64,000 nucleotides of DNA, taken from a virus. Taxonomy: Duplodnaviria; Caudoviricetes. How positions within the stretch are numbered: the stretch's first letter is position 1; every line of letters begins with the position of its first letter. Positions 1 to 64,000 of the stretch are shown piece by piece. The notes beneath the pieces were generated by a model that had not been told where the DNA came from, did not search any database, and saw nothing but the letters and a program-made list of their open reading frames with translations. Location of the stretch: the IMG/VR virus record IMGVR_UViG_3300017774_004101, positions 33,362-97,361 of that record. One strand, given 5' to 3'. A program made the position numbers and the translations under genes.

Positions 1-282
1 GTACAAGTAAAAGAAGAACACAAAAAAAATCTACCGGCAATTACACACATAGATGGTTCAGCAAGAATACAAACTTTAAATTTTAAACAACATCGTATAG
101 TATATTCCTTGCTTAGACAATTAGAGGAGGATAACGGATATCCAATTGTTTTGAATACATCATTCAACGTTAAAGATAAGACCATTGTAAACACTCCGAA
201 AGATGCAATAGATACATTTTTAGATTGCGATATGGATACATTAGTGCTTAACAATTACATCGTTAAGAAAAAAATAAAATAG
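1..282 (+). CDS. Carbamoyltransferase (NodU/CmcH family), C-terminal part; truncated by window start
   Basis: Frame 1 translated by hand: LPAITHIDGSARIQT...YPIVLNTSFNV...IVNTPKDAIDTF, the NodU/CmcH C-terminal motifs; TAG at 280-282. Not in ORF track. Confidence 0.9.
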   Translation, partial: VQVKEEHKKNLPAITHIDGSARIQTLNFKQHRIVYSLLRQLEEDNGYPIVLNTSFNVKDKTIVNTPKDAIDTFLDCDMDTLVLNNYIVKKKIK

Positions 283-297
283 AATACAATTAATAAG

Positions 298-320
298 AAA
301 GGAGTTTATCTCCTTTTTTT
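298..320 (+). terminator. Intrinsic terminator
   Basis: AAAGGAG-tttat-CTCCTTT hairpin running into a T tract just after the carbamoyltransferase stop. Confidence 0.75.
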
Positions 321-375
321 ATTTATAACTATATTTATTGTAGAGATTTGTAACCAACTCATACGAACACCTAAA

Positions 376-1203
376 ATGAATATCATACAAGAATGTATTA
401 TAGTTTCTAAAGAAATAGATGATAAATTTATTTTAGCAAAGAATCGTGATAGAGGATATCATCCTAAATTAGAAGTAATCCACGAATTAATCGATGGAGT
501 TGAAGTTGCGTATTTACACGATGAGGTAACTGATTGGAGTGAGGGTATGAATGAGTATGGTTTGGGAGTAGTTAATTCAGCACTTTTAGTTGGATACGAT
601 GAGGCGGAAGGAAAGTTGATTCAAAACATGAGAGGATATGGAGCAGATGGTGCGAAGATGAGAAGTATATTCTCAAAGAAAACTCTTAAAGAAGCAATCA
701 AAGCAACAATAGTTTGGAAGGGAAATAAAAATAAAGGATTATCTGGCCATACATTTATTTCTACCCCTAAACAAATGGTAAGTGTTGAAAATATACCAAA
801 TCTTAAACCTCAATTAGAATTACAAAATACGGAGAGTCCCGTTGTCCGAACAAATCACGGCCACGTTTATGTTGGTACGGGTTATTCTGATGGTAAAAAG
901 TATCTAAGTTCTAAAATGAGAAAATTAAGTGCTGAAAAGATAATTGATAAAATTACTGATTGGAAACAAGTAGGTATTGCATTAAGAAAACAATTCTTTA
1001 AAAAAGATAGTGTATTAAATATGAGAAAGGATACTCCTAAAATGTGGACATCATCTCAAACTATAATGAACTTAACCGAAACCATATTAGAGGTAAACTA
1101 TTACGACCATAAAGTTAAATCATTTAAAGGAATTATCAATAAACTACCTAAAGGATATACCCCTAAAATCCAAATTATTATAAACAAACTAGAAAAGGAA
1201 TAA
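376..1203 (+). CDS. Ntn-hydrolase (peptidase C45/C69-like, Cys nucleophile)
   Basis: C7-IIV...ILAKNRDR, EGMNEYGLGVVNS and VRTNH motifs typical of Cys Ntn-hydrolases. Confidence 0.7.
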   Translation: MNIIQECIIVSKEIDDKFILAKNRDRGYHPKLEVIHELIDGVEVAYLHDEVTDWSEGMNEYGLGVVNSALLVGYDEAEGKLIQNMRGYGADGAKMRSIFSKKTLKEAIKATIVWKGNKNKGLSGHTFISTPKQMVSVENIPNLKPQLELQNTESPVVRTNHGHVYVGTGYSDGKKYLSSKMRKLSAEKIIDKITDWKQVGIALRKQFFKKDSVLNMRKDTPKMWTSSQTIMNLTETILEVNYYDHKVKSFKGIINKLPKGYTPKIQIIINKLEKE

Positions 1204-1207
1204 TGCA

Positions 1208-1312
1208 ATGGCAGCCACAAAAAAAGAAGTAAAAGATAAGAACCGAAAAAAACTTGCTAAAAAGACAGTATCAGAACAGCAGAAAAAAGGAAATTATAAA
1301 AAGAAATCTTAA
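1208..1312 (+). CDS. Small Lys-rich peptide (34 aa)
   Basis: MAATKKEVKDKNRKKLAKKTVSEQQKKGNYKKKS fills the gap between the upstream stop and the terminator; below ORF-track cutoff. Confidence 0.55.
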   Translation: MAATKKEVKDKNRKKLAKKTVSEQQKKGNYKKKS

Positions 1313-1317
1313 TTGAG

Positions 1318-1345
1318 AAAAACCCCACTAAAATGGGGTTTTTTT
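1318..1345 (+). terminator. Intrinsic terminator, possibly bidirectional
   Basis: AAAAACCCCA-ctaaaa-TGGGGTTTTT stem with A and T tails. Confidence 0.85.
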
Positions 1346-1383
1346 ATTCCTTATATTTATATAATGAACTTAATTATAAAAAT

Positions 1384-1794
1384 ATGAGTATACATTTTGA
1401 GTTATTTCCGGGCAAGGATTTAAGTGGATTGTTTAAAGACATCTATGATAACCAACAAAACAAAAGAAAAAGAATTTCTGAATTAATAGCAGAAATGAAA
1501 AATATTATTCGTCACGCAGGTGATATGGCAGTTATCGGCCCAATCATAAAAGACCTAGTCGATGTATCGGTTAGGAACGATGATTCTCTAATAAAATTAG
1601 CAGCAATTGCACAAAGAATAATTAGTGCGAATTCAAAATCCGAAGGAGATGTTGGGTTCTTATCTGATGCAGAAAAAGAACAATTATTAAAAGAAATTGA
1701 AATAACTGTCTTAGAGGTAAAAGATGAACAAGATGCTAAGGTTGATGAGTTAACAAACGAAGTAGAAGAGATAAAACAAAAAATTAAAAAGTAA
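1384..1794 (+). CDS. Hypothetical helical protein; start revised from 1333 to 1384
   Basis: ATG 1333 lies inside the terminator hairpin; ATG 1384 is in frame and follows the ATATTTATA motif at 1353. Confidence 0.7.
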   Translation: MSIHFELFPGKDLSGLFKDIYDNQQNKRKRISELIAEMKNIIRHAGDMAVIGPIIKDLVDVSVRNDDSLIKLAAIAQRIISANSKSEGDVGFLSDAEKEQLLKEIEITVLEVKDEQDAKVDELTNEVEEIKQKIKK

Positions 1795-3062
1795 TGGCTA
1801 CTAGTAGATTAGGTATATCAAATAGTGGGTTCAACCCCAATTCAACATCTACAGCAGGAAGTGCGAGTAACACAGTAGGTATTGTAGTAGATATTATATT
1901 AGATGACACAAGTGAGTTATTACTTAAATATGATTTTAGCGAAGTAGAACAAAAAAATACATCTACTATTGGATATGCCGCAATAAGACCAGTAAAAGAT
2001 GCTACATCTGCTACTAAACAAAACAAAGCATATCCACCATTTAATCCAGAAGAAGGTATTCCATTAGTAGGTGAGACAGTTCAACTTATAGATGTAGCAG
2101 GTAAATTGCATTATAAAAGAACGGTCACTGGAAATATTAATATAGGTAATGCTAGAAAAGATGTAGATATTAAAACATATCCACATACTCAACCAGCTGG
2201 AAGTGATACTAATGAACTTAGTACTGTCAGTGCTACCGGTACACCAAGTGGAGGGAGTGGTACTGATGATAGAAAAACCGAAATAGGTAAATACTTTAAA
2301 GAACAACAAGTTAATCCCCTAAAATTATATGAAGGTGATAAAGTAATACAATCACGATTTGGTCAATCAATTCGTTTTAGTGGATACAATAATGGTGATG
2401 GTGAAGATAGAAAATTTGCACCAACTATCATTTTAAGAAATAGACAAAATAGTGAATCACTTAATAAACTAAAAAAAGGGTCTTTAACGGAAGAAGATGT
2501 AAATAAAGATGGTACAATTATTGCAATTACATCAGGTGATTACAAATTAAATTTCCAACCAGGTATTATTGATGATGGTGGTTCTTCAAATTTTGAAACC
2601 AAACCAACTCATTTTGAAGCGTATCCATCGGAACTAAAAGGTAGTGACCAGTTATTAGTAAATTCGGAAAGAATTATAATATCTGCTAAATCTAAAGAAA
2701 TGATTTTCTATTCAAAAGGAAATTATGGATTTATATCAGATGGTAAAATGTCAATTGATAATGGTAAAGCTGGTGCAGATTTAGATTTTAATGGTGATGT
2801 TAGAATTACAACAAATGATAACAATACTTACATCTTAGGTGGTAAAGGACAAATATATCTTAATACCGAAAGTGATGCCGAACCATTAGTGAGAGGTGAA
2901 ACCTTGCAAGGATTGTTAGGAGAACTTATTGATGCTATTAATGCACAGATATTTAAAACCCCTTCTGGTCCAACTGCAACTGGTCCTGAAAATAGAGGTA
3001 CATTTAACGATATTAAAGGTAGATTAGAAAAATTCAAATCAACTTTAAATTTTACTGAATAA
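1794..3062 (+). CDS. Baseplate hub / central spike protein (gp5/gpV-like)
   Basis: PLVGETV OB-fold-like motif, EGDKVIQSRFGQSIRF, beta-rich repeats, C-terminal EPLVRGETL...TPSGPT; upstream of gp25/gp6. Confidence 0.6.
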   Translation: MATSRLGISNSGFNPNSTSTAGSASNTVGIVVDIILDDTSELLLKYDFSEVEQKNTSTIGYAAIRPVKDATSATKQNKAYPPFNPEEGIPLVGETVQLIDVAGKLHYKRTVTGNINIGNARKDVDIKTYPHTQPAGSDTNELSTVSATGTPSGGSGTDDRKTEIGKYFKEQQVNPLKLYEGDKVIQSRFGQSIRFSGYNNGDGEDRKFAPTIILRNRQNSESLNKLKKGSLTEEDVNKDGTIIAITSGDYKLNFQPGIIDDGGSSNFETKPTHFEAYPSELKGSDQLLVNSERIIISAKSKEMIFYSKGNYGFISDGKMSIDNGKAGADLDFNGDVRITTNDNNTYILGGKGQIYLNTESDAEPLVRGETLQGLLGELIDAINAQIFKTPSGPTATGPENRGTFNDIKGRLEKFKSTLNFTE

Positions 3063-3063
3063 G

Positions 3064-4311
3064 ATGTCATTAGAAATATTCAAACAAAATATGTTGAGTT
3101 ATATGCAAAACCAAGCAGGAATTAGTTCCTATGGTGCTTTTGCAAAAAAACTTACATTAGAATATGATATGGCAGTTAAAAGAGGATTTGATTCCGTTAA
3201 TAATATTACAGTTGCAAAGGGTAATACTGAATTAATGGAGAGTACCTTAAATGGTATTCTTGCGACAGCATTCCAACAACCATCAGGTGAACATCCTATT
3301 ATTACTAATATGGGGCCTGCGTTTCTAGCTTATTGGACAGGTGCAACGATGAGTCAAGTCCCACCTCCAATTATACCATCTCCTGGTGCAATTATAAATA
3401 TTGTGACAGTTAGTAGTATGATTACAAATCCCGGAACTTGGCAACCAACTGATATACAAAGTTTAGAACCAATATTAATAAAACCAACGGATGCTGCTTC
3501 TGATGCACCTGTTGGAAAAGTATTTGAAGACCCATATGAATTATCAGATGAAGATATTGAGGTGAAAAAAGAAGAAATTAAAAGGGCATCTAACACAATT
3601 AATAATTCCGGTGCAACGGAAGAACAACGTGATGGTGCTAGAGAATATATTGATAAAACACAAAAAGAAATTGATACAAGACAAGCAAATTCAATAGAAT
3701 CGAATGAACCTATAAATTCAACTCCGGTTAAAATTGATGGTAATGTTGATACTTCATGTCCTATTGGATTAAAGGTAGTTGAATTTGCTAAAAAGGATGT
3801 TGGTATATTAGAAACCGGTACAAAAGCAAATAAAGGTGCAGGACTAAACTATGGTGGAAATCAAGCGGGTGGAGAAACCCCACCGGGTAAACCTGGTCGT
3901 ATTGATATAATGGTTCAATTAACGGGATTAGATAATCAGGGACAGGTCCGAGCAACAGGTGAGGGATATTACTGGTGTGCAGCTGCAGTAACTGCTTGGT
4001 GGAAATCTGCGGGGTTAAAAACACCTCCTGGTTCTGCATCTTGTAGGAATTGGGCTACATGGGGTAAAAAAAATGGTACATATAGTAAATCACCTAAGAT
4101 TGGTGCTGCAGCGTTGTATGGACCTGAAGGTAAGGAACATCACATTGGAGTTGTAGCAGCAATATCAAAAGATGGTAAAATAACTACAATAGAAGGAAAT
4201 ACCGGCGGTGGTGGATTCAATAGAAATGGATGTGGATGTTTTGTAAAAACTCCAAAAGTATCAACTATTTCTGGTTTTGTAATTCCACCAACTTGTGTGG
4301 ATAAAAAATAA
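3064..4311 (+). CDS. Baseplate-associated protein with C-terminal CHAP peptidoglycan hydrolase
   Basis: YWCAAAV (Cys), HHIGVV (His) and TIEGNT CHAP motifs. Confidence 0.8.
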   Translation: MSLEIFKQNMLSYMQNQAGISSYGAFAKKLTLEYDMAVKRGFDSVNNITVAKGNTELMESTLNGILATAFQQPSGEHPIITNMGPAFLAYWTGATMSQVPPPIIPSPGAIINIVTVSSMITNPGTWQPTDIQSLEPILIKPTDAASDAPVGKVFEDPYELSDEDIEVKKEEIKRASNTINNSGATEEQRDGAREYIDKTQKEIDTRQANSIESNEPINSTPVKIDGNVDTSCPIGLKVVEFAKKDVGILETGTKANKGAGLNYGGNQAGGETPPGKPGRIDIMVQLTGLDNQGQVRATGEGYYWCAAAVTAWWKSAGLKTPPGSASCRNWATWGKKNGTYSKSPKIGAAALYGPEGKEHHIGVVAAISKDGKITTIEGNTGGGGFNRNGCGCFVKTPKVSTISGFVIPPTCVDKK

Positions 4312-4333
4312 AATTATAATATAGTTAAACGAA

Positions 4334-5314
4334 ATGGCAAAACCAACAGATGATTCGGCAGTATTTTTAGACCAATTGATTGCATCAATTCAAACCCATC
4401 TGCCCACTATTCAAGGGATGTATTTAACCACTTCGTTATATCCACCACTATTAACACCTGGGCCGGGTGCAATCCCATTCGTTGGTTATACAATACCACC
4501 CGCGGGGAAGGGTACTCCGGCTGGAGGTAGTAATAGTATACCAGCAACACCTGAAGAAAAAGCAGCAGAACAAAAACAAGTTGAAGAAGCTATAAAATTA
4601 TCACCAGAACAAGAAGCTATAGCAGATGATGCTACTGAAAAGGGATATGGTATAAACGAATCTACCTCAGCAGGTTTAAGTGGTCAATCACAATCAAGTC
4701 CTGCAATTAGAAATAATGATAGTAGTAATGCATCACAAAATAGTGAAGATTCCACTGCAGTCCAAGCAACTAATTCCGAAAGAATTGAAGAGTGTGGAAA
4801 TGTAAAATTAAAAGAACCACCACAAGTTGTGATTGATGCGATGCGTAAATGGGGTATAACTACTCCATTACAAAAGGCACACTTTTTAGCTCAATGTGCA
4901 CATGAGAGCGGTAATTTTATTTATACAAAAGAAATATGGGGGCCATCTGCAACTCAACAAAGGTATGAGGGTAGAAAAGATTTAGGTAACTTACAAGCGG
5001 GAGATGGGTTTAGATATGCTGGACGGGGTTATATCCAACTTACAGGTCGTGCAAATTATACTCAATTTAGAAAAGGTGTTTCTGATGATGTAGTTGCAAA
5101 CTCTACATTAGTTGAAAAAAAATATGTTGCAGAAACTGCGTGTTGGTTTTGGAGAACTCGTAAATTAAATGAAGCAGCAGTAGATGATTCGATGGGAACA
5201 CTAAAATATATTACAAAACGAATTAATGGGGGGTACAATGGATTGGAGGATAGAAAACAAAAATTTTGTGGATATTGGAAAAAATTAAAAGAAAATCCCA
5301 ATTTGTACTCATAA
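4334..5314 (+). CDS. GH19 chitinase-like lysozyme with N-terminal extension
   Basis: AHFLAQCAHESG, YAGRGYIQLTGRANY, TKRINGGYNGLEDR. Confidence 0.9.
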   Translation: MAKPTDDSAVFLDQLIASIQTHLPTIQGMYLTTSLYPPLLTPGPGAIPFVGYTIPPAGKGTPAGGSNSIPATPEEKAAEQKQVEEAIKLSPEQEAIADDATEKGYGINESTSAGLSGQSQSSPAIRNNDSSNASQNSEDSTAVQATNSERIEECGNVKLKEPPQVVIDAMRKWGITTPLQKAHFLAQCAHESGNFIYTKEIWGPSATQQRYEGRKDLGNLQAGDGFRYAGRGYIQLTGRANYTQFRKGVSDDVVANSTLVEKKYVAETACWFWRTRKLNEAAVDDSMGTLKYITKRINGGYNGLEDRKQKFCGYWKKLKENPNLYS

Positions 5315-5368
5315 AAATGCAAAATACTCAAAACATATATTTATAGTAAGTTAACAAATATTTTTAAA

Positions 5369-6001
5369 ATGGATTCTAAAAAATTAGCACAACTAATCAA
5401 ATTAGTTGTAGAACAAGAAATTAAGAAACAGCTTCCTAAAATGATTAAAGAGGAAGTTAGTAAGTTATTGAACGAAACTTCTGCTCCAAAACCTAAAAAG
5501 GATATTTTGGAAGAAGTTGACCCGTTTGAATTAGCAACTCTATTATTAGAAAAAGATAGAACAACAACTACTGCTATTAAAGAAGAAGTACGACAAGTTC
5601 AACCAACAAAACAATTGAGTAGAAATTCAACTATAAATGAAATATTAAATCAAACAAAACCATTTACTGCTGCACAAAGAAGTGCAGGACAAGTGGGAGG
5701 TGGTTCATCTATTTTAGATAATTACCAAATGGAACAACCAATAAATGAAGGTTACACAAATTCACACATTCCAAACTATATGGATGCGGAAGCTGATATA
5801 GATGAAACAATATCATACGGAGGTGGAGCACAAGGTGGGATTGAAACAATGAGAAGTCAAATGGCTTCTAAAATGGGATATGGTGATATGGGAGGAAGTG
5901 GTATTAAAAAAGGTGGGTTAGGTGTTACGACTGGATTAGCAGGATTAGACAGAATTTTAAATAGAGATAATTCGGAATTAGTTAAGAGGTTTAAGAAATA
6001 A
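5369..6001 (+). CDS. Hypothetical protein, possibly virion-associated
   Basis: 210-aa ORF with own upstream motif; N-terminal ...IKEEVSKLLNE leader and internal INE sites. Confidence 0.6.
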   Translation: MDSKKLAQLIKLVVEQEIKKQLPKMIKEEVSKLLNETSAPKPKKDILEEVDPFELATLLLEKDRTTTTAIKEEVRQVQPTKQLSRNSTINEILNQTKPFTAAQRSAGQVGGGSSILDNYQMEQPINEGYTNSHIPNYMDAEADIDETISYGGGAQGGIETMRSQMASKMGYGDMGGSGIKKGGLGVTTGLAGLDRILNRDNSELVKRFKK

Positions 6002-6002
6002 T

Positions 6003-6434
6003 ATGGCTTATGTACTTGGTAGTAAAATTGTAAAGGATACGAAAGAATTTGATTCTTACGCGTACGGGATAACTTTACCTATTAAAAAGGGTAATACTGG
6101 TTATTTTGAACAAGCCTTTACATCTTTCGAACAAGCAAAAGCAAATTTAAAAAATTTACTATTAACGGCAAAAGGTGAAAGAGTAATGCAACCAGAGTTT
6201 GGTACGGGATTACAATCACTTTTGTTCGAACCAATGGATGATATGTTTGAAGACAAATTACAAGATGTAATTACCCAAACTGTTAGTTATTGGTTACCAT
6301 ATATTAATATTGAACAAATTGATGTAGAAATGACTGATGCTATGAAAGATAAACACACAGCATATATGACAATTCAGTTTACGGTCGGAAATACAATTGA
6401 AACACAAGAAATAACTTTTACAGTTAGGGGATAA
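6003..6434 (+). CDS. gp25: Baseplate wedge protein, gp25-like
   Basis: NLKNLLLTAKGERVMQPEFGTGLQSLLFEP signature of GPW/gp25. Confidence 0.9.
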   Translation: MAYVLGSKIVKDTKEFDSYAYGITLPIKKGNTGYFEQAFTSFEQAKANLKNLLLTAKGERVMQPEFGTGLQSLLFEPMDDMFEDKLQDVITQTVSYWLPYINIEQIDVEMTDAMKDKHTAYMTIQFTVGNTIETQEITFTVRG

Positions 6435-6439
6435 TAATA

Positions 6440-8458
6440 ATGGCATTAAATAGTATAACAAGAAAAAGTAATCAAGGTAGAGATATAAAATATCTTAATA
6501 AAGATTTTGCCGGTTTCCGTCAAAATTTAATTGAGTACGCAAAAACTTATTTCCCACAAACATATTCAGATTTTAATGAAACCTCACCGGGTATGATGTT
6601 CATAGAAATGGCATCGTATATTGGTGATGTTTTGGGATATTATATAGATGATACATTAAAAGAATCCTTAATGTTATATGCAGAGGATAAAGAAAATGTT
6701 ATCGCACTTGCACAATATTTAGGATACAAACCAAAAGTAACATCACCTGCATTAGTAAGATTGTCAGTTTATCAATTAGTTCCTGCAACCGGTCAAGGAC
6801 CAAATAATAGACCAGATTCTGATTATTTTCTTAGAGTTAAAGAGGGAATGGTAGTAGAGGCAAATACAACGGGTACACTATTTAGAACAACTGAATTATT
6901 AGATTTTAACGTTGAAGATGAAAGAGAGATTACAATATATAGAAAAGATACTAACAACGAACCGACCTTTTATTTAGTTAAAAAGTATGTTAATGCAATA
7001 TCTGCAGAATTAAAGACAGTAGATGTTTCATTTGGAACTGCACAAGAATTTTCAAAAATAGATTTGGCAGAAACAAATATAATTCAAATATATGATGTAA
7101 GAGATAGTAGTGGAAATAAATGGTATGAAGTTCCCTATCTTGCACAAGAGATGGTATTTGTTGATTATGCGGTATCAAATCAAACTGATAAGGATTTAGT
7201 TCAATTCAAAGATTCAGTTTCAAATATTTTGAAGTTAATAAAAACTTCTCGTAGATTTGTAACAAAAGTAAATTCAGATAATACTACAACTATTGTGTTC
7301 GGTGGTGGTAATTCTACTTCATCTGATGAAACTCTTATACCAAACTTCAAAAATGTAGGATTAGGATTAAATTCATCAATAGATAATTTAGGTGCATCAT
7401 TTGACCCTGCAAACTTTTTAAAGACAAGAAGTTATGGTCAAGCACCCGCTAATACTACTATTACAGTTTCGTACTTAGTGGGTGGCGGTATAACTGCAAA
7501 CACACCAAAAGGTGAAATAAATAGAATAACAAACGTTTCATTTGATGAAGATACAATTTCACTTAGTGGAGATGAATTATCAACATACAAAGTAGCTAAG
7601 GGTTCAATAGCAGTTGAAAATGAAACAGCAGCAAACGGAGCAAGAGGTGCAGAAACCATTGATGAAATCAGAGAAAACGCCCTAGCAACATTTGGTTCTC
7701 AAAATAGAGCAGTAACTCGTAAAGATTATCAAGTAAGAGCCCTATCACTTCCTGCAAAGTATGGTGGTATTGCTAAAGCATATTGTGCACCTGATGGGGA
7801 ATTGGATAACAACTCACCATCGTCTATCCTTGCAAATCCAGATACTCTAAGTGAATTCACAGGTATTGTAACAAGTTTACAAGGTAAGAGTGAAATGGAA
7901 ATTAAAGATGCGGTTAACAAATTTTTAGTAGGAAAGAAAAATAATACAAACGAAAAGAATAATCCATTTGCAATTAACTTATATATTTTAGGATATAATT
8001 CTAATAAGAATTTAGTACAAATCGGAACAAATCAAGCATTAAAAGAAAATCTTAAAACTTATTTAAATGAATATCGTTTGTTGACAGATGGTGTAAATTT
8101 AATGGATGGGTTTATTATAAACATTGGGGTTGATTTTGAAATTAGAACTTATAGTGGATATAATAAAAGAGAAGTATTAGTAAGGTGTATTGATGAAATT
8201 ACAAATTATTTTAATATAGATGATTGGACATTTAATATGGCAATTAACATAAGTGAATTAGAATTATTAATTGCAGGAATAGAAGGAGTTCAATCAGTTC
8301 CAAAATGTGAAATAGTAAATAAATGTTTAGGTCAATATTCAAGTAATTCATATAACATTGCAGAAGCAACAAAAGGTAAAATGGTATACCCATCATTAGA
8401 CCCATCAATATTTGAAGTTAAGTTTCCAGCAAAAGATATTAAAGGGAGGGTTGTTTAA
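6440..8458 (+). CDS. gp6: Baseplate wedge protein, gp6/baseplate J-like
   Basis: YLNKDF...SDFNETSPGMMFIEMASYIGDVL, GAETIDEIRENA...QNRAVTRKDY; follows gp25. Confidence 0.88.
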   Translation: MALNSITRKSNQGRDIKYLNKDFAGFRQNLIEYAKTYFPQTYSDFNETSPGMMFIEMASYIGDVLGYYIDDTLKESLMLYAEDKENVIALAQYLGYKPKVTSPALVRLSVYQLVPATGQGPNNRPDSDYFLRVKEGMVVEANTTGTLFRTTELLDFNVEDEREITIYRKDTNNEPTFYLVKKYVNAISAELKTVDVSFGTAQEFSKIDLAETNIIQIYDVRDSSGNKWYEVPYLAQEMVFVDYAVSNQTDKDLVQFKDSVSNILKLIKTSRRFVTKVNSDNTTTIVFGGGNSTSSDETLIPNFKNVGLGLNSSIDNLGASFDPANFLKTRSYGQAPANTTITVSYLVGGGITANTPKGEINRITNVSFDEDTISLSGDELSTYKVAKGSIAVENETAANGARGAETIDEIRENALATFGSQNRAVTRKDYQVRALSLPAKYGGIAKAYCAPDGELDNNSPSSILANPDTLSEFTGIVTSLQGKSEMEIKDAVNKFLVGKKNNTNEKNNPFAINLYILGYNSNKNLVQIGTNQALKENLKTYLNEYRLLTDGVNLMDGFIINIGVDFEIRTYSGYNKREVLVRCIDEITNYFNIDDWTFNMAINISELELLIAGIEGVQSVPKCEIVNKCLGQYSSNSYNIAEATKGKMVYPSLDPSIFEVKFPAKDIKGRVV

Positions 8459-9522
8459 TGTATACTTTTTTAACAGCATCAAAAGATGCAACAATCTATA
8501 AATTACAACCAACACAAAACACTGGTTTAGATGAGATATTAGAAATATCTGCAGTTTATTACGGGAATTCAAAAGATGTTGCCCATACTCTAATAAAGTT
8601 TGAAACAACTGCTCTTTCTGCATCTCTTGCTAGTGGTGCGGTTACTATGAGTTCTGCTGAATTAATTCTTAGAGAATGTGAAGCAAATGAAATACCAATA
8701 GATTATGTAATCTATGCAAACCCAATTACACAAAGTTGGGATATGGGAATCGGCACTCGTTTTGATGATATCTCAACGGATGGTGTTACTTGGAATCATA
8801 GAACAACTGGGATAGATTGGATTACAAATGAATTATATATTACAGGCAGTGTAACGGGTTCATATAATGGTAAGGGTGGAGTGTGGTGGACTGGTTCGGC
8901 AACATCACAATCATTTAGTTATCAAAGTGCAGATATTAATATGAATGTAAAAACTATGTTTACTTCGTGGGTATCGGGTTCATTGCCAAATGAGGGTATA
9001 ATTTTAAGACATTCAAGTGTATTAGAAAACGATGAGGAAGATTACGGACAATTAAAATTCTTTGCAAAAGAAACAAATACTATATATCAACCAAAAGTTA
9101 GAATTGGTTGGAATGACCAATCATTTATAACCGGTTCGTTAACTCAACTGACTTCTGATGATATTCATGTAACATTTAAAAAATTAAAAACAAAATATAA
9201 AGTAGGAAGTACTCCTGAAATTGGAGTTTTTGCTAGAGAAAAATACCCACTTAAAACTTATTCAAATTCATTTGCATATAACGATATAAAATATTTACCA
9301 TCTACAACGTATTATCAAATTAAAGATGTGATTACTGATGAAATTATTGTTCCATTTAGTGATTATACAAAAGTAAGTTGTAATAGTAATGGAAATTATT
9401 TTAAATTAAATTTAACAAATTGGGAAACTAATAGAAGTTATTATGTTGAAATAAAAATAGATAGAAGTGGTGTAATAGAATATTTTTCAGATAAAGATTT
9501 AACGTTTACAATAGAGAAATAA
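8458..9522 (+). CDS. Putative baseplate/tail structural protein
   Basis: Stop/start overlap with gp6; beta-rich; ASKDATIY start reminiscent of DNRLRE-type domains. Confidence 0.5.
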   Translation: MYTFLTASKDATIYKLQPTQNTGLDEILEISAVYYGNSKDVAHTLIKFETTALSASLASGAVTMSSAELILRECEANEIPIDYVIYANPITQSWDMGIGTRFDDISTDGVTWNHRTTGIDWITNELYITGSVTGSYNGKGGVWWTGSATSQSFSYQSADINMNVKTMFTSWVSGSLPNEGIILRHSSVLENDEEDYGQLKFFAKETNTIYQPKVRIGWNDQSFITGSLTQLTSDDIHVTFKKLKTKYKVGSTPEIGVFAREKYPLKTYSNSFAYNDIKYLPSTTYYQIKDVITDEIIVPFSDYTKVSCNSNGNYFKLNLTNWETNRSYYVEIKIDRSGVIEYFSDKDLTFTIEK

Positions 9523-9525
9523 AAT

Positions 9526-10611
9526 ATGTCATTACAAAACGAATTTAGAGTTTCAGAATTAATATCAAGTGGTTCTGCTGTGATTACTTCTCAAGATGAG
9601 CAAGGTAATCATACTTTTTATGTCAAACCCACTGCTGAAGATTTTGATGGTGAAACCTCTGGATATGTTGAAAGACCAAAGTATAACGAAGACCAATTAA
9701 AAAAGGCAGTTAATGTAGTTGTTGATGAATTAATAGCAGCACCTGCAAAACCACAACCAAAAGTTGTTCCTCAAAAAACATACGATAGATTAGAAGTATC
9801 ATATAATGAATCATTAGGAAAAAATACCGATTTAAGTAAACAATTAGGTGATGCCCTAGCAGAGATTGAAACTCTAAATACTGCAAACGAAGCACTTGCT
9901 ACTCAAATAGATGTAGAAAGATTATTAAGAGCATCGGCAGAGAACGAATCCGAAATTACAAATAATAAATATGTTTCACTAATTCAAGATTTTCAAAATG
10001 CACTTTCAAAAGGTATTAAAGAAGGTATTGAGAGGGTTTCGTTAGAAGCACAACTTAGAGGATTACAGGCTGAGAAAGAAACATTTAATGAATTACAAAA
10101 AAATTTAACATCTCAATTAGAAGCTGCTAATGCAAGGGCAATAGAATTACAAAATCAAGTTACAAATGCTCAACAATTATTGGCATCAGCTCAAATTGAA
10201 GCATCAAAGGCAAATGCAAATGCTGCAATAGCTAACCAAAATCTTACTGCCGCAACTACAAAAAAGAAAAAGATTATTTGTAACGAATTATATAATCAAG
10301 GATTCTTACCTCAACATATTTGGAACGCGGATGAATTATATGGTGAAATGATGTATAAGAAAGACCCATCATTAGTTTTAGGATATATGATGTGGGCTAA
10401 GAATGTGGTTAGGTTTATGAAAGCAAAACCACAATATACAAAATGGATTTATACAATGGTAAAGCCGTGGACAGAACATATGGCATACGAAGTTGGAATC
10501 CTACCTAACGATAATTGGATAGGAAAAATAATTCATAAAGTTGGTAAACAATATTGTTATTATGTTTACAATAAACAAATGAGTAAAAGAAAAATACTAG
10601 CATGGCAATAA
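9526..10611 (+). CDS. Coiled-coil protein with C-terminal KIICxEL domain
   Basis: Long heptad region, then KKKKIICNELYNQG...GYMMWAKNVV. Confidence 0.55.
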   Translation: MSLQNEFRVSELISSGSAVITSQDEQGNHTFYVKPTAEDFDGETSGYVERPKYNEDQLKKAVNVVVDELIAAPAKPQPKVVPQKTYDRLEVSYNESLGKNTDLSKQLGDALAEIETLNTANEALATQIDVERLLRASAENESEITNNKYVSLIQDFQNALSKGIKEGIERVSLEAQLRGLQAEKETFNELQKNLTSQLEAANARAIELQNQVTNAQQLLASAQIEASKANANAAIANQNLTAATTKKKKIICNELYNQGFLPQHIWNADELYGEMMYKKDPSLVLGYMMWAKNVVRFMKAKPQYTKWIYTMVKPWTEHMAYEVGILPNDNWIGKIIHKVGKQYCYYVYNKQMSKRKILAWQ

Positions 10612-12431
10612 ATCAATTCAAAGAAATAGTAGATAAAAAAGGCTACAAAGTTGATAGTAAAGATAGAGCAATTTTTGAAAAAGAAGTTGCTAAATCTTAC
10701 TTTGGACTAGGTGATGCAGATACTATTGAATTTATCTTATATGATTCAAGTGATAATTTATTACCACAAGGTGAGAATGGAGATTTAGTTAGATATATTT
10801 TTTTAGATGATGCAAATATTACAAAATATTTTATTTTTAGTGAAAATAAATCTAATATAAAAACAAATGGTGCTAGAGAATATATTATTGATACTGAAAA
10901 ATTAGTAAGAGATTCTGGCTATTCTAATGGTATGTTTAAAACTCAAACAACTCTATTAAATAGAAGAGTTGGTTCTGAAACAATTGAAAAAGATAAATTA
11001 TGGATACATGAAATATCACCATCACGAACTGAAATCAGAGTCTTACCTTTAAAAGATATTAATGAAAATACTATTGAAGATTTAGATATCAGATTAAATG
11101 TTCTATTAAAAGATGGTCAATTTAAAGATGATACAATTTATTTTGTAGAACCATTTATACAATCATTAAAAGTAGAGAATATTCTGAAATCATTTTTAAT
11201 GCAAAAGGGAACAATTGCAGAAGGAGAACAATATAGAAAATTAATTCAAACCGAATTTAAAATTCAAAATTGGGAAAATTTTATAAATATAATTAGAGAA
11301 AAATTAATTGAAACTACTAAACATTTTGTTGGTAATAGAGATACTAATATAACCTCTCTTAATTATGGAAAACCACTATCTACTCCAAAAGCAGTAGAAT
11401 TATCAATAGTTAAAATAAAAGAATTTATAATCAGTTCACTTATTCAAATTATAAGTTTTTATTTACCTAAACAAGATATACAAGAAGATAATATATTAAC
11501 GAAAGAAGAACAAATTACATTAGATGCTACGAAGGAGATTTTAAAATCAATAATCAGTGCTAATACAAATGAGACCAATGGTATCGGTAATAAACAAGGA
11601 GTAGTTAGAGGATGTACTGATAGAAACGCTAAAAACTATAACCCATTAGCAACTGAATCAGATGGTTCGTGTCAGTATAACCCACCAATAGATTCAAATC
11701 CAATTGAAAAAGTTAAAGGTTGTATGGATTCATCTGCTTTAAATTATAATAAATTTGCAGTTGAAGATGATGGTTCTTGTAAATACGCAGATGTTACCAG
11801 AGCAGTAACAACAACTAAAACATTCTATGTTTGGTCATCTGAAGGTGGAATCCTATTTACTGATGCGAATGGTAATAAACAAACTAATGTATTTGGTAGA
11901 GAATATGAATCATTGACAATTACATACCAAACAATCGAGTCATTTAGTGGTGATGTAAGAGAAGTACCAAAAATTAGAGAAGTGTTAACAACGGGATTAT
12001 ATAGAGTTTTAAATGATTCATATTATACCTATAATCCATATGGTTATAATGGATATGATTCGTATGGCGGAACGGGATATAATGGATATCAATACTATAA
12101 TAATAATGGGTATAATTATAATAATGGAACATCTGTTCCTATATTTTATAAAGATTCATCAGGTGCACCGGCAACAATACATTCATTACTACCTGGCCAA
12201 TCAGTAGAAATATGTGCGGTTGAAAATACTATATCTGAAGGTCCGAATATACGAATTACATTGATAGGGCCGTGTGGAGGTGTAACTACACCTACCCCAC
12301 CAACTACTCCCACAACAGGAGGCGGTGGTGGCAATACATTTGGCGGAGGAGCTGGATATATTGGTAACCCAATGGGTGGGGGGTTTGATGGAGGACAATT
12401 CGATACACAATCATTACAAAATTTTACATAA
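10602..12431 (+). CDS. Putative structural protein with GCxD-Cys repeats
   Basis: GCTDRNAKNYNPLATESDGSCQY and GCMDSSALNYNKFAVEDDGSCKY; Y/N/G-rich and P/T/G-rich tails. Confidence 0.55.
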   Translation: MAINQFKEIVDKKGYKVDSKDRAIFEKEVAKSYFGLGDADTIEFILYDSSDNLLPQGENGDLVRYIFLDDANITKYFIFSENKSNIKTNGAREYIIDTEKLVRDSGYSNGMFKTQTTLLNRRVGSETIEKDKLWIHEISPSRTEIRVLPLKDINENTIEDLDIRLNVLLKDGQFKDDTIYFVEPFIQSLKVENILKSFLMQKGTIAEGEQYRKLIQTEFKIQNWENFINIIREKLIETTKHFVGNRDTNITSLNYGKPLSTPKAVELSIVKIKEFIISSLIQIISFYLPKQDIQEDNILTKEEQITLDATKEILKSIISANTNETNGIGNKQGVVRGCTDRNAKNYNPLATESDGSCQYNPPIDSNPIEKVKGCMDSSALNYNKFAVEDDGSCKYADVTRAVTTTKTFYVWSSEGGILFTDANGNKQTNVFGREYESLTITYQTIESFSGDVREVPKIREVLTTGLYRVLNDSYYTYNPYGYNGYDSYGGTGYNGYQYYNNNGYNYNNGTSVPIFYKDSSGAPATIHSLLPGQSVEICAVENTISEGPNIRITLIGPCGGVTTPTPPTTPTTGGGGGNTFGGGAGYIGNPMGGGFDGGQFDTQSLQNFT

Positions 12432-12475
12432 GTAATAGATAAAAAGATACTTATATAAATAAGGGATTAGAATAA

Positions 12476-15400
12476 ATGGCAGAAATGAATAAACAAGAGG
12501 GTGGCTATACCCCAAATAATCAAGATGCTGCTTTTGTCAATGATTTCGTCAATGATAATAGTGGCGGAGGTGGTGGCGGAGGTGGAGGGGGAAACCCAAC
12601 CTCACCAATATTTGGTTGTACTGACCCGCGTGCTAGTAATTATAACGCATCTGCTACATATAATGATGGTTCGTGTACCTATGCACCAACTAACGTATAC
12701 AATACACAAAATTTAGTAGTTGAAATAGGAATACAATCTAATCCACAAGATGGAATAGTATTGGTAGATGGGGTAATACAAAATGTAAAAACAACACCTA
12801 CTCAATTAAGTTTTAATCAAAAAGAATTACTTACTCCTAAACAAATAACACTTCAAAAATCAGGATTAGAATCTTCAGATGTTTATAAAGTTTATACTTT
12901 AAAAAAAGAAAATAGAAAACAAATCCCGGTAGAAATTCCATTTGATGATGTGATTGGTTATACGTTTGAACAAGACCCACAAAATCCAAACGCAGTAATT
13001 AGAAAAAGGGAAGAAAGACCAAAGGTATATGAAAGTTTAGTATACTTTACTTATTATCAATTAGTAGTTGAAAAATTAATTGATGGTAATTTTATTCAAC
13101 AAAATATATTAGAAGCAAGTACTGAAACTGATGCTGTATTAAGTACTACATTAAAATTTGATTTTAAAACATTTCCAGTACCAATTGACCTACTTCCTGA
13201 AGCAGTTGCAAGAATACAAATAAATGGTGATGTTTATCAAAATGATTTAATATCATATCGTGCAACAAATGGTGTAACTGGAAATGTTACATCTGGAAGA
13301 ACTGAATTTGATTTTTCACCTAGTTCAGGTGGTTATTGTATTGATTTTATTTCAAATGGATTATCTGCACAAACACACGCAGTTGTTTATGAAGTAATTA
13401 CAAAGGGAAATAGTGTTAAGTATGATAGATTAGATTTTAAATTAGAACCAGGAATTGATAATGTAATAGTTAATATTTCCGTATCTAAAAAATCAAATGA
13501 TAATATACCCCAAGCAGATGCACCTACATTACGAACCGAAGGTATATCTTTTGAATTTAATATAGCAGGTGATAATAATTTAAACATACCATATAATAGT
13601 GTTAACGCATCGGAGATTATCTATTCATTAGGTTCTACCCAACGTACCCTATCTCCAAATGGTTCAATTGTTTTATCTAAAAACGATTTTTATAATGGTG
13701 TTGGTAACTATGTAGTTTATTTACAACCTCGTTCGGATAGGGCAGGTAGTGGTCAAACTACAAAGATTACAATTAATGTAGTTAATAAATATTATTTACC
13801 AGGACCAGATATTACACATATTAATTATCCGCAGAATATTAAAGGTGCGGATTTTAAAGGATTTAATGTTGATTTTGATATTAGTTGGCAATCAATTAAT
13901 ACAAACTACATTGAGATGTATGTCTCAAAGTATGATAAACAATATGCAATTGGTAAACTATCACCTGCAGGTTTAATTACATTAAATGTAGAAGAGGTTT
14001 TAAAGAAAGCACAAAATCAATTTAATGAAGATACTGATAAAGTTCAATTTGAAATTTTATTAGTTCCATTTAACGCGGAAGGCGATGAATTAACCGAAGG
14101 TAAGATTGAAAGAATTTCCATTTTATTTGATAAGGGAGATTTAAAATTACGAAGAGGTAGTGTAATTGCCGATATTAGAAGTGCGTTTGAAATTAACTTA
14201 GACCAAAAAATATTAGAAGAAGAAATTTCTAAATTTTTAACTCACTATCTACACTTAGGTGATGGTGATAATAAATTAATTGCAACGTGGGGAGTTGATA
14301 CTGAAACTTTTTCTGAATATAAAACTGATGCAGAAACGGGAACTCGTACAAAAACTAAAGAACAAAAATCATTAGTTTTAAAGTTGTATGAACCACTTCC
14401 TCGTGAGATACAACCTAATCAACAATTATGGATATCTAAAATTCAATCGATTCCTATAATAGAACAAGTTACTATTATTGATGAATTAAAAAGTGATTGT
14501 ACACCATTAAAACCAAATTTTAATGTAACAATTGGTGATGAAATTGGATATCAAATATTAGATGATTTAATTTCAAGCGGTTCTAATACCTCTACTGATT
14601 TAATTAACTCATATGTAAGTTCAAGTGAATTTTCATTGGAGAATTTAAATATTCAATATGAAAGTGGTTCAACTTATGCGTGGTCTAACTTTGTAAAATA
14701 CTCATCAGCAGAAGAAAGAGTTAAAAACTTTTTATATAAAGTAGAATTAATTGAATTTTATGATACTAAAATAAATTTTGTATCAAGTAGTTTATCGTAT
14801 ACATCGGGTTCAGTAACATCATCATTAGAATTACAAAAACACGTTCAAAGTAAACACAAAGTTAAAGCCGGATTTGATGGATTTGAAAAATATTTATATA
14901 CAACATCTGGTTCGGATGGTACATTAACATATCCCGGAGCAGGTGGTTCTTCAGTAAGTCAATCTACGGATTCTTCGGTTACCAATTGGTATAATGGAAT
15001 TATAGATGATGCACAACAATATGATTACAACAACAAAAATATATTAGTAAATAATATTCCTGCACATATTACAAACGATGCTGAAAATGCTGAGTTTGTT
15101 TTATTTTTAAATATGATGGGTCAACACTTTGATACCCTATGGTCATATACAAAAGGGATTGCACAATCTAAAAAATTAGAACATAAATACGAAGATGGAA
15201 TTGGTAACGATTTAATATATCATATGTTAGAATCATTAGGTTGGAACGCCGATATGGGAGTTCAATCTCAATACCTATGGGAATACGCATTTGGTAAGAA
15301 TTCAGATGGGTCTTCTTCATCATCAATGAGTGGAAAATCTCGTCAACATCAAGTATGGAGACGAATACTAAATAACTTACCATATCTATTAAAACATAAG

Positions 15401-17572
15401 GGTACAAAAAGGGCATTAAGTGCAGCAATGGCTTGTTATGGTGTTCCATCCTCCATGTTAACAATAATGGAATATGGTGGACCACAAGACCCATCATCTG
15501 ATGCGACTACAACATTTACATTTGATGATAGAACCTGTGCTTTACACTTTGAAACCGGTTCATTCTTACAAATTCCGTTTAAAAATTATTCTGATACTAA
15601 TGGAACTGATTTTCCTAACGCAATTGAGTTTAGTATTAATACTTTGCAAAGTAGTCTTACTCAAAGTTTATTAAGAACTGATAAATGGGTATTAGATTTA
15701 GTACCAGGAACAGGTTCTCTTGCTAAATTAGAATTTAAAATTACAGGTAGTAATGTAACTCAATCAGTATCTACTGATTATATACCATTCTACAATGATG
15801 CATATACAAATATTGTTTTAAATAGAAGAACTGGTTCTACTACCGAAGTGTTTGAATTATATTTCAAAGAAGGATTTCAAGGAAGAATCAGAAATGAAGC
15901 AACTGCTACTTTATCATTACCAACCGGTTCAACTACTTGGAAAAGTGGTTCTATATTATATATTGGTGAAGGATTAACTGGTTCATTAGATGAATTCCGT
16001 TTATGGAGAACACCATTATCAGAATCTCGTATTGATAACCATACCCTATTACCTGATGCAATTGATGGTTCACATATTTCTGCATCAACGATTGATTTAT
16101 TGTTCCGTTTGGATTTTGAATATCCAATCAGTTTAACGCAAGGGACATCAAATATACCGTCAGGGTCAATTAAGAACGTTTCTATTAATGAAGGGTATTC
16201 AAATTTTGCAAGTGCTTCTAATTTTACTGCAAATACAACTTATCCATATCAGTACATACCATATGAAAGAACTGTAACAGCAAAAGTTCCTTCAAGTGGA
16301 TTGACGGTAGGAAATAAATTCCGTTTTGAAACACAAACCCTATCAGGTGATTTAAACTATAAAAGTAGAGCAACTAAAAAATCATATGACCAAGCACCAA
16401 TAGATACGGATAGATTGGGATTATTTTTCTCACCTATGAAAGAAGTGAATATGGATATTCTACGTTCTTTAGGTGAATTTAATATAGATGATTATATCGG
16501 TAATCCTGCAGATGAATACAACGATTCATACTCAGATTTAGCTACTTTAAGAAATTATTATTTCCAACGATATAATTTAAATACTCACGAATATATTCAA
16601 TTAGTAAGATATATTGATAAATCACTTTTTGAAACATTAGAATCATTAGTTCCTGCAAGGGCAAAGGTTTCATCTGGTTTATTGATTGAACCACATATTT
16701 TAGAAAGAAGTAAAGTTAAATGGAACAAACCATCTGCAGTAAATGCTCAACATGAAGTTACTATTGATACAAATGAAACTACAAATCAGTTTGCATCATA
16801 CCAAAATATAAATGCGTTTATTTCTACATCTAATGCAATTGATTTAAATGTAACAAACCCACAATATTCTGTTGAAATTCAAACACAAGGGGATTTAAAT
16901 TTAGTTGGGACAAATAATTCTTATAATAGTGAAATAGATACATTTAGTACTACAAACGTCTTTGGAACAATTACAACTGATTCAACCAAAACAATGGGTG
17001 GAATTTTTGCACCAATAGATGCTACTATTACTGGTTCGATAACGGGTGAATACGACCAAACTGAATTTATTCAAGTTGGGCTGGATAGAGATTCTCTATC
17101 CGTTGCCGGATTTGGATTATTTGGTTCTAATGGGAATGTAATTAGAACGTATAGAGATGTTTGGGGTAATTTTATAAAAGAAAGAAATAAAGTATTTTTA
17201 ATAAAAGAAAGTTATACAAAAAATATACCTGAAAACATAAACGCTTTAGATAAAAGTTTAGGAACAGAATTAATTTCAAGGACTTTTTATAGAACAAAGG
17301 TTACTATATTAGATTGGGATGGCATAACACCAACTGTCGGTGGTAATATTGTAGAGGTAACTCCGTTAAATGGGTATTTTTCAACCCATTATAGAAATAC
17401 TGGTGATTTATCAACCGGATTACAAAATAGTTATTTTAATGGGTCTAAACAAACCTCTACAACTAATATTTTAGGTGGTTCACCGGTTCAAACATTCACA
17501 ACTAACCCTAATATACTAAAAGTTTCAGATACAGGAAGAGGAAGTGGAGAACCAATTTTAGTAGTTGATTAA
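12476..17572 (+). CDS. Large baseplate/tail structural protein (1698 aa) with LamG-like segment
   Basis: Baseplate cluster context; YLLKHKGTKRAL motif seen in gp7-like/tail proteins; GSLDEFRLW LamG-like motif; one GCTD repeat. Confidence 0.6.
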   Translation: MAEMNKQEGGYTPNNQDAAFVNDFVNDNSGGGGGGGGGGNPTSPIFGCTDPRASNYNASATYNDGSCTYAPTNVYNTQNLVVEIGIQSNPQDGIVLVDGVIQNVKTTPTQLSFNQKELLTPKQITLQKSGLESSDVYKVYTLKKENRKQIPVEIPFDDVIGYTFEQDPQNPNAVIRKREERPKVYESLVYFTYYQLVVEKLIDGNFIQQNILEASTETDAVLSTTLKFDFKTFPVPIDLLPEAVARIQINGDVYQNDLISYRATNGVTGNVTSGRTEFDFSPSSGGYCIDFISNGLSAQTHAVVYEVITKGNSVKYDRLDFKLEPGIDNVIVNISVSKKSNDNIPQADAPTLRTEGISFEFNIAGDNNLNIPYNSVNASEIIYSLGSTQRTLSPNGSIVLSKNDFYNGVGNYVVYLQPRSDRAGSGQTTKITINVVNKYYLPGPDITHINYPQNIKGADFKGFNVDFDISWQSINTNYIEMYVSKYDKQYAIGKLSPAGLITLNVEEVLKKAQNQFNEDTDKVQFEILLVPFNAEGDELTEGKIERISILFDKGDLKLRRGSVIADIRSAFEINLDQKILEEEISKFLTHYLHLGDGDNKLIATWGVDTETFSEYKTDAETGTRTKTKEQKSLVLKLYEPLPREIQPNQQLWISKIQSIPIIEQVTIIDELKSDCTPLKPNFNVTIGDEIGYQILDDLISSGSNTSTDLINSYVSSSEFSLENLNIQYESGSTYAWSNFVKYSSAEERVKNFLYKVELIEFYDTKINFVSSSLSYTSGSVTSSLELQKHVQSKHKVKAGFDGFEKYLYTTSGSDGTLTYPGAGGSSVSQSTDSSVTNWYNGIIDDAQQYDYNNKNILVNNIPAHITNDAENAEFVLFLNMMGQHFDTLWSYTKGIAQSKKLEHKYEDGIGNDLIYHMLESLGWNADMGVQSQYLWEYAFGKNSDGSSSSSMSGKSRQHQVWRRILNNLPYLLKHKGTKRALSAAMACYGVPSSMLTIMEYGGPQDPSSDATTTFTFDDRTCALHFETGSFLQIPFKNYSDTNGTDFPNAIEFSINTLQSSLTQSLLRTDKWVLDLVPGTGSLAKLEFKITGSNVTQSVSTDYIPFYNDAYTNIVLNRRTGSTTEVFELYFKEGFQGRIRNEATATLSLPTGSTTWKSGSILYIGEGLTGSLDEFRLWRTPLSESRIDNHTLLPDAIDGSHISASTIDLLFRLDFEYPISLTQGTSNIPSGSIKNVSINEGYSNFASASNFTANTTYPYQYIPYERTVTAKVPSSGLTVGNKFRFETQTLSGDLNYKSRATKKSYDQAPIDTDRLGLFFSPMKEVNMDILRSLGEFNIDDYIGNPADEYNDSYSDLATLRNYYFQRYNLNTHEYIQLVRYIDKSLFETLESLVPARAKVSSGLLIEPHILERSKVKWNKPSAVNAQHEVTIDTNETTNQFASYQNINAFISTSNAIDLNVTNPQYSVEIQTQGDLNLVGTNNSYNSEIDTFSTTNVFGTITTDSTKTMGGIFAPIDATITGSITGEYDQTEFIQVGLDRDSLSVAGFGLFGSNGNVIRTYRDVWGNFIKERNKVFLIKESYTKNIPENINALDKSLGTELISRTFYRTKVTILDWDGITPTVGGNIVEVTPLNGYFSTHYRNTGDLSTGLQNSYFNGSKQTSTTNILGGSPVQTFTTNPNILKVSDTGRGSGEPILVVD

Positions 17573-17630
17573 TGAAAATTATTAAATACTTATATTTATA
17601 TACGAAAGTAAAAAAGAAAATACAAAAATT

Positions 17631-18254
17631 ATGGCATACTTAGATAATTCCGAAATCACAGTTGATGCGATTCTTACTAAGAAAGGTAGAGAAAAATTAG
17701 CATCTGGACAAGGTCTTAACATTACTAAATTCGCATTAGGTGATGATGAGATTGATTACACACTTTATGAACCAGCACACCCAAAGGGTTCTGCTTATTA
17801 TGATGCAGCAATCAGAGCGATTCCTGTAACTGAAGCATCTCCTGATGAAACTCAAGTTCTAAAATATAAATTGGTAACTTTACCAAAAGGTACAACTAAA
17901 ATTCCTAAAGTAGAATTTGGCGTTCCTTCAATTTCAGTAAACCAAAGAAGTGGTCAGGTATCTTTAACTCCAACAACATCACCAAGTGGAAACGGACAGT
18001 CAGGATATACAATTGTATTAGCAAATAAAAATGCAGGTTCAATTGTTGGTAGTGGTATCGCAGCAGGTACGGGTACAATACCAGTATTCTTAGGCGATGA
18101 AATCACAACAACTGCAGCAGTAGAAAGAGGATTAACATTCTCATTCATTCCTAACCCAAATACAACACAAACTATTAAGACAACTATAACAGTATATGGT
18201 AACGAAACAGGTGGTTCTCAAACTATTCCTGTAACCGTATCTTATATAGCTTAA
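17631..18254 (+). CDS. Baseplate / tail-fibre attachment protein
   Basis: AILTKKGREKLA...ITKFALGDDEIDY resembles the N-terminal half of tail-collar/fibre attachment domains. Confidence 0.55.
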   Translation: MAYLDNSEITVDAILTKKGREKLASGQGLNITKFALGDDEIDYTLYEPAHPKGSAYYDAAIRAIPVTEASPDETQVLKYKLVTLPKGTTKIPKVEFGVPSISVNQRSGQVSLTPTTSPSGNGQSGYTIVLANKNAGSIVGSGIAAGTGTIPVFLGDEITTTAAVERGLTFSFIPNPNTTQTIKTTITVYGNETGGSQTIPVTVSYIA

Positions 18255-18271
18255 ACGGAGAATAAAATAAT

Positions 18272-19489
18272 ATGGCACAAATAACAGGACAAGCAGGAGT
18301 AAATTTAACATCAGAATTAGCAGCATATTTGCAATCTAGTAATGGAAATATAACTACCGAGCAATTATCAAATCTTATAAACCAATATGTGACAGGTGGT
18401 GATAAATTAGCTGCACAAGGTGGTTCAATTACAACTGGTATCTACAAAAGATTTGGCGAATTTGACCAAATTACAGGAAAAGTAGAGGTTGTAACGACTG
18501 GTCTTTGGAGTGGTGATACGGGAAGTTTAAATTATTATGCAACATCTTCAACTCAAGCGGTAGCAGCAAGTTCAAATTATTATTTAGATGTATATAAATC
18601 AGGTTCGGATGATATTCAATTTGCTGTAGCATACGGACACAAATATGCAAGTGGTTCGGTTTCATTAGACAACGACAATGATTCAACTCTAGCAACAAAA
18701 GCAACATATGCACAATATCGTTCTATTTTATTAGACCAAACGGACGAATTTTTCACATTTGATTCAGCATCAGGCGAAGGTTTACACGATTCTAGCGATA
18801 TCTATGTTATTAACGTAGCAAGAGCTAGATATAAAGAAACAATGGATGCCGGTAATTGGGAATTATCCCTAAGTGGTTCAAATGGTATTACTACATTTAT
18901 TGATGATAGTGGTAAAAAATTCTCTGATACTGTTGGTAAAGCAGGTAGATTATTTTATGTTGTATCTGGTTCTTTAAATTTAGGACAAGATGCAGAAGCA
19001 ACAATTAGTGGTAGATATGATACAAGTGGTAGAGGATTTGGATTATTTTATCCAGACCAAGGTCTTATTGTATTAAATCCTACAGCAATTCATTCAAAAA
19101 TTGGTGCATCAAAAGATAGCGGTTCAGTAGGTGGAAAATCAATTTATAGTGGTGTTACATATGAAGGTAAAAATCATTTCTTATTGTATAATGCAATTAA
19201 GGGTGGAGCAGATTTTGAAGCAAGAAGAACTGAAAACGTTTCAACCTCTCATTACTTTGTAAGGGCAACAAATAGAGAATTTAACTTCTCAAATAATCCA
19301 ACATTTACAAGTGGTTCATCTGATGGTTCATTTGTTGAATCTACATTTGAAAGAGACCCGAGAACATATATTACAACAATTGGTCTATACAACGATGCTA
19401 ACGAAATGTTGGCAGTTGCTAAAACTTCACAACCGATTGCAAAATCATTTGATAAAGAAGTTTTAATAGCGGTTAAATTAGATTTCTAA
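18272..19489 (+). CDS. Baseplate / tail structural protein
   Basis: C-terminal YITTIGLYNDANEMLAVAKTSQPIAK...KLDF motif. Confidence 0.55.
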   Translation: MAQITGQAGVNLTSELAAYLQSSNGNITTEQLSNLINQYVTGGDKLAAQGGSITTGIYKRFGEFDQITGKVEVVTTGLWSGDTGSLNYYATSSTQAVAASSNYYLDVYKSGSDDIQFAVAYGHKYASGSVSLDNDNDSTLATKATYAQYRSILLDQTDEFFTFDSASGEGLHDSSDIYVINVARARYKETMDAGNWELSLSGSNGITTFIDDSGKKFSDTVGKAGRLFYVVSGSLNLGQDAEATISGRYDTSGRGFGLFYPDQGLIVLNPTAIHSKIGASKDSGSVGGKSIYSGVTYEGKNHFLLYNAIKGGADFEARRTENVSTSHYFVRATNREFNFSNNPTFTSGSSDGSFVESTFERDPRTYITTIGLYNDANEMLAVAKTSQPIAKSFDKEVLIAVKLDF

Positions 19490-19543
19490 TTAAAAAATTA
19501 TTTGGGAGTATCGTAGAACAAAAACCAAATAACATATTTAAAG

Positions 19544-19570
19544 AACCCAACCCTAAAAAGTTGGGTTTTT
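19544..19570 (+). terminator. Intrinsic terminator
   Basis: AACCCAAC-cctaaaaa-GTTGGGTT followed by T run. Confidence 0.8.
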
Positions 19571-19606
19571 AGTTATTAAAATACTTATATAGGTAAGGAA
19601 TTCACT

Positions 19607-20737
19607 ATGTTTAAATCAATACCCAAATCAAATATATCTAAAAGGTCATTCAATGTATACAAACTTTGGAATGCTGACCAGGGTGATTATCCTATTATAA
19701 AGGTATATAATGAAACTGGTTTATTTGATGAAAACTCAGACAAAAGTGAAGGTTATTTTGTTCACACCTTATACAATTCATTAAAAAGTAAATACTATTC
19801 AAAAGAAGGTAATTCATTTACAACATTTGGGTCAACAAAAAATTTAGCAGATTTAAAATCAGAAAGAATATTACCAGATACCTTTCAGATAATAGCAATT
19901 GATAGAAATCGATTTGGTGAAGAGATAAAAAAAGAAAGTATAGAATTATTAATAGACGATTTAACTTATGTTGATGATGGATTTGGTATTATTAGAGAAG
20001 AGGGTAATGTATACACATTAGTTAGTCTTGATTTAGATAATAATGGAGTTGGGTATTTAACTATTGATGATGGTATTCAATATTATAACATTGAAGTCCT
20101 ATCAATAGATTTAAATGACGGGTCATCTACCTTAATTTATAACGGAGATACTGATGAATATTTTATAATTTCTATTAATTTTCAAACTAATAAAATTAAT
20201 TTTACAGCTCAATTACAATTTGAAAATACTGATATAAAATTAAAAAGTAATGGTAATGTATTTTATGATGATGGTTTAATTGCTATGACTAATGATATTG
20301 ATTTTACTAGTTACGCATTAGAATATCGTTCAACACAAACAATATATGAAACCGAAATTTTAATTTCTGCTAATAGTGGAGAATTTAATTATTCACAAAA
20401 TCCAACCGCAGTTAAGGTATTAGTTAGTGGTTCGTATGATTTTGAAATAACAGGAGTAAATAATTCATTCCCAGCAGGAACTAAAAAAATAAAAGAGGTA
20501 TTAGATATATCACGTAGAGAGTTCTTTAGCGGGTCTATTGGTTCGATTAGTGGTTCGTGGGAGGATTACTATACAAATGTATCAACTGACCCGACTGGTT
20601 CTTATTTAACCACCTATATCACTACAATTGGATTGTACGATGATGATGATAATCTATTAGTTGTTGCTAAATTACCGAAACCAATAAAAAATTTACCGGA
20701 TTATAATCTTAATTTTTTAGTCCGTTTTGATACTTAA
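19607..20737 (+). CDS. Structural protein, paralog of 18272..19489
   Basis: Shares EFNYSQNPT and YITTIGLYDDDDNLLVVAKLPKPIK...RFD with the upstream gene. Confidence 0.6.
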   Translation: MFKSIPKSNISKRSFNVYKLWNADQGDYPIIKVYNETGLFDENSDKSEGYFVHTLYNSLKSKYYSKEGNSFTTFGSTKNLADLKSERILPDTFQIIAIDRNRFGEEIKKESIELLIDDLTYVDDGFGIIREEGNVYTLVSLDLDNNGVGYLTIDDGIQYYNIEVLSIDLNDGSSTLIYNGDTDEYFIISINFQTNKINFTAQLQFENTDIKLKSNGNVFYDDGLIAMTNDIDFTSYALEYRSTQTIYETEILISANSGEFNYSQNPTAVKVLVSGSYDFEITGVNNSFPAGTKKIKEVLDISRREFFSGSIGSISGSWEDYYTNVSTDPTGSYLTTYITTIGLYDDDDNLLVVAKLPKPIKNLPDYNLNFLVRFDT

Positions 20738-20769
20738 TGATATTTATAAGCATATAACACAAAAAACCT

Positions 20770-20985
20770 ATGGCACAAATTAACATTCTTGATGTAAATG
20801 ATAATATCATTGAATCAAATATTACTGAAGAACGAGTAACAGAATTGATAAATAGAGACCTTTCACCTGATGGGTTAGCTTATTATTATTATCCTGGTGA
20901 TGAAGCTCAAATAAATGAGTTTAAATCAACAGAATATTCTGAAAGTATTAGATTTATCAAAAAAATAGAAACTACAAACGAATAA
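20770..20985 (+). CDS. Small acidic protein (tandem paralog 1)
   Basis: NILDVN..IESN..EE...YYYYP...ESIRFIK shared with next ORF. Confidence 0.7.
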   Translation: MAQINILDVNDNIIESNITEERVTELINRDLSPDGLAYYYYPGDEAQINEFKSTEYSESIRFIKKIETTNE

Positions 20986-21000
20986 AAAAAGGAAAAAACT

Positions 21001-21201
21001 ATGTATAATATATTAGATGTAAATGAAACAGTTATAGAATCAAATTTATCAGAAGAAGCAGTAGCATTATTATTAGAAGATACTACTACTACCGGTGGAT
21101 TTTCTTATTTTTATTATCCAATTGAATCGGTAATAATGGAAAAACTTAAAGAAGAAAAAGGCGAATCTATTAGATTTATCAAACCAGTAGTTGCTAATTA
21201 A
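21001..21201 (+). CDS. Small acidic protein (tandem paralog 2)
   Basis: NILDVN..IESN..EE...YFYYP...ESIRFIK. Confidence 0.7.
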   Translation: MYNILDVNETVIESNLSEEAVALLLEDTTTTGGFSYFYYPIESVIMEKLKEEKGESIRFIKPVVAN

Positions 21202-21215
21202 TAGGAAACAAAATT

Positions 21216-21398
21216 ATGGCTAGTATATTAGACTTATATAAAAATTCTATTTTTGCTAAATTAGCAGATAAATCTAAAGATAAGACACCTGTCTCTGAGG
21301 ATGCCTCTTTCAAAGCAAATATAGATGAAGCAAAACTTGCAAAATCTAGAGGTGGTAAGTTGAAAGAAACAAAGTATTCTACTACCGTTAAACCTTAA
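21216..21398 (+). CDS. Small basic hypothetical protein
   Basis: 60-aa ORF tightly packed between neighbours. Confidence 0.6.
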   Translation: MASILDLYKNSIFAKLADKSKDKTPVSEDASFKANIDEAKLAKSRGGKLKETKYSTTVKP

Positions 21399-21408
21399 AT
21401 AAATTTGT

Positions 21409-21981
21409 TTGGCCTTATTAATAAACCATTCCGAAAAGTGGGCGTTTCTTCACATACCTAAAACAGGTGGTAACTCCCTTAGTGAAATTCTTTTAACAAT
21501 TAAAGGAACAGAGTTTGTAACTACCCATAACGATTTATCGGCATTCGGTAATATTGAAAATTATTTTATTTTTACATTTATAAGAAACCCATTTACACGA
21601 TTGGCATCGTGGTATCATCATGAAGTAAGAATGGGCTGTGATAAAACTTTTGGTAATTTTATTAAATCTATTTTTGAACATAATTTCTTATACTATCCTC
21701 AAACATTTTTTTTAAATAATAATAAAACTGAAAAACGAAATATTAGTTTTATAGGTAGGTATGAAAATTACTCAAACGATATAAGTTTCCTATTCCAAAA
21801 ATTAGGACACCCTACTCCTAAAATACCACATCTTAATAAAAATTCTATATACGAAAGACACCCAACTTTAAATCAACATAAATATTATAAATCTTTGTAT
21901 AAGGAAGATTGGATAAAAGATTGGGTTAGAACTAAATATAAAGACGATTTTCAAAATTTTAATTATGAATTGGATATATAA
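21409..21981 (+). CDS. Sulfotransferase (Sulfotransfer_2-like)
   Basis: PAPS-binding FLHIPKTGGNS and FIRNPFTRLASWY, plus FIGRYEN and YKDDFQNFNY; TTG start. Confidence 0.85.
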   Translation: MALLINHSEKWAFLHIPKTGGNSLSEILLTIKGTEFVTTHNDLSAFGNIENYFIFTFIRNPFTRLASWYHHEVRMGCDKTFGNFIKSIFEHNFLYYPQTFFLNNNKTEKRNISFIGRYENYSNDISFLFQKLGHPTPKIPHLNKNSIYERHPTLNQHKYYKSLYKEDWIKDWVRTKYKDDFQNFNYELDI

Positions 21982-22369
21982 AGAAAAGGTCATATCAGAA
22001 ATTTCTGAAATGCCAGAAGGTACAATTGGTTTTATTTATAAAATAACACACAATACCACCGGCCAATATTATATTGGTAAAAAGAGTTTATACTCACATA
22101 GAACTCTAGCCCCATTAAAGGGGTATAAACGAAATCGTAAAGTTGTCAAAGAAATGAAATGGCAGGATTATTGTTCATCAAATGATGTTGTTAAAACATG
22201 GACAAATGAACCAATTACTAAAGAAATCTTACGATTCTGTCAATCAAAGAAATCCCTTACATATTACGAATTACAAGAACAATTTGCAAACAACGTATTA
22301 GCAGATGAAAAATCCCTAAATGAGAACTTAATGGGAAAATTTTTCAAAAGAGATTTGGAAATCTCATAA
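21965..22369 (+). CDS. GIY-YIG family endonuclease
   Basis: GFIYKIT...YYIGKK, with downstream E and N residues. Confidence 0.75.
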   Translation: MNWIYKEKVISEISEMPEGTIGFIYKITHNTTGQYYIGKKSLYSHRTLAPLKGYKRNRKVVKEMKWQDYCSSNDVVKTWTNEPITKEILRFCQSKKSLTYYELQEQFANNVLADEKSLNENLMGKFFKRDLEIS

Positions 22370-22385
22370 ATTTGTTGTATCTTTG
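22354..22385 (+). promoter_or_regulatory. Bacteroidetes-type housekeeping promoter
   Basis: TTTG (22354-57), 20-nt spacer, TATCTTTG (22378-85) matches TTTG-N19-21-TAnnTTTG. Confidence 0.75.
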
Positions 22386-22420
22386 TTAGACTTAATGCAA
22401 ATATAATAAATGTACATAAA

Positions 22421-22452
22421 TTTGGAAATATCAGATTTATTTCGTATCTTTA
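22421..22452 (+). promoter_or_regulatory. Second Bacteroidetes-type promoter upstream of primase
   Basis: TTTG (22421-24), 20-nt spacer, TATCTTTA (22445-52); one mismatch to consensus. Confidence 0.6.
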
Positions 22453-22475
22453 CTATATTAGTAGCGTTATAATAT

Positions 22476-23414
22476 ATGGTATCAAATACAGATAAATTAA
22501 CAATCGTTAGTATTTTAGATGATGTCTTAGGACCAGGTTCGGCCTTAAAGGGAAATGAACAGGCTCATTATTGTCCGTTTTGTCATCATCATAAAAAGAA
22601 ACTTCAAGTGAATTTAGATACACAGCAGTGGCATTGTTGGGTGTGTGATTCTAAGGGTAAGAGGATACAAGGATTACTTAAAAAATTACAAGTAGATGTT
22701 TCTAAACTTCGTAAAGTATATGAGATATATGGAGACGATTATATCGTATCATCTCAAATAGAGGAAGACCAAATTGAATTACGATTGCCAAAAGAATTTA
22801 AATCGTTAATGGAAACCCCAATCGGGTTTAAACCCATATATAAAAAGGTAAAACACTACGCAACACTAAGAGGAATACGAAATTCAGATATTATTAAATA
22901 CAATATTGGATATTGTGATAGTGGATTATATTCAGGTAGAATTATTATACCATCATATGATATAAACAATAAATTAAATTATTTTATTGCCCGTTCCGTA
23001 TTTGATGACGAACCATACAAATATAAAAATCCACCAGTTTCAAAGAATGTAATTATGTTTGAAAACCAAATTAATTGGAACGAAGCCATTACTATTTGTG
23101 AAGGTGCTTTTGATGCAATGGCGGTTAGGAGAAATGCTATTCCAATATTAGGAAAATTTATTCCTAAAAAATTAATGGATAGTATCTATGAAAGAGGGGT
23201 TCGTAATCTAAATATCTTATTAGATACCGATGCACAAGACCAAGCCTTATACTATACAATGTATTTTCAAAAGCAAGGATTCCAAATAAAAAATATTATT
23301 CCATCTGGTAAAGATGCAGCTGATATTGGGTTTACCCAAATCAACAAAATTATCAAAAACAAAATAGAAACAAATTATGAAGATATAATTCTTCAGAAAT
23401 TAAATCAATTATGA
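22476..23414 (+). CDS. DNA primase (zinc finger + TOPRIM)
   Basis: CPFCHHH...HCWVC zinc ribbon; GRIIIP, KYKNP, ICEGAFDA, LDTDAQD, KDAAD. Confidence 0.9.
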   Translation: MVSNTDKLTIVSILDDVLGPGSALKGNEQAHYCPFCHHHKKKLQVNLDTQQWHCWVCDSKGKRIQGLLKKLQVDVSKLRKVYEIYGDDYIVSSQIEEDQIELRLPKEFKSLMETPIGFKPIYKKVKHYATLRGIRNSDIIKYNIGYCDSGLYSGRIIIPSYDINNKLNYFIARSVFDDEPYKYKNPPVSKNVIMFENQINWNEAITICEGAFDAMAVRRNAIPILGKFIPKKLMDSIYERGVRNLNILLDTDAQDQALYYTMYFQKQGFQIKNIIPSGKDAADIGFTQINKIIKNKIETNYEDIILQKLNQL

Positions 23415-24550
23415 TTCACGTAATACCACAACATATTTCAAGAGGTTCTTATACTGCTTGGTATAGATTACTTAATATTAAAGATGAACATATATTTCAT
23501 TCATTTGATGATACTGATGAAATTGAAAGAAAATTAATAGGAGACCCACCCTATGTTAATAAACTAATTGAAAAATTAAATAAAATAAATCCACAATCAG
23601 GCGATGTGGTTATTTTTGATTCTAAATATATTGATTCACATAGAGGTCAGGCAGTAATTGAATCTAATTTAATAGATTTATCTAAAAAATATAACGATTG
23701 TAAATTTGTGTTATTTGAGGATGATAATGCCGTTGAATATATTGATACTGAACGATATACTTTTTTTTCAAATAAATTTTTAGTAAAAGATACTACTGAA
23801 TTACATCATTATGAGCGTAATTGTAATTATTATAGATATCGTAGTGCTTTGCAAGAATATTTTCCACATTTAAAATATATTATTAAAATATTTGATTTGA
23901 ATATTCGTCAGAAAAAAATGAATATGATTATTGGCGTGGATAAAAAAGAACGATTAGAAGTTTTTAAATATGTTTATAATATTGGGTTAGATTCTGATTC
24001 GTGGTTAGGATATAGTGGGTTTGCATGTGATTATGTAGAGGGTGATATTAGTTCTAAATTATTAGAATTTAAAAAAAATAAATTACCGGTAATATTAGAT
24101 ACACCAATGGAAAGAAGTATGCATGGTTCGGTAAATGTTGAAATCCCACCATTACCTATTACTATGACTTCATATATTAGTTGTATTTTAGAAACAATGG
24201 TGGTAGCAGAAGATATTATACATTTGAGTGAGAAATCATGGAATCCATTTATATCAAAAAATATTCCCCTAATTTTAGGTAATAAATATCTAACTCAATA
24301 CCTTAAAGGTTTAGGATTTTGGTTAGCAGAGGATTTATTTGATATAACTCCACAAGATAGTATTCCTGCAATCATTAATCAATACAAACGAAATTTAGAT
24401 ATCATACATAAAATGTCATATGAAGATATTCATTCATACTATGTAAAAAATCAGGCAGGAATTGAACGAAATTTTAGTTTAATAGAAACTATAAAATTTG
24501 AATTTAAATTAGATAATTATCTACAACCAACAAAAAATAAGTTACTATAA
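23411..24550 (+). CDS. Putative glycosyltransferase (GT10-like SEK/TEK family), divergent paralog
   Basis: ILET...HLSEKSWNPF...PLILG...LKGLGF matches the C-terminal motif of 43878, 47454 and 51101. Confidence 0.5.
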   Translation: MIHVIPQHISRGSYTAWYRLLNIKDEHIFHSFDDTDEIERKLIGDPPYVNKLIEKLNKINPQSGDVVIFDSKYIDSHRGQAVIESNLIDLSKKYNDCKFVLFEDDNAVEYIDTERYTFFSNKFLVKDTTELHHYERNCNYYRYRSALQEYFPHLKYIIKIFDLNIRQKKMNMIIGVDKKERLEVFKYVYNIGLDSDSWLGYSGFACDYVEGDISSKLLEFKKNKLPVILDTPMERSMHGSVNVEIPPLPITMTSYISCILETMVVAEDIIHLSEKSWNPFISKNIPLILGNKYLTQYLKGLGFWLAEDLFDITPQDSIPAIINQYKRNLDIIHKMSYEDIHSYYVKNQAGIERNFSLIETIKFEFKLDNYLQPTKNKLL

Positions 24551-24563
24551 CTTAAATTAATTT

Positions 24564-27500
24564 ATGATTATTAACAAAATATATCACTTAGCAGATTTAC
24601 ACATTAGAAATTTGCAAAGACATAAAGAATACAAAGAGGTATTCAAAAAGTTTTTAAAACAAGTAGAAGACGATAAAATTCAAGATTCTATTATTTATTT
24701 AGCAGGGGATATTGCACATGCTAAAACTGAAATGTCTCCTGAACTTATTAGAGAGATTAGTTGGTTTTTAACTGAATGTTCAAAACTAAGAGAAACTTTT
24801 CTAATAACAGGTAACCACGATTGTAACTTAAACAATAACCATAGACTAGATGTTCTTACGCCTATTATCGATAATCTTAATAATCCTCACATCCATTATC
24901 TCCGCGATACTGGTGTTTATAATTATAACAATATTACTTTTGTTGTTTATTCCATATTGGATAAGAAGGAAAATTGGCCGTTGGCTAAGGATATTGAGGG
25001 TGAAAACAAAATCTGTCTTTTCCACGGGCCGGTAAACAAAGCACAAACTGATATTGGGTATGTAGTATCATCAAATTCCTTTACTGTTGATATGTTTGAA
25101 GGATTTGATATGGCAATGTTAGGTGATATCCACAAACGTCAAACATTTGGTGAAGGGTGGGAACACGTAGCATATGCAGGTTCAATGGTTCAACAAAATC
25201 ACGGGGAGATGTTGGAGAATCATGGGTATTTATTATGGGATGTTCCAACTCGTACATTTACGGAACACCATCTTCATAATGATTATGGATTCCTTACAAT
25301 CGATGTAGTCAACGGACAGATACCACAATGGGTATATGATGAGATTGATACAAAATTACCTAAGAACCCACGTTTAAGATTAAGGTTTACCAGTACTGAA
25401 GCATCAGAAATGAAGTTGCGTATTACTGAACTTAAAGAATTATTTAATGTAGCAGAGGTGACGGTAACAAGAACGGATACCATTGGTCAATTAAAGACAA
25501 ATTCAAAATTAAACAAAAATATTGTTGGTAACGTAAAAGATGAAACTTTTCAAAATCAATTGATTAGAGATTATTTAGAAAGACAATTTCTGTTAGAGGA
25601 TTCAGATTTAGATAAAATTTCTGAAATCAATAAGGAGATTAATCACCGAATTGATGATTCTGAATTGGCTGAAAACATTCTTTGGTTGCCTAAGACGTTG
25701 GAGTTCTCAAATATGTTTTCATATGGAGAAGGTAACAAAGTTAGATTTGAAAACGCACAGGGAGTGATTGGTATATTTGCACCAAATGCAAGTGGTAAAT
25801 CATCTCTTTTTGATGCCCTTTCATTTTGTATCTTTGATAAGACATCAAGAAGTTCATCATCAAAAAATATTCTAAATAATCAAAAAGATAATTTCTATTG
25901 TAAATTTAACTTTGAAATTGATGGAGTAGATTACTTCATTGAACGTAGTGCAAGATGGACACGTAAGGGAACTAACCTTTCCGTAAATGTAAACTTTTGG
26001 AAAGAAGATGGGGGAGTTACTACCTCATTAAATGGTGAACAACGTAGAGATACGAATAAAAATATTGAACGATATTTAGGTAAATTTGAAGATTTTGTTC
26101 TAACATCCCTTTCCCTACAAGGAAACAATGCTCTATTCATTGATAAATCACAATCAGAAAGAAAGGAGATACTTTCTCAATTTATTGGTGTAGATATCTT
26201 TGATAAATTATATACGATAGCAGCAGATGAGAATAGAGATAACGCCACTTTAATCAAAAAATTCAAATCTGATGATTTTACTTCTAAGTTAGCCGATATC
26301 AAAACTCAATTGACTGAGTCAACAAATGAATACAAATTAGTTGATATTGAATTGGGTGGAATTAAAACCGAAGAGGAATCTTTAAATAAGGATTTAATTC
26401 GTTTGAATGGTAAAATTATAAAATTAAATTCTGATAATGTTGGAATTGAAGAATTAGAAAAAAGAAAAAGAATTCTTTCTGATAAGGAAACTGAGGTGTT
26501 AAATCTAAAAAATGCTACACAAGACCGCATTGGTAAATTAGAAGCGTTACAATTAGAATTAGAGGAAATTATTGATGGATTTAATGAAGATGAGTTAGAA
26601 ACAAAGATAAACGAATTGGGAGTTGCTAAAACGGATTTGAGTAATACTAAACATGAATTAGATAAATTAGGGATTTGGCATACATCATTGGTTGACAAAA
26701 AAAAACATTTGGATTTACACAAATATAATCCAGAATGTACTATTTGTATGGAAAATTCGGAAACAATCCTACAAAGTAAAGATGAGGTTGAAACAACGTT
26801 AAATGATGTAAATACATATATTACTACTGCAAATACTACAAAGGATGCGTTAGAGTTAACGATTACATCATTGACTCCATATGAGACTGATTGGGTTAAT
26901 TTAACGGATACTAAGGAAAAGGAAACCAAAATTGATAGAGAAATTTCTTCACTTATTAACAAGTTATCAACATCCGAAACTGAGGAAATCAGAGTTCAAA
27001 CACAAATTGCCGAACAAATTAAACTAATTGATGAGTATTATAAGAACGAAGAACAAATCAAAAAGAATGGTGAAATTAGGGAAGAAATCAAATTTGTAAG
27101 AGAAACCCTTGATACTAATAAGATTCAGTTTACAAAAACAAATAAAAAATTATTAGAGTTAAATGGTAGAGTTTCATCCCTACAATCCCAAAGAGATACT
27201 TTAGAGGATAAAATCAAAGAGGTTAAGAATTTAGAGGAACAATCGAAATTATACGAATATTATCTTAATGCACTAAATAAGGATGGGGTATCGTATGAAT
27301 TGATTGAAAAATCTCTACCAATGATTGAGGGTGAGGTTAATAACATTTTGGCACAAATTGTGGAGTTTGGAATGCAATTAGAGATGGATGGTAAAAACAT
27401 CAATGCTTACCTCGTATACGGGGATAATAAGTGGTCTTTGGAGATGTGTAGTGGTATGGAGAGGTTTATCTCTGGGCTTGCAATTAGGGTGGCTTTAATC

Positions 27501-27719
27501 AACGTATGTAACCTTCCTCGTCCTAACTTCCTAGTTATAGATGAAGGGTTCGGAACATTAGATAGTGAGAACCTACAATCCCTATTCATGTTATTCACTT
27601 ATTTGAAGACACAATTCGATTTTGTAATGATTATATCCCATATCGACTCAATGAGAGATGTAGTAGATGGTTTAATAGAAATTAAAAAAACAAATGGATT
27701 TAGCTATGTAAAGTTTTAA
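24564..27719 (+). CDS. Fused Mre11/SbcD nuclease - Rad50/SbcC ATPase (gp47-gp46-like)
   Basis: DLH, GD, GNHD, GDIH phosphoesterase motifs; Walker A APNASGKSS; coiled coil with CTIC hook; signature CSGME; Walker B VIDEGFG; ISH. Confidence 0.92.
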   Translation: MIINKIYHLADLHIRNLQRHKEYKEVFKKFLKQVEDDKIQDSIIYLAGDIAHAKTEMSPELIREISWFLTECSKLRETFLITGNHDCNLNNNHRLDVLTPIIDNLNNPHIHYLRDTGVYNYNNITFVVYSILDKKENWPLAKDIEGENKICLFHGPVNKAQTDIGYVVSSNSFTVDMFEGFDMAMLGDIHKRQTFGEGWEHVAYAGSMVQQNHGEMLENHGYLLWDVPTRTFTEHHLHNDYGFLTIDVVNGQIPQWVYDEIDTKLPKNPRLRLRFTSTEASEMKLRITELKELFNVAEVTVTRTDTIGQLKTNSKLNKNIVGNVKDETFQNQLIRDYLERQFLLEDSDLDKISEINKEINHRIDDSELAENILWLPKTLEFSNMFSYGEGNKVRFENAQGVIGIFAPNASGKSSLFDALSFCIFDKTSRSSSSKNILNNQKDNFYCKFNFEIDGVDYFIERSARWTRKGTNLSVNVNFWKEDGGVTTSLNGEQRRDTNKNIERYLGKFEDFVLTSLSLQGNNALFIDKSQSERKEILSQFIGVDIFDKLYTIAADENRDNATLIKKFKSDDFTSKLADIKTQLTESTNEYKLVDIELGGIKTEEESLNKDLIRLNGKIIKLNSDNVGIEELEKRKRILSDKETEVLNLKNATQDRIGKLEALQLELEEIIDGFNEDELETKINELGVAKTDLSNTKHELDKLGIWHTSLVDKKKHLDLHKYNPECTICMENSETILQSKDEVETTLNDVNTYITTANTTKDALELTITSLTPYETDWVNLTDTKEKETKIDREISSLINKLSTSETEEIRVQTQIAEQIKLIDEYYKNEEQIKKNGEIREEIKFVRETLDTNKIQFTKTNKKLLELNGRVSSLQSQRDTLEDKIKEVKNLEEQSKLYEYYLNALNKDGVSYELIEKSLPMIEGEVNNILAQIVEFGMQLEMDGKNINAYLVYGDNKWSLEMCSGMERFISGLAIRVALINVCNLPRPNFLVIDEGFGTLDSENLQSLFMLFTYLKTQFDFVMIISHIDSMRDVVDGLIEIKKTNGFSYVKF

Positions 27720-27870
27720 CTGCTAATATATTAGTTGGTTTGGGTTTGTTAATTCTTTGTTTAATTAACGACTCTACCAACCCACTTAACGTATACCCGT
27801 GTTCTCTACAATATTCTTGTAGAAGTGCATGGGTATCTTTTTTTATTTGAATTGTCGTATATTTGTTCAT
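27700..27870 (-). CDS. Ribbon-helix-helix (Arc/CopG-like) DNA-binding protein, 56 aa
   Basis: Hand translation MNKYTTIQIKKDTHALLQEYCREHGYTLSGLVESLIKQRINKPKPTNILAVKTLHS shows the strand-helix-G-x-x-x-S-helix RHH pattern; not in ORF track. Confidence 0.75.
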   Translation of the reverse strand: MNKYTTIQIKKDTHALLQEYCREHGYTLSGLVESLIKQRINKPKPTNILAVKTLHS

Positions 27871-27900
27871 TTCTATTGGTTTCTATGGGTTTCCATAGAA
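27871..27900. promoter_or_regulatory. Putative operator (inverted repeat plus extra half-site)
   Basis: TTCTATGG-gttt-CCATAGAA perfect 8-bp inverted repeat (27881-27900) and TTCTATTG 10 bp away (27871-78), directly upstream of the RHH start. Confidence 0.6.
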
Positions 27901-27934
27901 TAAATATAATACAATCTTTTTTACTTATATTTAT
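27900..27934. promoter_or_regulatory. Divergent pair of ATATTTAT motifs (putative phage promoters)
   Basis: Minus-strand copy at 27900-27907 faces the RHH gene; plus-strand copy at 27927-27934 faces the tail fibre. Confidence 0.6.
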
Positions 27935-27954
27935 TACCATAACAAAGGATTCCA

Positions 27955-30900
27955 ATGGCAATAATTAAATCGTTCGCTTCTTATCAAAATTTATCAAACT
28001 TTGGTACATTTATAAATGACCAAGTTAGAACCTCTGAATATTTTAGAATTACAGAATTTAAAGATACGTTTACCGGTGGTAAGAATGGGTTTCTTATAGA
28101 GGGTTCTGAACATTTAAAGGAAACGACTGAAATTAAAATAGAAATATTAGATGTCACCGGTACTCCAATTTATTATGAACCAGGTGATGGTATACCTGAA
28201 TATTACGAAGGAATTTCAAAAATTGTATCCGTGCACGTCTATGAGGATACTCCTATTGGTTTAGGAAAAATTACTGTATTAGGTGAATTAAAAACCTATA
28301 TTGATGAGACGGGTGTAGTTAGAGATGTTCCTGCAGAGTGGCGTGGTATCTATAATATTAAGTGGGAAAGAACATTTAATGTAAATAAAAATCTTGCTAA
28401 TGAAACTATTGTTAGGTTTTATAAAAGACCAAAAATTACAATTGATGAGATAAACAAGCCTATTTTTAACATAACAACCCCATCGGTTACTCAAACGGGA
28501 TTGGTTGAGGGTATACCACAACAACCAGTTTATGGTACTGATATTCGAACTTGGACAGCCGGAACTTTATATAAATTGAAAATTACTGATGGTTCAAATT
28601 GGACATCATCGGTTGATGAAAATACCATAACAATACCATCATTAGGGTATTCGGCAACTATAAGAGAGGTCTTAAATAACAAAGAAATATTTGTAGATGT
28701 TCCGTATCTAATATCATCCTCCGTTTCAAATTTTCCTGCTACTGCCTACACAACTACATTTGACCATATTGAAGGTCAGACGATTATCAACTCGGCGTTG
28801 ACGGGTTCTTTTGCTAAAATTCAACTATCAGATTTAAAAACATTTGTTGGTGATGTAGCAAGAGTAAAAGTTTATAGAAAATCTAGAAACGAAGTTGGTG
28901 ATTACCAATTCATACAAGATACTAAATTAGAATCATCAGAAATACTAAAAGATATAACTACAACTGCTGCTACCGAATTATCTTACGGCCAGTTCACTCA
29001 ATCAAATATAAAAAATTATTGGGTAAGTGGTTCAACTGCACATCCAATTACAATCAATGTAGATAAATTAAACGCATCAGTACAAGTAAATTATAGTGGT
29101 TCAAATTATGATAACCCCGCCCTTTTTATCACATCGCAATCACTTTCTCTAACAGAGGGGGTAGAGTATACTCTTTCATTTAAAACACTCCTAAGTGGTT
29201 CAAATGATTCAACTAAAACTTTAAAAGCTTATTTTAGTGGTTCGGCTTATCCACAACAAACGATTGTAAATGTCACTAATTCGGCCATATATACTACAAA
29301 ACAAAACGTAACTCAAAACGTAAAGGCAACTAAGACCGGAGATGCTAAATTGGTATTTGAGTTTGCTGGAGATGATTGGTATTTAGCAAATGTAAGTTTA
29401 CAAAACGCACAAGAAACTTCTTTTTCGCCTGATGAATTTACTTTAATACAAGATATTCCTCGTAAACTTGCAAGTGAGACATATGATTTTAAATTTGAAT
29501 TTTACGATATAAATAACAATTATATTCCGGTTGATGTAAAAACTTCAAAAACATTTAATGGTGGTAATAGTTTTACAACTACATCCAAAATCTTAACATT
29601 TGAATCAGATAGAACGGCATTTCGTTTTAGTAGTGGTTCGTTTGGTAATCCTGCTTTTCAACAAGTTGGATTCTCAATTGGTAGAACTAATTTAACAGGT
29701 TCAGTTACTTATGCATCTGCAGCATTTGATGTAGGAGGTGATTATATACGACCATCACATTATTCCGCATCCAATGGAACAATTTTACAATATCCTGGTT
29801 TTTTAACCAACGCCGGAGATGGTGGTGCAAGTTTAACTATTGCTAATTTTAGTGGTAGTGTGGCATCGGTAATAGTTGGTTCTATAACTTATACTGCATC
29901 ATGTGATGGGTTAAATGAGTTTGAAACCATTTATAGATTTGAAGATGGAGAAAATGCACCTGGTCTATTTGTAACTGCAAATACAAATCAATTTATTTAT
30001 AAGGCGACTGATTTATCCCTCAATCCATCCGGTCAAATAATTACAATCGAGGCTAAAAGAAAAAATTTAGCATCCGCATCAACTCCATTAACTATAAATT
30101 CTGGAAGTGGAAAACCACCATTAACATTAGTATCTACAAATGCAACCAATGGTGTTGATACTTATACAATAGCCGGTTCATCATATCCATTCTCAACGAG
30201 TGAAACTTCATATTCTATTTCAGGCTCCGACCAATTTGGTAATGTTTTTTCTGATACAATAAAAATAACTCCTGTAAAAATATTAGATGGGTTTTCAGTT
30301 GCAACAAGTAATGAGAATACATCTTTTCCTGCTAATTCAATCGGTTCGGTAATAGGTGGGTTTACTGCAAGTAGTGGTTCTATAACAGTTAAAGTTGGTA
30401 GTGAAGTTATAAATTATTCATCAACATTTGTAACTAATTCATTTAGTGCAAGTATTTCTTCAACGTCTGGTCTAACTCCAAATACATTTAACGGAACAAA
30501 TTATTCAATAAACGCATTATCAGCAGATAGTGGTTCATTAACCCTATTAGTAAAATATAAAGATGGTGGGGAAACAATAATAAGTTCATCAAAAGAAATA
30601 ACATATTCAAAAGTTAAAAAAGCAGCACCGATATTATCTTTTGTAATTGGTAACAATAATCAAACTACTACTGCAAAATCAACAGGCGAACAAATTGATG
30701 CATTTGTAACTGCAAGTTTATCAGTAATTGAAACATATGAGGGAGTTAGTTCTACAAAAATATTAGCATCTGCACCAGATACAACTACTACAAATTCGTA
30801 TACAATTGGTAATAAAACAACTACAACAATTGCGTTACCAAATATGGCAAATGGCACAGATTCGGTTGATATATCTATAACGGGTTCGGTGGTTGATTCT

Positions 30901-33135
30901 GAAAATACAACAAGAAATGTATTTGGAAATATTTCTTTAGCTAAAGCTAAAAAGGCGGTGCCATTGGTATTAATTTCAGCTTCACCCCAAGCTCAATCTG
31001 TATTGGCTAATGTAGGCGGTACTCAAACTGGAACTTTATCAAATGTTACAATTGAAGCGTTAGAAGGTAGTATTAGTAGATTTACTTCTATGACAGTATC
31101 ATCAGTTAGTGGTATAAATGTAAGCACGGGTACATCAAATATATCTGGAAATACATTAGTGTTATCTGATAGAACAATGTCAGCAACTGAAGGTTCTATA
31201 ACTCTAACTGTAACACATACTGATAGTGAAGGTACATCTCCTCAAACTAAAACAATAATAGTAAGGGCAACAAAAGTTCCAACAGGAGCAACAGGAAATA
31301 ATGGCACGAATGGTACAAATGGAACTAATGGAACTAATGGAGCAAATGGTGGTGATGGACCGGGTGTAGTATTCAGAGGCCCGTGGAGTGCTGCAACAAC
31401 TTATAATAGTATTAGCCAAGATGCAACACGTAGAGATGTGGTATTATATAGTGGAACTTACTATGCAACAAAAGCAAATGCAACTGCTAACTTAAATAAA
31501 CAACCTGATACTCAAACTACGTTTTGGCAATCATTAGGAACGGATTCATTCTTTGTAGCAGCTGAAATGTTTATATCCAAAGAATCGTATGTACAAAACA
31601 CAATAAATGTTGGAACAAATGCTTCAGGTAATGCTAACATTACTATTGCGGGTGGTACTACATCTCCATATATTTCAATAGGACAAGCAACCAAAGGATA
31701 TGATAATGTAGGTGCTTTTTTAGGTAGTGATGGAACAACTGGAAAACTTTCTCTAAAAAGTGCATCAAATTTTTTAAAATGGAATGGAACTTCATTAGAA
31801 ATACAAGGTTCATTGAAAATTTCAGATGGAACAGGTGTAGCATCAACTACTGCTTTAAGCGATGGATTAGGTACAAAAATTAATACAGGTACAGCTGCAA
31901 CTGATGTAAATAATAATGTAACTAATATTAGTGGTGGAAAAATTAGAACAGGATTAATACAATCAAATAATTTTAGTGGAACGGGTGATGGTAGTGGGTT
32001 TGCAACTGAAGGGATGTCTATTGATTTGACAGGTGGTGGAATATCTGCTAAAAACTTTAGAATTACTGCAGCAGGTGATGCTTTTTTCAGAGGAAATATT
32101 ACCGGTGCAAGTGGAACATTTGGTGGTTCTATTCGAATCGGTAGTGGGGAAAGTGTATTTTCTGCAGATGGAAATGGAATTTATTTAGGTAATGAAACTT
32201 TTGCAAATGCAGAATTTAGAGTTACACCTGCTGGAGCTCTTACCGCAACAAGTGCTAATATTACGGGAGAAATTAATGCTACATCTGGTAACTTTAGTGG
32301 AAATATCACATCAACCGCAACGATTACTGGTGGTACACTTACGGGGGGTACTATAACAGTTGGTGCTATTGGTGGTGGTGGAACTATAATTAATGGTGCA
32401 TTGTTTCAGGAAAGAATTGAAGATACTACTCTTGCAAATTCAGTTTCATTGGGCCCAGGTGGTATGATATTTAGAGGAGCACATGGAGCAAATAATGATA
32501 ACCCAACTAATTACATATCACTTCGAGTACAAGATAATTATGCCAGACAGATTACTCAATGTTTAGTTAATAATGTTGAAGTGATGTCAGTATTGGGATA
32601 CCCAAGTATGAACCAAGCTGCAATAAATATTTATAATGGTGGAATGCAGTTAAGAAATTATTCGTTTAACGATTATGTAGCTGGAAATCAGGGTAGGGCA
32701 CTTCAAGTTTTTGGTAGTTTTTATACCGATGGAACGGGAACTTTTACAGGAGATGTAACTGCAAATACATCGGATAGGAGATTAAAAACCAATATTAAAA
32801 ATATAGATTCACCATTAGAAAAAATATCAAAAATAAATGGTGTATATTTTAATTGGAATGATGAAGCAAAAAAATTATCAAATAAAAATACCGAAATTAG
32901 AGAAGTGGGATTTATTGCACAGGAAGTTCAGAGTGTTTTTCCTGAAATAGTAAAACCTGCTCCATTTGATTTAGAATTAGATGAAGAAAATACTACGGTT
33001 AAGGATACAATATATAAATCAATATCAGGTGAAGATTATTTAACTGTTCAATATGAAAAAATTGTTCCCCTATTAGTAGAATGTATTAAAGAATTAAAAA
33101 ATGAAATTGAAGAATTAAAAAAGAATCGAATATGA
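27955..33135 (+). CDS. Long tail fibre with collagen-like stretch and C-terminal peptidase S74 intramolecular chaperone
   Basis: GATGNNGTNGTNGTNGTNGANG; FRGPWSAATTY...DVVLYSG module; SDRRLKTNI...GFIAQEV...QYEKIVPLLVECIKEL. Confidence 0.88.
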   Translation: MAIIKSFASYQNLSNFGTFINDQVRTSEYFRITEFKDTFTGGKNGFLIEGSEHLKETTEIKIEILDVTGTPIYYEPGDGIPEYYEGISKIVSVHVYEDTPIGLGKITVLGELKTYIDETGVVRDVPAEWRGIYNIKWERTFNVNKNLANETIVRFYKRPKITIDEINKPIFNITTPSVTQTGLVEGIPQQPVYGTDIRTWTAGTLYKLKITDGSNWTSSVDENTITIPSLGYSATIREVLNNKEIFVDVPYLISSSVSNFPATAYTTTFDHIEGQTIINSALTGSFAKIQLSDLKTFVGDVARVKVYRKSRNEVGDYQFIQDTKLESSEILKDITTTAATELSYGQFTQSNIKNYWVSGSTAHPITINVDKLNASVQVNYSGSNYDNPALFITSQSLSLTEGVEYTLSFKTLLSGSNDSTKTLKAYFSGSAYPQQTIVNVTNSAIYTTKQNVTQNVKATKTGDAKLVFEFAGDDWYLANVSLQNAQETSFSPDEFTLIQDIPRKLASETYDFKFEFYDINNNYIPVDVKTSKTFNGGNSFTTTSKILTFESDRTAFRFSSGSFGNPAFQQVGFSIGRTNLTGSVTYASAAFDVGGDYIRPSHYSASNGTILQYPGFLTNAGDGGASLTIANFSGSVASVIVGSITYTASCDGLNEFETIYRFEDGENAPGLFVTANTNQFIYKATDLSLNPSGQIITIEAKRKNLASASTPLTINSGSGKPPLTLVSTNATNGVDTYTIAGSSYPFSTSETSYSISGSDQFGNVFSDTIKITPVKILDGFSVATSNENTSFPANSIGSVIGGFTASSGSITVKVGSEVINYSSTFVTNSFSASISSTSGLTPNTFNGTNYSINALSADSGSLTLLVKYKDGGETIISSSKEITYSKVKKAAPILSFVIGNNNQTTTAKSTGEQIDAFVTASLSVIETYEGVSSTKILASAPDTTTTNSYTIGNKTTTTIALPNMANGTDSVDISITGSVVDSENTTRNVFGNISLAKAKKAVPLVLISASPQAQSVLANVGGTQTGTLSNVTIEALEGSISRFTSMTVSSVSGINVSTGTSNISGNTLVLSDRTMSATEGSITLTVTHTDSEGTSPQTKTIIVRATKVPTGATGNNGTNGTNGTNGTNGANGGDGPGVVFRGPWSAATTYNSISQDATRRDVVLYSGTYYATKANATANLNKQPDTQTTFWQSLGTDSFFVAAEMFISKESYVQNTINVGTNASGNANITIAGGTTSPYISIGQATKGYDNVGAFLGSDGTTGKLSLKSASNFLKWNGTSLEIQGSLKISDGTGVASTTALSDGLGTKINTGTAATDVNNNVTNISGGKIRTGLIQSNNFSGTGDGSGFATEGMSIDLTGGGISAKNFRITAAGDAFFRGNITGASGTFGGSIRIGSGESVFSADGNGIYLGNETFANAEFRVTPAGALTATSANITGEINATSGNFSGNITSTATITGGTLTGGTITVGAIGGGGTIINGALFQERIEDTTLANSVSLGPGGMIFRGAHGANNDNPTNYISLRVQDNYARQITQCLVNNVEVMSVLGYPSMNQAAINIYNGGMQLRNYSFNDYVAGNQGRALQVFGSFYTDGTGTFTGDVTANTSDRRLKTNIKNIDSPLEKISKINGVYFNWNDEAKKLSNKNTEIREVGFIAQEVQSVFPEIVKPAPFDLELDEENTTVKDTIYKSISGEDYLTVQYEKIVPLLVECIKELKNEIEELKKNRI

Positions 33136-33311
33136 AAAATTTAGACGAATTAAGGGTTCATGCTCAAAGGATGATGGATGAGTATCCTGCTCATAAAAGT
33201 AGGATAGCAGATTTATATATGAGTGCAGTCACAAAGGTTATGCAGGGTGAGGATGCACCCAATATATGTTCACTTATGTTGACTGCTATGTTGGAGTTGG
33301 TAGGCGAGTAA
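33132..33311 (+). CDS. Small hypothetical protein (59 aa)
   Basis: ATGA overlap with the fibre stop; MKNLDELRVHAQRMMDEYPAHKSRIADLY...LELVGE; not in ORF track. Confidence 0.6.
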   Translation: MKNLDELRVHAQRMMDEYPAHKSRIADLYMSAVTKVMQGEDAPNICSLMLTAMLELVGE

Positions 33312-33352
33312 GTGAAATTAAAGTATATAAAAGAATTAAAAAGGAATAGGTA

Positions 33353-34324
33353 ATGGCTCAATCAATGTCTGGTATAAAAGCTAAATTAGGAAGTTCTTCG
33401 AACTCTCTAAGAGCATATGCAGAAGCGAGAGGACTCACTGCACCAGATAGTATGTCGGAATTTGATGCTTGGTTAAATGGTGGTTCACCTCCACCACCGC
33501 CGCCTCCCCCTCCACCGCCACCGCCACCGCCACCTCCACCTCCACCTCCGCCTCCACCTCCACCTCCACCGGCGAGACAAGGATATACTCTTAGATATTC
33601 TAATGTTAATCCATACGCAGCATGTTCTGGAACTAATTTTGTAACTATATATACTGAATATGGATTAGGAGTCCCGGAGGGAGCAACTGCATATGCAACA
33701 ATGAATACGGATGAACGTTCACCTGATGGATATTATTCAAATGGAGATGATTATTGGACAATATCAGGAGGATATGGTATGATTGCAGTCGGTGCTACTA
33801 CGTGTCCTGCCCCACCGCCTCCACCTCCACCGCCTCCACCACCTCCGCCTCCGCCTCCACCGCCTCCGCCGCCTCCGCCGCCTCCACCACCTCCGCCTCC
33901 GCCACCTGCAGAAGGTACATTTATATCATCTGAATGTATTGGCGTTGATAAATATATCACGCGTGCTGATGGAATTGGTGGTTCATATATAGTGGTAGAA
34001 TACGATTCGATAGATTGTGGATATGAAGCACCGCCTCCGCCTCCGCCGCCTCCGCCTCCACCACCTCCGCCTCCACCACCAAGTAATGTGGCAGTGGCGT
34101 TAAGACGTGCGTATACTGCTCAAGCGGCATGTGATAGTCAAAGTGAAGATACTTACTATTTACCACCTCTTTCATCATTTGGTACTGCAACATCATTATA
34201 TTCAGATAGTGGTGGAACTGGTGCTACAGCAGATTATTACTCAAACGGAACTGTTGTGAGATATTGGGATGGTGCAAGTTTTATAAGTAATTCCAATTGT
34301 GGAAATTTAAATGAAGAATTTTAA
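33353..34324 (+). CDS. Polyproline-rich, Cys-containing protein; putative fibre-tip adhesin
   Basis: Pro28, Pro32 and Pro17 runs separate small Cys-bounded domains, two of which are homologous (AAC...YYSNG...W...C). Confidence 0.75.
   Translation: MAQSMSGIKAKLGSSSNSLRAYAEARGLTAPDSMSEFDAWLNGGSPPPPPPPPPPPPPPPPPPPPPPPPPPPPARQGYTLRYSNVNPYAACSGTNFVTIYTEYGLGVPEGATAYATMNTDERSPDGYYSNGDDYWTISGGYGMIAVGATTCPAPPPPPPPPPPPPPPPPPPPPPPPPPPPPPPPPAEGTFISSECIGVDKYITRADGIGGSYIVVEYDSIDCGYEAPPPPPPPPPPPPPPPPPSNVAVALRRAYTAQAACDSQSEDTYYLPPLSSFGTATSLYSDSGGTGATADYYSNGTVVRYWDGASFISNSNCGNLNEEF
33488..34081 (+). repeat. Three CCN tracts encoding poly-Pro (33488-33571, 33812-33907, 34031-34081)
   Basis: Mixed CCT/CCA/CCG codons; a sharp GC-rich island in an AT-rich sequence. 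Confidence 0.95.
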
Positions 34325-34341
34325 TTAATAAAATATTTAAA

Positions 34342-34896
34342 ATGAAAAATTTTATATCAATAACTGAAAACTATTTATCAGATGGTGAATTTGAAAAATA
34401 TTTAAATTATTCCAAAGAAACAAAGGAATGGGGTAATCGTATTCCAAACGATAATTGGAGTGGAAGAGTTATTTACGAACCTGCTGAAACTAATTTAAAT
34501 TATTTAAAAGGCTTGGAAAATAAAATAAAATCTGATTTTGAATTAACTGATAAAATATATCCTGATTATTTAGGATTAGTAAAGTGGGAGGTAGGCGATA
34601 TACAAAATCCTCATGCAGATGGTCAGAATGAAAATGGAGACCATCCGTATTATTGGAGAAATTTCGGATGTATTTTGTATTTAAATGATGATTATGAAGG
34701 TGGTGAAATATATTTTCCAAATCAAAATATGGAAATAAAACCAAAACCAAATACATTAGTATTTTTTCCTGGTACGCTTGAGTATTTACATGGAGTTAAA
34801 CCAATTACAAATGGAGTTAGATATACTTTAACATCTTTTTGGACTTTTAATAAACAATATAATATGAATAGTTATGATAGTAATACCCGAGAATAA
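34342..34896 (+). CDS. 2OG-Fe(II) oxygenase, prolyl 4-hydroxylase-like
   Basis: HAD...ILYLNDDYEGGEIYFP...LHGVKPITNGVRYTL: HxD...H triad and 2OG-binding Arg. Confidence 0.85.
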   Translation: MKNFISITENYLSDGEFEKYLNYSKETKEWGNRIPNDNWSGRVIYEPAETNLNYLKGLENKIKSDFELTDKIYPDYLGLVKWEVGDIQNPHADGQNENGDHPYYWRNFGCILYLNDDYEGGEIYFPNQNMEIKPKPNTLVFFPGTLEYLHGVKPITNGVRYTLTSFWTFNKQYNMNSYDSNTRE

Positions 34897-35605
34897 ATTA
34901 ATTACAATACCAGAAAATATTAATTTTATTAATTCAAACGAATTAATTATTGAACCATTGAAGGGTAAATTAAAAAGAGATTGGTTTGTTAACCATGCTT
35001 ATTTTTGTTTACCATTAGTTATTGGAAATCAATATGGATTTGCTATAAAATCATTAAAAACATTTTCAGTAATATGGGATGGGGGTGATACTCCAAACAA
35101 TACTATAATTGAAATTTTAGATGAAGGTGATAATCCAAATTATCAGTCAATAAATTCTCATTTTGGGATGGGAACTATAACTATTCAAAATCGATTTACA
35201 TTTAGAACTCCACCTAATGTTAATCTAATGACAATAAATCCACCCAATCATTGGATAGATGGAATTCAACATATGACAGGTGTTATCGAAACGGATAATC
35301 TTCGTAGAGATTTTACTTTTAATTTAAAGGTAACACGTAAGAACGAAAAAATAATAATAAATAAGGGAGATTATATTGGATGTGTTTTACCGATTCCAAG
35401 ATACTTTGTTGATGGATTTGAATTACAAAATGGGTATGATGTATTTACTGCAGAAGAAATACAAGAAGAACAACAAATAATGCATGAGTTTGGAATTGAA
35501 CGTTCCACTAAAGATATAGAAAAACCAAATGGAAATGGTAGACGATATTTTAATGGAGAAGATGTTCGTGGATGTCCATTTCATAATCATCAAAAAAAAA
35601 TATAA
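34874..35605 (+). CDS. DUF6065-like protein
   Basis: RDWF..HAYFCLPLVIGNQYG and TGVIETD...FTFNLK motifs; family assignment from recall. Confidence 0.55.
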   Translation: MIVIPENKLITIPENINFINSNELIIEPLKGKLKRDWFVNHAYFCLPLVIGNQYGFAIKSLKTFSVIWDGGDTPNNTIIEILDEGDNPNYQSINSHFGMGTITIQNRFTFRTPPNVNLMTINPPNHWIDGIQHMTGVIETDNLRRDFTFNLKVTRKNEKIIINKGDYIGCVLPIPRYFVDGFELQNGYDVFTAEEIQEEQQIMHEFGIERSTKDIEKPNGNGRRYFNGEDVRGCPFHNHQKKI

Positions 35606-35635
35606 TAATTTAATTTTTATATATTTATATATGTT

Positions 35636-36673
35636 ATGAGTATAAAGGTTTTAGTTACAACTGGTTGTGGTAATACTGTTATGGGAGGTGCCGATATATG
35701 GACTAATTATTTTTTAGAATTAGTTTGGCCAACACTCCCTGTCAAAAGAGATTGGAGATTACTTATTGACTCCAAGAGACCCGCCTCATTTGAATCAAAA
35801 TACTTACCGAAAGGATTGGTTCATCACTTTCACTACGATGACCCTGAAAAGACTAGAGCGTGGTTAAATGAGTGTGAGGAAATTCACGTATTACATCCAC
35901 ATTACCATTTAAGACCACATATTTGGCATTTCGAAGATAAATTTAAAACTGTCTTTGTTCATGCGTATGCTAGAGAGATGGATGCTGTAATTTCTGCTAT
36001 TCCCGAACTAAAAAGATTACAATATAATACAGGAGTTGATTCAGATTTTTATGATGAGTATTTAGCAACATTTAATCGTAGAATTTGGGTGGGTAATAAT
36101 ACTACCACAATGATTGATGAACATCCAAACTACACTTATAACGTTCCTAACTTTTATGAGTTTAAAAATAATTTACCACTTACTACTCACGTTGATAATG
36201 GTAAAATAGGATTTGCTTCTCGTATTGAATCGAGAAAATGTGTACATTGGTTAAACGACCATAAAGGATATATCCTAACCAATCAGTTTGATTTACAAAA
36301 TCTTAAAGATAGTAGTACCTACTCATTAAAGGGTATGGAAGTGTTTCAATGGGATGTTAATCATCATCATTTTTTTATGTTAAAGAATTTTGGTATATTT
36401 CACGCCGCATACTTTAAAGAACCATTTGGATATTCAATATTTCAAGCAGTAGATTACGGAAAATTACCAATAATACATAAAGATTGGGCACCAGAAGTTG
36501 AATACAAATATAGGGTTTCAACTAAAAATGAATTTGATGATTGTGTTAAACAAATTCTTAAAGATTCATACGAAGAAAGGGTAGCAAACGTAAAAAATCT
36601 TAAAGATTATATGATAAAATTTGATAATAAAGAAGTATGGATTGATAAAATCCGTACAGCAATTTTAGGATAA
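35636..36673 (+). CDS. GT-B glycosyltransferase (GT4-like)
   Basis: N-terminal GGAD, FASRIESRK, and EPFGYSIFQAVDYGKLPII. Confidence 0.75.
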   Translation: MSIKVLVTTGCGNTVMGGADIWTNYFLELVWPTLPVKRDWRLLIDSKRPASFESKYLPKGLVHHFHYDDPEKTRAWLNECEEIHVLHPHYHLRPHIWHFEDKFKTVFVHAYAREMDAVISAIPELKRLQYNTGVDSDFYDEYLATFNRRIWVGNNTTTMIDEHPNYTYNVPNFYEFKNNLPLTTHVDNGKIGFASRIESRKCVHWLNDHKGYILTNQFDLQNLKDSSTYSLKGMEVFQWDVNHHHFFMLKNFGIFHAAYFKEPFGYSIFQAVDYGKLPIIHKDWAPEVEYKYRVSTKNEFDDCVKQILKDSYEERVANVKNLKDYMIKFDNKEVWIDKIRTAILG

Positions 36674-36863
36674 TTCCAAATATTTATTTTTATATATTTT
36701 TATATATTTATATACGTTTGGGAAAAAGTTGCATACTTATATTAAAGGGGGTAGGGGGATAAGCTACTAAGCTATTACACTATCACATATACTATTTATA
36801 TTAACTTATACTACTATTAAGCTAATAGCATATTTCTAGCATTTCATTCACAATATTTCATTT

Positions 36864-37649
36864 ATGGGCAACATCGTTAATTACAATTTTTTAAAAGATT
36901 TTTTTACTAACAACACTATCGAGAAAGAAGATATTAATGGAGATATATTTAATGAATATCAACCAGTAAAATATCGTTGGTCTCATGGTGCTACTGATTT
37001 TCATTTAGGAGATGGATTATTAATTTATGCAGTAATTCAGTATTTGAGAGCAAAAACTTGCGTATGTTTAGGTAGTGGTGGTGGATTCATTCCTAGAATA
37101 ATGTCACAAGCTAGAATTGATTTACACGACCAAAAAATATTTAGTGGTCTTAAACAAATGGAGTGGGGTAATTGTGGTTCAACTATTTTAGTTGATGCTA
37201 ATAACGGCGTTGGTGGTGAAACTGATTGGGTAGAAGAAACTTCATTTTTTAGAACACATTTTCCTTGTAGAATTATTATAGATACTACTGAAAATGCATT
37301 TTATAATTATTTTGTAAAAGAAGATATACCAATCGATTACCTACATATTGACGCAGGTCATTCATATGATGATGTTAAACAAGATTTTGATTTATATTCA
37401 CAAATTCTTTCACCTTATGGTATTATATCAATACACGATACCGATTCATCTTTTGAAAAAGAATTGGTAGTTACCAATGATATAAAAGATAATAATGCAC
37501 ATGATGAATTTTCTCACGGCCCATCACGATTAATAAAAGAATTACAAGAAAGTGGTGAGTGGGAAGTTTTTAACTTTTTCAATAATGGAATATTGAGAAG
37601 TAAGCCGTCATCTACTGGTTTGACATTTATTCAACGATGCAAAAAATAA
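36864..37649 (+). CDS. Class I SAM methyltransferase (Methyltransf_24-like)
   Basis: CLGSGGG motif I; IDYLHIDAGHSYDDVKQD...LSPYGIISIHD. Confidence 0.85.
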   Translation: MGNIVNYNFLKDFFTNNTIEKEDINGDIFNEYQPVKYRWSHGATDFHLGDGLLIYAVIQYLRAKTCVCLGSGGGFIPRIMSQARIDLHDQKIFSGLKQMEWGNCGSTILVDANNGVGGETDWVEETSFFRTHFPCRIIIDTTENAFYNYFVKEDIPIDYLHIDAGHSYDDVKQDFDLYSQILSPYGIISIHDTDSSFEKELVVTNDIKDNNAHDEFSHGPSRLIKELQESGEWEVFNFFNNGILRSKPSSTGLTFIQRCKK

Positions 37650-38497
37650 GATTAGTAACAGTTACGGGTAGTAGAACCAATACTCTTCATCATATGTTAA
37701 ATCACTACAATGATTTAGTTGATGAAATGTGTATTATAGTATATGAATGGGATGGGTTTAGTACATATAATGATGTGTATGAAATAACAAAGAGATTCCC
37801 AAAAGCAAAAATTATTAAAAGAGAAATTGCTGAAAAATTTAATTGGGAAAAAGTAACCAATTTATATAACGAAGTAAAACAAATGTATCCCAACGATTGG
37901 TGGGTAGTTTCAGACGATGATGAATTCCACATTTACCCACAACCAATCAGAGAATTAATTTCTGAATGTGAAGAAAATGGATGGGAATTTATTACCGGTG
38001 GGTTTATTGATAGGATAGGAGAGAATGGAGATTTTCCTGAAATAAATGAAAATACAAACATTTGGAAACAATTCCCACTTGCTGGATTTTTTAGATATCC
38101 AATGAGTGGGGCTTGTCCAAATAAAGTTTGTATAATGAAAGGGTCGGTTAATGTAACATCAGGACAGCATTATGTTGATTTTGGAGATGGTAAAAATAGT
38201 TGGGGAACATCTCATCCAAATAGATACCCAATAGGTAGGGGTGAGGGGTTAATACAAGTTCACCATTTTAAATGGGATAGTACTTGTATGGATAGAATAA
38301 AGGATGTTGCTAATATAAAAAAACAATATGCATTTTCGTCCGAATATGAAAAAATGTATAATGCGATTCAATGGAATGATTTTAAAATTGATATTAATAA
38401 TAAAGAATTTTTCATTGAAAAAATGAATCCCCAAATTTCTGATTTTAGTGATTATTCTAAGTGGAATCGATTAGCTAAAAAAATTACAAAAATATAA
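37637..38497 (+). CDS. GT-A glycosyltransferase (GT2-like)
   Basis: LNHY..LVDE, WWVVSDDDEF (DxD), KV...GQH, VHHFKW. Confidence 0.75.
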   Translation: MQKIRLVTVTGSRTNTLHHMLNHYNDLVDEMCIIVYEWDGFSTYNDVYEITKRFPKAKIIKREIAEKFNWEKVTNLYNEVKQMYPNDWWVVSDDDEFHIYPQPIRELISECEENGWEFITGGFIDRIGENGDFPEINENTNIWKQFPLAGFFRYPMSGACPNKVCIMKGSVNVTSGQHYVDFGDGKNSWGTSHPNRYPIGRGEGLIQVHHFKWDSTCMDRIKDVANIKKQYAFSSEYEKMYNAIQWNDFKIDINNKEFFIEKMNPQISDFSDYSKWNRLAKKITKI

Positions 38498-38536
38498 AAA
38501 AAATATATTTATATATACACACAAAAATAAAAAGTT

Positions 38537-38776
38537 ATGGCAAAAGAATTGATTAAAGGAACAGATGGAGTAGGAAACACTTCTACGAATTTAGAAGAAC
38601 GTAAATTAAAAGCTTTAGAAAAAATTGCTAATTCATTAGATGCACTTACTCTATGGTTTGAAGAAATTGATAAAGATGTTTGGGGTCCAAGAATTGAACA
38701 TTATTTGTACGAATGGTATAAAAATAAAATTGAAACACCTAATACTGATATTGATTCAAAAAAGACTAAGAAATAA
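38537..38776 (+). CDS. Hypothetical protein
   Basis: 79-aa ORF preceded by ATATTTATA at 38505. Confidence 0.65.
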   Translation: MAKELIKGTDGVGNTSTNLEERKLKALEKIANSLDALTLWFEEIDKDVWGPRIEHYLYEWYKNKIETPNTDIDSKKTKK

Positions 38777-38778
38777 AA

Positions 38779-40212
38779 ATGTCCTTAGAAAAACTCGGTA
38801 TAATTGTTCCTTATAGAAATAGATATACTCAGCTTGATACTTTTACAAAATATATAGTTGAATACCTTAGCGATAAGGATATTAATTATAAAATTATAAT
38901 TGTTGAACAAGATGATGCTAAACTATTCAATAGAGGAACGCTTCTTAATATTGGATATCAGTATGCAAAAAAATTACGATGTGATTATTTAGCATTCCAC
39001 GATATCGATATGTTACCGATTGATGTTGATTATTCATATAGTGAATACCCAATTCACCTAGCAACAGATATTATACCAGATGAAGATGAACCTAAACGAA
39101 ATTTATTCGATTCATACTTTGGTGGAGTAACTATGTTTACCATTGAAGATTTTGAAAAAATAAATGGGTATTCTAACAAATATTGGGGTTGGGGCTTTGA
39201 AGATGATGATTTACTTTATAGATGTAAAATTAATGATATAGATTTGAATACCATAAAAATAAAAAATGTGAGTAAAAATACTCAAATTTTAAAATTAAAT
39301 GGTATTGATTCGTATATTCAAGCAAAAAATATAATAACTACACATAGAGATTTTTCTATAACAATTTGTTTTGAACCTGCTAAGTTAAAATTAGACCACA
39401 CTAAACAATCGGATGAATTTACTATTTTTAGTATTCCCGGTTACGATTTTGCAATATCGTATACATCTTTTAATCGATATAATTTTTGTTTGTTTGATAA
39501 TGATTTAAAAGCCATTTATTTAAACACCGAAATTAAGCCTACCTATAAAACTAATATTACATTAGTATATGATTCCGTTTGTAAAACGATAAAGATGTAT
39601 CAAGACGGAATATTTGTAGGTGAAAGTGAAAAAATTGAAAAATTTAATAAGGATTATAAAACACAAGAACATTTTTATATAGGAGTCGGTAACCCAACTC
39701 GTGATATAATACCAAATTGGTTTAATGGTTCATTTGAATATTTTGCATATTACGATACAAAACTATCCGAAGAAGAAATTGTTGAAATTACAAATAATAA
39801 AGAACACTTATTAAATAAAAATTTTGGTAAATACATATCTTGTGATTATTTAAAAACTTATTATGATAGTGAATTTATTAGAGATTATACTTTAATTGAT
39901 TTATCTAATAATTTTAATTTAGGAAAAATAATTAATTGTGAAATTAGCAAAAACGATGAAATAGAAAGTGTTGATTTCAATATACCATTCAGACGTAATT
40001 CTATTTTTAAATCTTTGAAACATGAAAATAATGGATTCAATGGTAATCGTTGGAAAACTGATAATACTCGTTGGAATCAACTTAGATTAATCAATGAAGT
40101 AATGGAAAATCCAGAATTAACAAAAGAAGATGGATTATCTGATTTAAATTTTGCGGAACATAACAAAAGAAAGTTAGATAAAAATATACAAATTATAACT
40201 GTTGGTATATAA
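38779..40212 (+). CDS. GT7 (beta-1,4-galactosyltransferase-like) with inserted LamG-like domain
   Basis: IIVPYRNR, FNRG.LLNIG, HDID, YFGGV, INGYSNKYWGWGFEDDDL; LamG-like insert; GT7 C-terminal part resumes at IPFRR...SLKH. Confidence 0.85.
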   Translation: MSLEKLGIIVPYRNRYTQLDTFTKYIVEYLSDKDINYKIIIVEQDDAKLFNRGTLLNIGYQYAKKLRCDYLAFHDIDMLPIDVDYSYSEYPIHLATDIIPDEDEPKRNLFDSYFGGVTMFTIEDFEKINGYSNKYWGWGFEDDDLLYRCKINDIDLNTIKIKNVSKNTQILKLNGIDSYIQAKNIITTHRDFSITICFEPAKLKLDHTKQSDEFTIFSIPGYDFAISYTSFNRYNFCLFDNDLKAIYLNTEIKPTYKTNITLVYDSVCKTIKMYQDGIFVGESEKIEKFNKDYKTQEHFYIGVGNPTRDIIPNWFNGSFEYFAYYDTKLSEEEIVEITNNKEHLLNKNFGKYISCDYLKTYYDSEFIRDYTLIDLSNNFNLGKIINCEISKNDEIESVDFNIPFRRNSIFKSLKHENNGFNGNRWKTDNTRWNQLRLINEVMENPELTKEDGLSDLNFAEHNKRKLDKNIQIITVGI

Positions 40213-41669
40213 TGAAATTAGGAGTTTGCGTACCATATCGAAATAGAGAAGCCCACTTAAAAGAGTTTATTCCGGCAATTGGAAAGTATCTTGATGAGCA
40301 AGGTATCGAATATTGTATCTATTTTGGACATCAAGTAGATGATAAATTATTTAATAGAGGTGCAATGAAAAATGTTGCAGCTAAACACGCATTTGAAGAT
40401 GGGTGTGATTATATTGTTTGGCACGATATTGATATGATACCTGAAGAGGGATGTGATTATTCATTTCCAGACAAACATCCGATACACATTGCAACAAATA
40501 TATCTCAAATGGATTATAAACTAAAATACGAAGAATATTTTGGTGGAGCAGTATTATTTTCCAAAGAACAAGTTGAAAAAACCAATGGTTATTCAAATGA
40601 CTATTGGGATTGGGGTATGGAAGATGACGACCTTTTTTGGAGATGTGTATTAGAAGGGTATGGGAATGATTCATATATGAATTACACAAGTGAACCACAA
40701 AATTATTTACATTTTGATGGTAAAGCTTCACATATTAAAATTGAAAAACATAATACACTTCGTAATTTAACATCTCGTTCACACACAATTTCAGTTTTAG
40801 TTAGGGCAAATCAACAAGAAGAAAAAGTTCCGATATGGTTAATTGGCGATAACGATAGAAGATTTTGTGAATATCCAATTATTAGAAGACCCGGATTTGA
40901 TTATGGTATATCATATAATAATAGTAGAGCATTTACTACTCAATTGTGGGATTCTGAACAAAATCATTTATATCAATGGATTAAACGTTACGAAAATCAA
41001 TGGAGTTGGGTAACCCTATCAGTTGATTCGGCAAATCAAAATATTCATTTTTATCTGAATGGAAAAGAATCAGATGCAAGACATGGAACTGGTACAAATT
41101 CTCCACTTCACTATGAGAATCGCTTAAAGAGTTATGGTTTAGATGATTATTATATTGGAACAACCGCATCAGTTGGTAAAAATGAACCCAACAAATGGTT
41201 TAAAGGTGATATAGCAAAGGTTATGATGTGGAATCGTAAATTAGAAAAAGAAGAAATTGAAAATTTACAAAATCAGTTACCTTCTTCTGGTTTGGTTTTA
41301 CATTATGATTTTAATATTGATGTCGATTCACGTGTTGCAACTGATTTATCTAATAATGGAATAAATGGTGAAATTAAACGTTGTGAATTAAAATCAGAAA
41401 AGATTAAAATTCCATATACAATCATTCCACATAGAAGACCGGGTAAATTAAGGTGCTTACCACATCAAGATGAAGGATTAATTAAAGTTGGTGGCGTAGA
41501 TAAATGGGCAAAGGGAGAAACAACAGCTAGAAATGAAAGAAGATACGTTTTACAAATGCAACAAGGTACTTGGGATTATAAATCAGATGGTATCGCTCAA
41601 TTAAAATATGAGTTAATAACAATTGATGAAATAACGCCAAAAGCAAAGTTGATAAATGTAAAATTGTAA
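40212..41669 (+). CDS. GT7 paralog with inserted LamG-like domain
   Basis: VCVPYRNR, FNRG, HDID, YFGGA, NGYSNDYWDWGMEDDDL; insert with FYLNG, YYIG, FKGDIAKVMMWNRKL. Confidence 0.85.
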   Translation: MKLGVCVPYRNREAHLKEFIPAIGKYLDEQGIEYCIYFGHQVDDKLFNRGAMKNVAAKHAFEDGCDYIVWHDIDMIPEEGCDYSFPDKHPIHIATNISQMDYKLKYEEYFGGAVLFSKEQVEKTNGYSNDYWDWGMEDDDLFWRCVLEGYGNDSYMNYTSEPQNYLHFDGKASHIKIEKHNTLRNLTSRSHTISVLVRANQQEEKVPIWLIGDNDRRFCEYPIIRRPGFDYGISYNNSRAFTTQLWDSEQNHLYQWIKRYENQWSWVTLSVDSANQNIHFYLNGKESDARHGTGTNSPLHYENRLKSYGLDDYYIGTTASVGKNEPNKWFKGDIAKVMMWNRKLEKEEIENLQNQLPSSGLVLHYDFNIDVDSRVATDLSNNGINGEIKRCELKSEKIKIPYTIIPHRRPGKLRCLPHQDEGLIKVGGVDKWAKGETTARNERRYVLQMQQGTWDYKSDGIAQLKYELITIDEITPKAKLINVKL

Positions 41670-41695
41670 TATATATAGATATACAAAAAGAAGTT

Positions 41696-43144
41696 ATGGC
41701 AGAAGAAATACAAAACAATAAAAACACCGAACTCAAAAAAACATTAACGGGTGAAAATCCATTTTATGTTGGTGTACGTGATTCATTAAATGAAAAAGGT
41801 AATGGTATGTGTTTAGCAAAATGGACACAAACCACCATGCACTTACAATTAGGACATACTCACTCATGCCACCACCCTCGTACTCATCCAATTCCTACCA
41901 AAGAGATTGCACGTAACCCTTCGGCGTTACACAATACTCAATATAAGAAAAGAAGGAGAAAGGAAATGTTAGAAGGTAAACGACCCGAAGAATGTGATTA
42001 TTGTTGGGCGGTTGAGGATAATTCAGACAGGTTTTCAGATAGAACATTTAAATCTGCAGAGAGTTGGTCATATCCATTTATGGAAGAGATTAAAAATTCA
42101 GATTGGAGAGATGACTATAACCCAAAATATGTAGAAGTTGCATTCTCAAATGCATGTAATTTCAAATGCTCATATTGTGCACCGGCATTTTCATCAAAAT
42201 GGATGGAAGAAATTGAAGAACATGGTGCATACCCAACAACTGATAAATTTAATTCACTAGATTATAATATTAGTGAAAATAAAATGCCGATAAAACATAG
42301 TGAATTAAATCCTTATGTTGATGCGTTTTGGAAATGGTGGCCGGATTTATATAAAGACCTACATACATTTAGAATCACCGGTGGAGAACCATTAATGTCA
42401 AAAGATACATGGGATGTATTAGATTACATAATAGACCATTTAGACCCAAATAGAAATTTACAACTTGCTATTAATTCAAACTTAGGTGTACCTGATAAAT
42501 TAATAGATAAATTTATTGATAAGGTAAATAAAATATGTGATGAAAATAGAGTAAGAGAATTTATTATTTTTACATCATGTGATAGTTGGGGTGACCAAGC
42601 AGAATATATTAGAAACGGATTAGAATTTAATCGTTTTTGGGATAATGTTAATAAAATATTAACCCGTTGTCCACGAGTAAATTTAACATTTATGGCCACT
42701 TATAATGCGTTATCAGTTCCAAGTTATGGTAAATTAATTGAAGGTATATATGATTTAAAAAAGAACTATGGTTCGGCAGATAGATATTGGCAATCAGCTG
42801 TGTTTTTAGATACCTCATATTTGAGATACCCAACACATCAGACAGTTCAAGTACTACCATATGATTTTTCTCATTTAGTATATGAACAAGCTCAACTTGC
42901 AGATTTCTTAGCAGTACCATTATTTGAAAACAAATATATAGGATACTCTGATATTGAAATTCAAAAAATAAAAAGAACATACGATTGGATGATATCTCCA
43001 TTAGATGAGAAAAAATTATTTGAACAAAGATATAATTTTGGTAAATATTTTGAAGAACATGATAAACGAAGAGGAACTGATTTCAAAAAAACTTTTCCTG
43101 AGTTTGCTGAATTTTATGAATTTACAAAAACAATTAAATTATGA
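41696..43144 (+). CDS. Radical SAM protein with N-terminal twitch/SPASM-like Cys cluster
   Basis: CNFKCSYC and TGGEP; CLAKW...SCHH...CDYCW. Confidence 0.88.
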   Translation: MAEEIQNNKNTELKKTLTGENPFYVGVRDSLNEKGNGMCLAKWTQTTMHLQLGHTHSCHHPRTHPIPTKEIARNPSALHNTQYKKRRRKEMLEGKRPEECDYCWAVEDNSDRFSDRTFKSAESWSYPFMEEIKNSDWRDDYNPKYVEVAFSNACNFKCSYCAPAFSSKWMEEIEEHGAYPTTDKFNSLDYNISENKMPIKHSELNPYVDAFWKWWPDLYKDLHTFRITGGEPLMSKDTWDVLDYIIDHLDPNRNLQLAINSNLGVPDKLIDKFIDKVNKICDENRVREFIIFTSCDSWGDQAEYIRNGLEFNRFWDNVNKILTRCPRVNLTFMATYNALSVPSYGKLIEGIYDLKKNYGSADRYWQSAVFLDTSYLRYPTHQTVQVLPYDFSHLVYEQAQLADFLAVPLFENKYIGYSDIEIQKIKRTYDWMISPLDEKKLFEQRYNFGKYFEEHDKRRGTDFKKTFPEFAEFYEFTKTIKL

Positions 43145-43896
43145 TTTTTAACGGAGCCGAAGCGTGGTTTGTACCACCAACAAGTAGATATGGGTTAAGT
43201 AGGGTTTCTTCAAAAGAATTGACTAATAAAGATTTTACATTTTTAGCAACAGTTAAAATTAATTGGGATGCTATGGATGCGAATGATATTACTCATGAAG
43301 CTGGAATACTTATAAAAAATGGTAAACACTTAGGGATATCAGCGTGTAAAACAGGTGATAATTATAGAGTGTTGAAAGCACAAATTTGGACATATCTAGA
43401 AAAGAAAATTGAAAAAAGTGAAAAATCTTTTTTTGTACCAAAACCAGAAGAAATTTTCATAACACTTAATCAATTCGATAATGATATAAGTGAAGAGTAT
43501 TTAAACATAGCATTTGCATTTGATAGTAAAAATAAAAAAATTATATTAAGCGTTAAGCCAATATCTTCGGATGTTATAGAAAAAGAATCTTCATTTCAAA
43601 ATGAATTAATTGATTATACAAATTCTTGGTTATGGGTTGGGTGTTCAAACCCGTTGGATAGTTGTCCTGAAGACCATAGACAATATTTTAATGGTGAAAT
43701 AAACTATGTTGGTATTTTTGAAAAGTTTTTATTAATAGACGAAATTACTGATATATTTAAGAATAATTGGTCTAAAGAAAATGAACCAATTTGTGTATAC
43801 GATTTTGAAAGAACTACCCCATATAAAGTTTTAGATATTACATTAAATGGTAATAATTTAATTAAATATGATAGAACATGGATGGACAGTATATAA
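43141..43896 (+). CDS. Stand-alone LamG/concanavalin-like protein
   Basis: DFTF, LWVG, YFNGEINYVGIF, YDF...DITLNGN resemble the GT7 inserts. Confidence 0.6.
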   Translation: MIFNGAEAWFVPPTSRYGLSRVSSKELTNKDFTFLATVKINWDAMDANDITHEAGILIKNGKHLGISACKTGDNYRVLKAQIWTYLEKKIEKSEKSFFVPKPEEIFITLNQFDNDISEEYLNIAFAFDSKNKKIILSVKPISSDVIEKESSFQNELIDYTNSWLWVGCSNPLDSCPEDHRQYFNGEINYVGIFEKFLLIDEITDIFKNNWSKENEPICVYDFERTTPYKVLDITLNGNNLIKYDRTWMDSI

Positions 43897-45305
43897 AAAA
43901 TAAAAATATAAATTTTGTATATGAGTTTAAAACTCCAAATGGATTTTTACCATTGGGATATAATAAATATTCGTTTCCAATTAATGCATTTGATAGTATA
44001 GAAACTATTAGAGATGAAGATTATATAATTATTGTTAATTCATCTAATGACCCTGCGGTTTATCATAAAAGGAATAGTAGTTATCCAATTAAATTATATG
44101 AAAGAGGTAGAAATTTAAATCATATATTAGTTAATGATTTGAATGAAGAAACAATAAATAATGATGACATTTATCTTTTATGTTTCGAATCATTTTCAAC
44201 TCAGGTTTTATTTGAATATTATAGTAACGAAACTAATAAAATTGAAAATATGATATCTTCAAAATTATTAAATTTAGTTAAACAGTATTCAAATTTTAAA
44301 ATAATGTTTGTTGATATATGGGAAGGTTCATATGAGCATAATATTGAGTTTTTTAAAAAACTAAACGAGTTTTTAGATAGAAACAATATATCAGATACAA
44401 ATAAAATTATAATAAGCACAGTTAATGGATTAATTGAAAAGGTTGATAATAATATATTAAACCCATCTGGTATTCAAAGAATCAATACATTTTGTAACGA
44501 TAGTTATATAAACGAATCAGGTAAATTTATTTCAGAATTAAGGGCAACTAAAAATAAAGAAATTGTATCAAAAGAATATATCTATTCATTACAATCAGAA
44601 TTAAAATTAAAAGAAAAACCTAAGAAGTTTTTGATGTATAATAGAAATACGTCAAGATTACATCGCCCCTGGTTTGTAAAATTATTATTTGAAAATAATT
44701 TATTAGATAATGGCTATGTTTCTTTAATTAAAAATGAAGAATTTGAAGAACATATTAAAAAATCTGACGAATTGGTTTCAGAGTTAGATTTAACCAAATC
44801 GGATTTTAATGATTTAAAAAAATCATATAAAGAATACTACCCATTGACAATAGATGAAGAAGATGGTGATACAATTGCTTGGTTTCATAATTATTTGAGT
44901 AGAAAGAAAGAATACGAAGAAACATTTTTTTCAATTGTAGGTGAAACTAACGCAGAAAAAAATTATTTGTTTATAACCGAAAAAACTACAAAACCAATTA
45001 TGAATTTACATCCGTTTTTTATTGTAGGTTCACCATATAGTTTAAAATATTTACAAGATATGGGATTTAAAACTTTTTCTGAATTTTGGGATGAAAGTTA
45101 TGATACCGAAACTAATTTTAAACTAAGATGTAATATGATTATAAACGAAGTTAAAAAACTTTGTAACAAATCACAAGAAGAATTAATTGAAATGATTAAA
45201 AATATGGAAGATATATTAATTTTTAACAAAAAATTATTACATTCTTTTTATAATAATAATAGAAATGAAAATATGTTTAGAAACAATTTAATAGATTTAA
45301 TATGA
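43878..45305 (+). CDS. Putative glycosyltransferase (GT10-like TEK family)
   Basis: KFLMYNR..RLHR; SIVGET...FITEKTTKPIMNLHPF..G...GFKTFSEFWDESYD. Confidence 0.55.
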   Translation: MDGQYIKNKNINFVYEFKTPNGFLPLGYNKYSFPINAFDSIETIRDEDYIIIVNSSNDPAVYHKRNSSYPIKLYERGRNLNHILVNDLNEETINNDDIYLLCFESFSTQVLFEYYSNETNKIENMISSKLLNLVKQYSNFKIMFVDIWEGSYEHNIEFFKKLNEFLDRNNISDTNKIIISTVNGLIEKVDNNILNPSGIQRINTFCNDSYINESGKFISELRATKNKEIVSKEYIYSLQSELKLKEKPKKFLMYNRNTSRLHRPWFVKLLFENNLLDNGYVSLIKNEEFEEHIKKSDELVSELDLTKSDFNDLKKSYKEYYPLTIDEEDGDTIAWFHNYLSRKKEYEETFFSIVGETNAEKNYLFITEKTTKPIMNLHPFFIVGSPYSLKYLQDMGFKTFSEFWDESYDTETNFKLRCNMIINEVKKLCNKSQEELIEMIKNMEDILIFNKKLLHSFYNNNRNENMFRNNLIDLI

Positions 45306-46273
45306 ATGTTTTAATTACAGGCGGTGCGGGATATTTAGGTTCGGTATTGATTGAGAGATTATTTAATAATGGTGGTATTACCAAACTTACAGTTTATGAT
45401 AATTTGATGTACAATCAAACATCATTAATACATTATAGTTGGAGAAAGAATTTTGAATTTGTTTATGGTGATGTTAGAGACCAAGATAAACTTTCAAAAT
45501 ATGTAGATGAGGCAGATGTTATTATTCCTCTAGCAGCAATTGTAGGATTTCCCGCGTGTGATAGAGATAAAGACCTTGCTACTGCAGTAAATTATACTCA
45601 TGTAAAATTTATATGTGATAGAATAAAGAATACTAATAAAAAGATTATATACCCCAACACAAATAGTGGGTATGGGATGGGAGAGAATGGTGAGTGTACT
45701 GAAGAGAGTCCACTAAACCCCATTTCTCATTATGGTGTAACCAAAGTTAATGCTGAAAAAGAAGTATTAAACTATGGTGGTATTTCGATTAGACTTGCCA
45801 CCGTCTTTGGGTCATCACCTCGTATGAGAATGGACTTACTTGTTAACGAATTTGTTTACAAAGCATTAACTGATAAGTACATCACCATTTTTGAGAAAAA
45901 TTTTGTAAGAAACTACATACACATCAGAGATGTTGCAAATACATTTGTGTATATGATAGAAAATTATGAAAAATTAAAAGGAGATGTATTTAATGTGGGT
46001 CTTTCAAATGCTAATTTATCAAAACAACAATTAGTAGAAAAAATAAAAGAATATGTGCCTGATTTTGCAATCACATATTCAGATTATTATGAAGACCCAG
46101 ATAAACGAGATTATATTGTTTCTAATGCTAAATTAGAATCGCTTGGATGGACTCCACAATATAGTTTAGATGATGGAATAGTAGAATTAATAAAAACATA
46201 TAAAATTTTAATCCAGGACTTATCTTCAAAGTATAGAAATGGATTCCCTTTAAGTTATGGCACAAGGACGTAG
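45302..46273 (+). CDS. NAD-dependent NDP-sugar epimerase/dehydratase (extended SDR)
   Basis: TGGAGYLGS and YGVTK. Confidence 0.9.
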   Translation: MNVLITGGAGYLGSVLIERLFNNGGITKLTVYDNLMYNQTSLIHYSWRKNFEFVYGDVRDQDKLSKYVDEADVIIPLAAIVGFPACDRDKDLATAVNYTHVKFICDRIKNTNKKIIYPNTNSGYGMGENGECTEESPLNPISHYGVTKVNAEKEVLNYGGISIRLATVFGSSPRMRMDLLVNEFVYKALTDKYITIFEKNFVRNYIHIRDVANTFVYMIENYEKLKGDVFNVGLSNANLSKQQLVEKIKEYVPDFAITYSDYYEDPDKRDYIVSNAKLESLGWTPQYSLDDGIVELIKTYKILIQDLSSKYRNGFPLSYGTRT

Positions 46274-46841
46274 TATATTTTACAAAGAAAGAGGGTGGAA
46301 TGATTTTCACTATTATAATGGATTGATATTACCAGAGGTAAAAATCGTACAACCATCCACGTATTACGAATATAGGGGTTCAATCTCTACAACTTATCAC
46401 TCAGAGTATTATGACCGTTTGTTGCCCGCCGCTGAACGCAACAATGGGTTAGAATTTAAGCATGATAGGTTCTCAAAATCAAAGGTAGGTGTATTGAGAG
46501 GAATGCACTATGATGAAAAGACTTGGAAATTAGTAAGTTGTCTGCATGGTCGTATATATTTGGTTGTAATGGATGTCCGACCAAACTCACCAACTTATGG
46601 TAAGTGGGAATCTTTTATAATTTCTCCAGAAACAGGTACACAGGTCTTAATTCCACCAATGTTTGCAAATGGTCATTATGTGATGGAGGATGATTCTATC
46701 TTTTTTTATAAAATGGCGTATGAAGGTGAATACAACGATGAAAACAAACAAAAAACAATAGTATATAACGATAAACGATTTAATGTTGAATGGCCTGTAG
46801 CACAACCAATACTTTCAAATAGAGATAAAAATGGAAATTAA
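46257..46841 (+). CDS. rmlC: dTDP-4-dehydrorhamnose 3,5-epimerase-like cupin
   Basis: SKVGVLRGMHY, KLVSC, DVRPNSPTYGKW, IPPMFANGH, PILSNRD. Confidence 0.85.
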   Translation: MAQGRSIFYKERGWNDFHYYNGLILPEVKIVQPSTYYEYRGSISTTYHSEYYDRLLPAAERNNGLEFKHDRFSKSKVGVLRGMHYDEKTWKLVSCLHGRIYLVVMDVRPNSPTYGKWESFIISPETGTQVLIPPMFANGHYVMEDDSIFFYKMAYEGEYNDENKQKTIVYNDKRFNVEWPVAQPILSNRDKNGN

Positions 46842-47469
46842 AAATTTAGATTATCACGAAGACCGCTGGCCCGATGGTAATCTTACAAAAGAAGAACTCA
46901 TTGGATTTGAAGACGAAGTGATTCAGCATTGGGAATCAGGAGAAATTACCGGCCCAATACACTTATCAAATGGAAATGAGGATGAGTTAATAGAAATATT
47001 TAAAAAAGTAGGTATAGATGATTGGGTATTTTCCACTTGGAGGTCTCATTATCACGCCCTTTTACATGGAATTGATAAATCCTGGTTAAAAGATGAAATT
47101 TTAGATGGTAGAAGTATAACTATTGTCAATAAAAAATGTAATTTCTACTCATCTGCAATCGTAACGGGTATACTACCTATTGCATTGGGTGTTGCTAAAG
47201 CAATTAAACTAAAAGGTGAAGATAAAAAAGTATGGTGTTTTATTGGTGATATGACTTTTGAGACTGGAATTTTTTATGAAGTACATAAATACGCTAGAAA
47301 TCATAATTTACCACTTTATTTTATAGTTGAAGACAATGAAGTATCTACAAATACACCGACTTCACATACGTGGGGAGAAATTCAGCGAGAAATACCAGAA
47401 GATGTTATCTATTATAAATATAAATCAAAATATCCGCATTACGGAACAGGAAAATGGGTAGTCTTTTAA
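46831..47469 (+). CDS. ThDP-dependent enzyme, E1-alpha-like subunit (short)
   Basis: HLSNGNE, STWRSHYHAL, GILPIALG, FIGD...IVEDN ThDP motif. Confidence 0.85.
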   Translation: MEIKNLDYHEDRWPDGNLTKEELIGFEDEVIQHWESGEITGPIHLSNGNEDELIEIFKKVGIDDWVFSTWRSHYHALLHGIDKSWLKDEILDGRSITIVNKKCNFYSSAIVTGILPIALGVAKAIKLKGEDKKVWCFIGDMTFETGIFYEVHKYARNHNLPLYFIVEDNEVSTNTPTSHTWGEIQREIPEDVIYYKYKSKYPHYGTGKWVVF

Positions 47470-48611
47470 ACTTTGTATTCTTAAAGGATACACGCGAATA
47501 TAATGGAGATAGAACCTATGCGATGGAAGGGCCTATTTTCTGGTATATTTATAATAAAAATTATTCACATACTATAAACTCCGAAATAAAACCAGGTTAT
47601 AGAAATATATTATTAATAGAAGGTATTGAGAAATTTCAAAGTCTATTAAATATACCAAATAGTGTGTATGATTTTATAAAAACAAATGATATAAAGTTAT
47701 TATTTACATCTATACCAGACCCTTGTAATATACATAGTTTTATTACCGGATTTAGATATATAAAAACAAAATTGCCTCGTATGAAATATTATTTAGTTGA
47801 TAGTAATAGACGATTAGAAGGTATATTATCATTTGATTTTTTCTTAGAAGAATCTATGTGGAATAGACATCAATATTTTAGAAATGAAAACAACGATTTG
47901 GGATATATAAGTGAAGAAATTCAACTAAATGAATTAGATGGGTATAGAAATAAAAAATTTATTTGTTTTAATAGGTCAGTAGACAAAGAACATAGAGTTT
48001 CTTTATTAAATGAGTATCTTAGCGGAAATTACTCAGACTCGTATTTTACATTTTTATTAAAAACCAATGGTTACGCTAGAATTTACGGCACAAAACCAAA
48101 TAATAACCAAAAACAACAAGTAAATGTTGATTTCCTTAATAGTAATCTTCCAATTGAATTAGATACCCAAAATATATTAGATAAAGGAAATTTTAGAGTA
48201 AATGATACGTTTAAAAAAGAATTATTTTTAAATTCATGTATAAATTTAGTAACTGAATCATCATTTGAACAAAATGAATTATTTGTTTCTGAAAAAATAC
48301 TAAAACCAATATTAAATTATCAACCATTTATAGTTTTTGCAGGATATGGTTATTTAAAACATTTAAAAACGTATGGTTTTAAAACTTTCTCTGATTTTTG
48401 GGATGAAAGTTATGATGATATTGAAAATCCAGAAGAACGTTTTTTTGCTTTATTAAAATTAGTTAGAAAATTGAATGAAAAGAGTATTGAAGAGTTAAAT
48501 GAATTGTACAAAAATTTAAAACATATATGTATATATAATAAAGAAATTTGGAATAAATTAGAAATCAATAGTTTAGATAATATATTAAAAAACATAGAAA
48601 ATGAATGGTAA
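47454..48611 (+). CDS. Putative glycosyltransferase (GT10-like SEK family)
   Basis: KFICFNR...HR; NLVTES...FVSEKILKPI...PF...GFKTFSDFWDESYD. Confidence 0.55.
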   Translation: MGSLLNFVFLKDTREYNGDRTYAMEGPIFWYIYNKNYSHTINSEIKPGYRNILLIEGIEKFQSLLNIPNSVYDFIKTNDIKLLFTSIPDPCNIHSFITGFRYIKTKLPRMKYYLVDSNRRLEGILSFDFFLEESMWNRHQYFRNENNDLGYISEEIQLNELDGYRNKKFICFNRSVDKEHRVSLLNEYLSGNYSDSYFTFLLKTNGYARIYGTKPNNNQKQQVNVDFLNSNLPIELDTQNILDKGNFRVNDTFKKELFLNSCINLVTESSFEQNELFVSEKILKPILNYQPFIVFAGYGYLKHLKTYGFKTFSDFWDESYDDIENPEERFFALLKLVRKLNEKSIEELNELYKNLKHICIYNKEIWNKLEINSLDNILKNIENEW

Positions 48612-49566
48612 AAAGGTTTTGATAACAGGTGCCAACGGCTTAGTTGGTAATTACATGGTTGATAAATGTATCCAAAGAGGAGCATTTGTAACCGCAGTGG
48701 ATATTAACACTCCAGAAAATCAATTAGAAAAATACAATGTGGATAACTATCAGTTTATTAAAGCTGATTTACGTGAATTCAAAAATTGTAAAAGAGTAGT
48801 TGAAGGACAGGATATAATTTTCCATATTGCAGGAGTAAAGGGTTCTCCAAAAAGAGCAGCCGAACAACCCGCGGATTATTTTGTACCAATGTTGCAGTTT
48901 AATACCAATATGATGGAAGCTGCACGTTTAGAAAATGTAGAATGGTATGTTTACACATCGACAGTTGGAGTATATCAACCGGCGGAAGTATTTTATGAAG
49001 ATGATGTTTGGAAAACGTTCCCATCAGAAAAAGATAAATATGCAGGATGGGCTAAGAGACTTGGAGAACTTCAAGCAGAAGTATATTCAGTATCATACGA
49101 TTGGAATAAAGTATCAATTGTAAGACCAGCAAATATTTATGGTAGACACGATAATTTTAGTCCAGAATCTACTGTCATTGCATCCCTAATCAAAAGATTA
49201 TTCGGTGAAAAAGAACATCCATTAGTGTGTTGGGGAGATGGTTCTCCAATTAGAGATTTTATCTATGCAGGAGATGTTGCTGATGGGATTATTCAGGCAT
49301 ACGAACAAAAACTAACACAACCAATAAATTTAGGTAGTGGAACGGGCGTAACAATTAAAGAACTTGCAGAAACTCTTGTAGAAATATACGAAGAGATGTA
49401 TGGTGAAAAAGTTGAAATAAACTGGGACCCAACAAAACCAAATGGTGATGAGAAAAGATTGATGAGCACTGAAAGAGCAGAATCATTTGGAATTAAACAA
49501 AAAATATCCTTAAAGACAGGATTAAGACATACAATTGATTATTATTTAAACGAATACAAAAAATAG
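48601..49566 (+). CDS. NDP-sugar epimerase/reductase (GDP-fucose synthase-like SDR)
   Basis: TGANGLVG, RPANIYG, WGDGSPIRDF, NLGSG, KPNG. Confidence 0.85.
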   Translation: MNGKKVLITGANGLVGNYMVDKCIQRGAFVTAVDINTPENQLEKYNVDNYQFIKADLREFKNCKRVVEGQDIIFHIAGVKGSPKRAAEQPADYFVPMLQFNTNMMEAARLENVEWYVYTSTVGVYQPAEVFYEDDVWKTFPSEKDKYAGWAKRLGELQAEVYSVSYDWNKVSIVRPANIYGRHDNFSPESTVIASLIKRLFGEKEHPLVCWGDGSPIRDFIYAGDVADGIIQAYEQKLTQPINLGSGTGVTIKELAETLVEIYEEMYGEKVEINWDPTKPNGDEKRLMSTERAESFGIKQKISLKTGLRHTIDYYLNEYKK

Positions 49567-49570
49567 AAAT

Positions 49571-50563
49571 ATGAAAAAAACAGACAAAATTTTAGTAACT
49601 GGAGCAAGTGGATTTATTGGTTCTAGATTATTAAAAAGTTTATACGAAGCAGGTTATACAAATTTGAGAGCAACTGCAAATTCTAGAGAATTAAGAAATG
49701 ATTTTGAAGGTTCTAATAATATAGAATTTGTAAAAGGAGATTTACGCAAAAGTAGTGTATGTAAAAACCTTACAAACGGGGTTGATGTTATATTCCATTG
49801 TGCAGCAAATACATCTAATGCATTAGATACTAAATTCAATCCACTATTACACGTTACTCCAAACATTGAAATGAATGTTAATCTAATGGAACAATCGTGG
49901 ATTAATTCAGTAAAGAAATTTATCTTTATATCATCAAACACAACATATCCAGATATGGGAGATATTCCTTGTACTGAAGATATGGAAATCCAAACTCCAT
50001 CAATTGTACCGGTATATAAAGCAGTTGGTTGGATGAAACGTTATTGTGAAACACTTTGTGATTTCTTTTCGAATCAAATTCACAACCCAATGCAATGTAT
50101 TATTATCAGACCTTCAAATGCTTTTGGACCAAACGATAAATTTGATTATGAAAAATGTCACGTTACCCCAGCAAATATTAGAAAGGTTGCAGATAACCTA
50201 AACCCGATACCAGTATGGGGTGATGGAACTGAAGTTAGAGATGTTATCCACGTAGATGATATGGTTAGTGGATTTATATGTGTGGCAGAAAACGTTCACA
50301 CTCATGATATCTATAATGTATCATATGGTGAAGGGTATACTGTAAACGAAGTTTTAGATACAATTAAGGATATTGAAGGTAACACCAATCCAATTGAGTA
50401 TGTAAATAATAAAGCACCAATGATACCCGTTAGATTACTTGATAATACTAAATTAAAAGCATTAGGTTGGAAACCAAAGTATGATTTACAAAGTGGATTA
50501 ACTGATGCTCTTAAATGGTATAAAGAAAATAAAAATCAATTCAATCCAAATTCACAACCATAA
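49571..50563 (+). CDS. NDP-sugar epimerase/reductase (GDP-fucose synthase-like SDR)
   Basis: TGASGFIGS, RPSNAFGPND, HV.PA.IRK, WGDGTEVRD. Confidence 0.85.
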   Translation: MKKTDKILVTGASGFIGSRLLKSLYEAGYTNLRATANSRELRNDFEGSNNIEFVKGDLRKSSVCKNLTNGVDVIFHCAANTSNALDTKFNPLLHVTPNIEMNVNLMEQSWINSVKKFIFISSNTTYPDMGDIPCTEDMEIQTPSIVPVYKAVGWMKRYCETLCDFFSNQIHNPMQCIIIRPSNAFGPNDKFDYEKCHVTPANIRKVADNLNPIPVWGDGTEVRDVIHVDDMVSGFICVAENVHTHDIYNVSYGEGYTVNEVLDTIKDIEGNTNPIEYVNNKAPMIPVRLLDNTKLKALGWKPKYDLQSGLTDALKWYKENKNQFNPNSQP

Positions 50564-51111
50564 TGAGTACACCTCAATTTACACCATATGTTGATGCATT
50601 AACAAATGCAATGAAAACACTAATGGAAGATGATAGTACAATTCTAATTGGACAGCAAATTGTTTATTATGGAAATCCAATGTCAAAAACAATTGAAGGA
50701 TTACCAAAAGAAAGAATGATTGAAGTTCCGGTAATGGAAGAAACTCAAATGGGAATAAGTTTAGGATTGGCAATGGCTGGACATAAAGTAGTTTCATTTT
50801 ACCCACGTTGGGATTTTGTAATATGTGCAGGTAATCAATTAGTAAACCATTTAGATAAAATTAAAAAAATGTCAAATGGTCAATGGAATCCTCATATTTT
50901 AATTAGAGTAGGTAAGGGTTCGGATAAACCATTAGACCCTGGTCATCAACATAAAGGAAATTATATAGATGAATTTAAATCAATGTGTCCTAATATAGAA
51001 TTTCATGATTTAAAGACTTGGCAAGACGTTGAATTATCATATAAATACGCAACCGAAAATATTGGTATTCATGTATTAGCAGAATATCCAGAGTTATACT
51101 ATGCAAATTAA
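50563..51111 (+). CDS. ThDP-dependent enzyme, E1-beta/transketolase pyrimidine-binding domain only
   Basis: LIGQ, RMIEVPVMEE.QMGISLGLAMAG, NQLVN, GHQH. Confidence 0.85.
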   Translation: MSTPQFTPYVDALTNAMKTLMEDDSTILIGQQIVYYGNPMSKTIEGLPKERMIEVPVMEETQMGISLGLAMAGHKVVSFYPRWDFVICAGNQLVNHLDKIKKMSNGQWNPHILIRVGKGSDKPLDPGHQHKGNYIDEFKSMCPNIEFHDLKTWQDVELSYKYATENIGIHVLAEYPELYYAN

Positions 51112-52546
51112 TAGAGTATTTGATTTTATTGGTCCATCTGGTTTTATACCAAATGGAGTAAATTATAAATACACATCTGATATGTGGGATAGTAATTTTT
51201 ATATTGATAATATTTTTATTGATGAATTTAATAAAAAATATTTACAAATAGCAGTATACGATTGTAATCTCAATATCGGTCCATTTAACATTACTGATAT
51301 TCATATTTTTGATTTAAAATACAATGAAGAATCTAATATAGTTGGTAATTCAAATGATAATTATTTTTATACAATAACTCCATTTGGAAATGTATTAGTT
51401 GCAACAGGTCAAGATTTCACATATCATCAGAATCAGCATGTTTTTGATTTTATATCCGAAAGGGCTAAACAATATTTAAAAGCAAAGAATTTTTATTTAA
51501 TTTTTGATTATAGTAGTGAGGGTGATATAAAACCGGATATTTTTTATAATATACACAAAGCATGTGAAACTCATAATATATGTCCATCTAAGGTAATTTT
51601 TATTACATCTGCGGTTAATACAACGGAACTATATATGGAATATTATGTAAAAGATAAAAATCCAAAATTAAAATTAAAAACAACTTGTTACCCCTGGCCA
51701 TTTTTTGCTAAAGGAAAAGAAACAGTTAAATTAATGGAAGGAAATGTTGAATTATCATTTAATGGTAATACTAATAAAAATTCAATTAGTAAAATATCGG
51801 ATTATTTTAAAATAAAGAATAGAAAAAAGAAGTGTTTGATGCTAAATAGGAGACTTAGACCGCACCGATTAATTATTCTTTCATTATTACAAAACGATAA
51901 ATTATTAGATAGTACATTATCATCATTTGATATGAAATTATTATACACACCCGATGCCGGATTGGATTTAGTTAGTGGTGGTGGATATGACAATAAACCA
52001 TATTTAACAGATTACCAAACTCGTGTAAAAATGAGTACAGGATTTCATGGATTAACTAAAATAAAAAAACAAGTAGTTGATTACGATGATATTGAATCAG
52101 TATGGGGGTTTGCATTTGAAACTAAACAACCATATGAAGATACCTATTTCAGTATTGTACCAGAAACTCTTTTTTATGAAGCAGGAAACTATATATCTGA
52201 AAAAACTTTAAAACCAATAGCACATTTACATCCATTTGTTATGTTAGGTAGACCTCACATTTTAAAAAAATTAAAGAAATTAGGTTTTAAAACTTTCTCT
52301 GATTTTTGGGATGAAAGTTATGATGAAATTGAAAATAATAGTGATAGAATTATAGCCGTATATGCTGTTATAAAAAAATTAATTTTATTATCAAACGAAG
52401 ATTGGGATAGTATGATTACAAAAATGGCATATATATTAGAACAAAATAGAAATCATTTAATGAAATTTAATGATAAGTTCGTTCCAGATACTTATATAAA
52501 GAATTTAAATAAAATAATTAACGGAGAATCCGTAGATTTACTATAA
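51101..52546 (+). CDS. Putative glycosyltransferase (GT10-like SEK family)
   Basis: LMLNRR.RPHR; SIVPET...YISEKTLKPIAHLHPF..G...GFKTFSDFWDESYD. Confidence 0.55.
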   Translation: MQINRVFDFIGPSGFIPNGVNYKYTSDMWDSNFYIDNIFIDEFNKKYLQIAVYDCNLNIGPFNITDIHIFDLKYNEESNIVGNSNDNYFYTITPFGNVLVATGQDFTYHQNQHVFDFISERAKQYLKAKNFYLIFDYSSEGDIKPDIFYNIHKACETHNICPSKVIFITSAVNTTELYMEYYVKDKNPKLKLKTTCYPWPFFAKGKETVKLMEGNVELSFNGNTNKNSISKISDYFKIKNRKKKCLMLNRRLRPHRLIILSLLQNDKLLDSTLSSFDMKLLYTPDAGLDLVSGGGYDNKPYLTDYQTRVKMSTGFHGLTKIKKQVVDYDDIESVWGFAFETKQPYEDTYFSIVPETLFYEAGNYISEKTLKPIAHLHPFVMLGRPHILKKLKKLGFKTFSDFWDESYDEIENNSDRIIAVYAVIKKLILLSNEDWDSMITKMAYILEQNRNHLMKFNDKFVPDTYIKNLNKIINGESVDLL

Positions 52547-53251
52547 ATGAATCTTATTAAAAATATAGATAATAAAGTTTTTATATTTGAAAACGTATTA
52601 GAAGAATCAATTATAGATTTATTACTAATTCATAATCAAAAAAATATTAAAGAAAATAACTATGTTGCACGAATTGGATTGATTGATGATTTAGACCCTA
52701 CAAATAATATATCATTTAATAAATCAGTAATAGATTTAACAGATGAAGAAAAATATATATGGGATAATTTTAAAAATACTGGTACTAAAAGAATTAATAA
52801 AAAAGATATTGAAATTCCAATAACTGATTATTCCTTACTATATAGTATTCAGAACCCAATAAAAGATTATTTAAGAAGTATATATGGTGATTATATTACT
52901 GAATATTATAACCAAACCACAAGTATACTTACATATTATCCCGGTCATTTAATGAATGTTCATTCGGATAGTACCCCTCATAATCCACGTATTTGCACAA
53001 CTACACTATATTTAAATGAAATGAAGGATGAATTTGAGGGTGGTGAAATTATATTTTATGGCGATATAAGTGGATATGAAAGTTCGAAGGTTATCGAAAA
53101 TAATATTATTTATACACATAGACCTCAACGGAATCAATTAATTGTATTTGATTCATATTTTAATAAAGAGGGTATACAACATTCTGTTTCAGAAATTAAA
53201 AATTGGAATAGGGATGTATTTAGAACATATTGGCAAGAAACTCCAAAATAA
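52547..53251 (+). CDS. 2OG-Fe(II) oxygenase
   Basis: HSD...TLYLN...GGEIIF...HSVSEI...R. Confidence 0.8.
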   Translation: MNLIKNIDNKVFIFENVLEESIIDLLLIHNQKNIKENNYVARIGLIDDLDPTNNISFNKSVIDLTDEEKYIWDNFKNTGTKRINKKDIEIPITDYSLLYSIQNPIKDYLRSIYGDYITEYYNQTTSILTYYPGHLMNVHSDSTPHNPRICTTTLYLNEMKDEFEGGEIIFYGDISGYESSKVIENNIIYTHRPQRNQLIVFDSYFNKEGIQHSVSEIKNWNRDVFRTYWQETPK

Positions 53252-53263
53252 CATTAAAAACAT

Positions 53264-53392
53264 ATGAAATTACTAAAAAAAATATTAGATTTCTTTAATA
53301 AAAAAAGAAATAAAAAGAAACAAGCAGAATTATATAAAAAAAAGTTAGAAGAACTCCGTAAAAGAGACCCATTCGTTTATAAAAATCACTAA
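53264..53392 (+). CDS. Small basic peptide (42 aa) ending RKRDPFVYKNH
   Basis: Hand translation MKLLKKILDFFNKKRNKKKQAELYKKKLEELRKRDPFVYKNH; fills the intergenic gap. Confidence 0.6.
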   Translation: MKLLKKILDFFNKKRNKKKQAELYKKKLEELRKRDPFVYKNH

Positions 53393-53436
53393 TTCTTAAC
53401 TCATTCATATTTATACACTAATAGAGTACTACACAA

Positions 53437-56400
53437 ATGAATGAACTAAGTCAATATCTTGTCAATCAAATTTTATTAGAAGATACCGAATTACACAACT
53501 TTGTTGTAGTGTATTCAGGTAGATTCCAACCTTTCCATAAAGGCCACTACGCAACTTATCAAAATCTTTGTAAGAAATTTGGTAAGGATAAAGTGTTTAT
53601 TGGAACATCTAATAAAACCGATAATAGACAATCTCCATTTAATTTTAAGGAAAAGAAAATAATCATGACTAAAATGTTTGGTATAACATCAAACAAAATA
53701 GTTGAGATTAAGAATCCATATGCACCTACTGAAATCTTAAAAAACTTTGATGAAACTACAACTGGTTATATAAGTGTTGTTGGTGAAAAAGATGAGATGC
53801 GATTGGGTGGAAAGTATTTTGAGAAATATAAAGGTAAGATAGCACAAGGATATAAGGAAAAGGGTTATGTATATGTTTCACCCTCACAATCAAACCCAAT
53901 ATCAGGTACCAATGTACGAAATTGGTTAAGTAAGGGCGATGAAGAACAACAAAAGGCGGGATTCTTAAAAGCATATCCAAAGTTTGATGAAAAAATATTC
54001 AAACTGATTACTCTTAAACTTAAAACTATGAGTGAAGGAATGCCAGGTGGAACGGGTATCGGATTATCGTTTCCAAACGGAACAATTAATGGTGCACCGA
54101 AACCTGAAGATGTGAAAAAGATGCGTAAAAAGTTAGATGATGAAGATGAGGTAAACGAAGAGATTAAATTAGATGTTAATATTGGTGATACCATATTAAT
54201 GGGTAAATTTAAAAATAAAAAAACAGTAGTTAAGACAATTGGTAAAGATGAGCATGGTATGCCAACTATTAATGGTAAAAAAGTGGCTACATTTAGAATT
54301 CTACCAAAACAAAATATTTTTAAAGAGGCAGCATCTACTGCAGGCGGTGATGATTCACAACCCGATGGTGGATATCTACCAAAAGGTAAGACAAGAGTAT
54401 TAGGCGGTGATGATGGAGTTAATAGTAGTGATGATTGGTTTGTTAGGGGAGGTTATACCCAAACCGATTTTCCAAAAGCAGATGCAATATATGCATCAGA
54501 TGATGAAAACCAAATAACCTTTAAAATTAAAACAAAAAACAACGCTAGAAATTTGAATAAACCGACTACATATCCACTTGGATTTGATGATGTTGATGTT
54601 ACTCACGAAGTTGAAAAAATTGAAAAGGTAGAAAAGAGATTGAAAAAGAAAGCAAAACAAAAAGATTCTATTTCAGAATTAATATCTGATTATTCTGATT
54701 TATTAGATTCACTATTTGAAAGTGATGGTGAAGATGATAAATACGTGCACGTGGGGTATGGTAAATACAAAGAAAAAAGTAAAAAAGATGTAGAAGGTGC
54801 ACCCCTATTCAAAAAAGATGATAGTGGAAAATATAGTCCTATTGAGGGAGATGATAAAGGCGGTGAAGCTAAACCAACTGGTCAAGCAGTACAAGGTGCG
54901 GATATGTTTAAACATGATAAAAGTGTTAAACAACCAAAGGAAGAACCAAAACAAGAACCTACGAAAGAACCGGCTGAAGATTGGACAAGTGGAAAAGATG
55001 GTTGGGAAATTTTAGATGATGATAGGGCAAAAGTAACCACTATTAGAGATTATAGTGATGAAGAATACAAAGGTGAGACTGGTGAATATTTTGAAAATGA
55101 GGTAACTAAAAAAGTTGCACCAAATGCATTTAAAGATGAATCAGAAATGATTCAAAAAATGAAAGATGCCGAACCTGTTTACATATCATCTGAAGAATTA
55201 CAAAATATGAGTAATACTGATGTGGGTGATATTCTATCGGCAAGTGAAGAGGGTGGACAAGATTCTATGAAAGCAAGAGGTAAAGAACTTGCAGATGAGT
55301 ATGGTAAGGATTGGGATAGATTAGAAAAGGGGATTGAAAGTGGTAATGATGTTCCTCCACCATTGGTATTGAGAGATAAGAATGGTAAATTACATTTATT
55401 AGCAGGAAATACTCGTTTAATGTCATTTACTGCATATGGTAAAAAATTGCCTGTGAAAGTAATAGATTATGATGGAGAGTTTAACTATGATGAGGAAGAG
55501 ACTCCACAATCTGATGAACCAAAACGTTCAATATCAAAAAATATACAAAGAAAAATTAGTGGTTGGGCAGAAAAAGAAAAAGAATTTTTTACAAAAGGTC
55601 AAGATAAACCAAAATCAGAAACTCGTAGAAGCATAGGTGAAACTTTAAGAGATAAAGCTAAGGGTGCACGTAATGCTATTGTGCATGGATTTAAACACGA
55701 GGCACATTTATTCAAATCGGCAGCAAAAGGTGTTAGTAATTTTGTTAGTGGAAAGGAAGTAACTAAAGAAGAAAGGAAAGCCCTACTTGATGTTGGTAAA
55801 AAAGTAGTTATAGCAGGAATATTGGGAGTAGCAACTGGTGGATTATCTCATGGTATTTTACCATTTGCACAACATCTTGCAATTGAATTTGTTCCACACG
55901 TTGTAGCAGAAACAATTGCATTAGGTGCAGGAAAAGCTGCATTATTTGCTGATACTAATGAAGACGAAAGAATGTTAAATGCATTTACGGATAAAATAAT
56001 TGATGGTATTGAAAATATGGAAATACCAGAGGATGTAATGAATAGTGCAATTGATACCTATAATCAAAAAAAAGATTCAGACAAAAATAATTTAGAGGAA
56101 ATAGCAGTTCAAACTGATTTTATTCCTGGTGGATTATCAACTAATAAAAAATTAACTGATTTTGCTACAAAATATAATACTACCATTGATGTAATAAAAG
56201 AAAAAATTAAAAATGGTATTAAAGTAGAAATGGAACATACTTCAGATATTCGTTTTGCAACTAAAATAGCAAAAGACCATATTTGGGAAGATTTGAACTA
56301 TTATACTAAACTAAAAAAAGTTGAAAATGGCGTTAAATCTGAAATGGCAAAAACTGATATGGATGCGGTTGAAAAATATGCCGATTCACAAATGAATCCA

Positions 56401-58269
56401 ACTGATGTTGATTTAGGAAAAGAAACTGACCATTTTTTTCAAAGGTTGAACGACCCGCGAAATGGTAAGGAAATATCACCTGCAGAATTAACGGGATTAT
56501 TCAAAAGATTGGCTAGAAACAAAAAGAAATTTTTAGAGTTTCTAAAACAATATAGAGAGTTTGTAGTTAAAGATAGAGTATCGAATATCAATATAGCATT
56601 TATTAAAGTTGCTGATAGATTGATTGCTAAGACGGTAATGAGAAAAGCGGATTTTAAATCATCTACTCCAGTGTTTACAACCGAATCTATAAACGAAGGG
56701 GATAGAGACCCTAAAGCAATAAAAGCTTATTATGAGGCAGTATGTAAAGATTTAAAAATAACACCTTTACCGGTGAAGTTTGGTAATGTTGGAAAAGGCG
56801 GTGCAGCATTAACTTACAATGTTAAGACAATGAAACCTCTTTACATTTCATTTAATGTAAATAGCATGCAAGACCCAGAATACGCTATTCTACATGAAAT
56901 AACTCATCAAATAAAATTAGAAACTGAGCAGGATGCCTATATGGGTAAAAGAGACCAAACTGCTCAATTTAAAAAGTTAGAAAATAAACTTGTTGAGAAG
57001 TATATGTATTCAAGATTTTCCAAAATATTATGGGAATCGGTAAATGAATCAAAAGAATTAATAATGGAAGGTGGTGCATATGGACATATGAATCATCCGT
57101 TTGATACTGAAATCAATTTAACCTTCGGCCAACTTAAAGATATCGTAAATCGTGCATTGGATGGTAACTTAGAATTTGCTAGAGAGAAAACTGATGGTCA
57201 AGCATTAGCAATTAGTTGGATAGATGGTAGATTAGTAGCAGCAAGAAACAAATCACATTTGAAAAACAAAGGTGCTGGGGCGTTAGATATCAACGGAGTA
57301 GCAGATAAGTTTGCGGGTAGAGGTGAATTAACTGATGCCTATAATTTCGCGATGAAAGACCTATCTAATGCCATAAAATCATTATCCCAAGCACAAAAAG
57401 ATAAAGTATTTAAGAATGGTTCGTGTTTTATGAACATAGAGGTGATATATCCTACCTCAGTCAACGTCATTCCTTACGGTCAACCACTATTAGTATTTCA
57501 CGGAACAATGGAGTACGATGAGAATGGTGATGCAATAGGAGAATCGGCAGAAGCAGGTAGAATATTGGGTGGAATGCTTAAACAAGTAAACGCCGATGTT
57601 CAATCAAAGTATACACTACAAGGACCACCGGTATTAAAGTTACCAAAATCACAAGACCTATCATCTAAGAAAGGTAAGTATCTTACTATGATATCTAAAT
57701 TACAAAAAGAATTTGGATTGGGAGATACTGCAGGTGTTGCTAATTATCATCAAGCATGGTGGGAGAACTTTGTAGATAAGAAATCACCAACTACATTAGA
57801 TAACGCCACTAAAATGGGGTTAGTTAAGAGATGGGCGTTTAACGAAAAGGGATTCCGCATTGATAAGAATTCAATTAAGGATGAAAAAACCCTTGCATGG
57901 GCTACTAAGATAGATAAGGAAGACCATAAGGGTATTTCAAAAGATAACTTAATGAAATTTGAAGATATTTTCTTAGGAGTTGGTGCAGATGTATTGGAAT
58001 TTACCGCATCGGTACTAACAGTTAATCCAGATTCTGCTCTTAGAGAAATGCAAAAACGATTACAACAAACGATAAAGGATGTTCAGGCAAGTGGAGACCC
58101 TAAGAAGATAGATAAACTAAAATTAGAACTTAAAAGATTAAATGCAATTGGTGGTGCTAAAAGAATCGTACCAATCGAAGGAATTGTATTTGTATATAAC
58201 GGACAGACATTCAAATTAACAGGAGCGTTCGCCTCTCTGAATCAATTATTGGGTATTTTTTACGCATAA
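53437..58269 (+). CDS. 1610-aa multidomain protein: HxGH nucleotidyltransferase, ParB-like, hydrophobic hairpin, EMEH domain, HFxxR domain, HExxH domain, ATP-dependent ligase-like
   Basis: GRFQPFHKGH; PPLVL...LLAGNTRL; GIKVEMEH...DHIWE; HFFQRLNDPRN; ILHEITH; EKTDG...EGIVF...FKLTG (ligase motifs I, IV, V). Confidence 0.75.
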   Translation: MNELSQYLVNQILLEDTELHNFVVVYSGRFQPFHKGHYATYQNLCKKFGKDKVFIGTSNKTDNRQSPFNFKEKKIIMTKMFGITSNKIVEIKNPYAPTEILKNFDETTTGYISVVGEKDEMRLGGKYFEKYKGKIAQGYKEKGYVYVSPSQSNPISGTNVRNWLSKGDEEQQKAGFLKAYPKFDEKIFKLITLKLKTMSEGMPGGTGIGLSFPNGTINGAPKPEDVKKMRKKLDDEDEVNEEIKLDVNIGDTILMGKFKNKKTVVKTIGKDEHGMPTINGKKVATFRILPKQNIFKEAASTAGGDDSQPDGGYLPKGKTRVLGGDDGVNSSDDWFVRGGYTQTDFPKADAIYASDDENQITFKIKTKNNARNLNKPTTYPLGFDDVDVTHEVEKIEKVEKRLKKKAKQKDSISELISDYSDLLDSLFESDGEDDKYVHVGYGKYKEKSKKDVEGAPLFKKDDSGKYSPIEGDDKGGEAKPTGQAVQGADMFKHDKSVKQPKEEPKQEPTKEPAEDWTSGKDGWEILDDDRAKVTTIRDYSDEEYKGETGEYFENEVTKKVAPNAFKDESEMIQKMKDAEPVYISSEELQNMSNTDVGDILSASEEGGQDSMKARGKELADEYGKDWDRLEKGIESGNDVPPPLVLRDKNGKLHLLAGNTRLMSFTAYGKKLPVKVIDYDGEFNYDEEETPQSDEPKRSISKNIQRKISGWAEKEKEFFTKGQDKPKSETRRSIGETLRDKAKGARNAIVHGFKHEAHLFKSAAKGVSNFVSGKEVTKEERKALLDVGKKVVIAGILGVATGGLSHGILPFAQHLAIEFVPHVVAETIALGAGKAALFADTNEDERMLNAFTDKIIDGIENMEIPEDVMNSAIDTYNQKKDSDKNNLEEIAVQTDFIPGGLSTNKKLTDFATKYNTTIDVIKEKIKNGIKVEMEHTSDIRFATKIAKDHIWEDLNYYTKLKKVENGVKSEMAKTDMDAVEKYADSQMNPTDVDLGKETDHFFQRLNDPRNGKEISPAELTGLFKRLARNKKKFLEFLKQYREFVVKDRVSNINIAFIKVADRLIAKTVMRKADFKSSTPVFTTESINEGDRDPKAIKAYYEAVCKDLKITPLPVKFGNVGKGGAALTYNVKTMKPLYISFNVNSMQDPEYAILHEITHQIKLETEQDAYMGKRDQTAQFKKLENKLVEKYMYSRFSKILWESVNESKELIMEGGAYGHMNHPFDTEINLTFGQLKDIVNRALDGNLEFAREKTDGQALAISWIDGRLVAARNKSHLKNKGAGALDINGVADKFAGRGELTDAYNFAMKDLSNAIKSLSQAQKDKVFKNGSCFMNIEVIYPTSVNVIPYGQPLLVFHGTMEYDENGDAIGESAEAGRILGGMLKQVNADVQSKYTLQGPPVLKLPKSQDLSSKKGKYLTMISKLQKEFGLGDTAGVANYHQAWWENFVDKKSPTTLDNATKMGLVKRWAFNEKGFRIDKNSIKDEKTLAWATKIDKEDHKGISKDNLMKFEDIFLGVGADVLEFTASVLTVNPDSALREMQKRLQQTIKDVQASGDPKKIDKLKLELKRLNAIGGAKRIVPIEGIVFVYNGQTFKLTGAFASLNQLLGIFYA

Positions 58270-58322
58270 TTTATTTTATATATACTTATATATATATTAA
58301 AATAAAAACCTAATATATAATA

Positions 58323-58982
58323 ATGGCAAAGGAATTTAATAAAAAGTTTATGCATCCAACTCGTAGGAAGTTGGTGGATATGGTTATGACAGGTGGTGAA
58401 TATGCTAAAAGCACCACAGTTGGATGGGAAACCGCTAACGTAGAACGAAAGGTTGGTGATGTTTGGGAAGATGAACATCATAGATATGAGAAAAAAGAGG
58501 GATTCACAATGAAAACTTCTAAAAACTCTGAAGCGTTTGATGAAATCAGAAAATATATAGCAGAATTAGAAAGATGTTCTAATCCAGATTGTACTACAAT
58601 AAAGATTAATAGTAATCATAAGAAGGTTATTAAAAAAACTGGATATTGTATCAATTGTTTAGCGGAAAGAGAACATAAAGTACGAGTTGCCGGAGTATGG
58701 GAACAATATGAGGATTATAAAATATACACTCGTATGATAATCGATGGTAAAATAAAATTAGAAGAACTCCAACAAGCACACGATGATGTGAAACCTTACT
58801 ACGAATACGTTAATGAGGATGGAACTACGGAAAAATGGGAATTACCTAATTCAGTAGAGGAAACCCAAAAAGAAATAATGGAAATTATTACAAATGGTAA
58901 AGCAGAGTTACAAAAAGTAGAAGAGTTCCGTAATAAAGCATTTGAAATTTTAAAAGAACATAATTGTGAACATTACGTTTAA
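58323..58982 (+). CDS. Hypothetical protein with Cys4 zinc finger
   Basis: CSNPDC...CINC; immediately upstream of terminase. Confidence 0.65.
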   Translation: MAKEFNKKFMHPTRRKLVDMVMTGGEYAKSTTVGWETANVERKVGDVWEDEHHRYEKKEGFTMKTSKNSEAFDEIRKYIAELERCSNPDCTTIKINSNHKKVIKKTGYCINCLAEREHKVRVAGVWEQYEDYKIYTRMIIDGKIKLEELQQAHDDVKPYYEYVNEDGTTEKWELPNSVEETQKEIMEIITNGKAELQKVEEFRNKAFEILKEHNCEHYV

Positions 58983-58994
58983 TACAAAACAATA

Positions 58995-60578
58995 ATGGCA
59001 GGAACTTCTTTAAAAGATATAATAAAATTAGAATACCAACGATGTGCTGGTGACCCTATATACTTTATGAAAAAGTATTGTATGATTCAGCATCCTGTCC
59101 GCGGTAAAATACCATTTCATTTATATCCATTTCAAGAAAATACACTAACACAATTCAAAGACCATCGATATAACATCATTCTAAAATCTCGTCAAACTGG
59201 TATATCTACCTTAACTGCGGGATTTGCATTGTGGAAGATGTTATTTAATCAAGATTTTAACGTATTGGTAATTGCAACTAAACAAGAAGTTGCTAAAAAC
59301 CTTATTACTAAAATTAGGGTAATGAATCAATACTTACCTAGTTGGTTAAAACAAACAACAGTTGAAGATAATAAACTTTCGTTACGATACTCAAATGGTT
59401 CACAGGCAAAAGCAACTTCTGCAGCAGGTGATGCTGGTCGTTCTGAAGCATTATCCCTATTAGTATTTGATGAGGCAGCATTCATTGATAATATTGAAGA
59501 AATTTGGATATCTGCACAATCTACTCTATCAACGGGTGGTAATGCAATTATTCTTTCTACTCCTAATGGTGTGGGTAATTTCTTTCATAGGACTTGGGTT
59601 AGTGCAGAGGATGGAACTAATGGATTCAATACAGTCCGTTTACATTGGACGGTTCACCCCGAAAGAAATCAAGAATGGAGAGATGAACAACAAATACTTT
59701 TAGGAGCAAAGGGTGCAGCACAAGAATGTGATTGTGATTTTGTATCCTCCGGTGATAGTGTCATAGACCCACAACTTCTAATGTTTTATAGGGAATCATT
59801 TGTACAAGAACCATTGGAAAAAACTGGCTTTGATGGAAATCTTTGGAAATGGGAATATCCTGATTATCAAAAATCATATATGGTTGTTGCGGACGTTGCA
59901 CGTGGAGATTCTACGGATTACTCCGCCGCACAAGTAATTGATATTGTTAATTCGGTACAAGTAGCAGAATATAAAGGAAAATTAGATACAAAAGATTTTG
60001 GAAATTTCTTAGTTTCCTTAGCAACTGATTATAATGAAGCACTTTTAGTAATAGAGAACGCAAATATTGGATGGGCAGTTATCCAACAGGTAATCGATAG
60101 GGGATATAAAAACTTATTCTATATGAGTAAGGATTTAAAGTATGTGGATGTTGAACATCAGATGCATAATAAGTTTAGGGCAGAAGAAAGAGGTATGGTT
60201 GCAGGTTTCTCAACTACATCTAAGACACGACCTTTGATTATTTCAAAGTTAGATGATTACTTCAGAGAGAAATCTATCACCATACGTTCTAATAGGTTGA
60301 TAGAGGAGCTTTTTACCTTTATATGGAACAATAATCGTGCGGAAGCAATGAGGGGATACAATGATGACTTAGTAATGGCGTTATCGATTGCTTTATGGGT
60401 TAGAGATACCGCATTGAGATTAAGACAAGAAGGAATTGATTTAACTATTAAATCATTGGGTGGAATTCAACAACAAACCTACGAATCTGGGTTCTATGGG
60501 GGTAGTTCTAATGATGATAATCCGTGGTCAATGAGAGTAGGTAATCAAGATGAAGATTTGACTTGGTTGATTAAATAA
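58995..60578 (+). CDS. terL: Terminase large subunit (T4 gp17-like)
   Basis: KSRQTGIST, LVFDEAAF, STPNG, ADVARG, DDLVMAL. Confidence 0.95.
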   Translation: MAGTSLKDIIKLEYQRCAGDPIYFMKKYCMIQHPVRGKIPFHLYPFQENTLTQFKDHRYNIILKSRQTGISTLTAGFALWKMLFNQDFNVLVIATKQEVAKNLITKIRVMNQYLPSWLKQTTVEDNKLSLRYSNGSQAKATSAAGDAGRSEALSLLVFDEAAFIDNIEEIWISAQSTLSTGGNAIILSTPNGVGNFFHRTWVSAEDGTNGFNTVRLHWTVHPERNQEWRDEQQILLGAKGAAQECDCDFVSSGDSVIDPQLLMFYRESFVQEPLEKTGFDGNLWKWEYPDYQKSYMVVADVARGDSTDYSAAQVIDIVNSVQVAEYKGKLDTKDFGNFLVSLATDYNEALLVIENANIGWAVIQQVIDRGYKNLFYMSKDLKYVDVEHQMHNKFRAEERGMVAGFSTTSKTRPLIISKLDDYFREKSITIRSNRLIEELFTFIWNNNRAEAMRGYNDDLVMALSIALWVRDTALRLRQEGIDLTIKSLGGIQQQTYESGFYGGSSNDDNPWSMRVGNQDEDLTWLIK

Positions 60579-60651
60579 AAAATTTAACATATTTATAGTG
60601 TATAATAAGATGCACTATTAAATAATATAATTTTAATATAAAAAATAAAAT

Positions 60652-62382
60652 ATGGCAGATACTACATTTTTCACCCGATTAAAAAAACTTTTCTCTACAA
60701 AGGCAGTTGTTACTGTCGATGCTAGTGGAAAACGAAAAGTTTTTGATGCGGATGAAAAACAACAAACTAACTTATCTTCATTAAAAGATAGGTACACAAA
60801 AATACAAAAATCTTTTTATGAACAAGCAGGTGGTGCACAATCAATGGCATACGCTCAAGTTCGTAGAGAAGTATTTAGAGATTTTGATGCAATGGACCAA
60901 GACCCAATTATAGCATCTGCATTAGATATTTACGCTGATGAATCTACACTTAAAAACGAATTTGGTGATATCTTAACAATTCGTTCAGATAATCAAAGAG
61001 TACAAGAATTATTAGAAAATCTTTTTTATGATATTCTTAATGTTGAATTCAATCTATGGCCGTGGACACGTAATATGTGTAAATATGGTGATTTCTTTTT
61101 AGGACTTGAGATTGCTGAAGGTAAAGGTATAGTAAACGTTACTCCACACTCACAATACAATACTGAAAGAATAGAAGGACATGACCCTGAGAATACCTCA
61201 CTTGTTAAATTCAAAGTACAAGAAGACCCAATTGGTAAAGTAGAGTATGATAACTTTGAAATGGCCCATTTCCGTTTATTATCGGATACCAACTGGTTAC
61301 CTTATGGTAAATCAATGATTGAAAATGGTAGAAGGTTATGGAAACAATTATCTCTAATGGAAGATGCGATGTTAATTCATCGTATTATGAGAGCACCTGA
61401 AAAAAGAGTGTTTAAAATTGATATTGGTAATATTCCACCAACGGAAGTTGATAACTACATGCAAAAGATTATCAATAAGATGAAAAAAGTTCCATTCTTA
61501 GATAAAACAAGTGGTGATTATAATTTAAAGTATAATATGCAAAATCTTACGGAAGATTTTTATCTACCGGTAAGAGGTGGTGATAGTGGAACTGCTATTG
61601 AAAACTTAGCAGGATTAGAATACGCTTCAATTGAAGATATTGATTATCTGAAAGCTAAATTATTTGCTGCATTAAAAATTCCTAAAGCATATTTGGGATA
61701 TGATGAAAATGTAAATGGTAAAGCAACCCTAGCAGCAGAAGATGTTCGTTTTGCAAGAACAATCGAAAGAATCCAAAGAACAATTACTTCAGAATTATCT
61801 AAAATAGCAGTTATCCACTTATATGGTAATGGTATTCAAGATTCTGAAATGACTAATTTTGAAATTGGATTAGTTAACCCATCTACAATCTACGAACAAG
61901 AGAAAGTAAATTTATGGAGTGAGAAAATTCGTTTAGCAACTGATATGGCTGCATTGAAAATGTTATCTAAAGATTGGATATATGAAAATATATTTAAATT
62001 ATCAGAAACCGAACAAACTGAACAACGAGGTAAAGTAGTTGAGGATTTAAAGGATGTATTCCGTTATAACTCAATAGAAAACGATGGTAACGACCCTGCA
62101 AACCCTCCAAAACAAAACGATGTTGAAGAAAGTTTAGAAAATCTTAAAACAGAATTGAAAGATAAAGGTGGTAGACCCCGCGAAGGTAATACTTATGGTA
62201 AAGACAAACATCCTTATGGAAGAGACCCATTAGGTGATGATGAGAGAACTTCAAAAAGAAGTAGAACATCTGAAACAAAAGCAATGAATTACATCAATGG
62301 GATTTCATCAAAAAAGAAATATTTACACGAAACTAAAGATATGTTAGATGAAACTAATATTATCGATGATACGGAAAATTAA
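60652..62382 (+). CDS. gp20: Portal protein (T4 gp20-like)
   Basis: LMEDAMLIHRIMRAPEKRVFKIDIGN, EDFYLPVRGG, LFAALKIP. Confidence 0.93.
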   Translation: MADTTFFTRLKKLFSTKAVVTVDASGKRKVFDADEKQQTNLSSLKDRYTKIQKSFYEQAGGAQSMAYAQVRREVFRDFDAMDQDPIIASALDIYADESTLKNEFGDILTIRSDNQRVQELLENLFYDILNVEFNLWPWTRNMCKYGDFFLGLEIAEGKGIVNVTPHSQYNTERIEGHDPENTSLVKFKVQEDPIGKVEYDNFEMAHFRLLSDTNWLPYGKSMIENGRRLWKQLSLMEDAMLIHRIMRAPEKRVFKIDIGNIPPTEVDNYMQKIINKMKKVPFLDKTSGDYNLKYNMQNLTEDFYLPVRGGDSGTAIENLAGLEYASIEDIDYLKAKLFAALKIPKAYLGYDENVNGKATLAAEDVRFARTIERIQRTITSELSKIAVIHLYGNGIQDSEMTNFEIGLVNPSTIYEQEKVNLWSEKIRLATDMAALKMLSKDWIYENIFKLSETEQTEQRGKVVEDLKDVFRYNSIENDGNDPANPPKQNDVEESLENLKTELKDKGGRPREGNTYGKDKHPYGRDPLGDDERTSKRSRTSETKAMNYINGISSKKKYLHETKDMLDETNIIDDTEN

Positions 62383-62449
62383 TCTAACTTCTAATTTTTT
62401 ATATTTATATATAGAAATTTGAGTCTATCAAAATAAGGATTTAAAAACA

Positions 62450-63319
62450 ATGAAAAAAATTAAACATTCGAAATTTAAAAATACTGGGTTTTTATTCGAA
62501 CTATTAACTCGTCAAATCACGTTGGAGATTTTAAATAATGCTCCGGTTGAGAAGGCTAAAAAAATAGTACAAGAATTTTTTGGTGGTAAAACTGAATTAG
62601 CAAAAGAATTGCGTTTATTCAATTTACTTACAACTGAAAAATATAATTCAGAAAGCAAAGCAGAAAAATTTATTGATGCTATTATCGAAACTCGTACTAA
62701 ATTAGATGAAACTAAATTATTAAGAGAAAAATATAATTTAGTAAAGGCTATTAAAGAAAATTTCAATATTGAAGAATTTGTTGCTTCTCCTGTTTCTAAT
62801 TATAGAGTATTAGCATCGGTTCATAAGATTTTTGAAGCAAAGATACAAGATGTAACTAATGTTAAGGATGTATTTGATGCTAAGATTACATTAGTAGAAC
62901 ACGTATCTACAACCCAAACATCTATTAAGAAGATTGAAGATAAATTAATGGAAACATATAAGAATCAAGAAAAAGATTTGAGATTGTTGACATATAAAAT
63001 TCTAATTGAAACATTTAACAATAAATACACTAACTTAAACGACGACCAAAAAGGTCTTTTAAGAGAATTTATTAATAATGTTAATAACACTTCTAAATTC
63101 GGTGAATACTATGATTCACAATTAAAGAAAGTGGTGACCGAACTTCATAAATTACATTCCGAAATTAACGATAAAATCACAAAAATTAAATTAAAAGAAA
63201 CTATCAATGTTTTAAAAACACAAAAGATAGGAAAGAAAATTACTGATGAACAAGTTTCAGCGTTGATGATATCATACGAATTAATAAAGGAAATAACCAA
63301 TGTCAGAAAAAAATATTAA
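62450..63319 (+). CDS. Hypothetical helical protein in head-assembly cluster
   Basis: 289-aa ORF right after portal, preceded by ATATTTATA at 62401. Confidence 0.65.
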   Translation: MKKIKHSKFKNTGFLFELLTRQITLEILNNAPVEKAKKIVQEFFGGKTELAKELRLFNLLTTEKYNSESKAEKFIDAIIETRTKLDETKLLREKYNLVKAIKENFNIEEFVASPVSNYRVLASVHKIFEAKIQDVTNVKDVFDAKITLVEHVSTTQTSIKKIEDKLMETYKNQEKDLRLLTYKILIETFNNKYTNLNDDQKGLLREFINNVNNTSKFGEYYDSQLKKVVTELHKLHSEINDKITKIKLKETINVLKTQKIGKKITDEQVSALMISYELIKEITNVRKKY

Positions 63320-64000
63320 ATCTTTTATAGACGAACTTATTAAGGAAGTCGAAGATGAATTAGATGAAGCCAATGTGACAGGTAATGTTGATGGTTACGA
63401 TACTCCTCATGCCTTTTCTGGTAAAAATTCTGATAAAAAAAGAAAAAAAACTGCAACACAATTCGGTTATACATTAGTAAATAATGATATTAATAATATT
63501 GATGAATCCATAAACGAAGATACTAAACGTGTAAATATATTAGGTATAGATTTTAATATAAGTGAAATGAATGGAAGAATATTCTTTTCTTTTATAGATA
63601 AAAAAGCAGCAAGTATTAAAATTAGAGAAATAGGAACTAATAAAATAGTAAATCTTATACAAAATAGTTTAGATAAAGCATATGGTAAGGGCGAGTTTTT
63701 CTTTAAAGGTGGAGACCATGCTGAATTTCAAAATGGATATTTATTCCAACGAAGTATCGGTAATATAAAACTTAATAAACTTAAATTTGAATCAGTAAAC
63801 GAAGCTAAACCATCAGTAGTGGGAAACATGAACGCTTATGGACCATCAAAAGTATTGGGTAAGGGTGGGGAGGTTTTAGGATTTGTTCCAGATACTCCAA
63901 ATGCTATAGCAACTCTAATACAAGATTATCCAACTGTTCAGGCAATAGAATTCAAATCTTCTTTTTTCTTTAATTTTAACTCATATAAGAGTATAAAAAA
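63300..64000 (+). CDS. Putative head-internal modular protein; runs off window end
   Basis: Open frame from ATG 63300: MSEKNIKSFIDELIKEVEDELDE-ANVTG...ESINE-DTK...ESVNE-AKP...; not in ORF track. Confidence 0.75.
   Translation, partial: MSEKNIKSFIDELIKEVEDELDEANVTGNVDGYDTPHAFSGKNSDKKRKKTATQFGYTLVNNDINNIDESINEDTKRVNILGIDFNISEMNGRIFFSFIDKKAASIKIREIGTNKIVNLIQNSLDKAYGKGEFFFKGGDHAEFQNGYLFQRSIGNIKLNKLKFESVNEAKPSVVGNMNAYGPSKVLGKGGEVLGFVPDTPNAIATLIQDYPTVQAIEFKSSFFFNFNSYKSIK

Follow-up and report, generated by a model that had tools for sequence, protein, structure and literature searches.

A putative head-cargo polyprotein of T4-like phages, with cassettes exchanged at a recurrent joint peptide

The window analysed here is a stretch of 64,000 nucleotides from a tailed-phage genome, and it contains a gene whose product is probably a head-cargo polyprotein of a T4-like aquatic phage, i.e. 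a chain that would enter the capsid and there be divided into several proteins. Judged by the comparisons described below, it belongs to a very large metagenomic family in which constant NMNAT-like N-terminal and ligase-like C-terminal domains flank shuffled cassettes. Comparison among relatives shows that gain, loss, exchange and reordering of these cassettes take place exactly at a short joint peptide. A first-pass annotation had described the protein as a kit of effectors released by the head protease. The separable modules, the joints, the leader and an S77 protease all received comparative support; the effector roles were without a family match, and this applies to the nuclease-like, peptidase-like and anti-defence roles that had been suggested.

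The open reading frame occupies positions 53437..58269 of the plus strand, begins with ATG and encodes 1610 aa, exactly as first annotated. It had been placed two genes before terminase, and a 219-aa ORF does indeed separate it from the gene for a T4-type large terminase (TerL; 58995-60578), which is followed by a T4 gp20-type portal gene. The 64-kb window ends one gene past the start of the portal block. A promoter-like motif, TATTTATA, is situated at 53408..53415 on the plus strand, 29 nt 5′ of the polyprotein start codon, where a late motif had been reported, and further copies precede the portal gene and the gene at 62450. Its common occurrence at the polyprotein and portal genes was counted in favour of the head-cargo interpretation.

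Among 8000 scored candidates, 2034 proteins, of 885-2818 aa, matched the family at E<=0.001. Comparisons were made with the best 120 of these 2034 relatives, whose kinship inflates every count based on them. Of the 120, 116 have the N domain and 119 have the C domain, and 46 different cassette orders were observed. A 639-aa form in Microcystis phage Mel-JY01 contains the N and C domains only (a literature search for 'Mel-JY01' found no paper). In the relative L005, TerL and the portal protein are 98.7 and 99.1% identical to those of the window; the polyprotein is 74% identical, as compared with 97-99% for the neighbouring genes, and the differences are concentrated in whole cassettes. By this measure, the polyprotein gene is a diversity hot spot beside conserved packaging genes.

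The constant N domain, a NMNAT-like HIGH-motif nucleotidyltransferase, comprises residues 16-197 (53482..54027, plus strand). The earlier identification of an HxGH nucleotidyltransferase was confirmed by a match to Pfam PF01467 (32.2 bits versus a cut-off of 21, residues 25-161). FHKGH is situated at residues 33-37 and ISGTNVR at 155-161, and the latter is presumably the second motif of HIGH-motif nucleotidyltransferases. The domain also matched phrog_395 (5e-12) and the PDB NMNATs 1f9a (3e-4) and 2qjt (8.4e-4), and NMNATs were the only matches when the family profile (alignment A1) was compared with PDB sequences.

At the other end of the protein, SKELIME (IME 1209-1211), the constant C domain (1212-1610) and the stop codon occupy 57049..58269 of the plus strand. 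Invariant motifs and weak fold matches support the earlier description of this domain as ligase-like. It contains KTDG (1251-1254), NIEVIYP (1333-1339), VFHGT (1353-1357), EGIVF (1581-1585) and FKLTG (1592-1596), which we take to be ligase motifs I (KxDG), III, IIIa, IV and V, in order. Invariant in 42 C-domain sequences were K1251-T-D-G, E1335 in NIEVIYP, F1354-H, E1581-G-I-V-F and K1593. The invariant K-T-D-G and the ligase order of the further motifs liken the domain to ATP-dependent RNA and DNA ligases (Rnl1, Rnl3, Rnl5, Trl1 and DNA ligases). So does the superposition of its core (model residues 57-207) on their adenylyltransferase domains, which is weak (Z 4.7-6.3). The AF2 model used had a pLDDT of 79.9, and VIA-align gave Z scores of 6.3 for 6imk (105 residues aligned, rmsd 4.2), 5.6 for 6rce, 5.5 for 5cot, 5.2 for 9qw7 and 4.7 for 6dt1, all of them below the tool's caution line of 8. 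When the model was compared with the PDB by Foldseek, no structure reached E<=1e-3 (E values were 0.02 or higher); among the real matches, the Rnl3-type ligases 8uce (0.029) and 2vug (0.031) came closest. Unlike those enzymes, the C domain has no sequence-family match, and it carries a mostly helical insert of ~225 residues between VFHGT and EGIVF.

Cyanophage virions are reported to contain 'cytidylyltransferases' (available parts of PMC10665884 and PMC3037559). A link to one such protein, T4-GC190, was considered, but homology is not claimed. A BFVD Foldseek match to an S-PM2 protein had an E of 1.2e-3 and a TM of 0.23, hhalign of the C-domain profile with S-PM2p142 and p143 gave E values of 0.63 and 0.43, and tblastn returned no cyanomyophage match.

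The cassettes between the constant domains are all encoded on the plus strand. MSE (198-200) and a 41-residue linker cassette rich in Gly, Pro and Lys (201-241), which ends in DEVNE (VNE 239-241), occupy 54028..54159. Breakpoint peaks lie at 198 and 237 around this linker cassette, and it is missing in P0005 and P0006, precisely between LSE and the next hydrophobic-x-E. Small cassette A (242-297; 54160..54327), which begins EIKLDVNIGD and ends in FKE (295-297), was found in 98 of the 120 relatives, at varying positions in the chain and in six distinct upstream contexts. The next two cassettes, 298-428 (ending in LFE, 426-428) and 429-545 (together 54328..55071), are mostly low-complexity and acidic/lysine-rich, with breakpoint peaks at 300, 347, 408, 425 and 513; they are present in 55 and 59 of the 120 relatives, respectively. 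Cassette 546-690 (55072..55506; GNTRL 657-661), present in 41 of 120, had been called ParB-like. This reduces to a weak ParB_N lead (Protein Atlas 0.89; the family on 21% of one cluster), and no Pfam or PDB sequence match was obtained.

A helical cassette then follows (55507..56100), together with a tail (843-888) that ends in LEE (886-888). The hydrophobic hairpin ascribed to it is real, at least as a hydrophobic stretch (790-838; Kyte-Doolittle 19-residue maximum of 1.81 at 790-808). The cassette is ~50% identical to its copy in a near-identical phage, as compared with at least 90% for its flanks. What had been termed an 'EMEH domain' (889-969; 56101..56343; EMEH 931-934) proved to be DUF5661 (Pfam PF18905, 34.1 bits versus a cut-off of 27, residues 922-964), and was found in 69 of 120 relatives. 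Cassette 970-1087 (56344..56697; HFFQRLNDPRN 999-1009), which ends in the joint ES-INE (1083-1087; nt 56683-56697), also exists as stand-alone genes in cultured phages. It matches phrog_14518, a family without an assigned function, and Protein Atlas gave nothing for residues 889-1087 (0.77). The last of the middle cassettes (1088-1204; 56698..57048) ends in the joint ES-VNE (1200-1204; nt 57034-57048). Its HExxH motif, as claimed, is present (HEITH, 1153-1157) and is retained in all 38 homologous cassettes among the 120 relatives; a Pfam peptidase match was not found at E<=1. The cassette is missing in P0004 and P0006, and unrelated cassettes take its place in P0005 and P0017/18; the two flanking joints are the same in every case. 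Module gain and loss at the motifs, which the first-pass annotation had proposed looking for in homologues, was thus observed, with this cassette lost or replaced exactly between TTES/INE and ES/VNES.

The tripeptides listed in that annotation are all present (LLE15, MSE200, VNE241, FKE297, LFE428, LEE888, KSE969, ESINE1083-1087, ESVNE1200-1204 and IME1211). Glu accounts for 124 of the 1610 residues (the median gap is 9), and simple motifs occur at chance level: [LI]xE was observed 16 times versus 16.2 expected, and [VIL]xE 21 times versus 23.3 in shuffles. The longer E[ST][VIL]NE, a motif picked after the sequence had been viewed, was found twice versus 0.0085 expected, a count reached in 0 of 2000 shuffles. 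Cassette boundaries were set independently, from rearrangement breakpoints versus 119 relatives. The proposed coincidence of sites and boundaries holds, in that a breakpoint peak is no more than 6 residues from eight of the nine internal sites, IME1211 being 13 residues away. When ISE414 and TNE842 were included, nine of 11 sites lay within that distance, as compared with 2.5 for random sets of E (P ~5e-5). Sites 1204 and 1211 both fall in the sole low-confidence stretch of the C-domain model (its first 19 residues, pLDDT <50), which agrees with the proposed location of the motifs in linkers. Conservation of individual sites among relatives was set aside as support, since ordinary family conservation yields the same result.

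In the 120 relatives, the consensus of the joint is (E/D)(S/D)[IVL]NE, with weaker hydrophobic-x-E variants also present. Degenerate joints in the polyprotein are MSE, FKE, LEE and KSE, the last of which is poorly kept as hydrophobic-x-E (14 of 47 alignments spanning residue 969). Its 268 occurrences in these relatives precede 54 different downstream 12-mers, and one cassette was found after up to 10 different upstream contexts. The middle regions of the 120 relatives contain 267 [VIL]NE motifs, and BLAST breakpoints numbered 29.7 per motif within −12 to +6 residues, versus 3.5 per 19 residues elsewhere, and the control motifs [VIL]ND and E[VIL]N showed no such pile-up. Other [VIL]xE tripeptides also lie near breakpoints, partly as neighbours of the NE motif, and specificity for Asn in the middle position appears to be a tendency, not a rule. 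In 131 cases of the joint motif, 42 different 12-mers encode it, with V/I/L and synonymous changes among them, which argues for selection on the peptide. A single 12-mer accounted for 39 of the 131 encodings.

It was of interest that the joint peptide recurs, and is concentrated, in uncharacterised proteins encoded in the gene block that runs from portal to capsid. Of the window's 47 ORFs, only the polyprotein and a partial head-block ORF downstream of the portal gene (63300..63998, plus strand) contain ES[VI]NE; in the latter, ES-INE is situated at residues 69-73 and ES-VNE at 164-168. Head-block proteins of 499 and 519 aa in L005 have four and two ES-VNE sites, respectively. Three head-block families have S[VIL]NE densities of 3.12, 2.32 and 1.45 per 1000 aa, as compared with 0.36 for the polyprotein class, 0.02 for portal proteins and 0 for TerL. 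These motif-rich proteins are without a known family, and they are labelled core or scaffold proteins from gene order alone. The protease gene is placed beyond the end of the window and is known from relatives: the head block of L005 contains Peptidase_S77 (PF03420, 8.8e-27; phrog_207, 1e-48) as well as Gp23, and an S77 protease is also annotated in Flavobacterium phage immuto (vB_FspM_immuto), a cultured relative that has leader-type genes and in which ESVNE/ESLNE sites occur in an 841-aa protein. The propeptide site predicted for the capsid protein is LDE, not NE, which weighs against the head-cargo interpretation. The site rule fits that of T4, in which cleavage by gp21 follows L/I-X-E; there, the 10 N-terminal residues of IPIII are enough for targeting to the head (available part of PMC9026906).

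The leader of the window copy, MNELSQYLVNQILLE, comprises residues 1-15 (53437..53481, plus strand). Relatives have M..L..[FY]LVE at residues 1-10; in the window copy, position 10 is N, and LLE is situated at 13-15. The replacement of Glu by Asn at position 10 also argues against the head-cargo interpretation. Hydrophobic-x-E at position 15 is kept in 90 of 109 spanning alignments. The C domain also exists as its own gene, of 413-415 aa, and this stand-alone gene starts with a 10-residue leader, MI[KR]Lxx[IL]LxE. Among 28 loci with the start MIRL...EGGAYGH, an in-frame stop 2-9 codons upstream marks a separate C-domain gene in 20; in six the gene is fused, with the leader retained within the chain, and two reach the contig end. 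In L185 the protein is split into pieces of 562, 160 and 414 aa, the last two of which begin MIKLTDLLSE and MIRLKKLLSE. The leader pattern was found in 124 of 1606 ORFs, versus 0.78 in shuffles. It is carried by 54 of 88 members of the polyprotein class, by the split-off C-domain genes, by two families of the head block and by small proteins that fall into at least nine unrelated families, as counted with a 60%-coverage rule (single linkage had merged 118 of the 124). Only one of 56 small leader ORFs matched a polyprotein, and the leader was found in 0 of 109 portal proteins, 0 of 53 proteases and none of the members of four other families. The leader resembles a T4 capsid targeting sequence.

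According to the head-cargo interpretation, the leader would act like that targeting sequence, so that the chain enters the prohead core. The prohead protease would then cut behind the Glu that closes the leader and behind that of every joint. The two constant enzymes, NMNAT-like and ligase-like, would thereby be set free within the head together with the variable cassettes, and at least some of these products would exit with the DNA upon infection. Recombination could swap cassettes without loss of frame, because the same in-frame joint flanks every cassette, and such frame-safe exchange would explain the far higher variability of the polyprotein gene as compared with its neighbours. From the nature of the two constant enzymes, it may be guessed that the released proteins act early on nucleotides, NAD or RNA ends. 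The size of the chain, 180 kDa, speaks against the interpretation, as this would be a very large precursor for a T4-type core. A more tentative extension, to which we give less than an even chance, is that the joint peptide serves two purposes, as a head-protease site and, through its short DNA, as an in-frame recombination joint, which together with the leader would make the chain a plug-and-play array. Any protein that gained a flanking joint could then be packaged in the head, set free there as a molecule of its own and carried into the host along with the DNA. Populations could trade cargo cassettes with the rest of the head module nearly unchanged, and genes could shift freely between having a leader and gene of their own and being a cassette in the chain.

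Other explanations of these data must be weighed. The protein might be a packaged core- or scaffold-like precursor rather than an effector kit, brought to the prohead and cleaved by the protease, with middle cassettes that are mostly filler or assembly peptides, degraded and expelled like T4 gp22, gp67 and gp68, such that at most the two constant enzymes are delivered. The largely low-complexity, acidic and lysine-rich nature of residues 200-545 would fit such a role, as would the lack of any proven enzymatic family among the middle cassettes. Moreover, the motif is densest in head-block proteins placed where T4 has its core proteins, which are cleaved to many fragments that leave the head (available part of PMC9026906). 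We nevertheless consider this unlikely, given that turnover of cassettes between near-identical phages would be expected of conflict proteins more than of proteins for assembly, that recognisable enzyme cassettes occur in some relatives (e.g. PF01966 HD in P0062, P0147 and P0152, from precomputed Pfam), and that cassette 970-1087 is retained in 111 of the 120 relatives.

It also seems improbable that the protein is an uncleaved late cytoplasmic multidomain enzyme, in which the joint is a flexible linker or a recombination joint and the N-terminal likeness to head proteins is unrelated to packaging. The dominance of one 12-mer among the joint encodings suggests that short DNA identity could guide recombination, and the single-sequence motif counts are at chance level, as such an enzyme would allow. 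The peptide persists, however, through V/I/L and synonymous changes, and it is also present in head-block proteins that are unrelated and do not consist of shuffled cassettes. Split genes, moreover, gain a leader common to unrelated small head-module proteins, and the gene adjoins those for terminase and portal, with a promoter-like motif in common. Less probable still is a classical self-processing polyvalent protein, the chain being cut by its embedded zincin-like HExxH cassette before packaging or after injection. Domain release by embedded metallopeptidases has been proposed for phage and plasmid polyvalent proteins by Iyer et al. 2017 (available part of PMC5512222), and the window copy (P0001) has, as HEITH, the HExxH motif that all 38 homologous cassettes keep. 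The cassette is found, however, in only 38 of 120 relatives, and self-cleavage is therefore unlikely as a general rule. At least one joint is present in 72 of 79 members without a middle HExxH (3.44 per 1000 aa), as compared with 30 of 41 members with one (1.88). In addition, no Pfam peptidase model matches the cassette at E<=1, and a Glu preceding the cleavage point is characteristic of gp21-type serine proteases (PMC9026906, as far as available).

The head-cargo polyprotein may be compared with several known systems. With the T4 internal head proteins (IPI, IPII, IPIII and Alt) it shares a T4-type head module (gp17-type terminase and gp20-type portal, with S77 protease and Gp23 in relatives), and an N-terminal leader of ~10 residues that ends in hydrophobic-x-Glu and is common to otherwise unrelated proteins. 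Also shared are cuts after Glu, which are predicted in the present case, and cargo genes far more variable than the surrounding head genes. It differs from them in having many cargo units in one reading frame, separated by internal sites at which they are shuffled, and in an extended joint, (E/D)(S/D)[IVL]NE, that is more specific than L/I-X-E and is known here from sequence comparison alone. Polyvalent proteins, from phages and conjugative elements, as described by Iyer, Burroughs, Anand, de Souza and Aravind in 2017 (available part of PMC5512222), are likewise large, have many disparate domains, adjoin packaging genes and are predicted to travel with the DNA, and those authors draw an analogy to viral polyproteins. 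The window copy, with its NMNAT-like, DUF5661, HExxH, ligase-like and possible ParB-like modules two genes upstream of TerL, is of this general kind. In the available part of that text, however, release is ascribed to embedded peptidases and not to a prohead protease, neither a conserved joint peptide nor a leader for N-terminal targeting is mentioned, and the constant NMNAT-like/ligase-like frame was not found under 'NMNAT' or 'DUF5661'. The hub domains MPTase, ArdC-N, DdrB-ParB, MuF and ART were undetected by Pfam in the window copy; for the zincin-like MPTase and DdrB-like ParB domains there was no Pfam match at E<=1, the HExxH motif and the weak ParB_N lead (0.89) being what is present.

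In the giant phages phiKZ, 201phi2-1 and SPN3US, a diverged homologue of gp21 similarly cuts many head and ejection proteins behind the Glu of a short motif, and the propeptides hold redundant cleavage sites (available parts of PMC5694885 and PMC9026906). The substrates there are individual proteins that bear long propeptides and have S/A/G-X-E or A-X-E sites, in contrast to the shuffled one-chain array of cassettes seen here. A search of the literature for a published protease-punctuated head polyprotein found none among the papers covered. If the head-cargo interpretation is correct, the T4 paradigm of capsid-targeted, protease-trimmed internal proteins would extend to polyproteins of aquatic phages that are uncultured and very abundant, and the presence of a diversity hot spot beside highly conserved packaging genes would be explained. 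Leader and joint peptide would provide a simple sequence rule for predicting phage proteins that ride in the capsid, and many 'hypothetical' head-module genes would become testable candidates for host takeover in the first minute or for counter-defence. They would also constitute a compact natural tag, for both targeting and release, that might be tried as a means of bringing foreign proteins into laboratory phage heads, for which the T4 targeting sequence is a precedent.

A minor observation concerns the promoter-like motif. The generic T4 late promoter, TATAAATA, was tried and rejected, as its 26 matches versus 22 expected represent no enrichment; the reverse word on the plus strand was informative instead. 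Of the 19 plus-strand copies of TATTTATA in the 64-kb window, 11 are situated in intergenic DNA, which totals 2.6 kb.

The candidate polyprotein is encoded by an ORF on the + strand (53437–58269) that starts with ATG and contains 1610 open codons. A search of a large protein collection, in which 8000 candidates were scored, yielded 2034 matches of 885–2818 aa. The best 120 of these, including the query itself, were used as the set of relatives. It is apparent that the ends of these proteins are constant, in that 116 of the 120 carry the N domain and 119 carry the C domain, and that the middle is not: each cassette occurs in 29 to 111 members, and 46 different orders were observed. For example, 968–1095 precedes 888–963 in many members, and 237–304 stands directly before the C domain in some others. 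The closest cultured phages, judged from terminase and portal DNA, are Flavobacterium phage vB_FspM_immuto and Microcystis phage Mel-JY01. The latter encodes a 639-aa protein that aligns to residues 8–195 and 1169–1608 of the polyprotein and has no middle; as in the window, its gene lies a few genes 5′ of terminase.

A comparison was also made with L005, from a 229-kb viral contig that extends beyond the window's end. The polyproteins of the two are 74% identical, and the neighbouring genes 97–99%. Identity is 90–100% in residues 1–200, 251–700, 1001–1050 and 1201–1610, and falls to approximately 50% in 701–900, approximately 24% in 901–950 and 10–24% in 1101–1200. This confinement of low identity to blocks indicates replaced cassettes rather than drift, and the polyprotein gene is a diversity hot spot. 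A second variable spot is situated just 5′ of it (51101–53251): a 481-aa ORF (51101–52546) is 36.6% identical to its L005 counterpart, with neighbours at 93–99%, and for the 2OG-Fe(II) oxygenase gene (52547–53251) no counterpart was found in L005.

The first-pass annotation had placed the domain boundaries of the polyprotein at x-x-E motifs and proposed a comparison of homologues for module gain or loss exactly there. Counts within the single sequence are ordinary, with 16 [LI]xE motifs against 16.2 expected and 21 [VIL]xE motifs against 23.3. Glu is so abundant (124 of 1610 residues, median spacing 9) that some x-x-E can be found close to any boundary. The only word that stands out is E[ST][VIL]NE (two copies against 0.0085 expected, reached in 0 of 2000 shuffles), which was chosen post hoc, after the sequence had been inspected. 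Boundaries were defined without reference to the motif: the polyprotein was aligned by BLAST with each of the 119 other proteins, and the 676 internal alignment ends fell into 14 peaks. Of the nine internal sites originally named, eight have a peak no more than 6 residues away; the exception is IME1211, with its nearest peak at 13 residues. When ISE414 and TNE842, added during the analysis, are included, the figure is 9 of 11, compared with 2.5 for random sets of Glu residues (P ~5e-5, 20000 draws). Thus the coincidence with module boundaries is real despite the ordinary motif count, and the observation holds once boundaries are taken from relatives.

The commonest [VIL]xE word in the middle regions of the 120 proteins is [VIL]NE, with 267 copies. 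Alignment starts numbered 29.7 per motif (–12 to +6 residues) versus 3.5 per 19 residues elsewhere, and alignment ends 18.9 versus 4.2; the controls [VIL]ND and E[VIL]N gave no such pile-up in the same proteins. Other [VIL]xE words, among them [VIL]TE (42.8 versus 3.0), also occur near breakpoints, partly because an NE site lies only a few residues away (for example in LTEAMINE); Asn is thus strongly preferred at the middle position without being absolute. In 139 contexts with near-duplicates removed, the motif is preceded mostly by E/D and then S/D. In a separate count, 268 occurrences of this joint were followed by 54 different 12-mers, and a single cassette was found behind up to 10 different upstream contexts. 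The 131 S[VIL]NE motifs have 42 DNA encodings, using six Ser codons, V, I or L, and AAC (54%) or AAT (46%); it is therefore the peptide that is under selection, though one 12-mer accounts for 39 of the 131 cases.

Gain and loss of modules exactly at the motifs is likewise borne out by the relatives. In the multiple alignment, the HExxH cassette (1088–1204) is flanked in the window by ...FTTES-INE and ...ES-VNES. Two relatives (P0004 and P0006) are without it and read ...FTT-ES-L[LI]MEGG; the slot holds one unrelated cassette in P0005 and another in P0017 and P0018, with both flanks unchanged. The 41-residue linker cassette 201–241 is absent from P0005 and P0006, the gap lying precisely between LSE and the following hydrophobic-x-E.

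Joints of this kind were also seen in other genes. At one relative's locus (L149:11880–14426), eight [SIVN][VI]NE sites (KESVNE, IESVNE and KSVNE among them) are present in a separate 848-aa protein, encoded between the family gene and terminase, which is apparently another polyprotein built in this way. Gp079 of immuto (841 aa) contains NESVNE and KESLNE.

The polyprotein gene is followed by a 219-aa ORF (58323–58982), the T4-type large terminase (58995–60578), the T4 gp20-type portal (60652–62382; PF07230, 3.7e-68) and then two ORFs that could be placed in no known family. The 219-aa ORF is 95–98% identical among close relatives and had no match in a family search; from its gene position it may be a small terminase subunit. 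Only two of the window's 47 ORFs contain ES[VI]NE: the polyprotein (two copies) and a partial ORF after the portal block (63300–63998; two copies). In L005, which closely matches the window in terminase (98.7% identity), portal (99.1%) and the gene after it (98.3%), the portal is followed in order by a 289-aa protein, a 499-aa protein in which ES-VNE|A occurs four times, a 152-aa protein, a Peptidase_S77 protease (8.8e-27; head maturation protease phrog_207, 1e-48), a 146-aa protein, two proteins of 423 aa (N terminus MIKLNNLLNE) and 519 aa (N terminus MIRLSKIVKE; VNE four times, two of them within ES-VNE), a ribosomal protein S21 gene (18755–19057; PF01165, 4e-15), an acidic 371-aa protein and, at the block end, the Gp23 capsid protein. 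Across 1606 unique ORFs from the fetched loci, the density of S[VIL]NE per 1000 aa was 3.12, 2.32 and 1.45 in three head-block families, 0.36 in the polyprotein class, 0.02 in portal and 0 in terminase. The motif-bearing head-block proteins matched no known family in family searches. Since they are encoded between portal and capsid protein, we infer that they may be core proteins; the T4 core genes have that location (PMC9026906).

A second shared feature is an N-terminal leader. A search with the C domain only returned many proteins of 413–415 aa starting MIRLxK[IL]L[NS]E-VLLKEGGAYGHMNHPFD. Scanning of viral contigs for this start gave 29 loci, of which 28 were analysed (L162 and L119 being one and the same contig). 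An in-frame stop lies 2–9 codons 5′ of the ATG at 20 of the 28, so that there the C domain is truly a separate gene. At six it is fused to 678–1066 upstream residues, with the leader retained in the chain after ...SINESEE or ...KESIE, and two reach the contig end. At one locus (L185) the gene is split in three, encoding 562, 160 and 414 aa; MIKLTDLLSE opens the second piece and MIRLKKLLSE the third. At another (L187:4122–7989) the pieces are of 270, 1009 and 413 aa, and the middle one begins, without a leader, within small cassette A (MPTINGKKVATF...); a recent frameshift or a misassigned start may account for this break.

The general pattern, ^M..L..[FYILVM][LIVM].E, was found in 124 of the 1606 ORFs, versus 0.78 (maximum 4) when residues 2–40 were shuffled. 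The carriers comprise 54 of 88 ORFs of the polyprotein class, 10 of 16 and 8 of 46 in two head-block families, 2 of 117 terminases, and 50 unclassified ORFs of 99–160 aa, many encoded between terminase and portal, which form several unrelated families under a 60%-coverage rule. Together with the split C domain and the two head-block families, this brings the unrelated families bearing the leader to at least nine. It was found in none of the portal (109), protease (53), 219-aa (105), 289-aa (95), 499-aa (77) and 152-aa (57) families. Most relatives of the polyprotein begin M[NK]xL[SA]x[FY]LVE; that of the window begins MNELSQYLVNQILLE, with its first Glu at position 15. Stand-alone homologues of cassette 889–1087 (e.g. 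P0248–P0361; immuto gp080) often start MKK[SN]Q[IL]R[EK]IIKE. This leader of 12 residues, with I-K-E at its end, is unlike MIKLxxLLxE and might serve for targeting in a different phage lineage; the strict MIKLxxLLxE type was present in only 4 of 120 of them.

The leader resembles the T4 capsid targeting sequence: the first 10 residues of T4 IPIII are enough for head targeting, and T4 gp21 cuts after L/I-X-E (PMC9026906, PMC3012670, PMC5694885). Cleavage by the chain itself was considered, an HExxH cassette being present in 38 of the 120 relatives. Joints are found in 30 of the 41 members with HExxH in the middle (1.88 per 1000 aa) and in 72 of the 79 without it (3.44 per 1000 aa); self-cleavage is unlikely as a general rule. 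The best-supported reading, and a rather probable one, is that the polyprotein would be targeted to the capsid and cut there by the prohead protease. It is akin to two known kinds, the T4 internal proteins and the polyvalent proteins; no description of a polyprotein format in which joint and leader are both conserved was found in the literature searched. A 'cytidylyltransferase' is reported in the virion proteome of cyanophage S-CREM2, such enzymes being often found in cyanophage virions (PMC10665884), and a putative 'citidylyltransferase (T4-GC190)' is among the virion-detected proteins of Sullivan et al. 2010 (PMC3037559). Relatedness of these proteins to the family was not supported (hhalign of the C-domain profile, E 0.63 against S-PM2p142 (GC190) and 0.43 against p143), and tblastn returned no cyanomyophage; they serve as a parallel and not as support.

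With respect to the modules, the HxGH nucleotidyltransferase recognized at first reading was confirmed by a Pfam cytidylyltransferase-like domain at residues 25–161 (32.2 bits, cut-off 21) and by a sequence search of solved structures, which returned NMN adenylyltransferases only (1f9a, 3e-4; 2qjt, 8.4e-4). Apart from DUF5661 at residues 922–964 (34.1 bits, cut-off 27), Pfam gave nothing else credible; PHROGs gave a cytidyltransferase match (5e-12) and a match of residues 1001–1079 to a function-unknown family. The C domain was modelled with AlphaFold2 from 42 sequences (69–80% identical), giving a pLDDT of 79.9 and a pTM of 0.75; pLDDT drops below 50 only over residues 1–19 of the model, where ES-VNE and IME are located. 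Foldseek gave no PDB match at E≤1e-3, and the best plausible rows were RNA ligases (8uce, 0.029; 2vug, 0.031; T4 Rnl1, 0.36). Among predicted viral structures, uncultured-phage 'cytidyltransferase-like' proteins matched at 7.7e-48 to 1.9e-19 and named RNA ligases at 0.02–0.3 only. With VIA-align, ligase adenylyltransferase domains superpose on model residues 57–207, all with Z below the caution line of 8 (6imk, ASFV ligase, 6.3; 6rce, Pmar-Lig, 5.6; 5cot, NgrRnl, 5.5; 9qw7, Trl1, 5.2; 6dt1, T4 DNA ligase, 4.7). K1251-T-D-G and other ligase-like motifs are invariant in the 42 sequences. We read the C domain as a putative divergent covalent nucleotidyltransferase.

The + strand holds every large ORF of the window, and the G+C content is approximately 30%. 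Upstream of the polyprotein is a sugar-nucleotide and radical-SAM cluster, followed by the oxygenase gene. This run of sugar-modification genes (41696–51111), directly 5′ of the polyprotein region, encodes a radical SAM enzyme, three nucleotide-sugar epimerase-like proteins and a dTDP-4-dehydrorhamnose 3,5-epimerase-like protein. T4's TATAAATA is not enriched on the + strand of the window (26 versus 22 expected). The + strand carries 19 copies of TATTTATA, often as ATATTTATA, spanning 320–62409 (e.g. 5338, 17593, 35622, 53408, 60590 and 62402), of which 11 fall in the window's 2.6 kb of intergenic DNA. It sits 14–70 nt 5′ of many starts (those of the polyprotein, portal and 62450 genes included) and is a candidate promoter for phages of this group.
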